Shown one piece after another: positions 1 through 64,000 of a stretch of 64,000 nucleotides of DNA. The stretch spans positions 19,902,001 to 19,966,000 of the forward strand of contig NC_135252.1 of the NCBI RefSeq assembly GCF_964204865.1, read 5' to 3'. The translations under genes were made by a program, and so were the position numbers. Position 1 is the first letter of the stretch. The number at the start of each line of letters is the position of its first letter. Source of the DNA: Styela clava (taxonomy: Eukaryota). Under the pieces are notes generated by a model. That model had not been told where the DNA came from and did no database searches. It saw only the letters and a list, made by a program, of their open reading frames with translations.

Positions 1-7338
<7,338 letters not shown>

Positions 7339-9074
7339 TGAATAACTTTGATAAGTTATAAAATCAGAAGAATATTATTTAATCAACTATTGAAGTTAGT
7401 AAGATTTTTTAAATTAATTGCGGCTGATAAATTATCTACAAAATATAAGTAAGTTAGATAAATATTGTTATCAAAAGCTTTATCCAAAATAAATGACAAT
7501 GTATATAAATAAATTAAAAATTAGCTTCTGTTTTTGGATTTTTACCACTCCAATATTTAGTTTTTAATTCAGACAATTCATGCTATATTTGCTTATGAAG
7601 TCCTTTATACGCCACGAAGTTGAGGAAACTTTAGGAAAATTGGGAGAAATACTCACACACTTTGATATTACTGATAAACCTTTAATTTAACTACAAAAGA
7701 CGAATTACTCGAAATATCAGTTAAAAAACAAAATATAGTTTTCACCTTTGTTATATAACACGCAGTATTATAATTATAATTTGATTTTAGAAATAAGCAT
7801 CAACAAATTATCATACAATGACCCCGCAAAAGTTTTGGTTATTGATCTTATGACATTCGTTATTCGCTTCGCACAAGCTAGATATTAGGGCAGTGTTTCT
7901 TTGCCTTTGTGAACCTGCCGAACCCCTACGTTATTCTGTAAGCTTCCACCGAACCCCAACAATACGGCCGCTAGTCAAAATTTATTCGGCCTAATACGTA
8001 TCAGTTAGCTTTTACAAAAATACGGCCAGCTTTAAATGAATGCAACGTTTCAGCCGTTTTGTATCTTGAAACCACCACGATCATTGTTGCGTATACCTTA
8101 GATACCATTACACTGTGTCAAAAAAACATCGTTACGCCACAATGGCGTTGACGAAAAGATGTTTTAGTTGTAGAAGTTGTACGGGAAAACCTTCGAAAAA
8201 TTGCAATTAACGAAGCTAAAAGATTTTTGATGGATTGAAAATGTTGATGGCTCAGTCCATTTGTCTATCAGCCTTCAAACTTCAAGATGTGGACAAAAGT
8301 ATTTGCTCCTTCTTTTATAGAAATAAACGAACGATAAAACCCATCAAATTAGGATTGTCCAGAACGTGGGATGATAATTTTAAGCAACGCACTCTCATGT
8401 TGTATTCGTTGTTGAGAATAACACGTATTAGACTATGACGGTCAATGGCAGGTTCACTATCACAAGAAATATAGAAAAACCTAAATGCAAAAGCGTTTTA
8501 TTATCTTCAAATCTATATCCAACAAATGAACTATGAATGAACTTTAAAATAAGATAATAAAATTTATAATCTACTGAAAAAATTGAACTAATCCAAACAA
8601 AAACAGTCCTCGGCCAACTTGACACTGCATTGGTTAATTGAAACACTTTTCTAAAACTCATTACAGATATGCTCTACTCGCGGAGAAATATCACCGATTG
8701 AGCTTTTGTCAAAACACAATTCACTTTTTAGTGGATATGCTTAATAATAATATTCAACATCCCGGATGCAAAACCGATAAATTTTGAAGGGACTTCACCG
8801 GGTAAGTTATTACAGGGGCGCATATTTTTCGTCGCTTAACAGAAATTTTTGTTTGTAACTTATAACCTACTGATACGTACATTTTTGTGGCCTAAAGACG
8901 CCATCGTGCCACGTTGGATACAATGGGCTGGGTATCTACTTCAATTACGACAAAATGCACGTAACTTTAACGCGTCGTTTAACGTTTATTCGTCGTTGTC
9001 TTGCCTTCGATATTCATCAAGCGATTTATTGTTTCATACCCGACTTGCAAACACTTATTGATGTTACAAAAATA

Positions 9075-9522
9075 CCGTATTTCCCGACGAATAAGTCTAC
9101 CCGGTCAATAAGACGAGGCCCGTTTTTAAGCCTGAAAAAATGGGTTTTTGCATATATCCTTCCAATAAGTTGGGGTAGTAAAATCGCATCAAAATCGTTA
9201 TCTAAAATTTCCATGCAATGCCTTTTAGGCGGTCGCCGCGTTTGCGCATTGGTTAAAATAGCCCATAATGACGTTTTCTTGTAGCGTAATATTCAATTCA
9301 TAATAACTAAGGAAATTCAAACTGTCTTTAAATTTTAATACAATTGTGTTCAACTCGCATTTGCGTCCACCATAAAAGAACATTACCTAATACATAGTAA
9401 GGCGACACAAAAAATCATATATCATATACTCGCCTAATAAGACGAACCCCTCCCCCCCCCCAAAAAAAAATCGTGCCAAAAATTTGGGTATAGAAAAGCG
9501 ACTTATTCGCCGGGGAATACGG
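9075..9522. mobile_element. pogo/Tigger-like MITE with TA TSD
   Basis: TA|CCGTATTTCCCGACGAATAAGTC ... GACTTATTCGCCGGGGAATACGG|TA. The paralogous empty site at ~22389-22407 (gttacaaataTAtgttgcc) has a single TA. Confidence 0.85.
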
Positions 9523-11068
9523 TATGTTGCCTTGACAGGGTACAAGAAACCCAAATGTTATATTTTATTTGTACGACAGGCGACGGGTTTCCGTGTCAGC
9601 ATAAATGAATATTATACAACGGAAACAATATTCCTATAATAAATGGGCGACTAGAGAAGTTCAGTATTCTTTAATAATTTCTCATCTTTCTCAATGGTTT
9701 AGCAAACCAATTTTATAACCAATATGCGAGGCCTTGTTTTACTAGATCATAAAAAGATTTCTAAATTTGTACACTTTCAACTGGACATCGTAACAATCCA
9801 GCGTATTAGGGCCTTGTAACGTCATAGGCATAAAACATGAATTGGACTCAGATATAGACTTTCCAAAGTGAGGAGTAATGGAATTACCCTTGCGTATACC
9901 AGATTGTGAACTAGATAAAAAACTCGTTTAGCGAGCCGCACACCATTCAAAATTGGCACTTCTTCGCTGGTCGTACAAGATTTCCTTGTGTACCGAATTT
10001 GGCCCGCGGGCCGCAGGTTGCACACCGATAACACTGATACTATACTTTCTAAAAACCTCTGCTACACTTCGCCTGGAGATTAATAATACCTTTTTCTCAA
10101 GCTTCTCGCCCAACTTATTTGTCTGTAAAAATCACCATTATGTTATAAAAACCTTTGTCATAATCAAAACGTGGATTCAGCAAACCTGCCTTGAGACTTT
10201 TAAATTGATCTGTTTGTTCTATTTCATTTTACCGGAACTTTCAGGATATATTTTTCGCATTGAATTGAGCACACTATTCTAATACACTTTCGTTTAATCG
10301 TGACTTGGACTAAAGTACTTTAGCATTATATTTAATGGTTTTTAAATTTTACAGCAAACAAACGATGGCAAGCAGTTCTGCAAACAAGTCAGAGATAATA
10401 ATTAAGTATCTTAGTGACTGTACCCTCATATTGATTCTATAAATGCATCTACAAAACAAACAGTACTTTCCCGGTTCATCTGTAGTGTCTGGTTGTTGAT
10501 TTGGTCATTTTTAGTTCATTTTTCTTATTGATGTACCTAAATATTTTATCACATATGTTCCAACTCAAACTAATTGCCTTTCTTCATTAAGACGAATTAT
10601 TCATTTTGCTTCTGACTCTACTCGAATTCAAATTGTAAGCAAGTTGGTTTTCTTAATATGTGTTCGTGCTCTGAATGAGTTAAGCATGACTTTGAGTTGT
10701 ATAATGGAAATGGAATTAGACCTTCAATAGTAGTGGATCCTTCATAAAGTTCTGCAGCAGATTGCATAATATAAAACTTCCTACTGTTTAAAGACTTCTG
10801 GGTATTTGATATCGCTTAGGACAAAGCCATGAAATTCTTCGACCAAGAAGATGCAGATTACAAAGTCAATACAATTGTGAAAAATTTTATTTGCACAACG
10901 ATAAATTTGTCCCATGTCAGCGGGATCGTTTACTTCTTATCGACCAATCTAGGTATAAATCTGACACTATAAACAAAGAGATACTCCCTTATTTACTCAG
11001 CCCTCTTGGTCCAATCGCTTTTTCATCGTTACATTGTTTGATGGGTTATGTAGGCTAGGTTAGAACAG

Positions 11069-11104
11069 TTAAGATGTACCGAGGTCGATTCCTATGGCTT
11101 GCAT
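11069..11104 (-). pseudogene. HSP70 exon-1 stub (MQAIGIDLGTS*), a third, truncated copy
   Basis: Minus strand ATG CAA GCC ATA GGA ATC GAC CTC GGT ACA TCT TAA. Upstream sequence matches that of copy A; downstream sequence is unrelated to the HSP70 intron. Confidence 0.85.
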
Positions 11105-11266
11105 TGGATAACTACGATAATTTATTAAAGTAAAAAAATCAGGTGAAAAACATTCAATCAACTATTAAAGTTGGTAAGATTTTTTAAATTAATGGCGACT
11201 GATACATTATCTACAAAATATGAGTAAGTTAAATAAATATTGTTTGTCAAAAGCTTTGTCCAAAAT

Positions 11267-11362
11267 AAATGAAAATGTGAATAAATTAAAAATTAGCTTT
11301 TGTTTTTGGATTTGAAAATGAAAATGTGAATAAATTAAAATTAGCTTTTGTTTTTGGATTTT
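11267..11362. repeat. 49-bp tandem duplication
   Basis: aaatgaaaatgtgaataaattaaaaattagcttttgtttttggattt occurs twice; the paralog at ~7490-7545 has one copy. Confidence 0.8.
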
Positions 11363-12937
11363 TACCACTCCAATATTTAATTTTTAATTCAGACAGTTTA
11401 AACTTCTAGTTCAAAATAAATATTGTTATATTTCATACACTTCAGCACGTTCTGATAGTGTTTCTCTTGAACAAAACTTAATTTTTTTTTCTCATGCTAT
11501 ATTTGCTTATGGAGTTTTTTTATACGCTACGGAGTTGAGGAAACTTTAAGAAAATCGGGAGAAATACTCACACACTTTGATATACCTGATAACATTTAAT
11601 TTAACTACAAAAGACGAATTACTCGAAATATCAGTTAAAAAACAAAATATAGTTTTCACCTTTGTTATATAACACGCAGTATTATATTTATGATTTGATT
11701 TTAGAAATGAGCATCAACAAATTATCATACAATGACTCCATGGTTATTTTGGTTATTGATCTTATGACATTCGTTATTCGCTTCGCACAAGCTAGATATT
11801 AGGGCAGTGGTGTTTAACCTTTGTGAACCTGCCGAACCCCTACGTTATTCTGCAAGCTTCCACCGAACCCCAACAATACGTCCGCTAGTTAAAATTATTC
11901 GGCCTAATACGTATCAATTAGCTTTCACAAGAATACGGTCAGCTTTAAATGGATGCAACGTTTCAGCCGTTTTGTATCTTGAAACGACCACGATCATTGT
12001 TGCGTGAACCCTAGATACCATTACACTGTGTCAAAAAAAACATCGTTACGCCACAATGGCGTTGACGAAAAGATGTTTTAGTTGTAGAAGTTGTACACTG
12101 TTAAAAAAATTTTCCCAAATTTACTAAAAAAAAATGGCAGCAAAAGTACGGGCCCCATGTAAAAAAAATTACGAGCCCTATCAGTAGTATTATGAACAGT
12201 ATTTTCAGTAAATTTACAGAGATTGATGGTAGCAAAAATTACTATAAAACTGTAAAAAATACTACTTTTTTGACGGCAGTAAACCTACCCACCAGTAGTA
12301 ATATTTTTTACCTTAAAATAGTAAATAAAATTACTATCTCGATGGCAGCTACCTTACCCGACAGTAGTACCATACAATACTAGCATGATGGTAATTTCTC
12401 ACTCGCGATGACCGAACCACTACGAGAGTAGCAAAGATCTACTGGCACGACACAACAGTAAACACACAGAATATTACAGTTAAAATAAAAAAAACGAGAT
12501 TCTGGAAACGAAAATCATTTTATTACAATTAATATTTTTAGCATAAATACACACTGAATGCCTTTAAGGCTTGTAAAAAACAGTTTCGAAAGAAATTTCA
12601 TCAAATTGCCTCAGTACTGATACAAGTACATTGTATGTGTAAAGCTACACACAATAATAACCCAGTATTGTAAGACTCACAGATAACTCACATATTTTTT
12701 AACCTGGTGGAAATAAGTGTGGCTTATTCACTGAAAAAACTTTGTCATCCCTGCTATCTGGCATATTCCATTTTCAAGTTTTCTCTTCTAGATTTGAGCT
12801 TTTTTGTGACTTTGAGCAAAAATAGGCATGCAATGAAAAAAAATAAAAAAAAGCTTAATGGAATCAGATTCGGAAAAATTCGATTCGAAAAAAAATGTAT
12901 CCGGAAGTGGCAACCCTAGCAGTAACACCACCAAAGT

Positions 12938-15900
12938 TTACTTAATTTCTAACAACGGCACATATAACGCCTGTGATAGATTCACTCTTCTTGCAAGGCC
13001 GATTACTTTTGCATTAACGTCTTTGCCTTTACTTTTTTTCGACTTAGTGCCGCTGGGGTTTATGTCACCGAAGAACCTGAAAAAAGGCAGAACTTAAATG
13101 GCGAATAGGTTTCACATATGAAATTTGGAAAACGTCCTGTTATCTCACCACCAAAATAGTAAAAACACAAACACTGGACAAAAATAGTAAAAATGTCAGG
13201 TATTTATAATGTATCGTGCCTTGCCAAGGGATAAACAAAAAACTGTCAGTGGGCCAGGAATGCAATTGCCAAACCAGAAAGCTACAGATCCTCCTAGCCC
13301 CCAGTTGTCGCAAATCGCAATAGGCTCATCCGCTCGTTGACATTCGATTGCAAATGCAGCAATTGAAAAATATTGTATTAATTTCTGTCATTAGTAATGA
13401 TTTTTTGCAAATATATCAAAAATTTCCTGCTACAAAATGGAGAGCACAGTGACATCGTTTTAAATTGAAGTTCACTAAAATAGGATTGTTGTGAGTTCAT
13501 TTTTCACATATGAATGTAAAACATATTAGATTAGGAGGAAACATGTAAACATGTGTGGTACCGCCAGTCAGTCATGATTTATTTTAACCATTAATCGGTA
13601 CCGTACCGATGAATGGTTAAAATAAATCATGACTATTATTAAACACCCAAAAACTGTTTAACTAATTAAATTATTCTCAGCCCTACTCGTGGCCCAGTCC
13701 CCAGGGTATGGACACCACGAGTTTGTGCAAGTCCAGTCACATATTTCATTTTCACAACCCATTTTTTGTATTGTATGTCATCAAATAACACTACATGACA
13801 GAAGTAACAGGTAATTCATCAACAACGTGTACATTGTGCCAACAGCAAGAATTATATCAGCACTGTAGACTAGCACATTTTTTCTTACCTCTGAATAAAA
13901 TCAAACGTCAGCAAGGCCTTATTTGGATATTCTATGTTGAAAACATAGAACGAAGCAAACTGAAAAGCCACCGCTTCAAAAAACGATCTACAGGAACACA
14001 CCACTTCTCGTTCAGCGATGACGTAAAAAGTCTCAGCAGTCGCTACCGTGTTACCTGAAACACAAGATTGTAAACTTTAGCTTCGAATCTATAGGCTTAT
14101 GAATAAAGTGAAAGTCACTTGACAGGTTGATTAATCTTATTATCTCAACTTCTAAAGCCAACTAATAACAAATACACTTACTAGAGGTGGACGATTAGTG
14201 ATTTTTTGATAATATGCAATTACACAATTATTAATTGTATAATAGTACGATCATCTCAAAATTGGCTTTGGCTATATATTTAATATAGCAGACATGGATT
14301 TGTACTTATTTTCACTCACCGTTGATAGCGAGCGTAACACTGATAGAACGAAGGGAGAACTTATTATATTGATGAGGCTTATGATAAGCATTACGTTCTT
14401 TCAGAAATATTATATTTCATATTTCAAGCAATGCATACTGTGACGCAACAGTTAAAGCAGGTAGCATGACAGAAGCTGGTGATATCATTTTATAATAATC
14501 ACAACTGAGAAGTATATGGCGACACAAAATGGCCTTTGAAAAAGTTGCAGAATTAATCACAGGAAAACAGCTATCATATCATATTTCGAAATTGTTCCTG
14601 ATATTCACAATTACATCGCTCACCTCTTAACACTTACCTATGCAAGCAATAAATGGAGATTTTGGAATATCTTCTAATATCTGGGGAAAAGTGGTTTTTT
14701 TCTGAAAATAGGCAAAGTAGTGAATAAATATGCAAAAAAATTCCGTTAACCACTATCATGCAGTTAGTTTCCAATTAATTTGCAGTCGGCTCACAAAACT
14801 TTATACGAACAGTGTTGTGCACAAGTTACATTACTCTTGATGCGAAAACTTTCAAAAAAAGCATAGAACATACCTGGAAACACTTAAATATTTGGTTTAG
14901 GTCCTCTCCGAAATAATAGGCGATCAACAGGACCACCCCAGTCGATTTTGGTAATTCAGTTTTCAGATTCTTTGATTCCGATTTTGAAGAACTTATAAAT
15001 TCAGAAATTTTCTTATTGGTTGAACATTTCAATGTCCTAAATAATAATGCCTGAGTAAGTGATCCACTTTCTGATTGAATGACACTAAGTACTGGTAATT
15101 TCATAGAGGTTGGCTCATCGACCTTGCGATTAGTTACATAATTTGTTCCTATTGCAAGACTGAAGAGAGATGAAAGTAACATTAAATTACAGCCTGCTTG
15201 GAAAAGAAAGGGCAATTATTGTCAAGCAATTATTACACAGACATGGAAACAGACAACCTCTAGAGCACACTATGTCGCATGTGGTACCAGCCTGCAAGAA
15301 CAGGTGCACAATAACTAGGGTACTTGATTATGAAGTAAAATAAAGAATAGAAGAACTTCAGAATATTTAAGTATAGCCTAACCTCAGATAAGTTATAACC
15401 TCTTATAGGAAGCAATAAATAATGGGCACAAGAAGGCTTTCAACAAAAACTCTGCAAGGCATAGCATTCGAATGAAAATTATCTTGCAAAGTATCAGATA
15501 TTTGTGCAACTTACTTGTAAATGCATATGGAATTGTCTTCAAGTTTTTTTAAAATATTCTTTTTAGCTTCTGTTTTACCAACCAATGTTTCATAATGGCG
15601 CATTAAACAGATTCCATCGAACAAGTGTGGCCATAACTCCTTGATCCCACTGATGCTTTGATTTTGATTTATATGCTTTCGTTGAAGAGGGAAGGTCTGT
15701 TTCATATATTCTTCCACTTTTCCCAAATCCTGATCAGACTTTGATAATGTGTACTCATGCTTGAGCCACATTCTAAGTTGTTCAAGTTCCCCTTCATTAT
15801 CTGTTTCAGGACCCCAAAGCACACAGCCATATCTGTCAACATCTACTTGTTCTTCCACCTTAGGCTGTTGGCTTCTCTTCTTTGATGTGGACTTCCGCAA

Positions 15901-16449
15901 GTTGTCAATACGCCAAACCATTTGTTGGGTCAGGTAGGAATAGCCAGACCCAATGACTTCACCTTCAGGTCCACTTGTATCTTGGAAAGACTTTGGATAT
16001 CTACGTATGACCCTTTTAGCAATAGTCGACAATTCTGCCCTTGACGGCTTGGAACTGCCCGACCACTTCAGGACAGAGTCCACAAGAATGCGAACAAACT
16101 CACTTCTTCTGGCTGATGGAACAACTGTGCCATTTTTGCACATTTCAATTATGTCAGTGGGAAAGTCTTTCCAAGATATCACAAAGTTTTCTGCATTGCA
16201 AGATGAAGAGGAATCGCTGAATAGTTCAGTTGCATCGGATGAAATATCCAGACATAGACTATCTTTCCAGTATGCAACAATTTTCCGGGCCAATATGACA
16301 GACACCACACCATAGAGGTCTTCCTCTTTAATAAGCAAGAGATCAGAAGAATCTTCGACGCCAAGGTCTCTTAATCTCACATCCAGGTCTTGTATTGCTT
16401 GGTTATTCAAACCAATTTTAGACAGTTCATTCAAATTTATATTAGCCAT
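12938..16449 (-). CDS. Transposon accessory protein, 488 aa, with N-terminal SAM-like fold and SAMD3-like C-terminal domain (5 exons)
   Basis: Exons 16449-15515, 15036-14874, 14701-14638, 14054-13889, 13076-12938; all GT-AG, total 1467 nt, no stops. N-terminus LRDLGVEDSSDLLLIKEEDL..VILARKI is SAM-like; IKELWPHLF and FASFYVFNIEYPNKALLTFDFIQR..INP resemble SAMD3-like proteins from memory. Confidence 0.85.
13570..13634. repeat. 65-bp near-perfect palindrome in intron 4 of the accessory gene
   Basis: agtcatgatttattttaaccatt-a-atcggtac-c-gtaccgat-g-aatggttaaaataaatcatgact: 23-bp plus 8-bp arms, one mismatch, 1-nt loop. Confidence 0.9.
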
Positions 16450-17171
16450 TACTAAAATCTTCAGCAGTGCCAGCGAGAACTAAAACATTTATTGAAATCA
16501 CAGCCAAAAATAAAAAATAAATTTTCAAAAAATAAACCTGTCAATGTAATCACTACTTTCCTATATTTATTTACTTTCCTATATAAACCTAGGCAATGGG
16601 AAGGGCCAAAAATGTTGAACAGGTTAACGGTACAATTAACCAATTTTATGTACTCAAGGGTTACAATTCTTCCGAGCATAAGTCACTGAAAACAAATTTA
16701 GCAATAGAACTAACAGACGCAAAAAAACGCAATACTTCATATTTTCATCCATGTTATTATGTCCAACTAAACCATGCTTTATTTTATTTTTTCAGTATAA
16801 CAAAACCTGTTAGAGGATCTAGTACTGTCAAAAAGACTCGAAAAGATCTCTAATAACTATTACGTAAAATTGGAACCAAATCGAGGTAACAGTGGTGTTT
16901 GACTACGTTAGGGGTGGGCAATTGTTAGGGCTTGCCAGTCACATAGTTAATTTGAATTTGGTACCGGTATAAAATTAAAAACCAACAATTATCAGACAAA
17001 TAAATCAAAAACAGTATCCAAACATATCAATCAGCAAGTGAATTATGTTCGGCTAAAATATCAATGTTCAACTCATATTACTTTCTACTTGTAAACCAAA
17101 TCCAGTCAGATGTGACATAATGACATCAAAGTGATAATCAAATTTTTTAGTTTTAAGACCTTTCCAATGAT

Positions 17172-19628
17172 TCAATACAATGAAATAGAATGCTTCAAAA
17201 CAATGAAACTCCTGTCTGATACATTATAAGAATAAAGTGGGTAATATGAAAGTAGATTTTCAAAACTCAGGACAGCGAGCACTGAAGATTCAGGTTGCAC
17301 AACATGATAAACTCCAAGCCATGGAAAATGAACAGCAACATGCATTTCAACCAGAACAAACTGACTGCTCTCATACTCAAACAACAAGACAACTTTGCCG
17401 ACACTTAGGTCAGATTCCATTCTCTTTATGACTAAAAATTGGCCAAGTTCATATGTTGTCCCTTTAATAACAATTTCCCTCCAGACTCTTACTTTGTTTA
17501 TAGTTATATCAGCTAACGAAAGTGCATCGAGTATTTCATTAGAAAAAACACATGGAGAATTTGACTCAATCTTGTTACAAACATCTGGTTGAACTGTGGA
17601 GGTTTCATACAAATAGGCTTGAAACATTTGGTGACTATTAGCGAGAGTCAAACTAACATTAATAAAATTTCCAGTATATCTAATTACTTGTTTGAAATAA
17701 GAGTGTTTGCTTTCAAAACGAAGCGTCCACAGATGAATAAGTGGGCCAAACTTCAATGTCAGCCAGGGATAGTGAGTCATATAATGGTGCTTGGGCCTCA
17801 AAGGCACATCGAAACAACTTGATCTCAAATTAATATAATCTTTAATAGCCCCAGAAAGAAGACTCACTTCATATTTTGAAATACATGGCGAACAAAGCAA
17901 TTCGGTAACAAAACGCAAAAGCAAAAGGGCGCGCCAGACCTCATCATCAAAGTTTTTAACCTTATTCAATACAAAAAGAGGAAACAGTCTGATGAAACTC
18001 CAGTTCTGGCTTGCATTACCTGTCAATTTATCAGACCCCCTTTTCAAAGGTATTGGTTTTGATGCATTAATAACTTTGTCATAAGAAAAGGTCAATATTT
18101 GGTTATTCAAATAATCTAATGTGAACCATGATCTAGCTATGAAATACTTGATGAAAAGTACAACATCATATTGTACCACACCCTCAAAAAGATCGTGTGC
18201 AATGCAAGGGGGTAAACCAGGATTGCACACATGATAGAAATTCAATTCATTGAAGACCGAGTTAAATTTAACACCTTCGGCACTACAGTCACTGTCATTA
18301 CAGGAATCAACAGATAGATCATATAGATGTTTATCTCGTACTGGCATATGATTTTCAGAAAAGAAATCTTTACGAGTGGCCATGCAATATCTACATGGAC
18401 TATGTTTGCCACTAAAATTTGTCATGAAGCCACCTACCCAATGACTTCCCAAATTGTCACCAGTAATAGCAACAACGATTCCGCGAACTTTATATGCCAA
18501 TCCTAACCCCACATCTATGCCGTCTTCCTCTAAAAGTTTCAAATCCTTGATAAGGGGTCCAAATAAGGTTCCCATGTTAGCATCAGTTACAAATGTCTGT
18601 TTACATAATAAAACAAGTTGTATGGGATTAATCTTTGAACGACGATGAGGACGCATATTCGCAAGCGTAAAATACACAGCAAATATTTTGTGCTTGCATC
18701 TTCCTGAACCCAATGGATTTACGACTTCAAATGCATCTTGATAAAGTATCAATTTCAGAATTATATCATTGGACTGACATAAAACATTGTGTCTACATGC
18801 CTCGCCATCAACAACATCTTTAAGTACGTCTGGACAGGTTACAGGAGGGTTGAGAACATCGACCGCAACATCTTCATTACTCAAAAGTGCCTTTATGGAA
18901 CTCAAAACAGGAACATACTGGAAAGACGCAAATTCATTTGGAGAAGTGCTATTCTGGCTAATTACGTAGGAGACAGGTGCAATATACTTCATGTTTTTCT
19001 TGAAGTATATATCACGCATATAAATAGATCGCAAATTCCCATTCTTGAAAATATCAGCTATATTGAAGATAGCATTTTTCCCACAAATCTCAGAGAGTAC
19101 GGTTTCCACAATGTTCCCATCCAAATAATTTTCGAGGGCTGTTCGAATTGAATTCTTTAAAGGACGTTGTAGCACTTCACACAAATCTTTTAGACAAGAG
19201 AATATATTATCCACTGTAGATGCTGGTATTAGATGTTTGTATTGGAGAGATAGACAGATGAGTCCTATAACTTTCTCTACTTCTTCTGTATGAGGGATGC
19301 TTTCGGGAATCTTTGAGCTGGCCAAATCTTTCTCATCTACTTCTATAACATCCATCTGGGTACTGCTATGACCAAAAGAATCGTTTGGAATATTATCGCT
19401 CTCAAGTCCTTGGGAGCTACGATAGTAGCTATGATAACGGGAGATGTGAGACGTGAAGGAGGACAGTATGTGATAGATTCTTCCACATGGAGTGAAAGGG
19501 CACATCACATGGTGGCCACATCTAATGTGGTATTTTAGATGCTTAATTGTATCAACCGAATTATTGAAATGCTTTCCACATGATTGTAGTGGGCACTTCA
19601 AGTCGAACTGAATATCCATGTTTTCCAT
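17172..19628 (-). CDS. EnSpm/CACTA-type DDE transposase with N-terminal C2H2 zinc fingers (~818 aa from first ATG; open frame extends to 19676)
   Basis: Two C2H2 fingers (CPLQSC..HLKYH, CPFTPC..HISRYH). Catalytic-region motifs LILYQDAFEVVNPLG (D), ITGDNLGSH (D), CRYC, CIAHDLFEGV, PKHHYMTHY, LWTLRFESKH (E) match the CMC signature. Intronless and uninterrupted. Confidence 0.92.
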   Translation of the reverse strand: MENMDIQFDLKCPLQSCGKHFNNSVDTIKHLKYHIRCGHHVMCPFTPCGRIYHILSSFTSHISRYHSYYRSSQGLESDNIPNDSFGHSSTQMDVIEVDEKDLASSKIPESIPHTEEVEKVIGLICLSLQYKHLIPASTVDNIFSCLKDLCEVLQRPLKNSIRTALENYLDGNIVETVLSEICGKNAIFNIADIFKNGNLRSIYMRDIYFKKNMKYIAPVSYVISQNSTSPNEFASFQYVPVLSSIKALLSNEDVAVDVLNPPVTCPDVLKDVVDGEACRHNVLCQSNDIILKLILYQDAFEVVNPLGSGRCKHKIFAVYFTLANMRPHRRSKINPIQLVLLCKQTFVTDANMGTLFGPLIKDLKLLEEDGIDVGLGLAYKVRGIVVAITGDNLGSHWVGGFMTNFSGKHSPCRYCMATRKDFFSENHMPVRDKHLYDLSVDSCNDSDCSAEGVKFNSVFNELNFYHVCNPGLPPCIAHDLFEGVVQYDVVLFIKYFIARSWFTLDYLNNQILTFSYDKVINASKPIPLKRGSDKLTGNASQNWSFIRLFPLFVLNKVKNFDDEVWRALLLLRFVTELLCSPCISKYEVSLLSGAIKDYINLRSSCFDVPLRPKHHYMTHYPWLTLKFGPLIHLWTLRFESKHSYFKQVIRYTGNFINVSLTLANSHQMFQAYLYETSTVQPDVCNKIESNSPCVFSNEILDALSLADITINKVRVWREIVIKGTTYELGQFLVIKRMESDLSVGKVVLLFEYESSQFVLVEMHVAVHFPWLGVYHVVQPESSVLAVLSFENLLSYYPLYSYNVSDRSFIVLKHSISLY

Positions 19629-20499
19629 AATACAGTACTGGTAGTACCACTTTAGATAAGAAAATGGAAGAATCACAATGAAGAGCTGCTTTTGTCAGAA
19701 AATATAATATTATAGTACCACGAGCACTTCTGCAACATGTAATCATTTTTGGTATAACATTTATTACATGGTCACCACTTGACTTTTATTGGTTTCGTTT
19801 AAATGAACCAAAATAATCCGCAGTATTTTTTGACAAAATTATATTTTTCCAAAAACAAATAATCCTTTTTTTAAACCATCACCTCAACAATAGCGAATTT
19901 AGTTTCAGTCATTTCAATTTATTATTTTCCGTTGTTACAATTATTCGTACTTTAGGATCGGTCCCCCATATTGTAAGATTTTCATGAATCAAATATGAAA
20001 TGACTAAAATCGATCTGGTTCATTTTGAGCTCTCGAATCGAGATTCGAAATGACGTCATTTTACTGTGAAGAAATAAAATGTCCTAACAGTATTAGGATA
20101 TGTATATAATACAGTGTAAAGCGCCAAATACGTTCCGACCAAGATGGCCGCCTTGTAGACTTTGTAGCTATAATTGAATTCATCTGTCTGTTACCGGTAC
20201 CGTACCTATTGTTGCCACCGACTTGTAACGTTTGAACGTATCACATCACCATAGGCTACCGGTAAGTTACATCTATTCCGAAACAAATACTGAAATAGCC
20301 AATTCAGATTTTTACTCTTGGTCGTCGATAGATACTGGTGCCGGTAACACGGCGAAACTAACGCAGTGTGTAAGCATGTCGCTGTATACAGGTACGGTAC
20401 CATTAGATGCTGATGTACACGGTATTTAAAGAATATTTTGGTCTACCAACTACAAGTCTACTACTGTAACACAAACATGCTCAATTAACGCATGAAAAG

Positions 20500-20560
20500 C
20501 TACAAAAACCAACCGCCTAAAATAAACATCTACAAAAACCAACCGCCTAAAATAAACATC
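20500..20560. repeat. 30-bp tandem duplication
   Basis: ctacaaaaaccaaccgcctaaaataaacat x2. Confidence 0.9.
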
Positions 20561-21273
20561 CACTACGGTAACGACAAAGAGCCTCGCTTACCGAGTCCTA
20601 ATTCCTAAACCAGAAAAAGCGCGGGCTACAGGCACGTGACATTTGAGTGATGTCATAATTGGCACATTACCGGTACCAAATGACCTGTGACGGTAAAGAG
20701 AAGGATTAAATATAGGAAACTTTGTTCTCTGCAAAAAGTACCAGTACCGGTACCTCAATAATCAGACCACTACCCGTGGTAAATCCGCACCTACCGTACA
20801 GACCGTTGCTAACACAATCATCAAACTCAGACTCAAGCTATTGCATACTTAACATGCGTACCGCATTCAGTTTTCATACGCACGCAACCGATGCTGAGCT
20901 CCCAAGCAGCTTAGCGTCCCAGCCGAGATGCGCGGCACAAGGAAACTCGAAATCAAAAATGCTGCGCACGCAACCTGCCCCGTGGAGTTTTTGCGGATGA
21001 ATATTTGGACAAATAGGTCCGCTTACTTCCGGAAAAATAAGATATAAAACAATATCTTATCTTGTCTAATGCAATAGCAAAACAATCAGAATTTTTGGGT
21101 GATGAACCAAAATAATTCTAGAATAAAATTAATTCAAATTAATTTGATACCCAGAGCAAAATTTAGATGAAATTTTAAAGTATTTAAATTTGCTTCGTGA
21201 CTATATCGCATGCGTAGGTAGATAAATTCGTTCATTGGAAAGAATAGTTACTCGTAAATTGGAGGAATTTTTT

Positions 21274-21419
21274 TACTTTTTCCAAGTATACAAATCTTTT
21301 TACTATTTTTCTGTTATATTAATTACTAACTGATCAGTGAAATTACTACTTTTTCCAAGTATACAAATCTTTTTACTATTTTTCTGTTATATTAATTACT
21401 AACTGATCAGTGAAATTAC
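21274..21419. repeat. Perfect 73-bp tandem duplication in the CACTA subterminal region
   Basis: tactttttccaagtatacaaatctttttactatttttctgttatattaattactaactgatcagtgaaattac at 21274 and 21347. Confidence 0.9.
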
Positions 21420-22455
21420 TATTCATTAGTAAACTATTTACAAACAAGCACCCTGATTGGCTTAGCTAAGCAAGTCACGTGATTTCAATAAAATACTCGA
21501 AAAATTAGTAAAAATTTACTAGAAAAATTAGTATATTTACTAATTTTTTTAACAGTGTACGGGTCAAAAAAACCTTCGAAAAATTGCAATTACCGAAGCT
21601 AAAAGATTTTTGATGGATTGAAAATGTTGATGGCTCAGTCCATTTGTCTATCAGCCTTCAAACTTCAAGATGTGGACAAAAGTATTTGCCCCTTCTTTTA
21701 TAGAAATAAACGAACGATAAAACCCATCAAATTTAGGTTGTCAAGAACGTGGGATGATAATTTTAAGCAACGCACTCTCATGTTGTATTCGTTGTTGAGA
21801 ATAACACGAATTAGACTATGACAGTCAATGGCAGGTTCACTATCACAAGAAATTTAAAAACTTGCAAATGCAAAAGCGTTTTACTATCTTTGAATCTATA
21901 TCCAACAAATAAAACTATGAATGAAGTTTAAAATGAGATTGTAAAATTGTTTAATTAGTACACTTTTCTACAACTCATTACAGATATGCTCAACTCGCGG
22001 AAGAATATCACCGTTTGAGCTTTTGTCAAAACACAATTCACTTTTTAGTGGATGGATACACAACCTTTTTTCTCGAACTACTTACTAATCAACACCCCGG
22101 ATTCAAAAACGATAAATTTTGAAGGGACTTCACCAGTTAAGTCATTACGGAGGCGCATATTTTTCTTCTCCTTCCAGAATTTATTTTTTTATTAATGACC
22201 TACTGATACGTCTACTCTTGTGGCCTAAATACGCCATCGTGCCACGTTAGATATAATGGGCTGGGTATTTACTTCAATTACCACAAAATGCACGTAACTT
22301 TAACGCGTTCCCTATTCGTCGTTGTCTTGCCTTCGATATTCATCACGCGATTTATTGTTTCATGTCCGACTTGCAAACACTTATTGATGTTACAAATATA
22401 TGTTGCCTTGACATGGTACAAGAAACCCAATTGTTATATTTTATTTGTACGACAA

Positions 22456-22745
22456 CGTTTCAGCCGTTTTGTAACTTGAAACCACCACGATCATTGTGGC
22501 GTAACTTTAAAACCATACACTGTGTCGAAAAAACCATGGTTACGCTACAATGGCGTTGACGAAACGATGTTTTTGTTGTAGAAGTTGTACGGGTCGAAAA
22601 ATCTTCGAAAAATTGCAATTCCCGAAGCTAAAAGGGATTGAAAACGTTGATGACTCAGTCCAACTGCAAGATGTGGACAAAAGTATTTGCCCATTCTTTT
22701 ATAGAAATAAACAAACGATAAAACTCATCAAATTAAGGTTGTCAA
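22456..22745. repeat. Third, more diverged partial copy of 8044-8360, containing a CACTA empty site
   Basis: aacgtttcagccgttttgt...gaagttgtacgggtcgaaaaatcttcgaaaaattgc...caagatgtggacaaaagtatttg. Confidence 0.85.
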
Positions 22746-22901
22746 TGAAATCTTCGAAAAAGTATTGAGATTTATATACAATTCGGAACCCGTCCTTGAA
22801 AAACTAATTGAAGGGAGAAATAACTACAGCAGGTATATGTTGATTGAACCTCAGTTTTTCCGACAAGAAATCTTTGTCACATGTAGTATGTAACTCTAGT
22901 T

Positions 22902-24548
22902 CAGGGGGGTTCAACATTTTTTCGGAGGTGGGACGTATAACCAACGTCAGACATCTAAGTTGGGCCACACAAAAAATTTAGCGGAACAGGCTATTGAAGA
23001 GAAGTGCGGTATCGTCTATCCCAGTGTTTACCGAATCACGGCCAGCGGGTCATTTACGACCCGCGTAACGATTTAATATGGCCCGCCGAACTCAATGGAA
23101 AGAGTTTAACCATTTTAGTTTGACCATGTTTGTACCTTTTTCGTTCTAGATACCGCAAATTGCTATGTCAATATCACAGTTTAAGAACGTGCATATTCGT
23201 AACAATTACCGGTATCTTAATTATACGTACCGGTATTAGGATTACATACGGCAGTATTTTAGTTATCACTTAGTTATCTCCCAGCCCGCGAATATTCTTC
23301 CGCTTCTAATTTTGGCTCAGGTCAATTAACTTTGGGAACCACGGAATTAGCCCTACAGTTATTGAGAAAGCACCGGGCTAAACGGCAAAAGATTTAACGC
23401 AGCGACGAAAGCAGTATGTTAGTCAAAATATGTATTTCCAGCCACGTGTGAGGCTTTTTAAACATTTAGGGGAAGGTGGGGTACGTTGGGACATGGGGCA
23501 CAGTGGAAAATCAGCTATCACACTGATACTATATCCGCAATCCTGTCCGCGGCTCGATGTTCCAATCCGCCCTTCGGTGAGTTACAACGTCCCCGCGAAC
23601 GGACAACGGACGGGTAGAGCGGCGCAAGCTATGGGGTGAAATTGGTTTTGGGAAGTTGAAAAAAAAATTTCACCGTTCCAGTTTTTTCTTTTTTTTAGTT
23701 TATCCTTTCCAATGAGACAAACCATCGTCTGATATTCTTTAGCGTCAGTCCACTGTAAAATATTCCTAACGTTAGCGATTGGCTGTGCCTTCCGAATTTT
23801 GCCGTGGGATGGTCTGAAAGTATTTGTTTCCTATGGGGAACAATGGACCGGGGTTCAGTGGGACATGCTCTACAGGGCACAATTCGACAGTGTTTGATTC
23901 AATAAGTGCTTAGAGACTTAGAGATGCGTCATATTTTGTGTAATATAATGGTTTCTTTCGACCCATGGCCCAATATGGAATATATTCGAGAATCAATAAT
24001 ATTATATATAAGGAAATAATCAAATTTTTTTGCAAAATGTTTTGTCAAAATATCTGAACTATTTTAGTTGAACATTGATTTTAAAAATATTAAATCTTCA
24101 AATTTGAAGTCTCCCCGTACTTTAGACGATTATGCTGATTAATTGCTTATTTTTAAGGGCATACTTCGTTGAATTTTGACAGACTGACCCATTGTGCCCC
24201 AGGGTCTGTCCGATTGTGCCCCACAAGTGGGGTACAGTGGGACACTTGACAGACGTTTTTCAAAGCATTTTGGTAGTAAGATGTGTGTCGCAAAGAATTT
24301 TCTTTGTTGCTGAATAAAAACTACATTTACCCCTCTATGCATTAGTCCCGCAAACTTAAGAGAATATGCAGAATTAACGGCTCAAAATATGCAAAAGAAA
24401 AAAAGTGTCCCAACCTTCCCCACTTTCCCCTACTGTCGGATTAAAATTTTAGGCTTGATGGTGAAAGTTCTTGGTGTTGACAAGCGCCACACTAAATGGC
24501 TTGGTGGCCGAGTTGTATAGCCAGATGGCCGTCTGTTGCACATCTCTG
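22902..24548. mobile_element. Decayed hAT/Charlie-like MITE hosting two nested MITEs
   Basis: CAGGGGGGTTCAAC ... GTTGCACATCTCTG termini; TSD ctctagtt/gtatagtt (6/8). The inverted paralog at ~34185-34215 has the empty site ctctagtt once. A nested Charlie-like piece lies at ~23022-23344. Confidence 0.7.
23469..24430. mobile_element. TA-target MITE (IS630/Tc1/pogo-type) with GGGGAAGGTGGGG TIRs
   Basis: TA|GGGGAAGGTGGGGTACGTTGGGACA ... TGTCCCAACCTTCCCCACTTTCCCC|TA, with internal repeats of the TGGGACA/TGGGGCAC motif. Confidence 0.85.
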
Positions 24549-27500
24549 GTATAGTTCGTTCATATTTAATTTTACCAGTAGCCATAATGATTTTGCATTC
24601 TATTGTGCATTCTACATTACTACTCTACTCATTCGTTTATAACTAGCTTGGACTGAAGTACTTTAGCATGTGAGAGTGTTTGTATGCGACAAAGAATGTA
24701 ACAATAGCAAGCGGCTGTGCAAACAGGACTGAGTAATTAACTCTAGTGACTGTATCATATTTATCACATAAAAGCATTCACAAAACTAACAATCGCTCTG
24801 ATAAGAGTTCAATTTGGTGAATAAAAAATCCGTTTGCGATTGAAACGTTTCACTATTATATTGACTGTATCAGTATCCAAGCAAGGACATATTTTTTGGC
24901 CTTAGAAGTTTATATCTTTGGGTCAAGACGTATCAAATACACAGGATTTTAAACTACAATACATTATGCAATTTGCTGAAGAATACTTTTAAAATTATAT
25001 GCTATTAAATGCCAATGCAATCTAAAAAAAACTAAATAAATAAATATTATAATCCCGCTTCCTTGAAAATTGGTAGCGTGTATATTCCGTGAGGAAAAAA
25101 ATACATCAGTGAACAATTCTGGATTGCATCCTTTAACGCTAGATTTTCTTATTGAGTACACACACACGTTCATTACAGATATCTTAAATTATATATATTT
25201 GGTGAGGAAAGTATACATTTTTGATCTTTCAGGACCTTCCCCGAAGCCGTGACTAAACAAAAAATGCTTTTAACAAATGCTTATGCTTATTTTGTACCTG
25301 TTTTCAAATTTGAGGCGAACTTTCTGGCACAAATCGCCTCATTTGTAATTACCAATCATCGAATTAGTCAAATTACATTTGAAACATGACTACTTAGCTT
25401 GAATCGCTTGGAATGTCAATCGACAAACAACATATAGTTTATTAGTTTACCCTCGTGATATAGCCCACTCTTCTTTAAATTAATTGTTTATTATCTGGCT
25501 CTGATGTCGCAATTTGATATTGAAGTCTCGATTTTAAGAATAATCTGCATCAACGTCTTAAGAAGGGAAGTATAAAGCTAATTTGATTGAACATTACAAA
25601 ATGTATTAATGTTTGTTTATGGGGCCAGTCTCGCTGATTTTAAAATTGTGCGTCCTAAATTTATTCATATGTTATGACTGTTATTACTCATACTGACCTC
25701 TGGCACCGAGTGGATAATGAGTCGACAAATTTTATCTGAATTTTATCTTTGCCATCTCAAAATAAATATAATAAAACTTCAATTAAGTTCTAGATATTTA
25801 TTTCTCCTATGAATAAAACATCTTGCAAATCACTGACTCTATCTTTTCAGAGTAAGCTCTGCTTCATTATGGACAGAGATTCGTACATAATCTGAACCTT
25901 GTTTAAAAATCTAATTAAAAGGGAAAATAAGTTAAAAGTTGATACCTCGCTCTTTTCGTCAACAAAACATTGTCATAGGCAGAATGTAACTCTATGGTAA
26001 TCCTGCTTTCATGATGTCGAATTAGCATTTATAAACTGTTCGTTCATATTTCATTCACTGGTACTCATAACGGTATTGTGCTTTCAATTGAGCACCCTAT
26101 ACTATTACTCTGCTAATTAGCTAATACATGGTTTGGTCAGAAGTACTATAGTCTTGCATACCTTACTCGTCAAACAATGTAACGATGACAGGCGTTTGGG
26201 CCAACAAATGTTTGTCATAATATATTTAAAATCTAGACTCGTAGACAAGAAGCAAACAATCCAGCTGACGAATTGTATTGATTGTATAAACATCCCACAA
26301 ACATATTTTGGTAGTTGAATTCTATATTTTTGTGCCATTCGGAATCAAGCACTCAGAAATCTTCAACTACGTTGAAAAATTTTATTTTATGCAACTTCTG
26401 CAGAACTTCAATAAAGTATAAACTACAATTAAATCAGCATTTTACAATTCATCTGATATAGAGATCATTAACACATATTATAAAATCCCACTTACTCAAA
26501 TATTGATTGAGAGCAATCTCAGAAGAAAACTATATCAATGAATTGTCAGAATATTAAATCTTTCTGGAAGGTTAAATTGTTGGGTATACGGGCAACATAC
26601 CTATATACGGGCAATATACCTATAAAGTTAATTACATACGCACAAACAGCCAATTTTTGAGAATAAATTGCCCGATCATATATATATTTAGTTTTGATAC
26701 ATATTTTTTGCGATCTTGCAAATTTATTAACGCCGTTAAAAAAATCCTAGTATCTCTTATAAATTTCCAGGAAGTACAACTTGATTTAGTACTTATTAAA
26801 ATATATATAAAGGATATTAGTAAATCAAAAATACATATTCATTGCCCTGCTTTATTATTAATTTAACTGTGATCTTTTTAATCTGCGGTTGTGTTGACGG
26901 AATAAAAGCAATACTACTCAGAAAATATGATGACAATCCGTGAACACAAAAATGCGTGGTAAAGTGTCCGATTATATTTTGTTTTGATTCGCATTTTTGT
27001 GAATTCGACAAATCTGAGCTGTTCGCACAACACATACGGCAGTACTGTCCGTACCAATGTGGAGGCAGTAAAGCAAAGATGTCCTGGTACGGTAGCATCC
27101 AAAATTTTGGATTTGCAATGTCTAAAAAAGCGCTTTTAATCGGTCGGACCATCATAAAACAGAACTTATGGTGTTCTCCGTATTATTTTTATTAAAAAAA
27201 AAATTTATTTCTCGTTGTTCGAACTCGCAAGAAACACCACTTCGGTATCTATCGAACAGTGTGCAAACTCGTGTTTTCGTCGGTGAGTTGTGAAATCCAA
27301 TCATCTGATTTAAGCGCAAGTGATCTGTCGCCTGTTACCTGTTGCCAAATTTTCGAATAGTAAACTGCTATTCTAATAGTTGAATATTCGAATATTAGCC
27401 TAGCTCTACTCAGAAACCAGTGAATATTGACTCAATGGATGTTATGTGAATAAATTTGCCTTTTATGTTTTATTTAAATTCTAACGTAAATCGTGACTGA

Positions 27501-30005
27501 TGAAGTTTCGCAAAAACGTTTGAATTTCTGTTGCGGACTCATTCAAACGCTCCGCGGACTCATTTGAGACCGCGGACTCGGGTTGGAAAACACTGGCATA
27601 TATATCAAACTCAATAAGCACATACGACCATTAACGCACATTAAGTGATGTACCTACATATACAAAAGTCAACGCCATATGCATATACAGGTAACTAATA
27701 TATATACATAATCTGCAGCGAAATCATACACATTTAGGGCTGAACACATATGCATATACATCCAACTCGTAGACATATCGAGTATAGACATATGGAAACT
27801 AATGTTATATGTGCAGCATATATACAGTACAGCCAAAAAGAGTTTGTTAATATCTTAAAATTGCCACATTGTAAATGAACATTTTTGAGATGAGAAAAGC
27901 ATGGCCTCAAGATGACACTGCAATGCATTTCAATATTCTTTTTCAAATAAGGGAATTCGCCTGTGTTTGTTTTGATGCATGTTGTTCTGAAGGTTTTAGC
28001 TTAGATTATCGTAGATTCTTCTGATAGACTAAAATGTAGAGTAAAAAATAGATGCCGATATTGGTAGATTATGTAAAAAAGAGTGTGTAAAATCCCATTT
28101 TTAATTATTTGCTTTGAGAATTGCTCGTTACTATAGAATGTCAAAAACATCATTGTGCTTGTTTGTGGGTAAACACACAGCTGTTTAGAATGCTTGAGTA
28201 TATTTATGAATTTAACATATAGACATCATAGATCACAGCACTTAGCAACATGCTGTACAAGCAAGAGAGAGCGTAAGCAAGCAAGGTCAAAGGTGACAAG
28301 TAAAGCATTAATAATGATGTCATAAATTCCATCTTACAAGCAGTGGTCGGCAAAGTTTTTCAAGTGAGGCCCAACAAAAAAATTGTACGTAATGTTGGAT
28401 TTATAAAACTTTTTCGTGTTTTACTGCCCATAATTGAAATTCATTGCAGGCTCACTAAATGCTCGACGGCACATATTTCACAATATTCCTTTTACGCAAG
28501 ATTCAATATCGGCACCTATCTTTTACTCTATATTTTAGTTTATTGAAATAATTTAGGATTATTAGTACGCATACCTTCAACCTAATAAGTAGTGTTCAAT
28601 TGAACTCTCTTTCCAATAAGTCCAAGCTATAACCTTCAGAACAGCATGCATCAAAACAAAACACAGGTGAATTCCCTTATTTGACAAAGCATAATTAAAT
28701 GCAATGCAGCGCCATCTTGAGGTCATGCTTTTTTCGTCACAAAAATGTTCATTTACACGGTGGTAATTTTGACAAGTTAACAAAACTGAAACACGTCATA
28801 TTACTGCGCCAATTTTAATATTTTTAATTTGGCGGAATGGTATCATTAAATAAATTTAATTTGGGGACCGGCGACAAAATATTCAAATTAATGAAACATA
28901 AAATAAATTATGATTTAGGATTCAAAGAAGCAACCAAATCGTACTTTTCATTGCAAGCCTTAGTGATGATGCTGAATAACATGGCCCAATTTTATTGTAA
29001 TTGTATATCGTAAATTACTCTTATCAATACAATGGGACAAACATAGCATCCACAAAAAGCAAAACGTTGTATACTCTCTTATTGAAGATTTCCGCTGGTA
29101 GTGGAAAAAATTAGAAGAATAATATTACGACGACGGTATGCATCGAACACTAAAATCTGATGCTTTTTATTGTCCGGCACAACGATGTCTATTCCCCTGC
29201 GTTCATTCTAACAACTGCTAGAATAATAAATATGCAATATTAACATACATTGACCGAATTGCTTAAAATTGACCAAGGCACAACTAACAGGAAAGAGACA
29301 GGATACCACTGTTTGTATTTTGCAAACCATCTTTGTTTTCGTATCATCGCATCCACGACTGTATATTTTGAAATGTTTTTCATCATTTTCTGTGAACATT
29401 ACTAACATATACAAACTATAATGTGTGGAACTGTTTTCAATCCTACCGGCCATATACAACAATTGCGTCCCTTTATACTTCTATGTTTTCATCAACTAAT
29501 GATTGATGAAGTAATTGTTTAATTTATTACCGACATGGGGGAGATGGTAAATAGTGGCACGGATACATTCAAATATACATTAATAAAATCATTCAAATTA
29601 TTACAATAATTTATCAATTGTTATCTAGGCAGCTTTAGTCAAGCAGTTATAAGAATTGAATTCATATCAAATAATTCAGCATATAGCTCTAAAAATTAGA
29701 ACTCTGCCGATGATGTAGATTCAATGTTATTTTTACTACTAAGATACAAATGCTTGCAATTAATGTTTTTAATATTATTTCAAACTTTGGTAATTCACGC
29801 CCCAATCATTTTCTTGATAAAAGAAGGGTTAAAAATGCGATAAAAATGTCTGAATTAGCTTAGTCAGTAACTAAAAAGAGCTGAAATGCAAGAATTCATA
29901 TCTATGTCTCTTTTCAAAATTTATTAAATATTTAATGAAAGTTCAAAAATCGGCCAGGAAAAAAGAAATGTAATAGAATCCGATCCTAATCCTCTAAATA
30001 TTTGA

Positions 30006-30047
30006 ATATATATATATATATATATATATAGGTATATATATATTTAT
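30006..30047. repeat. (TA)n microsatellite, interrupted
   Basis: Seen directly. Confidence 0.9.
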
Positions 30048-32027
30048 AGGTTAATTTTAAACCCAAATTTAAAAATTAATATTTAACTGATAAACACAAA
30101 ACAAATTGATTATTTTCGCCGATTTATTTTATGTGCGAAATGATAAGCAACTAACCATGTAATTAAATTTTTAAATGAATGTAAGCGAAAATGAATTTTT
30201 GTCAAAACGAACGCGAAATATAATTGCATGATAATATGGAAATATGAAAATATTTGTGAGATATTTATGGACAAAATTAAAATTTGAAGGTCATATATGC
30301 TTCCAGTGCTTCCCAATGTAGTCCGGGTGAAACAACATGGGTCCACAGCGCGACCACAGAGGGTTCACATATAAGGTGACACGGTGACAAAACCGCCTCA
30401 ATCTGAATTAAACCTAAGATTCAAGGGAAACAATAAAATATTTCAATAAACCATAGCGTTATAACTACACCAATTAAAGTGCTTTGATCATGGAATATTT
30501 GAAAGAATCGAAAGGAAAATGCAAACTTAGTATAACCAGAACCAAATGAAATGAAACGTTCCGACTTGACTAGACGAACAAGGGTCACATGCATACCTTC
30601 TTGGCATTCTAAAATTGAAAATGGTAATAATACCGAGTACACTAAAATTAGGTAGATTTATTAAGATGGCAAGGGATTTAATGCACATATAGCTAGGTTT
30701 TGAAAAAAAAAACTAGATTACAATGCAAGATCGCAAGTGATGCATAAACGTTTATATGAAATAAAAATGAAAATAATGTTTTAACTCTAACTAATTGCCC
30801 TCATTCATTTTGACAAATTATTCATACGTTTTTCTCCTGATTGTACTCGCTTTTAAATTGTTAGCAAGTTGGTTTTCTTAATAGCATGAATATGAATTCT
30901 ATAATGGTGATTGAATTAGACCTTTAATATTGGTAAAGTTCTGCCACAGAGTGCATAATATAAAACTTTCAACTGTAGTTAAGAGTTCTGAGTATTTGAT
31001 ATATCGCTTGGCACAAGGACAAAATGCTACGACGAAGAAGATGCCGCCTTTTAAAGTCAATACATTTGTGACACATTTTATTGGTACATCGATAAGTTTG
31101 TCCTATATCTGTTGAGTTGTCTGCCTGTTGTGCAGTAGTCTAGGTAATGAATATATATGACAGTACAAACACAGAGATACTGCCCTATTTACTCCGTCCT
31201 GTTGGTCCCACATCTTGTCATCGTTACATTGTTTGACGGGTAATGTATGCTAGAGTACTGCAGAACAAACCAGGTATTTAACTAAAGAGCAGAGTAGTAG
31301 TAGAGGCAGATCAATAGAATGCATATCATACTATCATAAGTACTGGTAAAATGAAATATGAACAAACAGTTTAGAGATTATAATTCAACATCAATGAGGC
31401 AGCTTAGAGTCACATTCTGTCTATGAGTTAGATTTTATGTCGAATCGAATTATGTATAAATCTCCATAAAAAATGAAGCAGAGCTTATTCTGAAAAGATA
31501 GAGTCAACGATTTGTATGATGACTCATTCACAAGAAAATGAATATCTAGTTTTCCGTTAAGATTGAATTAAGTTTTATTATATTTATTCGGAGGTGACAA
31601 AGATAAAATGTAGATGAAATTCGTTAACTCCTTATCTACTAGGTGCCACAGGTCAGTTCGAGTAATATAAAATAAAATTCAGAACCACATTTTTAACCTC
31701 AGCTAGACCAGTCACTGGCCCAATTACTAGCTCCATAAACAAACATTAAAATAATTTGTAATGTTCGACGCTAAGACGCTAATGCTGATAATCTAGACTT
31801 TAGTATTAAATAGCGCCATTACAGCTAGATAATAACCAATCATTAAAGAAGATTGGGTTATATCACAAAAGTAGACTATACCTTGTTTATCTATTGACAT
31901 TCCAATTGATTCGAGCTAAGTAGCCTATTCATGTTTCAAATGTAATTTGAGTACTGATTGCTTGGTAAATACAAATGAGGAGATTTGTGACAGAACGCTC
32001 GCCACAAATTTAAAAACGGGTACAAAC

Positions 32028-33699
32028 TAGAGATGTACCGATACCACTTTTGTCGCCGATACCGATACCGATCCGATACCAGCTAAAAACGCCGATACCG
32101 ATACCGATACGCCGATGCTACAAAAAGGCCGATATTCCGATACTGATACTATGTAATTATTACTTAATTAGGTATGCTGTGTAGGGCAGACGGGTTAAAA
32201 AAATGGTCTTTGGGCGTTGTTCATAGTACACATTATTTCAGATCGAAAAAAAATATATATCACATAATATGAAATTATTGTTTGGTATCAATATGCTGTA
32301 ACTGATTAAGATACATCGTACAGTAACGCTAGTAATCTCGGTGTTCAATTAGAAAACTCATAAGCCGGGATGTACAATTTGAATTTAATGTTAATATCGC
32401 GAGCTTCGAATATCGTTATTCGTGTTTAAAAGAATATCGAATATCACCCACACATTCTAGCGCCGCCGTCCTACGTTCAAATTAAAAGCATTTTACAAAT
32501 ATTCTATTTAGTGGCTAATCGTAATCGTCGACGCAATAAGTCGTAAGTAAATATATTTTGAGACAGTCTAGGGCTAGGCGGTCAAGTCAATATATCTATA
32601 AAGAAATCGTGTAGTTAAGCAGAATTAAAATTAATACCTGTGTAGTGGGATAATTGTGTCGGAATTTAGTTTATCGATGTCGACGGACTAAATGACACTC
32701 GTACTTGACGACAAACAGTCTATATAAACAGAATTTATACCCGTGCCAAAAGTCCATGTGCCGTTGACCCTTTCCGTGCGGTGGGCACGAATACGTACCC
32801 ACGACAAAAGTCGCTAGATTGTGGCGGGTACGTTGCTGTACTCCACTGTTTTATTTAGCAATCGGTCGCAAACTGTTGGTCTAGTTTTTCCGGGTTTTAG
32901 TTTATTGATAAGAAGTCTTCTTCGAGATTAACATAAGCGACGGTAAATCTCGCTTTTGTTTAGACGGGAATTTTATTTTCGGCGGAACGAGGGAAATTTA
33001 TGCAAATTTCGGTGTGTTTTTGGGTGGTAATAGAAGACATATTATCCTTTCCATCGACCAAAGTATTTTGAATTGGATCACGAAATTGCTACAGCAATAT
33101 TATGCTATTGTTTGCCAACCACGAAGCGGTAACAGTAAAGGATTTAGCGAACATTTCTATTTTTTTATCACGGTTTGAAGTTTCAACTCTCAAGAAAAAA
33201 AATGCCTTCTTTCTATCCGGTTTGTGACTCAGACCACCCCTTTAAAAAAAACTTTTTTTTACTCGCCAATTGTAAGCTCTTTAAATAAGCTTTCCAACGA
33301 GCCGTCAGTGGGCAGCAGAGGATCATTAGTTTTTTGTTAGTAGATCGATTAGTTGTGGGGGTACAAATGTATAAAATCGGCGTAGCAAATACGATTATTT
33401 AATAAAAAATAAAAATCGCATGGAAAGGGTTAATAAGGAAGGACCCCAATTCCACTGTATGATTTAAAACTGGGCGCCTAGTTGCTTTTTGTTATGTGCT
33501 ATGTTGATATATTTCTTCATAAAAACTATGTAATATTAAAAGTGTCAATATATAAATTTGACAGCGAAAATAGCCAAATTAGTTGAGTTAGTTTAGCTGA
33601 TAAATCTAAGCCTTAATCTAACCGATACCGATACATGGCCGATACCGAAAAAATGGCCGATATTGCCGATACCGATACCGATACATCGGTACATCTCTA
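32028..33699. mobile_element. Non-autonomous hAT element (Ac/Tip100-type termini) with CCGATA subterminal repeats
   Basis: TIR TAGAGATGTACCGAT / ATCGGTACATCTCTA; perfect 8-bp TSD GTACAAAC (32020-27, 33700-07); many CCGATA units at both ends. Confidence 0.92.
32768..33429. mobile_element. piggyBac-like MITE nested in the hAT element
   Basis: TTGA|CCCTTTCCGTGCG ... CGCATGGAAAGGG|TTAA; CCCTT termini with a TTAA-type target (left copy has 1 mismatch). Confidence 0.75.
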
Positions 33700-34769
33700 G
33701 TACAAACTAGGCTTACTAGGGTGATTTAATTAGCATTGAACACTACGTTCGGTAATATTCTCCAGTACAGTTCATAATGTCATTGTATCTGACATATTCT
33801 GTGTATTTGGACCGCTTGGCCTAAAAATATAAATCTCCAGGACCAAACGGCTGATCTTGCTGGTACGTTGATGCATTTAATACAATAGTGAAACATGTTA
33901 ATAGCTCTCAATCAGCATAATGAACTTTTATCAGAGCAATTGTTTGCTTTGTAGATACGTTTACTTAATCAACATGGCAGTAGAGTAAGCAAGACACACG
34001 ATAATTTACTCCGCCCTATTTGCACAACAGCCTGCCATCGTTACATTCTTCATCGCATACAAATACTTATGCATATAATGTATGCTAAAGTACTTCAGTC
34101 CAAGCCAGGTATAAACGAATGTGCAGTGTAGTAGTAGAAAGGGCACATCATATCATTATGAACACTTGTAAAATTTAATATAAACGAACTAGAGTAGCAT
34201 TCTACTCGTGACAAAGAATTGCAGGAAAGAGCGAGGTTTAATCAAATTATAGTTATTCCTCCTTAAATTGGTTTTTCTAACGGGTATAGATTATGTAAAA
34301 ATCTCTATATTTTTAAAAGTTTTTTGTGCATTAAAAGCGTGCAATTTCAATAAATCTAGGTTGCATTGGTGAAAAAAGCACTTTGTCTATAGTACAATAA
34401 AACAATATTAGGACTTACAGAATCTTATTAAATATAACAATATAGAAAATATTTCTAAGCCTGAAATTTCAGATTTGATTATCGAGAGCGGTTTAAACTG
34501 AAAGTTTCACTCTTCTATAATTTAAAAAAAAATCGAGTGGTAAATTTCAAATAGCTGAAGCTACTTTTTATGTTATTCATACACATTCATTGGTTCAGAA
34601 CCAAACTTTGGATATCATTTATTCTTTAACCCTGCTAAAACGCTTAACTCAATTACTTGATTACTTTTTGTAGATAATGATGTATCAACCGTCATTGATT
34701 TACAAATATTTACCAACTTGTTTTTTTTTTAATATGTTTTTTTCAAGTTTTGTAAATTAAAAATATCCA

Positions 34770-41291
<6,522 letters not shown>

Positions 41292-41776
41292 AACTGATAT
41301 CAATTAACTTCAATTATATGTTATAATCAACTTCAGTTATTAATTATATATCAAATTAAACGTTAAAAACATATAAATTAAGTTGTAAAGTGTGTCGTAG
41401 TGTATATTAGATTGATTCTTACATACAAATTTGTTTAATTTGCTGCAAGATTATATTATAAGACAGTTCAATATTTATAGTTATTGTATACTTTGTAGAA
41501 GTCAATAAAATAACATAAAAAATGAAAATAAATAATATAATAATCAGATTGAGAGAAGAGATAAAAACAATTAGATTTGCTTACTTGCTAAATTTCAAAT
41601 CAAATAGATCGTAAGAATAAAGCAACCTGATTACCAAACATAAATTTAGCTAGTTCTTTATAAAAATTCTAACCAATCACAGTACATGAATATTTTAACT
41701 GTTTGAATGAAACTAAAATTTACAACAATTAGGATCTCTGAGTGTGCTCTTGATTAAATCAGATTTTTGTTATACA

Positions 41777-41980
41777 CAGAGTGTCCATAAAGTCTTAATA
41801 AATTTTAAAATTGCAAAGAAATTTATCGATAACATATATTGTTTTGGCTCTCACAGATGTATTAAATAAATTATAAATACATAAACACTAATTGATTAAT
41901 ATACAACAAACCTGGTTAATATATATTGAAAACTGACGTCATAACAAAATTGAAATTGTAAACAGACTTTATGAACCCTG
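41777..41980. mobile_element. Small Tc1/mariner-like MITE
   Basis: CAGAGTGTCCATAAAGTC ... GACTTTATGAACCCTG|TA; imperfect TIR, left TA not intact. Confidence 0.55.
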
Positions 41981-44087
41981 TACTGAAATAGCGTCTCTGC
42001 TTGTGAATGTATATACTACAAGATTTAAAAATGAATATTTATAGCTTTTAGCACACTGATCTATCTTCATGAAATCATGAATATATTAACTTTAGAAAAT
42101 TCTGATTGAAGTTTGATCATTCAAGTGAGAAAATATGAAATGACAACATTTTTTTACTTAGCCACAACCGTATATAGCCTTATCGTTCTGTATGTTTTCG
42201 AGAAATCTGCTAACGACTGTTCTCTATATGAGTCGCCTATTCACTATAACAATATATATATTCATCTCTGACATTTGACTAAGCAGCTTCGGTTTTAAAC
42301 AACAAGAAAGCATAATTATGCCTAATTTCATTCAATAATTCAATTAGGTCGATAATTGCCAAATTTTTGGGTTTTCTGTTCGATAACATTTCTTTGAATT
42401 ACTCATAAAATAAACCTCAATCTGCCAATAAAATTTCTCAAATCCAATTTTATGATTGAAATTACATTCAAAATGAACTCAAGCTTATTTATTTACAGTG
42501 ATATAGCTACCACTGTATGAATAAAAAAGCTCGTTGGTAATGCAGATGAATGTAATTCAGAAGACATAGTGTGATGTGTATTATTAAATATTCAACCTGA
42601 ATCTTTATACTCAAAAATAAAAAGAATAGAATGAGAAATTCCTTTTACTTATAAAATAATATTGTACTTTATTATTAGAGCTAGAGCTTGATTGTGCTTT
42701 TTCTTCAGTAACAAACCTGGCATCTAATTAATGTTTGCAAATATATGAATATTGTTAATTGTATATGCAACTATCTATGGGATCCCATTCTATCGTAATA
42801 TTTTCCCTTATGGACTGACTGTAAACCTTCCTTGTATAGGTAATGATTTTTAGAATAAAACTTTTGCCTAGGAATTTTTACATTCAAGCATTATACTTTT
42901 GGTTATTGACTAAGCGCGAATAAGATATTTTTGGAAAAAATGTAACCGCTTTTTACCCACAAAATTTATGGGTCGTCACTTTCCAGAGTTTGAAATGTAT
43001 ATTGGAAATTAGAGTTGCAAAGATCCATTGCTTGATAGTTTATGAAATAAAATTCAATCTACTTTACCATGAGAATTTTAAGCTTTCACAGTTTTTGCCG
43101 AATATCTTGATTTTAACAAAATCGGTATGAGTGATTATTAAACTAGTATATTAATTTGAATATTTTATTAATGTATATTCGAAAATATTTGTGAAACCAA
43201 TTTCCATCTCCGGTAATAAATATAATAATTACATCAATCCCTCATTTATGTCTGCATTAATGTGAGGGGTCGCATTTTTGTATATGGACCGTATGGATAT
43301 AACAGCGCTATACATGTCAAGTTGTTTACTATAGTAATAGTCATAGAAAATAGTGAAGAATATATTAATAATGTACTAAAGTAGTGTTATTTCAAACAAA
43401 TGAAGTAACTTGCCTTTATTGTCCAAAATATTACACGTAATTTATACGGCATGATATTCTCTATTAAAAATTATTATAATTCCAACTATGTTTATAATTT
43501 TTACCTTTTATTAAATTGAGTTCTTAGAAATTGCACAAAGTTTACGCACAAGACTTATCTGCCATCTATATCTTGTCCTATACGTAGGCACATAAATATC
43601 TCGTAATTTTTGACATATTTTAACATCAAAGATGAAACAATGATTTTTAGTGTTGCAATTTATACAACAAACATTACCTCAACTTGTTTGTTATTACCGA
43701 AGCATGAGTGAACGTTTGAAAAAATATTGTTTAACTAGGGATTTCGCAGTTATTCGAAATAATACTACACAAAACTATCACACGATCCGTTCATTACAAT
43801 CAGTAAAACTATTTATTGAATGAAATGCTTTATTGCCCAAGAAAACAAAAAATACACGGAGATATAAAATGGTGTATGAGAGTTTTATACTTAGTCTACG
43901 TCGTTAACTTTGGGTTTTTGTTTCATTGTCCCTTGATAACCTCTCATCTAAAACAATCTTTTATGTTCTATATACCAAGCATTTTAAATTTTCTCGATAA
44001 ACCGAAACTTGTTCTTTTTGTTTAGAAATAAAAATGCATTAAATAGATCAAAATCTTGAAATTATATTATATTACCAGTCTATAGAT

Positions 44088-46238
44088 CAGTCATTCTCAT
44101 ACTAGGCTTTGATAGCCGCATGCGGCTCTTAACAACCTTTCCAGCGGCTCTAGTTGATGCTTTAAAAATCAATTACTTTCGGAGAAACTTTTTCATTGAA
44201 AACTAATCATTGACTTGAAATTAAAATGCTATTAGTTAGTCTATTAGTTAGTCGATTGGATTCCGCCATGTTTATTTGCGTAACGTTGACTAACTTATCT
44301 GCAAGATGCAATAGTGACGCCACAGTACGCGTTTCCGCACTCACTTGGACACTTTTCGCTTGGAGAGATTTTAGACATGGCTCACTTTCGTGGATTTGTT
44401 TTTGTCGCATTTCCAAATATTATGTATAAATCGAATAAATCAATGATTATTTTAATTTCTGGAGCATTTTAATTTCGTTTCAGTAATTAGAATAGAAATC
44501 AAAGCCAAATTAAATGGCTGTTAGTCTGGGGTGGGCAAAATCGAATATTTTTTCGAATCGAATGATTCGAATATTTTTAACGAATACCGAATAGTCGAAT
44601 AATGAATACTTTTATACATAACAGGGATCCAGAACGTCGGAGGTCGATACTCCCTTTGAAAATTAATAGAAATATTGAAAAGTCGGCAATAAAGCGTTTT
44701 TTTATACAGAGTAATGGTTAATTTCATCATATTATCGAAGTTTTATATTTCTAGTATACCCGTGCGTTCACATCAGCAACAGTTGTTGAAGACATTAAGG
44801 GATGATTTCAAAACCAAAATAATTTTATTCTCAGTTTTATCCTCTGTATTGGCTTTGATCTTACTTATCACCGCTTGTAAATTAACCGTGACTATTTAAA
44901 GTGAACGGTAACCGAGATGCACATATTTATTAAAATTCTAATTGAGTTCCTCACGCTTTTCTGTGGTGTTCGTGTTATTTTAGTATTAAATTGATGAACC
45001 TCGCAAATTTGCGATTGCGTGAATCCTGAATGTTGATTTAAACTAGCGATTAGATAAATTGGCCATATAGGCATTTCTAGACCTGTGTGCCTGATGAGGG
45101 TCAGACGCTAATTATAACTAATTCCTTCATGTTTTAACGCCCCGACGGGTATTATAGCTAAAATAGTTACTGAGTAATGCTCAATTTTAATCACGGAATT
45201 TGGTACTCAAACTCAGCACTTCACTTATTGATTTTGAAAAGGTCATGCCTTAATTATTACAGCCCAAATGTTTCAAAATTTAACACTTATAATCATTTTC
45301 GATGATAATAGACGCAACAATTCGTGAACGAGTCAGTGTGCATTGTTACAACAAAATTCACGATTGATTTTACGTTCTACTCTTGGCTCCACGCCCATGC
45401 ATGGTCGAGTAAAATGTTTACATATTCGAAACTCACTTGGCCAAGGATGGAAGAGATCACTGTAGAGCTAATACAAAGTGCTTTAAAAAGGTAGCACATG
45501 ACATTTTCTGTCTGGTTACAACTTAATGAGTGTTTTTCATACAAGTAACTCATACCAGCTTTTGGAAGAACTTTTGCTAGTCATTTTTAAATCCATGTTA
45601 TTTATATAACTCGAGTTTTCTAAGGATCCAAAATCACATTTTTCACAATGAAACGCCGAAAAGTCATTATAACGTCATTCAATTTTAATCAATTTTATGT
45701 TCGAGTCATGCAAGAAATGTCACCAAACATGCGGAGTTTAAAATGTGGAAAATTTATTACAAATACTTAATCTGGTTCGACGTTTGTAACTTTACGGAAC
45801 GGTCGGTACGTTTTTTTTTTGCAAAATATAGAATTGAAACGATACGTTAAGTGCAAAGAAAAGCACATAACAACCACAACGCAAAGACAACGACTTTTTA
45901 AATTTGTCGTTTTTTTTTTGATAGCAAGTGCCGTGGGGAAATTTTGCACAATTCACGATTGAGTTGGAGACTCGCGAGTTTGGTGTCCAAGCAGAGCGGC
46001 GCAGGTCACGTGGTACCGGATATTCGAATAGTAAAATGCCATTCGAATATTTTATCATTCGATCGTTATTCAAATATTTTGCTCAGCCCTAGTTGTTACG
46101 TGTGTTGTTGTTAAGATGACTTGGTATTTTAAATACGTGCTTAAGTTTGGTTGCTATTTTAACTTGCCTTGTTTGTGTGCGCTCTTCACAACATGTTCAA
46201 AATTTGGCTGTGGGACTAGAAAAGTTTGAGAACCACTG
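44088..46238. mobile_element. Decayed hAT/Charlie-like MITE with a nested hAT element (~44527-46091, TCGAATA subterminal repeats)
   Basis: Outer element CAGTCATTCTCA ... TGAGAACCACTG with TSD ctatagat/ctgtaaat (6/8) and internal gccgcatgcggctc. Inner element tggggtgggcaaaat ... attttgctcagcccta with repeated cgaata/tattcg. Confidence 0.65.
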
Positions 46239-49200
46239 CTGTAAATCATTCAGGAGCATTTTGTTTTACATTTTTATTGTGTCTTTATTAATGTCTTGTT
46301 TTATATATTTAATGAGTTGAAAATGTATAGAGTTAATCAAATGTATAAAGTTGGTCAAATTAATTCCATGATCTAAAGTATCATTCAAAAATTTTGTAAA
46401 TAAAAATTAAAAAAAATTAAAGCAATGTGTTTCCCGCTTTGAATTTTTGTTAATGATTGTAAAATATTGACAATGATATTTAGGTAGATAGTACAAACAA
46501 AGGACACCTATAGCAAGGCGGGATTAAAATGTCATTGGGGATCATATAATCCGTCAGTATACCAGTTGCTAGTTTTTTATCTGTCTGCGCCATTTTCTGA
46601 TTTCACCGAGATTTGAGTCACAAAATTTACGTAAAACAAGATTATTACATTTTTTTATTGAAATTTTGACTTGTTATGGATCAGAAATATTACACGGAAT
46701 GTACGTTGTTATAAAAATAACTTAATCTCTACGGCATTTTATTAATTCTTTACATTAATCATAAATAAATATTCTGACAACATATCTATTTTGGATCTTG
46801 ATTATTCAAGACTATTTGTTGTTAGTTAATTAAGATACGCCCTTGTTATGAAGCACCAAATCATTAATGAACTATTACGTATACTCTGATCATAAATGAC
46901 ACGCCATTTTGTTTTATATACTAAAAAGCTCACGTAACATATTTTTGAAAAGCATTAGAAACAATTAATATATTTTTACTTTATTTTTTGTAAATTAGTA
47001 TTCTGTTTGAATTTTGATGATGCATTAATGATACCGTAGCTTACGACAGTGGCTTGTTTTACATTTCATCAATTTATCTTTGCATTGAGTTATTCAATAA
47101 CTAAATATATCACTTACAATGTAGATTTTTTTGTTTTGTTTTAGAAGAACGTGTTTTATTGTTTAAAGATTTGGTTTGATGTGTTGCTTCATGCAGGCAT
47201 ATCGCTATTCTCTGTTATCGAAATAAATTTACCAGGTCAATGAGTCATAAGAGATGAGAGATTATTATGGTGTCGTATTTCATAGCTCAATAAATTATTG
47301 TTGTGTTTGTAAGATATCACGGAAAGCAGGTGTATATGATTAAGAATCGAATTACAGCAATTCAAGATAAACTTCCAAGAAGAGTACATTTGTTTCGTTC
47401 CCGACTAAACATTTGATTCGCAAGATGTAGGTTGTGCAGTGACCATAAATAAGTCATTGGCATTTTCATGCTTTGAAATTTTCAATTTAATTCTGCTTCA
47501 ATGATTTAAAACATTGGCACAGAATTTTGCTAATTATTGCATATTAAATTATCTAGGTGTAAGAAGAGGCTTGATAACTTGCGTTAATTTGTTATTACTT
47601 CCGATATATATTCGCTGATTTTCATTCAATACATGAATAAAAAAAAATGTAAATTGAACTGAAAATTTCGTAAATTTATTCTCATGAGAGTGAGAATCGC
47701 AATCATCTATTTTCAAGTAAACAAATTTCCTATCAAGTAAATGGCCAAGTTAGCAGTCGTGGGGAAAAGATGCAGTGGCATTAACAAGTATTTACCTAGC
47801 TTTTACCAGATTCTGTTTGATGCGATATGGACAGGAGAAATAAACATTAAACTACTAACCGAATTCTTTAGTAACGTATCCGCATATTTGGTTTATATCT
47901 AGACCTTATTTTGGTTTTACTAAAGGTTGTGAAAATGTCAAAGATATGAGATATGATTTCTCGAAATTCAAAACGAACAAACATACTTTGACCATATTGA
48001 ATTTCATTTATTTTGCGCCCTCATATATAGCAACCATAAGTGACGCCGCTCAATATTGTATGATGAAAATTTTGGACTACACTTTCTAAATTAAAAAAAA
48101 TATATATCCCAATACTATGTGCTCTGTCTTAAACTATAGAGTTTTCTGAGTTTTTGTTCATCTGATAATCCAGCAGAAAGCCAGAATAAGCTTAATCCCG
48201 CCACTTCGGCAGATTTAGTCATTTATTTAATTTGATGCATTCCAACATTGAAGACGGACTAACGAGAGACGATAAAACTTGCTTGCTGAGACCATTGCCC
48301 AGATAGGTTTACGCATTCTACAAAGTATTAAAAAAATCGTTTATACGGTGGATCCCGTGTTTGATTCAAGAATAGGATCATTACCTGCGAGAGGATTGCT
48401 GTACTGCGCAATTCCCGTTATTACTAATATGATCCTACTTTTGTCTAAATCCATAAATACGTGTTGCTGTATACATTTTCGGTGCGCTAGGTAACTAGAT
48501 TACTCGGTGCGCCATTGTCAGACACTAGTAGCAGGCAGAAGGTCCCTGTTTGTTTACGAAACTAATAGGTTTTTAGTTTTCCATTCCTCCAAAACATCCA
48601 CCCTAAATATACGTTTAAAAATCACACTCGATTTTTTGCATAATATATTTAGGTAACTTCAGGGGAGAAATTCCGTTTAATATGAGAAAATGTAATTCTG
48701 GTTAATATATAAATTCATCCATCCAGTTTGTCTCCACCATCTTTAAGCCCCTAAAATATAAATATCATAATTTAAACATTGTTATATAAAAGTAATAAAT
48801 TTATAGATAAAGTAATTAGCAATAGATAATTAGATAAGTAACACGAAATGAACGGAAAAGATTATATCATACCATTGCCTTCTTTGCACATAGGCTTATA
48901 TAAGTTTAGACAAGTGTATCTGTGTTTTCTAGTTAATTTGATTAATAATCTTAAAATTATTTAAACTATTTCAATGGAGTACATTTAAAAAATTTAAATT
49001 GTGGAGTTGATAATACCTAATGTAGCCCACACGATTTTGTAAGATAAGAATTAAAGTTACACCCATGATGCTGTATTAGGGCAAATTGCATATTTCATCT
49101 CCTAATTTGAAATATATTTTTTCGTATGCCGAATCCGATTGAAATTATACCCAATAAAATCAATTTACATTTGATGAGTAATATAAGTGTTTTTCTTATT

Positions 49201-50057
49201 ATTCTGTCAATTAAATTTATTTTAATGTTATTAATTAAGGCTTAGAAAATAGGAAAAATTTTGCGTTTAGGCAAAAAAATTATTTTTTTTGAATTATTGA
49301 GTTCTTGGTATCTGTAAACGTCAAATAAGCGCAGTGTTTTTTATCATAAAATTTATGTTATTATTATGAACCAATATTGAAATATTATCTGAGAGTCAGA
49401 TCCGGAGTAGAAATCGGACTCAAGTATTGGCTTTTTTATGGTTTGAATCGGAGTCGTATCGACAAACGCTCCAGTGTCGGAACTCGAGGTCGGTGTCAGA
49501 ATTTTATATTTTTCAAAGTCCAGGACAGGTCAAAAAAACAGTTTAAAAATCTCTACAGTACTCAATAGGCATCAACTTGACTTGGCATTCTTAACAGTAT
49601 ATTAAAGTATAGGCTTGCGTAATCAAAATTTTTGTCATCAAAATTTTCTCGGAGTTCGAAGTCGTGGTCAAAATTTTTTACAAGTCGGGAGTTTCAGACT
49701 AAAGTGAATTTTTCCCGACTTAACTTACGCACCTGACCAGTGAGTTGTATAAAACGCTACAGGAAACATTTCTGGGAAAAACAACAATAACCTTTGATAC
49801 GATTACGGCTCCCTCCACTATCAAGTCCAGGAATTTGAAATAAATACCTGGCTAAGTAATCCCATACTCGACATGAATTGGTAACCGAACGAGAGGCCGT
49901 TGTTCGCCCTATAAAGAAAACATCTTATCGGCTTCCCTTCTCCCCCGGAATGAATATGTAAATCATATCCTATTTACTACAAATATATTCTCAAGTTGGA
50001 ATGCTTGAATAGACAAAAAAAATAAAATATTAATAATATAATATTGATCCTACTCTT

Positions 50058-51302
50058 TTATTGTGCGTCTCGCATGTCCGCTTCGAAAGCTTTCACGAAG
50101 TCTTCCAGCTCAGCAAGGTCCTGTGTATAAAAATCACGATTGAACGATAGCTTGTCGAATTATTGATAACGTCGACACAAGTACAGTTTATTTTATAACC
50201 ATGGTCAGATCAATTAAATTCCTAAAACAAATTTTGCTAGACACCTATTATGGGGTTTTTAGTCATCAAACATTTCTTTATGCAACTCCAAGTTACTTTT
50301 TTGAAAGTTTTTTTGTTTTCATGGCTCGTGATTCCACATATTCGATATCATGACTACAACTTAACATTTTGATAAGAGTTAGTGTTGACACTTTCCACAT
50401 TAATTCGTTTTCAATTAACAATATTTTTTGTCAAAGGATGGCTGATTCAGATTATGCTTTTATACTATTGTAGTATCATTTACAAAGTTGAGTCTTGTTT
50501 TTGCTGAGAATAAATTATACTTAAAACACATAAATTATCATAAGATATTAAAAGGCAATAGTGCAAATTTACCGCGTCTCCGTAAGATGTTAAGCGCCCA
50601 TGTAGGATTCCCCTGTGTAGTATAAAAATATTTTTTATTAAATCAATCAAAAGATTAATGTAGTACAACTCAACAATTTTTCATTCATTGATAATTCATG
50701 GATGCCTAGTTGTGAAACACTAATCAGAATAAAATAGGAATACCACAAACGACGCTGCAAAGACAGTAATTAATTGTTTAAGGTAGTGTGGTTGTTTATG
50801 ATTTATTTTTGTATGTTGCACAGGTTAGAGAAACACAGGTTAGTAATAAATTATCTGCTATTAATATTCTTGTAATATTTCAGCACAATTATCTATAAAC
50901 AGTTTTTATTATAAACAATTTCTTAATGTATTCATATTTGTTTTTTATCACTAATTTAAAGGCATTCAATTATTTCAAAACACTACATTGCCATTTTTAT
51001 TTATAAACAAGTTTTGACTGAAAAACGGATTATTTATTATGTTTCACCTTTCCAATTTTCCCATGTTTAAATGTACATATGTTTTGATTGGAATGAAACA
51101 AAAAAATAATTTTTTTGAATAAATCTTACCATAGTTTCCAATACAGGTTGATGATGTAGTTTGAGTATGTATGGAGGGTAGTAGCATAACTGTTGAACGG
51201 GGATAGCATTGAGAGCAGGGAATTTGTTGTGTAATAGTATGCACCGTGACACTGCTGTGCCAGAAGCACAACAAGAATCGCTAAAGCTGCGTTGACTTTC
51301 AT
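50058..51302 (-). CDS. 91-aa secreted prepropeptide with styelin-like architecture (signal peptide, Tyr/Trp-rich core, G, acidic C-terminal extension)
   Basis: Coding exons 51302-51130, 50612-50573, 50120-50058 (GT-AG, 276 nt) give MKVNAALAILVVLLAQQCHG|AYYYTTNSLLSMLSPFNSYATTLHTYSNYIINLYWKLWGILHGRLTSY|GDADLAELEDFVKAFEADMRDAQ*. An acceptor lies 1 nt before the ATG, a candidate non-coding exon ends at donor GTAAGT (~51782), and AATAAA overlaps the stop. Confidence 0.8.
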
Positions 51303-53973
51303 TCTGTAATGTAAGATTGAAATCAAGTTAAAAGAGACAAATATGGAATTAAAATCCCTAATTTTCAAAATAAGATGGAAGTGTTATTAGATAAGCAGAT
51401 TCAACACCGATCGTTCGACGATACTATATTTTTAACGTTGATTATGGCAGTTTCCTAAATAAACGTTGTTGTTTTTTAAACCGTCAGAAAAATAAGCGTA
51501 TTAAAAAAATTATAAACAACATTCACTATCAAGACATAATATAAACTTTAAAAAGTCTGAAATTTTATTCTCTAAAATACCAAAATATATTGAATACTCT
51601 TACTCTTAATGAGTTTTGTTGGATGCTCACGTGACTCAGGTGGGTAAAATGTAAAGATATTTTCTTCCTGATAATATTGATTTCTCATTCATTTTATATT
51701 TATTTTATACTCCTAAACATTTTCCTAACCAAATATATTAGATTCAAAATTGAAAATTAACTAAACCCTCAAAATGACTTACGTCTTCCACTGTCAACTT
51801 CCGAATCTGAGATAATCTCTCCACAACGTTGCAAAGAATATGCCAGAATTGTGTGCAGTGTTAACCAATTTAAAATAAATTTTTCTATAAAATGGTTTTT
51901 AAAAAAAAGGTTTCGTATTACAAAATGTTTTAGTATAATTTAACCTTGGTACAAACGTGACTGGCTTTGACAATACTACTGAAATACCATAAAACATGTG
52001 TGGACCTCATTGTTTGACTGGAACGTAAATTTTAAAATTCAGCAATTGTGAGTAAAACGTGTTACAATACGTTGTGCTACTTTCAGGATGTAATTATATT
52101 TTTATGTCAAATTCATGACAGCAATTTCCTACTTTTTAAAAATATGTGGAAGACCCGATAGAATTTTGCAACAGTTTTTTTTCAATTTCACTTGATAACG
52201 AGCTATTTAGAAAATAATACAATAACAGCCACACTAATGATCTATTCAATTCATGCAGCGACCCTCATCCAAAATAGTCGTAATCTCACTAATCATGGTG
52301 TCTAGAAATAATGAATGAATGCATTGAAAACTGATTTCTCCATATGGATGGTTTTCAATAACTTCGTCAGGATTAATATGAGCATAGATGAGTTCTGAAC
52401 ATTAAAGCTCATGGAAACTTCCGTGGTATAAGTTATTTTTGATTGACAGGTAATTTAACTTTCAACGTAACATTTCGACATACTAGGACCAGTAATATTG
52501 CGTACATTTTGTCTCATTCAATTTGCGGGGCATTAGGCCAATTTCTTTTTAGTTCTTTATTTAATATATGAAACAAATCAAATGCAATTCCTGAACAAAC
52601 CGTATGTAAATTTTCAAACGAAAAACCTGTAAAGTATCACAACAGTTTTCAGTGAAAAGGCATCGAATAAAATACAAAATACCAAATGCTACATTATTTC
52701 GAAACTTTCAAATTCATATTGTGGTTAACTTATTTTTGCAGTAAGCAATTGGTTGCTGAATATTATAAAAAACAAACTATAGATAATGTAAAGATAAATC
52801 TCTTCAAATTCCATACTGGTAAGTGGTAATTTAATTAACTTCTCAGTGGCAGACAGCGTATGTTATTGCCAAAATAATACTTTGACAGTTGAAATAAGGT
52901 TCATGACTATAAATTTTCAAACATACAGTGCTTTCCAAAATTTAACGGTCAACAAACAGAGGAACCATCTTTCAATTTATCCTATATTTAATTTGATTCT
53001 GCGTTTTATTTGGTCGTTTAATTTCACATTAGCCGAAATATTGTTGTGACATGTAATTGAATGGTTTCGACAAATATTTTACCACGATTGGTGTACAACA
53101 CGAGCGATTTTATGACATGTAAAATTAAAAATTATTTTAGGACTGACATGTTGTGATATTTTTGCTTCGTAAAAATAATCCATTTTTCTAAAAAATACAT
53201 CAATCAACATTTCAATAATTTTATTGTTTCCCTGTCATTTCAAAATTAATTTGAAAATCACAGACCTCTCAAACCACATACTGCTTTGAAATTAAGTATA
53301 CTTTGTAATTTGCAATGAAACTTAAGCTTTTTCAAAACATGTTGTTGAAATGTAACTTCAAAAGTATGAATACAAATTCAATATTTGTATTTAACATTGA
53401 ATAATATTTTTACTTATTTATTGAATCACATTTAACTAGTGCTGCCCGCTAGATGGTGCTGGATTTCAAATATTCGATTGTTGATTAAAATATATATACT
53501 GTATTCAATGTAGCATATAGTAATTACATAATTAAATTCAAAACTTAGTAATTTTGTTGATTTCTGCAAAAAAATTCGTTATCATAAAGCAAAAATGCTC
53601 TTTTGTTAAACTTTGAAATTTGGATCTCATTTACTCGTAGTTACTAAACAGTAACGTTTATTTTAAGTCCATCTTGATATCAAATTATGTCAATTATAAA
53701 GCTCGTAATATATCAAACAGGATATATTTCAGATTAGAAATATGACTTCAACTGTCAGATATTACAAATTTCCCCCATTTTTTTAAAAGAGCGATAAAAT
53801 ATGTGACATATTTTCTGTAATGATAAGATATAGGTTAACCACATAAATTATTGTTATCATTTTCCATCTATTATTCGACACAGAGTGGACATACAGATAT
53901 TGTTGTCAGTATGTTGTTGTTGTTAGACTTTTTGTTGTTGTTTTTCGCTAGAAGGATTTTGCTTTTATTTTTA

Positions 53974-55068
53974 GGCTCTACGTGATTCGTTTTTTGTGCG
54001 ATGACGTCATCAAAATTAAAATTGCGCACCATGCGGTTCCGCGTTCGCATTAGTGGTCTGACGACTGCGATAATAATCGGTATTCTACTGTGATCGATTG
54101 CATACTCGTACTACTAAGTTTTGGGTTTCGTGTCCATATTTTTGAGCATCCCTCTCTTGTTTATTATGGTAATTGAAAAAATCATGTAGAATTAATATTA
54201 AAATTTTTTACTTCAAAGTAATCAAGCAATGAATTGAAATTTAAAGCACAAACATACATGTAAATATGCAATGTGCATACCTCAATAATTCTTATAACAT
54301 TTTATTTAGTATGATAAAATTAACCTACAATGCTCGATTACTTATAATTGATGCTATATGAATGTGTAGTCACAATAAATTTCGTATCAGAACATGCTCG
54401 TCATACACAACTTTATTTTTTATTGACGTTGCACGTTTTCTTGTCCCAAATATTTTTTATGCGAAATATACAAAACAAAATATCAATTCAAACCTGAATA
54501 AACCTGTTTGTAAAAACTGTCAGCTTTTTACGTCAGTTTAGTCTTAATATATCCGTTTTAAGGCCAGAATGATTGATGCAAAGAAAATATCATGAGCCAG
54601 AAAGCCTTGATGATTAAGCACTCAAACTTTTAAATTTGTTTTTGTGAAAGCGCGTTTTTTGAAAATATTAGTTTATATATAAAAAAATATAATTTTCATT
54701 TCGCAATTTTTTTTGTTGTCACTATTTGTATGTATTGGACGTATTCAAATGATCATAATACGTTGAATTGTACATAAAATTCGATTGCAATAGCAATTAT
54801 TTGTTTTGTGCTAATACGAGTTAACAGAAATAATTGACAATCTAGTATCTTCTTTAAACCTGTAAAACCTGTCGAAATCGAAAACGATGGATCAACATAT
54901 TTGCTTAAAAAAATTCCTAGAAATACAAGATAGCAATACTAAAATATATGGTCTCGAACGCAAAAACGAAGTAGGGTATGCAGTCCATCACATTAGATAA
55001 CCGCCACAAAGCGCGCAATTTTTAATTTTGATGACGTCATCAAGCACAAAAAAGAATCCCATAGAGTC
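53974..55068. mobile_element. MITE with ~55-bp imperfect TIRs (GGCTCTA.. termini, possibly PIF/Harbinger)
   Basis: ggctctacgtgattcgttttttgtgcgatgacgtcatcaaaattaaaattgcgc vs gcgcaatttttaattttgatgacgtcatcaagcacaaaaaagaatcccatagagtc. A solo related terminus lies at ~3841-3900. Confidence 0.7.
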
Positions 55069-56675
55069 CACAGAAAGTTTTTAAATTGCAAAAAATAAAT
55101 AAATAAAAGAAAAACAAATCATTAAGTACTGAAAACTTGAAAATAAAAAATTGGTCCACTAGTTAATCAAAAAATAAACATTTTTTCAGAACAAGAACAG
55201 CAACATAATATTAATAAAACGATCAACATGTCCACTTAGTTTGCAAAAAAAAACATTATTAGATACACAGAATTAAACAAACATTTAGGCATTATCAATA
55301 GAAAATAGAAATGCAATAATGCAATAAAAACCAAAAAAAAAGGAAAATTTAACTTAGTTTATCTGTTCTGTGCATAAATTTGTCTTGTATTAATATTTTT
55401 GAAAATTTTGATCGAGATATGGCCATTTGCAGTCAAAAATATACAAAACGATCAATAAAATGAAACTTTTGATTAGTAATTCATATTGAGATATTGAGCC
55501 TACCTATTGCGTTGGAAGCTGTATACAATATCTACTTAACTTTAGCAAGATGAAAATTAAAGAAATATATAATGAATGACTGACAGCTTTGTGACAAGTA
55601 CTAATCTTTACAAATATGATAAAGATTTTATTTAAGCTTTGTTAAATATACATTGAAACGCTAAGAGCAGAGGTGACAAAACGTATTATGTTTTGGAAAT
55701 ATTATCGCCAGTGTAAGACTTCTGACAGTAGATACAAACATACTTCATATAAAGATACACAATGTCAGCTACACGGCGTCGTGTGTCATTGTTTTATCTT
55801 GACATTCTCAATGAAATTAAAAAAATGTTGGTATGTGAATATTGCTTTCTGATATTTCGTTTAGTTTAAATCTCGCGGTCGTTATTTATATCATACAATA
55901 AATCAGAATTACTAACTATGAAGACGGTGGAAATCAATGCAGGTTGAATATTTGACGAAGCATCGAACAGGGCAAGGATATATATATATATATATATTTA
56001 AATTGTACAAGTTTTTGTTTATAATATATAAGTTTTATCAAAGCAATGCCCCAAGCCTTCACCAAAAAGTGGAAACAATACTCATAGAAAGTAGCAAACG
56101 GCACGCACGTAAGGTATAAATATATGTATATATATAAATATATTGGTTCCAACGATAGTTGAATACAAATTTGATACAAATTTGATTTGATAGTTTGATA
56201 CAAATTTGCTGTTCAATCGAGGTAAATGTGGATTCATATATAAATACCTTGAATCAATCTGGCAAGGACGCCAAATTGGTATAAAATATTGAGAAAAAAT
56301 GTTTAAACAAACGACAATAAAACCGCGCCCTCGCATAATAAAAAGAAGAAAAGTACATGTGCATAGACAAACATTAGCCGTCCGTGATTCCTAAAAATGT
56401 AAGGTTTATTTAGATAGCTATTTCTGAAGTATTTTATTGTTGAATATGCTTCAATATGATAGCATACAGTATTAATATTTTGAATCTATTGTTTTCTATT
56501 TCATCCAAATTTTAGAAAATATTAACAAGACCTTTAATATCATATTTTGAGTTAATTATATTTTGATTGCAAATGTTTATAGTAAAAATAAAATTCAGCT
56601 TACATAAGCTTACATAAACCTTAACCATTTTTATTTTAAATATATTAGAGGCATATTTACAACGTTAATATAAAA

Positions 56676-58855
56676 ATGCATACTATTTATGTTGTGATGT
56701 TGTTAATTGCAATCTCAGTAAGAGGAGAACCAAGAAGCTGTAATAAAATCTCGCCTTACAAAAACACAGACTGGACCGAAGTAAGTTTGTTGCGAACGTT
56801 TGACTACGTATTTCCCGCAAAAAAAAATGTTATCACCGATGTATTCAGATTTCGATTATAGATGTGCATTATTAAATCGAAACTGTTCAATACAGCTCAT
56901 ATATTTGGAATAAAAAGTAGAAAAGGGGGTTTGAAGTTCGAAATTGAAGATCTTTCAACGGATTGGCGCTCTGATGCTAAGTTAGAAGAATTTTAATCTT
57001 AGGCACTCATACACATTGATATTAGCAGATTGATTTATAACAAGTTTGGCCTTTGTTTATGCATTATAATTATAAAAGTATGAACGAGGTAATTAAATCA
57101 ATAAATAATTTTCAGTTGCTTGGATCATGGTATCACCTGCTGCACATTCCTGGTGCAAGTTTTTTCTTGACATGCAAGCATATGTCAATTAACGATGTAG
57201 ATCTTGATTCAAAGATTGTGAACGTCGAGTTTTCTAGCATGGGAACGTAAGAAATTTTTATACATATAATACATTTTTCAACTTAACTTTGAGATAATGA
57301 AGTGATTTATTTTGAGTTCCCAATATCTTTGTGCTTGATTCAAGTTTCATGATGTATTTACTCATTCAGCTTTGCCAGTATGTTCATATGATAGTTTATA
57401 ATTGCAGATACAACAACAATCCTCGTTTATTACAGCACAATTCTGTTTATTTTAAATGGGAAACAAACAAAGCTGTTATTTATACTGGATTAAATACAGG
57501 TAATATTATTAATTTATTCGGTTAAATTATCAATTAATTTAGTTATTTGTTTAAATACCTGTTCAACAGAAATAAATTTTTAATTTATAACACTATTACA
57601 ATCTACAAAATATATGGTTTGGATTGTTATGTTCTTTTCTATTTACTACAAAAACAAATATTATATATTTGTCATTATTTTTGTTGTTCTATTTTCATTT
57701 ATTTATTTCTATATTAATTTTGGTATGTTTACATCAAAAAATTTAATTGTCAGATCGAAGAAAACAAAAGATTTCAAGTAAATTCTCACTGATAAGAAAA
57801 TTGTGGAAAACAGGTGAAATTAATTACTGGAGCATTTCAATCTAAATAAAATATTAAAAAAAAAAAATCTCGATGCGCAATAGATAATGTAATGGACCCG
57901 GCCAATCAAACTTTAGTACTCGGAGAGTGAAGGGTTCTACATTCAGATCATGCGAGCACCCTCCAATTTTACGTGTACAATTAATATAAATTATTGTGAG
58001 AAAATATTTAAACATATTATTAAATTACTTGTTAAATGTTGCTCATGATAATTTTCAGTAATATAAGGTGACTGGATATATTGATTAAAACTTATTTAAA
58101 TATTATCATTTATAGTTTTATTTTTGAAAGTGAAATGTAATATTAAAACAAAACATTTTTTTATGTTACAGAACTAAAATCAATTTATACTCTCATATCT
58201 ACGGATTACAAAAATTATATGATTATGGTTCAATGTACAAATTATGGTAAGAGAAGCATTAATTCATTTGAAAAATGTTTTTTTCTTTATCATAACATGT
58301 AAAGAAATGCAACTGATTTAAAGCGTTTATTTCAACATATCCCATATGTTAACTGATTCTGTATATCAGATATTGATAATGATAATTGATAAATAAAATA
58401 AAAAAGTTGAAATATAAATAGTTTTTAAAGGATTGATATTGCCAATTTAACTAAGTTTTTTTTTAAATAATTCCACAAAACAGTGCATGCAGAGAGAGAA
58501 ATATAATTCCACTTTATCACATATACAAATATTACTGAAAATTGACATCAACTTTTATAAAATGTCAGCGGAGCATTTGCCTTCGACAAATTATTTTACA
58601 CCTTTAAATAAATAGTGTCCATATCAGCGGTTTATCATTTTATAGCTATTTTCTCGAATCAAAAATATGTCTTTGAATTCTGTACCTGATTTTAAAATTA
58701 TTTAATTTAATTTAGCTATTCCAAACGTCTGGATTTCGATTAAAAACCTCGATGTTGATGATCGTTTGGCGGACAGTATTCTTCGAAGTCTTTCATCAGC
58801 TGGATTAAATGCTAGCAATTTGAATTTCAATTCAACAGAAATATGTTCTTATTGA
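56676..58855 (+). CDS. Secreted lipocalin (apolipoprotein D-like), 200 aa, 6 exons
   Basis: Exons 56676-56780, 57116-57246, 57408-57499, 57754-57813, 58172-58246, 58716-58855 (603 nt, open). Signal peptide MHTIYVVMLLIAISVRG, DWTELLGSWY (GxW motif), ISTDYKNYMIMVQC (TDY motif), VWIS, 4 Cys including a C-terminal C; intron phases 0,2,1,1,1. Confidence 0.85.
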
Positions 58856-61800
58856 ATTTTCGTATATTTTTACCTATGGTATGTCTATCAATTTGTTCTC
58901 GCATTTTCAGTATTGACAATAAAATTAAAAGCAGGTATATTTTCAATTATTCTATTCAATTTGGAGGGTTAAGCGCGGTGCTAGTTTGTTGCGTAACACT
59001 CATCTATTGTTACATGAAGGGTGGCTGCATTGCAGGACTATTGCCTGTTACACATTGTTTTATTGAAGTTTAAAAAAAGGCAGTTTATGCAAATGGCCAG
59101 TTTTGTATTCATATATTATGGTTATGTATTGCTTGGTTTTCTATATAAGGAAACGCATATGTGTCTCAATAACAGTGTTTTTTTTTATTATTTTTCTTGT
59201 TATTACTAATTCTAGTCGAAAAATAACAAAAAGTGAAAATAAACATTGAAAACGCGCCAAAAAGGAAAACAGCAGTATGTCCTTTAGGTCATGTTGTGTT
59301 TTTCATTGGGCTGTATCAAACTTGACCAATAGTCAGACTTCCTTACACACGCAGTTTGTTGTAAATCAAGACTCTTGAATTGCATAGTACAGTCTCTATT
59401 GTAGGAATTTATTTTACAGGACCGCTAAAATTCAAATCTTTTTGCTAATAACACAAATTAAAACTCATTATTTTTCAAATATATTTACAAAAAATCACAT
59501 TCTTATTTTTACTGGTAAATATTTGAAATTCTTGAAATGACCTCACACCTGTTGACTACTCGATACTTATAACACTGATATCAGAAAATTGGTGTCATGT
59601 TACAGCCATTTAAACGGGCAAATGTGATGTGATATTTCACATCTGTTCTAGTTAAACCGCTAATGATTGACAGATTCCGGAACTTAATCAACACTATAAA
59701 AATTTAAAATCACGTACATTCTATGTTGGTGAAAACAACCTTTAGATGCCACAGTGTTTCCTATATTTCTTACATGTAATCATGTTTAATAAAGCAAGAA
59801 AAAATATATTGAAATAGGGCAGATGAACGGCCTAAAGACATGAAAAAAACATGAAAGAATTTACTCAGCCCAAAATAAGTGGGTGGCACATTTTTAGGAG
59901 TGGGCAGCATGGCATGTCAGTGTCTTCCTTTTTTTAACTTCCCCAGGAACAAAATCAAAATAATGATAACACTACAATATAATAAAAATGAATTCCAAAT
60001 AATCTGGCTCATTATATTGTCCCATATTACATCTCAACCAATTACTGATTGTATAAAGGGCAGGAGCAATATGTAGGAAATATGTACAAAATGGGTAAAA
60101 TCATAATTGTAAAATAAAAAATACGAAAGTACTAAATAGAGCTTTATTATCAAGGTGCACCAAATTGCCAGATGCAAATACCTAGCCCCCACAAATATAT
60201 AATTTATTTAAAAAAAAAAGTGTTGCTATATTGATCCGCTCATAAATGAATGAAATATGAGATCTAGTTTTAACATCTGGGATTTATCATTCTACACCTG
60301 GGAAATTAGACTATTTTTATACGCACTCAATGCCTTATTTCAAGGGGTGAGATTAACTGATATGAATATGTTTTACAAACCGGCCGCAAGAGTCGGTCTT
60401 TGCATTCTATATGTCATAGACTTGATTATCCTGGCCATATGTTGTCAGACAGAATAAATTATAATCAGACATTAGACAGCGTTGTTAAAAAAAATTTGAA
60501 AAAAAACAACAACTCAAATAATAAATTATTATTCTAGCAATAAATTCTTTACGCCAAAATCGTTCGAACTGTTACATGTTTGCCCGTGTATTTTATATGT
60601 AACAGTTTTGATCATTTTTACTGTGAGTTGTCTTTACATAGAGTGGATGCAAAAAACATATTATATATAATATTTAAATAGAAATGACAATAAACACGCC
60701 ACGCCAAAATATTTCAAACTCGATATCTAAAGTCAATTATGTACTGATTTAAAAAAATGTTATTAACCGAGAAACCGAGTAACATGAATACGCTAAGACT
60801 AATTCACAATTCGATTCTTTGTTCTAAATTAGCGACCTCGTGATTGCATTCAACCTTGATCACCTACGGTTTGTGTATACTAGCCGGAGGCAGGAATTGG
60901 GATTCTAGACATCAATCATACGAATACTACAGTGATTAATTAGAAAATATCAAAAAAAATTCGAAGTCTTATTCGTTTTACAAGTTATATTTCATATTTA
61001 TAAGTTTTTTTCATAATACTTTACTCGAAATTTAATGTCATTATAAATTAGAGCCCACCATAAATACTTAATGTGCATATTTGAAATTTGAAATTATTTT
61101 TTTCTAAACGGCAAAATACAATTTTCTCATATTCTAAACAGCGATTCAAAACTAAGCATTAAATAAATTATTTATATGTTTCAAATATATGTTTCGTGAT
61201 TTTGATTTCCATGAACAATTTGCCACATCAATTCCAAGAAATTTATTCAAAAATACACTAAAACGACATAAAGTTGTCAGATATTATCAGTACAGATTTT
61301 AATCTATTCATCAAAACGTAGCATCAAAAACAAAATAGTTTTCACAAAATGGCGCCGAAATATATCAGTCCAAACTTAAACTGTATTTGACTTTCAATTT
61401 ATTTAGATTATGTCTGCGTAGGTAGATTTTCTGCAATTTATCTTGTGTTTTCTGCTTCTGTAATCTAATGATATTATCGTGAAAAAGAGCCGTGAAATTG
61501 AAACAAAGTGCGCGAGTCAGACATCAAAATTGTATCTCGTATTATCTCAAATTTGGTTTTAAATGAGTTTCAATATTATTTAAAGAAGTAATGAGAATAG
61601 CATTCCAGGATGCTGATCATATCAAATTTTAAGACTTGTTCAATATCTCAATTATTTGGTTATATTTGAACGTTCTTCGTTTATTTAAATTTTCAATTCT
61701 AATATGTAAAGCAGTGAGCAATCTGATAAAGAAAAGTTCGATAAACATGGTCAATGAATTCATGATTGTTTTTGATTCCTGCATGAATTTTGGGCTGAAA

Positions 61801-62256
61801 GTTTTGGGCTGGTAATTAACATAGGCATGACAAACCTGTATTATTCATTATACTACAGCTATAGCTATATAATAAGCAATATTATATTCCATGAAATTAT
61901 TACACGCAAATAACATGAGAAATCCACCAGTTCAGAGCGATTCTATTCGCACCTTACTCCACCGTTGAGTTCACTCAATTTAACTTGATGAGTATAATCG
62001 TTATCGAGATTTGACTTGATAGATTATCTTTCGTTTATTGATTTTAATTCAATGTTAAATATTCTGAATATTCAACGTTTTACACACCCGTGACGTATTA
62101 CTTCCTGCTCTTGTTTAAGTTTATCATTAATCGAAAAGGTATTTGTTGATAACAGTACTAACATTCTTAATAAGTAACTACATGAAAGGCTAATAACAAA
62201 AACGTATGAATATCAAAAAGTTAATATTGTGTCGATAATTTGTGAAGTATGATAAT

Positions 62257-62957
62257 TTGGGCTGGGAATTTCAGGGAAAACACCTTAACCGTTGACCGGG
62301 TAAAATTAACCGGTTAACCGCCGCGTGACTTTTGACGTAATAATTTATAATTTCAGCTTGTTACGTCACAATGCTTATAAAGCATTTTTGCGTGTTCTTA
62401 TCATCCCGGTATCGCTTCTTAAAATTATTCACGAATCGAGATAGTTTCATGATTGTTCTGCTGCAATAGATAGGCAGCGTGGTTCGGGCGTGTTGAAGTA
62501 TTTTAGATATTGATTTCGTTGTTAAACGTCATTTATGTGACAAATTATCAGTGTTCGATGTGCAAATTTTACTTCGAGATATATATCATAAAGAAAAACG
62601 GCATCAACTGCGCACCTGTTGTATGACGTTGAATATCCGATTTTGCAATGAAATCGAGAACCATATATTTCGAAATCGACCGAAAACTGATTCTGAATTC
62701 ATCATTGTCAAATTCCCATAATCAACTATCTTGGTACTTTCATTATTTTTCACGTTTATTGAGTCCTTACCCACACAGTTAGTAATATTCTTTTGAATTA
62801 AATGCCACAAGAGATAAATTTGCGATGACGTAATCATATTTGAAGAAATTGTACGGTATGAAGATGATTTGTACCTGAGATGTCAGTTAACGGTTAAAAT
62901 AAATCGTAACCGTTAACCATCTGAAATCGGTTAACCGAATAACCATTCCCAGCCCTA
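62257..62957. mobile_element. Non-autonomous hAT element with TAACCG subterminal repeats
   Basis: TTGGGCTGGGAAT ... ATTCCCAGCCCTA; perfect 8-bp TSD ATGATAAT (62249-56, 62958-65). Confidence 0.9.
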
Positions 62958-64000
62958 ATGATAATATAGTCCAATTTAAGAATTTAGAAACAGCTTCAGC
63001 GTTCAATGTTATTGAACAGCATTTCAGATATTGTCGGCAGTGATATTATTTGTGACACTCGTAACAACAAAAGATTCATTCATCATCTATGACGTGCTTT
63101 CATGCATATTTTACTGACACCCAAAATAAATTAAAAATATTTTCAATTTGTCAATTTGTTATTAGTTATGTTGAAAAATTGTAATAAATATTAAGAAAAA
63201 TAAAAGTGGGATGTTCATTGTTAAGTTATATCTGTAGTAGTGCAGTCGAATAGGAAATTATTTTGATAAACAAATGATTAGTTATGTGTACGAGTATATG
63301 CCAGACAAAAAGTGTATAAGTGTATTTATTGCAAACAAGCTCAAATGATACAAAATAAATATTCTCGTTTACATATATCATTCGTATCGAAACTGACAAT
63401 TCTATTTTTAGATTCTAATCCGATGGGAATTTTTCATAGATTGTCTTTGACCGGAACGATTTAACGCGTAAAAATGTGAGACTGGCCCATTAAATTAAAA
63501 TTGCTGTATTCCTCAAATGCAACGAAAATTATTTTATTGTCTTGTTCTAAACCTTGTACCCATCTATTATATGAGTTTCAAGATCTCTTTTATATTTATG
63601 ATTGATAAATTATTTATTTGGCGATGACTTAGTTTTTAATGTTTTAATAATCTTTTCTATGTATAAAATCAATTATGCAATCAATGATTTTATAGGTTAT
63701 TTAACATGCGCCCATGGTATGACACGTATTGTTTAAATGAGCATGCGATTTCTTTACCTGTTGTAGTTGAATAATGTATGTATATCTGATGAAGTCTGAC
63801 CGTGGTCAAAATAAACTGTACAGAAATAAATTTGTGTTTGTGTGCATCCAAACTCTTGAATCACTTTATAAAACAAAATAAGACATGAAAAATGTCAATA
63901 ATTGCTTTGTGTAAATTGACTTCAATGTTTTGAGCGATTAAATAGTTGTGGGTACATATTACAAGGAATATCTAAACAAACATACAATGTACATTTTTTT

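What the first reader, a model, noticed from the sequence alone, without database searches (positions are those of the whole stretch)
12096..21557. Intact two-gene animal CACTA transposon: transposase plus a spliced SAM/SAMD3-like partner protein
Seen: perfect TIRs, a TA TSD, an uninterrupted ~818-aa transposase and an intact 5-exon 488-aa second gene, all inside the TIRs, consistent with a recent and possibly active element. Established: plant En/Spm needs a second protein (TnpA) that binds subterminal repeats, and SAM domains oligomerise. Inference: the SAM/SAMD3-like protein is the animal functional analogue of TnpA, polymerising on subterminal repeats to pair the ends. If so, many 'SAMD3-like' annotations, and perhaps vertebrate SAMD3, are transposon-derived. 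I know of no functional characterisation of this partner protein.
Basis: partly seen in the sequence, partly recalled or inferred. Interest (0 to 1): 0.72.

Follow-up and report, generated by a model that had tools for sequence, protein, structure and literature searches.

The report
Animal transposon with conserved helper gene
This is a young, undamaged cut-and-paste transposon, probably from a sea squirt, that carries its transposase plus a second, spliced gene found beside the transposase in every related family examined in the genome; that second protein likely helps the element move, but what it does, and its proposed link to human SAMD3, are untested.

Summary
Observation confirmed. The 9,462-bp element has perfect 16-bp CACTG inverted ends, a true 2-bp target duplication (26 of 26 parsed sister copies; two empty paralogous sites carry one TA), an open 818-aa EnSpm/CMC-type DDE transposase and a five-exon 488-aa gene identical to a RefSeq model. 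The second gene is no chance capture. All five other EnSpm-like families examined in this genome carry a homolog; two share all four intron positions at 32% protein identity; 46 of 46 exon-4 matches lie in transposon copies. Its N-terminus folds as a SAM-like domain; a basic second domain and the rest match no solved fold clearly. Four of five families examined have a family-specific hexamer clustered at both ends, as in plant Spm. Binding of these motifs by the partner is inferred (about 45%): the transposase has its own C2H2 fingers, no TnpA homology was found, and vertebrate SAMD3 was never retrieved for comparison. Animal EnSpm elements with a second ORF of unknown function are in print; I found no paper linking them to SAMD3. 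This scan noted the same pairing before on other DNA. Verdict: new member of a known kind, and a good test system.

The parts
12094..12095 (.). left copy of the 2-bp target-site duplication (TA)
12096..12111 (+). 16-bp terminal inverted repeat (CACTG end), downstream end of both genes
   Evidence: pair I6
12112..12545 (.). subterminal region with 5 TAGTAA and 6 related C(A/T)GTAA hexamers
12938..13076 (-). partner gene exon 5 with stop codon
13889..14054 (-). partner gene exon 4 (166 nt), the part recognisable in the most distant families
14638..14701 (-). partner gene exon 3 (64 nt)
14874..15036 (-). partner gene exon 2 (163 nt)
15515..16449 (-). partner gene exon 1 (935 nt): SAM-like domain, linker, domain 2 and most of domain 3
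16249..16449 (-). SAM-like five-helix domain, aa 1-67
   Evidence: Z 7.2, rmsd 2.8, 65 aligned to Sla1 SHD2; Z 7.0, rmsd 1.8, 59 aligned to SARM1 SAM
15880..16197 (-). domain 2, aa 85-190: basic helical domain with conserved arginines; candidate DNA-binding domain (inferred); no clear fold match
17172..19628 (-). 818-aa single-exon transposase: putative D298/D391/E639 triad, C412-x2-C415, H615-x3-H619
19431..19595 (-). two C2H2 zinc fingers at the transposase N-terminus (aa 12-66), rival binder of the subterminal motifs
21108..21541 (.). subterminal region with 10 TAGTAA (3 of them from the tandem duplication), upstream end of both genes
21274..21419 (+). perfect 73-bp tandem duplication, present in the young subfamily and absent from most older copies
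21542..21557 (-). 16-bp terminal inverted repeat
21558..21559 (.). right copy of the TA duplication
8180..8181 (.). empty paralogous target site with a single TA (local duplication of the flank)
22588..22589 (.). second empty paralogous target site with a single TA

Best explanation
This is a young, complete animal EnSpm/CMC-type DNA transposon with a DDE transposase gene and a conserved, spliced SAM-domain partner gene, and the partner likely works in trans as an end-binding helper of transposition. Shown: the anatomy, the 2-bp duplication, the recent spread, and the partner beside the transposase in all six families examined in this genome. Inferred: (1) the transposase cuts at the CAC ends and inserts with a 2-bp stagger; (2) this copy, the only one found with a whole transposase, mobilises the deletion derivatives; (3) the partner's basic domain 2 binds the family-specific hexamer arrays at both ends; (4) its SAM-like domain lets many bound molecules assemble and bring the ends together or load the transposase, as TnpA does for maize En/Spm, by analogy and not by homology. 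Odds: element identity about 0.97; partner kept by selection as transposon cargo about 0.93; steps 3-4 about 0.45.
For: Anatomy. Catalytic motifs are invariant in five families; D391, E639, CxxC and HxxxH are invariant in 105 aligned homologs. Only 1 whole transposase of this family among 23 genome matches, against 37 left ends. Partner homologs occur in 10 of 10 fetched 20-kb stretches around divergent transposases (5 other families, 25-40% transposase identity) and in none of 99 kb of control DNA. Three families share all four intron positions and phases and exon lengths 163/64/166 nt at 32-36% protein identity, with near-saturated synonymous sites (pN 0.44-0.49, pS 0.74-0.81). 46 of 46 exon-4 matches lie inside terminal-repeat copies or beside transposase remnants (one search read). 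The family is large (4,123 clusters at E<=0.001) and occurs in fish, mollusc, tick, crinoid, tunicate and thrips, often at several loci per genome. One partner is 94% identical between a catfish and a loach, which suggests horizontal transfer. 5 non-Styela proteins among 179 examined fuse partner and transposase sequence. Family-specific hexamers in the terminal 450 bp of both ends: TAGTAA 15 (12 without the duplication, 0.73 expected, P 2e-11), CAGTAA 12, CGGTAA 11, GAGTCA 18. Domain 2 has 17 K+R against 11 D+E and arginines conserved in 79-94% of homologs. SAM-like fold. Plant precedent for motif-cluster binding.
Against: 88 of 90 long transposase homologs carry 1-4 C2H2-like motifs, and the profile matches YY1, GLI and TFIIIA fingers, so the transposase could read the motifs itself. 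Domain 2 has no fold match above background (best Z 5.2; BEND6 BEN Z 4.4 and E2F-DP Z 4.8 do not stand out). The partner has no Pfam match, and no TnpA-related family appears among 104 members scanned. The preprint places the TnpA-type binding domain on the transposase in animals. One of five families examined (L051) has a partner but no enriched end motif. 15 of 58 near-full-length homologs lack the SAM region, though some may be partial gene models. Variation within this family is neutral: 10 nonsynonymous and 1 synonymous shared changes, 36 and 10 among old copies, and almost all nonsynonymous among young copies. This is expected for non-autonomous copies and gives no sign of recent selection. 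The hexamers were picked after looking at the data.
Confidence: 0.48

Rival explanations
1. The transposase zinc fingers read the end motifs, and the partner is a protein scaffold or target-capture cofactor that does not choose DNA sequence itself.
For: C2H2 fingers on 88 of 90 long homologs. The C-terminal domain, not domain 2, is the part best recognised in the most distant families. L051 has a partner without a motif array.
Against: Domain 2 is basic and among the best conserved regions. This transposase has only two fingers, and their recognition positions do not obviously track the motif (descriptive only).
Confidence: 0.27
2. The partner is a regulator or anti-silencing factor: it promotes expression of the element or shields it from host silencing, and is not part of the cutting complex.
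For: Plant TnpA binds motif clusters and activates and demethylates cognate copies. Four of five distinct young deletions remove the transposase but spare the whole partner, ending in the 723-bp gap between the genes (rough chance 5e-4 if the deletions are independent). SAM-like folds also bind nucleic acid or repressor partners (one search lists Smaug, Polycomb SAMs and HhH proteins).
Against: The larger, older subfamily spread without partner exon 1. The four deletions overlap and may be nested. Two of the six partner-keeping copies have splice-site changes and one has a frameshift. This reading overlaps the best explanation, since TnpA does both jobs.
Confidence: 0.2
3. The second gene is a host gene captured by chance and carried as a passenger.
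For: RefSeq names some copies 'SAMD3-like'. Neutral variation within the family.
Against: Present in 6 of 6 families with conserved introns across saturated distances. No stand-alone copy among 46 matches (a lower-bound search).
Confidence: 0.03

Closest known systems
Animal EnSpm/CACTA (CMC) elements such as ENS1_Cis of Ciona savignyi and fish CACTA elements (PMC6004678, PMC9191631; passages read)
   Same: 5'-CAC..GTG-3' termini and 2-bp TSD. PMC9191631 states that a full-length CACTA element has two ORFs, a transposase and 'a protein of unknown function'.
   Different: The passages read do not describe the second protein, a SAM domain, conserved introns or family-specific subterminal motifs. 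ENS1_Cis itself was not compared (Repbase not available).
Maize En/Spm and Arabidopsis Spm with TnpA/TnpD (PMC1636069 background; bioRxiv 10.64898/2026.08.24.746577 sections 4, 6, 21)
   Same: CAC termini, DDE transposase, a second protein, family-specific motif clusters at both ends.
   Different: 2-bp, not 3-bp, TSD. The partner is a separate ORF with a SAM-like domain and no detected TnpA similarity. The transposase has C2H2 fingers. The TnpA DNA-binding domain is two tandem tri-helical HTH motifs, not seen as such here.
SmTRC1 / TRC elements (PMC1636069; part 1 of 6 and passages)
   Same: Animal CACTA-related element with a weak Transposase_21 match and extra spliced proteins proposed to play the TnpA role.
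   Different: CCC termini and 54-bp TIR. Its extra proteins come from alternative splicing and were not conserved in other elements, whereas this partner is conserved across phyla.
PIF/Harbinger two-protein transposons (transposase plus Myb/SANT protein; HARBI1 and NAIF1) (recalled; HARBI1 domestication seen in PMC5753468 passages)
   Same: A separate second gene needed with the transposase, and domestication in vertebrates, is the model for the proposed mechanism.
   Different: Different superfamily and TSD; no Myb/SANT match in the partner.
Vertebrate SAMD3
   Same: RefSeq names two Styela partner copies 'SAMD3-like'. An Atlas cluster so named scores 0.96. An N-terminal SAM followed by an uncharacterised remainder is recalled for SAMD3.
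   Different: SAMD3 itself was never returned by a search, so homology and direction of descent are untested. SAMD3 is a host gene expressed in T and NK cells (listing and passages).

Membership tests
EnSpm/CACTA (CMC/CMCT) DNA transposons | 5'-CAC..GTG-3' termini with short TIRs | tested here: met
   16-bp perfect CACTG TIR; definition in PMC12730594 and PMC6004678
EnSpm/CACTA (CMC/CMCT) DNA transposons | short TSD (3 bp in plant and fungal EnSpm, 2 bp in ENS1_Cis-type animal elements) | tested here: met
   2 bp in 26 of 26 parsed copies, and empty sites; the 3-bp plant form is not met
EnSpm/CACTA (CMC/CMCT) DNA transposons | [quoted passage not shown] | tested here: met
   D298, D391, C412-x2-C415, H615-x3-H619, E639; triad assigned by conservation, not by structure
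EnSpm/CACTA (CMC/CMCT) DNA transposons | Transposase_21 (PF02992) domain | tested here: inconclusive
   E 0.0049, 16.5 bits, below the 28.6 cut-off; 4 of 14 homologs match, best E 1.1e-6; placement within CMCT as EnSpm proper was not tested by a tree
EnSpm/CACTA (CMC/CMCT) DNA transposons | clustered subterminal motifs at both ends | tested here: met
   TAGTAA 15 in 900 bp against 0.73 expected
EnSpm/CACTA (CMC/CMCT) DNA transposons | second protein besides the transposase | tested here: met
ESTA (fungal EnSpm-like elements with TA TSD) | TA-specific TSD | tested here: not met
   17 of 26 TA; 9 other dinucleotides
Plant TnpA proteins | sequence similarity to TnpA | tested here: inconclusive
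   no Pfam family for the partner at E<=1 and no TnpA-related family in 104 members; no TnpA sequence was compared directly
Plant TnpA proteins | two tandem tri-helical HTH DNA-binding domain | tested here: inconclusive
   domain 2 is four helices plus a hairpin; best Z 5.2, no clear match; no TnpA model was in the libraries searched
Plant TnpA proteins | made from the transposase transcription unit by alternative splicing (or from a separate gene) | tested here: inconclusive
   one presumed-RNA contig runs unspliced from 20394 to 15514 across both ORFs; contigs cannot show transcript structure
Plant TnpA proteins | binds subterminal motifs and is required for transposition | not testable with these tools
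   needs EMSA, ChIP and excision assays
SAM domains | five-helix SAM fold | tested here: met
   aa 1-67, pLDDT about 94-97 in the core; SAM domains fill most of the top 50 rows, Z up to 7.2; HhH domains score similarly; weak SAM_TNK hits in 9 of 104 members
SAM domains | head-to-tail polymerisation | not tested
   no self-complex job was run
Vertebrate SAMD3 family | full-length homology to SAMD3 beyond the SAM domain | not tested
   no SAMD3 record was seen among the named hits; one search lists only 150 of 4,123 unnamed hits; only annotation labels point to it

The most novel reading that the evidence does not exclude
Animal EnSpm transposons are obligate two-protein machines whose second subunit is a SAM-oligomerising, sequence-specific end-binding protein unrelated to plant TnpA and co-evolving with each family's subterminal hexamer. 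The thousands of 'SAMD3-like' genes in animal annotations are these subunits, and vertebrate SAMD3, a T- and NK-cell gene, is a domesticated copy, which would be the first human gene traced to the EnSpm superfamily. The SAMD3-origin half alone I put near 0.5.
Probability: 0.25. Interest if true: 0.82.

Novelty: new member of a known kind. Interest (0 to 1): 0.52.

Why it matters
The second ORF of animal EnSpm elements is noted in print only as of unknown function. Here it resolves into a conserved four-domain protein family of thousands of clusters that genome annotation treats as host genes, so 'SAMD3-like' hits in animal studies should be checked for a flanking transposase. This copy supplies a complete test kit: whole transposase, whole partner, both ends, ready-made deletion derivatives, and sister families with different end motifs for swap experiments. 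The 2018 Repbase review lists 12 DNA-transposon superfamilies with traces in the human genome, and EnSpm is not among them, so a transposon origin of SAMD3 would be new and would give a molecular lead for a poorly understood lymphocyte gene.

Tried and rejected
A first gene model with the exon-2 acceptor at 15159 (529 aa) was rejected; the 15036 acceptor matches RefSeq and the spliced contigs. Foldseek of the whole partner against the PDB and viral libraries, and of domain 2 against the PDB, gave nothing at E<=0.001. A BEN-domain guess for domain 2 was not supported above background. Domains 3-4 were not searched alone, so their fold is open. The sequence profile against the PDB gave only designed helical repeats and one weak row. 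Complex prediction of transposase 110-818 with partner 201-488 gave no verdict (score 0.00, alignments not used); it is no evidence either way. No holder was on record as RNA, and no joint skipping the transposase ORF was listed in three presumed-RNA runs; neither is evidence. Selection tests within the family were uninformative. Selective retention of the partner in non-autonomous copies was considered and left open. Literature: nine searches found no paper linking SAMD3 or a SAM domain to EnSpm/CACTA elements. Yuan and Wessler 2011 and Peters et al. 2022 (Samd3 mouse) were not held. Repbase entries and the preprint's supplements, which cover 962 Spm proteins including accessory ones, could not be seen and may already describe this protein.
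Full report
Observation. The element spans 12096-21557 (9,462 bp) with 16-bp perfect inverted ends starting CACTG and TA on both flanks. The flank is locally duplicated, and both paralogous sites (8181|8182, 22589|22590) are empty with a single TA, so the TA is a real duplication. Of 35 sister stretches examined, 26 had both ends parsed and all 26 show a 2-bp duplication: 17 TA and 9 others. The transposase is one ORF of 818 aa on the minus strand. The second gene lies 723 bp downstream on the same strand, in five exons with GT-AG introns, and encodes 488 aa identical to RefSeq XP_077966941.1, labelled Styela clava. Contigs from three presumed-RNA runs of three studies join introns 3 and 4, two of them join intron 1, and a DNA-like run joins none. 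Intron 2 was not listed, and the joints may come from sister copies.

The family. The left end has 37 matches and the right end 55 rows in the genome, both lower bounds. Only the window copy has a whole transposase among 23 matches. Seven young copies differ from it by 0.27-0.41%. Six of them lost the transposase and kept the partner region: three look intact, two have a splice-site change and one a frameshift. The seventh fuses the transposase start to partner exon 2. Older copies (about 92-95% identical) keep only the 3' exons. This is the usual picture of one master copy and its deletion derivatives. Current activity is not shown.

The transposase. D298, D391, E639, C412-x2-C415 and H615-x3-H619 are invariant in five families from this genome, and all but D298 are listed as invariant in 105 aligned sequences. 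These are the motifs given for the CMCT clade in PMC12730594 (passages). Transposase_21 matches only weakly. The N-terminus has two C2H2 fingers; 88 of 90 long homologs have one to four, and the profile matches YY1, GLI and TFIIIA.

The partner is conserved cargo. I fetched 20-kb stretches around 10 divergent transposase loci (seven further copies of one C19 array were not fetched). They fall into five families. All 10 contain partner homology, against none in 99 kb of control DNA. Four of the five families have a TIR-bounded copy with CAC ends and a 2-bp duplication. In L051 the partner lies head-to-head on the other strand. The window, L041 and L043 partners are 32-36% identical, with near-saturated synonymous sites, yet share all four intron positions and phases and exon lengths of 163, 64 and 166 nt. 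All 46 genome matches to exon 4 lie in terminal-repeat copies or beside transposase remnants (one search read). Elsewhere the family has 4,123 clusters at E<=0.001. Of 10 representatives looked up, 9 carry names, from fish, abalone, tick, crinoid, tunicate and thrips. One is 94% identical between a catfish and a loach, and five non-Styela proteins among 179 fuse partner and transposase sequence. Outside this genome the DNA context was not available, so linkage there is indirect. Within the family, variation is neutral, as expected for passive copies.

Partner structure. The AlphaFold2 model (127 sequences, pLDDT 89, pTM 0.65) has four domains. Residues 1-67 align to SAM domains (Z up to 7.2), in a range the tool calls middling and shared with HhH domains. 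Pfam gives no match for this protein and weak SAM_TNK hits in 9 of 104 members. Domain 2 (85-190) is basic with conserved arginines, but folded alone it has no clear match. Domains 3 and 4 were not searched alone.

Ends. Four of five families examined have their own hexamer enriched in the terminal 450 bp of both ends: TAGTAA here (15; 12 without the 73-bp duplication; 0.73 expected), CAGTAA, CGGTAA, and GAGTCA in the most distant one. L051 has none. The motifs were chosen after inspection, but the excess is large. Plant Spm families show the same pattern, and there TnpA binds the clusters (preprint section 4).

Mechanism. I commit to a two-protein machine in which the partner binds the hexamer arrays through domain 2, assembles through its SAM-like domain and helps pair the ends or load the transposase (0.48 overall). 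Every step after the anatomy is inferred. The main rivals are that the transposase fingers read the motifs and the partner is a scaffold (0.27), or that the partner is a regulator or anti-silencing factor (0.20). Chance capture is nearly excluded (0.03). The preprint weighs against a literal TnpA equivalence: it reports TnpA-like proteins as apparently restricted to flowering plants and the binding domain as typically fused to the transposase in animals, while noting various other accessory proteins (section 6).

Known and new. CAC ends with a 2-bp TSD are described for the tunicate element ENS1_Cis (passages), and a second ORF of unknown function for CACTA elements in a fish paper (passages). 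Nine searches found no paper tying SAM or SAMD3 to these elements. Repbase and the preprint's supplements were not visible. Papers seen: preprint abstract, sections 4, 6, 21 and passages; PMC1636069 part 1 of 6 and passages; passages of PMC6004678, PMC9191631, PMC12730594, PMC5753468 and PMC11787060; the rest as listings only. Three earlier notes of this scan describe the same pairing in other genomes; they gave leads, not support. The SAMD3 link rests on annotation labels and on my recall of its domain layout; SAMD3 was not compared.

Verdict. Real, intact and young; a new member of a known kind whose second gene is shown here to be ancient, conserved cargo. Its function and the SAMD3 connection are open and directly testable. 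Interest 0.52.

Noticed in passing
L005 (G000:C2:10558676-10564447): A deletion joins the first 316 codons of the transposase (zinc fingers included) to partner exon 2, apparently the chimera annotated by RefSeq as P0030 (476 aa).
   Followed up: partly
L051:727-9049: A distant family (25% transposase identity, weak Plavaka Pfam hit) has its partner head-to-head on the opposite strand and no enriched end motif.
   Followed up: partly
G000:C19:5.43-6.09 Mb: Eight spaced copies of a deleted L043-family element, each with a transposase 5' part and partner exon 4, probably within a large segmental array.
   Followed up: no
G000:C19:2138632-2165364 (L037-L038): Three tandem units of the older subfamily at 7,291-bp spacing, with one right end found.
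   Followed up: no
window 13570-13634: 65-bp near-perfect palindrome in intron 4; some copies and contigs lack it.
   Followed up: no
window 12941-12946 and partner codons 25, 348, 368: The window copy has private changes against all young sisters, including a short deletion that alters the last residues of the partner.
   Followed up: partly
L007, L008: These copies have an older-type interior but match the young-type right end with the 73-bp duplication, suggesting recombination or an intermediate subfamily.
   Followed up: no
older copies, between window 12606 and 12919: Older copies carry about 1.1 kb of other sequence in place of 12607-12918, downstream of the partner stop.
   Followed up: no
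P0036 and P0180: A partner homolog is 94% identical between Silurus and Misgurnus, a candidate horizontal transfer; the Silurus record carries the zebrafish gene name si:dkey-15h8.17.
   Followed up: partly
P0031: A Styela gene model fuses partner sequence with an Hsp70 domain.
   Followed up: no
window 7578-9074, 11492-12095, 21558-22745: The insertion sits in a local three-copy duplication of flanking DNA that also holds a short, abundant repeat (626 candidates genome-wide).
   Followed up: partly
L053 (G000:C2:174000-193999): The decayed element lies inside very long inverted repeats spanning about 17 kb, next to an unrelated ORF with a P-loop-like motif.
   Followed up: no

What the first reader, a model, noticed from the sequence alone, without database searches (positions are those of the whole stretch)
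50058..51302. Hidden styelin-type prepropeptide with a Tyr/Trp-rich, non-cationic core: candidate precursor of a new DOPA-peptide/tunichrome-like product
Seen: a cleanly spliced 91-aa ORF with a 20-aa signal peptide ending QQCHG. It is followed by a 48-aa core with 8 Tyr, 2 Trp, only one K and one R and no D/E, starting AYYY and ending ..HGRLTSY. Then come G and an acidic tail DADLAELEDFVKAFEADMRDAQ (8 D/E). Established: Styela styelin/clavanin precursors have signal, mature peptide, amidating Gly and a polyanionic extension. From memory, styelins have a ..QQSEA signal end and a GDMTDEEFQEF.. tail, close in pattern to GDADLAELEDF. Ascidian blood-cell peptides carry DOPA and bromo-Trp, and tunichromes/plicatamide are Tyr-derived peptides with a C-terminal dehydro-DOPA. 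Inference: the styelin precursor chassis here carries a different cargo, a Tyr-rich catechol peptide for tunic cross-linking, metal binding or defence. The YYY and C-terminal Y-G are candidate sites for DOPA/TOPA conversion, amidation or oxidative decarboxylation.
Basis: partly seen in the sequence, partly recalled or inferred. Interest (0 to 1): 0.8.

Follow-up and report, generated by a model that had tools for sequence, protein, structure and literature searches.

The report
Tyrosine-rich styelin-like peptide gene
A real, spliced and abundantly transcribed gene of the sea squirt Styela clava, seemingly missing from protein databases, encodes a small secreted peptide laid out like the animal's styelin antimicrobial-peptide precursors but with a tyrosine-rich core that has almost no positive charge; its function is untested.

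Summary
The minus-strand model gives a 91-codon ORF, and all three predicted splice junctions occur in cDNA-like public runs but not in a DNA run. A fourth intron lies 4 nt after the stop codon. The genome is Styela clava.

The only detectable relative is RefSeq's "uncharacterized protein LOC120343417", 3.7 Mb away on the same chromosome. Exon 1 is 45% identical, the exon boundaries are the same, and both have Tyr-Gly-Asp before the tail. That paralogue's core is cationic (9 K+R). Ours has 2 K+R, 8 Tyr and no Asp/Glu.

Membership of the curated styelin family (Pfam PF17562) fails, and a 1.84-billion-protein profile search found no styelin. I located the real styelin-C gene, and it shares the gene layout:
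- an intron just before the ATG;
- a phase-2 intron inside the core;
- a phase-0 intron exactly two codons after the amidating Gly;
- an acidic helical tail exon.

So this is a distant, de-charged variant built on a styelin-like precursor plan. DOPA conversion, amidation, cross-linking and tunichrome roles remain untested inference.

The scan had already noted about a dozen styelin-like families elsewhere in this genome, but not this gene or its paralogue.

The parts
51783..51855 (-). 5'UTR exon. The 3' end at 51783 is exact. The 5' end is approximate, with a TATA-like 'tatagaaaa' about 30 nt upstream.
   Evidence: joint 51303/51783 in X1 (depth 6221) and X1 coverage in bins 51701-51874; donor GT at 51782-51781. 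There is no ATG in this exon.
51304..51782 (-). Intron in the 5'UTR (479 nt). It ends 1 nt before the ATG.
51130..51303 (-). First coding exon. ATG at 51302. It encodes the signal peptide and 37 residues of the core, and ends with TG of a split Trp codon (intron phase 2).
   Evidence: There is an A at -3 of the ATG.
51243..51302 (-). Predicted 20-residue signal peptide (MK, a hydrophobic run, then QQCHG). Cleavage is predicted before AYYY.
   Evidence: One search aligns own residues 14-23 with styelin 16-25, which places the cut opposite the known styelin cut (A22|G23). No SignalP run was available.
50613..51129 (-). Intron 1 (517 nt, phase 2).
   Evidence: joint in X1, X2 and X9.
50573..50612 (-). 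Coding exon 2 (40 nt). It holds the third base of the Trp codon, then GILHGRLTSY, then Gly, Asp, Ala. It ends in phase 0.
50579..50581 (-). Gly codon after the C-terminal Tyr of the core. It is the candidate amidation donor and lies two codons before the phase-0 intron, as in styelin-C and LOC120343417.
50121..50572 (-). Intron 2 (452 nt, phase 0).
   Evidence: joint in X1, X2 and X9.
50054..50120 (-). Coding exon 3. It encodes the acidic amphipathic tail DLAELEDFVKAFEADMRDAQ, the stop TAA at 50060-50058, and 4 nt of 3'UTR.
   Evidence: helical moment 0.58.
48751..50053 (-). 3'UTR intron (1303 nt, GT..AG). It sits where the paralogue and the neighbouring styelin-like genes have their phase-1 intron 3.
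   Evidence: loose end at 50053 in X9, and 30 unplaced letters in X1 record 5; exact match at 48721-48749; acceptor 'ttttag'.
48660..48750 (-). Last (3'UTR) exon. Only 48749-48721 is backed by a contig. ATTAAA lies at 48681-48676. The 3' end is approximate.

Best explanation
This is a five-exon gene of Styela clava on the minus strand, at G000 C3:19,950,7xx-19,953,8xx. It is abundantly transcribed and apparently absent from protein databases. It encodes a 91-residue secreted prepropeptide.

Shown:
- The mRNA and all four of its splice junctions.
- Clear paralogy with RefSeq LOC120343417.
- The layout: signal, 48-residue core, Gly, acidic tail.
- The gene plan, which is the same as that of the true styelin genes and of neighbouring styelin-like genes.

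Inferred:
- It descends from the styelin-like precursor superfamily.
- Its core is a de-charged version of a cationic helical peptide. Lys/Arg in the paralogue are Tyr/Ser/Thr/His here.
- It is cut by signal peptidase after Gly20.
- It is processed at Tyr-Gly|Asp as styelins are, giving a 48-residue peptide with a C-terminal Tyr-amide.
- It is stored in blood-cell granules, where styelin-type peptides have Tyr converted to DOPA.

My best guess at the mechanism is a helical, aromatic, catechol-bearing peptide released on degranulation. It would act as a phenoloxidase substrate or cross-linker, or as a charge-independent membrane-active defence peptide. It would not act as a classical cationic antimicrobial peptide.
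For: Real spliced mRNA:
- Three joints appear in X1, X2 and X9 and none in the DNA-like run X12.
- Exon word depth is in the thousands against 0-7 for introns.
- One X9 contig spans the 3'UTR exon and coding exons 3, 2 and 1.
- The locus is single-copy.

Species: Styela clava.

Paralogue P0001 (LOC120343417):
- 25 of 57 exon-1 residues are identical and colinear.
- The hits are reciprocal and the only ones in the genome.
- Exon 1 ends identically at LYWKL|W with 18/20 nt conserved across the donor.
- Exon 2 ends YGDA versus YGDE. The C-anchored shuffle test gives p=0.023.

Gene plan shared with styelin-C (L021, named), a poly-Arg array gene (L017) and a Trp-rich precursor gene (L020):
- An acceptor lies 0-9 nt before the ATG.
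- A phase-2 intron lies in the core.
- A phase-0 intron lies at the core/tail boundary. In ours, P0001 and styelin-C it is exactly two codons after Gly-Asp.
- A phase-1 intron lies in the tail. Ours keeps it as a 3'UTR intron 4 nt after the stop.

Tail: exon-anchored similarity gives p=0.06 against styelin and p=0.019 against the array. The array against styelin gives p<5e-5. hhalign pairs EDFV with QEFM in register with the start of exon 3.

Location: the P0001 gene lies about 6.7 kb from the last gene of that array.

Other points:
- Charge: own core K+R 2, D+E 0, Y 8. P0001 core K+R 9, D+E 2.
- Helix: single-sequence AlphaFold of exon 1 gives one helix over residues 3-56, pLDDT 85.
- Constraint: 0 variants in 276 coding nt against 12 in 969 intron nt across four runs. 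Poisson P is about 0.03.
- Literature: styelins have a 22-residue signal, a 31-32-residue peptide, a Gly amidation signal and a 26-residue pro-piece. Styelin D is amidated and carries four DOPA and a 6-bromo-Trp (PMC8659048).
Against: - No sequence method links it to styelins at a significant level. PF17562 finds nothing at E<=10. PF17562 hits only the three C10 styelin genes in this genome.
- The 1.84-billion-protein profile search returns only P0001 and a spurious repeat protein.
- hhalign probability is 13% at best, and that alignment covers the signal peptide only.
- A signal-peptide profile of four styelin-like families finds 53 loci but not this gene or P0001. Direct scores are 2.2 and 8.1 bits.
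- The tail shows no similarity to P0001's tail.
- The core is weakly amphipathic as a helix: maximum moment 0.42, against 0.70 for P0001 and 0.77 for styelin-C.
- Tissue or cell type, cleavage, amidation and DOPA are all untested. The run types are only guessed to be RNA and their names are coded.
- The 5'UTR introns of the comparison genes are read from the sequence context only.
Confidence: 0.55

Rival explanations
1. This gene and LOC120343417 form an independent two-gene family of small secreted helical peptides. The family only converges on the common 'signal, helix, acidic tail' design and has nothing to do with styelins. Its role would be unknown, for example a structural tunic peptide or a signalling peptide.
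For: All sequence searches fail to connect it to styelins or to the 53-locus signal superfamily. The Atlas's only named neighbour of P0001 is fish pleurocidin-like precursors at 0.77, a chance-level score. That shows the design is widespread.
Against: Four intron positions and phases coincide, including the phase-0 intron exactly two codons after Gly-Asp. The weak alignments of the signal cut site and of the tail are in register with the exon boundaries. P0001 sits next to a styelin-related array, and P0001's 22-residue signal matches in register.
Confidence: 0.25
2. It is a decaying or function-less offshoot of a cationic peptide gene. It is still transcribed from a strong promoter, but its de-charged product has no specific role.
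For: Cationic residues have been lost and helical amphipathicity is lower. The tail is truncated by a stop 4 nt before an intron that is coding in the paralogue. No orthologue is known.
Against: The ORF, signal peptide, Kozak A at -3 and Gly-Asp site are intact. The steady-state signal is very high in two studies. There are no coding variants, against 12 intronic ones. Core motifs are conserved with the paralogue at 45% identity.
Confidence: 0.1
3. The precursor is cut into small catechol products of the tunichrome or plicatamide type, from the YYY run or from a C-terminal Tyr that is oxidatively decarboxylated.
For: There is an AYYY N-terminus, and a C-terminal Tyr-Gly conserved in both paralogues. 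The literature proposes a ribosomal peptide origin for tunichromes via plicatamide (PMC3039461).
Against: There is no cleavage site after YYY. The paralogue has YKI at that place, so the run is not a conserved unit. The Gly after Tyr points to amidation, not decarboxylation. No chemistry data exist for S. clava here.
Confidence: 0.04
4. It is a non-coding transcript with a chance ORF.
For: The ORF is short and is not in any protein database.
Against: The ORF spans three exons in frame. It has a canonical signal peptide and is homologous at protein level to an annotated protein with the same exon phases.
Confidence: 0.02

Closest known systems
Uncharacterized protein LOC120343417 / LOC120343416 of Styela clava (XP_039268522, XP_039268521; P0001, 100 aa)
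   Same: It is the only detectable homologue. Exon 1 is 45% identical and colinear. The exon boundaries match (LYWKL|W and YGD-x|). The introns are phase 2, 0 and 1. It lies on the same chromosome. The core has a similar length (50 versus 48 residues), with conserved Pro-Phe and Tyr-Trp-Lys-Leu-Trp motifs and a C-terminal Tyr-Gly-Asp.
   Different: Its core is cationic (K+R 9, D+E 2, Tyr 4). Ours has K+R 2, D+E 0 and Tyr 8. Its tail is longer (27 aa over two exons) and not alignable with ours. It is annotated in RefSeq and ours apparently is not.
Styelins C, D, E of Styela clava (Pfam PF17562; P0004-P0006)
   Same: Both have a signal peptide with a Gln-Gln-x-x-small cleavage region. The mature peptide follows the signal directly. 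Gly-Asp follows the mature peptide, then an acidic amphipathic pro-piece of 22-26 residues. Both have a 5'UTR intron just before the ATG, a phase-2 intron inside the mature peptide and a phase-0 intron two codons after the Gly.
   Different: There is no significant sequence similarity and no PF17562 match. Styelin mature peptides are 31-32 residues, cationic (K+R 5-8) and Phe-rich. Ours is 48 residues, nearly uncharged and Tyr-rich with one Phe. The genes are on a different chromosome (C10 versus C3).
Poly-Arg styelin-related gene array (C3:16.186-16.237 Mb) and botryllin-type genes (Botryllus botryllin, PMC9966394)
   Same: The intron phases are the same (2, 0, 1). The acidic tail exon starts D-x-x-x-[FL]-[QE]-[ED]-F. 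They lie on the same chromosome. The paralogue lies about 6.7 kb from the end of the array.
   Different: Their signal peptides form a tight family (a profile finds 53 loci) that does not include ours. Their cores are extremely basic and their tails are much longer.
Plicatamide, tunichromes, ferreascidin and other ascidian DOPA/TOPA peptides (PMC3039461)
   Same: They are Tyr-derived chemistry in ascidian blood cells. A C-terminal aromatic residue is the site of modification.
   Different: No genes are known for these products, so no sequence comparison is possible. They are small (2-8 residues) or compositionally different. Nothing here shows catechol chemistry.

Membership tests
Styelin (Pfam PF17562) | Significant match to the curated family profile (cut-off 27 bits) | tested here: not met
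   no hit at E<=10 for own exon 1, exon 3 or the paralogue. The control, styelin-C, scores 133.9 bits; the profile finds only three genes at C10:16.31-16.34 Mb in this genome.
Styelin (Pfam PF17562) | 22-residue signal followed directly by a 31-32-residue cationic, Phe-rich mature peptide | tested here: not met
   about 20-residue signal; 48-residue core with K+R 2, one Phe and eight Tyr.
Styelin (Pfam PF17562) | Gly amidation signal followed by an acidic C-terminal pro-piece of about 26 residues, with no dibasic site | tested here: met
   Tyr-Gly-Asp, then 22 residues with 8 D/E. Compare P0004, whose tail starts GDM and has 10 D/E in 26 residues (PMC8659048).
Styelin (Pfam PF17562) | Gene structure: intron just upstream of the ATG, phase-2 intron in the mature peptide, phase-0 intron two codons after the Gly | tested here: met
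   Own gene: (RNA-verified). Styelin-C gene L021: hand splice reproducing P0004.
Styelin (Pfam PF17562) | Blood-cell origin, heavy modification (DOPA, 6-bromo-Trp, hydroxylated Lys/Arg), C-terminal amide, antimicrobial activity | not testable with these tools
   Run names and tissues are coded. No peptide chemistry is available.
Styelin-like signal-peptide superfamily of S. clava (53 loci found with profile A4) | Conserved 22-residue signal, consensus MNSKxxILIxLVALLAIQxGxA | tested here: not met
   neither this gene nor P0001 is among the 53 hits at E<=10. P0001 scores 8.1 bits (in register 1-22) and own exon 1 scores 2.2 bits.
LOC120343417-type peptide family (this gene plus one RefSeq gene) | Colinear similarity of signal and core, with identical exon boundaries | tested here: met
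   reciprocal and only genome hits, E about 0.01 genome-wide; 25/57 identical; tblastn E of 2e-7 and 6e-7 in the local databases; same boundaries.
Tunichrome / plicatamide-type catechol peptides | Small peptide with DOPA/TOPA and a C-terminal decarboxy-dehydro-DOPA | not testable with these tools
   This needs mass spectrometry. Only the presence of Tyr residues is shown.

The most novel reading that the evidence does not exclude
The styelin-like precursor machinery of ascidian blood cells also makes a non-cationic, poly-DOPA peptide with up to eight catechols on a 48-residue helix. The peptide would serve as the natural phenoloxidase substrate or cross-linker in clotting, tunic repair or metal binding. 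This would be the first gene-encoded precursor of an ascidian catechol peptide that is not an antimicrobial cation. It would give a genetic handle on the long-open question of where ascidian DOPA/TOPA peptides come from.
Probability: 0.12. Interest if true: 0.8.

Novelty: new variant of a known kind. Interest (0 to 1): 0.5.

Why it matters
Ascidian blood cells are known for heavily modified DOPA- and bromo-Trp-bearing peptides, yet only a few precursor genes (styelins, clavanins, botryllin) have been described. This gene shows that a styelin-like gene plan can carry a core that has given up positive charge for tyrosine while staying intact, constrained and very abundant as mRNA. If the Tyr residues become DOPA as in styelin D, the product would be a defined, gene-encoded catechol peptide. 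It could be tested directly by mass spectrometry, in situ hybridisation and a synthetic peptide with phenoloxidase. Even if not, it adds an apparently unannotated, highly expressed secreted-peptide gene and a two-gene family to the S. clava annotation.

Tried and rejected
- **Word-index search.** Own exon 1 found nothing. The paralogue's exon 1 found only its own RefSeq cluster.
- **Exhaustive profile search** of 1.84 billion representatives. It returned only P0001 and P0003. P0003 is a 727-aa artefactual repeat protein that scores through eight copies of a TQNILLSILAKFNSL-like stretch, and I rejected it as chance.
- **Pfam** on the exons and P0001: nothing.
- **PDB profile search**: best E 0.24 (ribosomal eS1), rejected.
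- **Pleurocidin family PF08107** in the genome: below cut-off and unrelated loci.
- **ESM Atlas.** It was closed for new sequences. For P0001 it gave only a 0.77 pleurocidin-like lead and bacterial helical look-alikes, which I treated as noise.
- **BLASTP** of own exon 2 and exon 3 against P0001: no alignment.
- **MAFFT** of the separate exon pieces with P0001 misplaced the short pieces, so alignment A1 was discarded.
- **Nucleotide comparison** of the gene with the P0001, styelin-C, array and L020 loci. Only the last 20 nt of exon 1 plus the donor are shared with P0001, and there is no conserved promoter or UTR.
- **Local scans.** tblastn and a signal-exon scan of 110 kb around the paralogue, and of the whole window, found no further family member.
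- **Papers** did not print styelin precursor sequences. I therefore found the styelin-C gene with a back-translated seven-residue motif recalled for the styelin N-terminus. I then confirmed it by database name.
- **Joined protein.** All searches, alignments, counts and the fold were done exon by exon, so no search or fold of the full 91-residue product was made.
Full report
**1. What is in the sequence**

On the minus strand an ATG at 51302 opens a frame that runs to a GT donor at 51129. One search translates this exon as MKVNAALAILVVLLAQQCHGAYYYTTNSLLSMLSPFNSYATTLHTYSNYIINLYWKL, followed by TG of a split codon.

After an AG at 50614-50613, a 40-nt exon (50612-50573) completes a Trp codon and reads GILHGRLTSYGDA (extended by one codon). 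After an AG at 50122-50121, the third coding exon reads DLAELEDFVKAFEADMRDAQ and stops at 50060-50058.

Counted piece by piece:
- The core between the predicted signal cut and the Gly has 48 residues: Y8, L8, T6, S6, N4, W2, H2, K1, R1 and no D/E.
- The 22 residues after the Gly contain 8 D/E and 2 K/R.

All searches, alignments, counts and the fold were done exon by exon.

**2. Is it a real gene?**

Yes. I laid one DNA-like and three cDNA-like public runs on 49700-52300.
- The joints 50119/50572, 50611/51129 and 51303/51783 are all CT..AC on the plus strand, which is GT..AG for the gene. They appear in X1 (word depth 5,542-9,139) and in X9 (5,660 for the two coding joints). The two coding joints also appear in X2 at depth 3.4.
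- None appears in X12, whose contigs cover exons and introns evenly at about 230-375.
- Exon bins read 2,000-19,000 in X1 and X9, against 0-7 in the introns. Depth from contigs is a poor measure of expression, but the contrast within a run is unambiguous.
- A single 304-nt X9 contig joins exon 1, exon 2 and exon 3. It then continues with 29 letters that match window 48721-48749 exactly. An acceptor 'ttttag' sits just upstream of that match, and an ATTAAA lies about 70 nt downstream in the transcript.

The gene therefore has a fourth intron (50053-48751), starting 4 nt after the stop codon, and five exons in all. The 5'UTR exon holds no ATG, and the start codon has an A at -3.

The locus is single-copy. 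Across the four runs there are 12 variant positions in 969 intron nt and none in 276 coding nt. The Poisson P is about 0.03, which is a mild sign of constraint.

**3. Whose genome, and is the gene known?**

The only other match to exon 1 in the 377-Mb assembly lies 3.7 Mb away on the same contig. Its exon 1 retrieved a RefSeq protein, 'uncharacterized protein LOC120343417 [Styela clava]' (P0001, 100 aa). My hand splice of that locus reproduces the RefSeq protein exactly.

The window's own product was not found by the word index. It was also not found by a profile search that read all 1.84 billion representatives. In that search, any protein containing exon 1 would have scored highly. It therefore seems to be missing from protein databases. 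I could not check whether RefSeq lists the locus as non-coding.

**4. The paralogue**

Exon 1 of the two genes aligns without internal gaps in the core: 25 of 57 residues are identical. The following features match:
- Exon 1 ends at the same codon split (LYWKL|W), with 18/20 nt conserved across the donor.
- Exon 2 ends YGDA in ours and YGDE in P0001, both in phase 0. The C-anchored shuffle test gives p=0.023.
- P0001's third intron is phase 1. Ours lies at the corresponding place (phase 1 if read through), now in the 3'UTR because a stop arose 4 nt upstream.

The conserved residues are inside the core: Y, TT, LLS, L, PF, T, S, LYWKLW, and the C-terminal Y-G-D.

The differences are largely about charge. 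P0001's K, R, R, R, R, K and E in the exon-1 part of the core are Y, S, S, T, H, Y and Y in ours. The net result is K+R 9 / D+E 2 for P0001 against K+R 2 / D+E 0 for ours.

The tails do not align. So, between the closest relatives, the scaffold of the core is kept and the charges are swapped.

**5. Relation to styelins: sequence tests**

The papers I read did not print precursor sequences. I therefore searched the genome with a back-translated seven-residue motif recalled for the styelin N-terminus. It gave one hit, at C10:16,341,789.

The open frame at that locus retrieved 'styelin-C', 'styelin-D-like' and 'styelin-C-like' of S. clava, all carrying Pfam PF17562. With these real sequences the tests are negative or weak:
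- PF17562 scores styelin-C at 133.9 bits and gives nothing for our exons or P0001.
- In the genome, PF17562 finds only three genes on C10.
- hhalign of our family against the styelins aligns only signal residues 1-19 with 1-19 (P=0.002, probability 13%).
- Own exon 1 aligns LAQQCHGAYY with MIQQSEAGWF (P=0.03).
- Own exon 3 aligns EDFV with QEFM (P=0.1).
- A 26-position profile of the signal region of four styelin-like families finds 53 loci in clusters on C3, C10, C18, C4, C2 and elsewhere. It does not find our gene or P0001. Scored directly, they reach 2.2 and 8.1 bits.

By sequence, membership of the styelin family is not met.

**6. Relation to styelins: gene structure**

I compared four other genes:
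- the styelin-C gene;
- a gene of the poly-Arg array at C3:16.19-16.24 Mb;
- a Trp-rich precursor gene 79 kb from ours;
- P0001.

All have an acceptor 0-9 nt before the ATG, a phase-2 intron inside the mature or core peptide, and a phase-0 intron at the boundary between core and acidic tail. All except styelin-C also have a phase-1 intron in the tail.

Our gene has all four positions, and ours are RNA-verified. In styelin-C, P0001 and our gene, the phase-0 intron falls exactly two codons after Gly-Asp: LGDM|, YGDE| and YGDA|.

The weak alignments in section 5 are all in register with these boundaries. The signal alignment places our predicted cut (G20|A21) opposite the experimentally known styelin cut. 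EDFV/QEFM are residues 6-9 of exon 3 in both genes.

Exon-anchored, gapless shuffle tests give the following:
- own tail against styelin tail: p=0.06;
- own tail against the array tail: p=0.019;
- array tail against styelin tail: p<5e-5.

The P0001 gene lies about 6.7 kb from the last array gene, tail to tail.

I read this as a chain. Ours to P0001 is solid. P0001 to the styelin-like superfamily is moderate. The array to styelin is good. Overall I give about two chances in three that the gene descends from the styelin-like precursor stock. Convergence on a common peptide-precursor design is the main alternative.

**7. How it probably works**

Established for styelins (PMC8659048):
- The precursor is a 22-residue signal, a 31-32-residue peptide, a Gly amidation signal and a 26-residue pro-piece.
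- Styelin D is C-terminally amidated and carries four DOPA, a 6-bromo-Trp and hydroxylated Lys/Arg.

By analogy (inference), our precursor would be handled as follows:
- It is cut after Gly20.
- It is processed at Tyr68-Gly69|Asp70.
- It is amidated on Tyr68.

That gives a 48-residue peptide of 5711.86 Da before other modifications.

Single-sequence AlphaFold makes exon 1 one continuous helix, with pLDDT 85 overall and above 90 over the LYWKL end. I take this as weak evidence only. Helical amphipathicity is lower than in P0001 or styelin-C: 0.42 against 0.70 and 0.77.

With almost no charge, the peptide cannot work as a classical cationic antimicrobial. If it passes through the same granules as styelins, its eight Tyr are candidate DOPA sites. 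In Botryllus, DOPA-bearing styelin-type peptides have been proposed as natural phenoloxidase substrates (PMC9966394).

My committed guess is a catechol-bearing aromatic helix that is released on degranulation. It would be oxidised to cross-link or generate reactive species, or it would insert into membranes through its aromatic face. I rate the processing at about 50%, DOPA at about 40%, and a tunichrome-type small product at under 5%.

The YYY run is not conserved in the paralogue, which has YKI there, and no cleavage site follows it.

**8. Comparison and novelty**

The scan's earlier notes list about a dozen 'styelin-like' families in this same genome. I used them as leads. I re-derived the species name, the existence of the array and its tail similarity to styelin myself. 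None of those notes covers this gene or P0001.

The finding is therefore not a new kind of system. It is a new, apparently unannotated gene, and a small new family with an annotated but unnamed paralogue. It has an unusual property for this class: a non-cationic, tyrosine-rich core with very abundant mRNA.

**9. Limits**

- Run types are guesses and their names are coded, so tissue is unknown.
- Only one read-laying run was allowed, so the transcript's 3' end and other species were not examined.
- No signal-peptide predictor was available.
- The full joined protein was not searched or folded, by instruction.

Noticed in passing
window 49787-50047 (inside the 3'UTR intron): This is a highly repeated element. 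Word depth in the DNA-like run X12 is 54,000-300,000 against about 300 for the flanks, with many contigs that run on into unrelated sequence. No tRNA was detected, and there is only one copy in the window. It is probably a dispersed SINE- or MITE-like repeat of S. clava.
   Followed up: partly
L020:3801-5428 (G000 C3:19,872,800-19,874,427, plus strand; about 79 kb from this gene, outside the window): Another small four-coding-exon gene for a secreted precursor. It has a styelin-like signal (MNSKVIVFIALVAMLAVDNTQG), a Trp/Lys-rich cationic core (WKWWKKAVKTAKKIW...) and a long acidic tail ending ...RSLLSQ. The intron phases are 2, 0 and 1. It is the top hit of the signal profile.
   Followed up: partly
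G000, 53 loci listed (clusters on C3 7.75 and 16.14-16.22 Mb, C10 8.84-9.05 and 16.31-16.34 Mb, C18 11.39-11.46 Mb, C4 4.84-4.97 and 7.12 Mb, C2, C1, C13, C8): A 26-position profile of the styelin-type signal peptide retrieves 53 first exons genome-wide. This suggests a large superfamily of peptide precursors that share one signal peptide. Only some of these clusters seem to match the scan's earlier notes.
   Followed up: no
L017:3661-4603 and neighbours (G000 C3:16,185,549-16,236,4xx): The poly-Arg array genes (MNFKFLVLLLLVALLAIQHGDS then WGRRRRRGKKRRGW...) have a tail exon that starts DSDSFQEFLENAKDEF. Aligned gaplessly from the exon start, it matches styelin-C's TDEEFQEFMQDIEQAR with z=4.3.
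   Followed up: partly
window 12096-21557 (ORFs 15511-16449 and 17172-19676, minus strand): These are the only two long ORFs in the window (312 and 834 aa). They lie in the stretch that another first-stage note calls a CACTA-type transposon with a partner protein. I did not examine them.
   Followed up: no
P0003 (727 aa, from the representative library): This protein is made of about ten near-identical 58-residue repeats (…DLTQNILLSILAKFNSLDV…FADISGFTNL…), which look like an adenylyl-cyclase-like fragment repeated. It scored against our profile only through repetition. It is probably an assembly or gene-call artefact.
   Followed up: no
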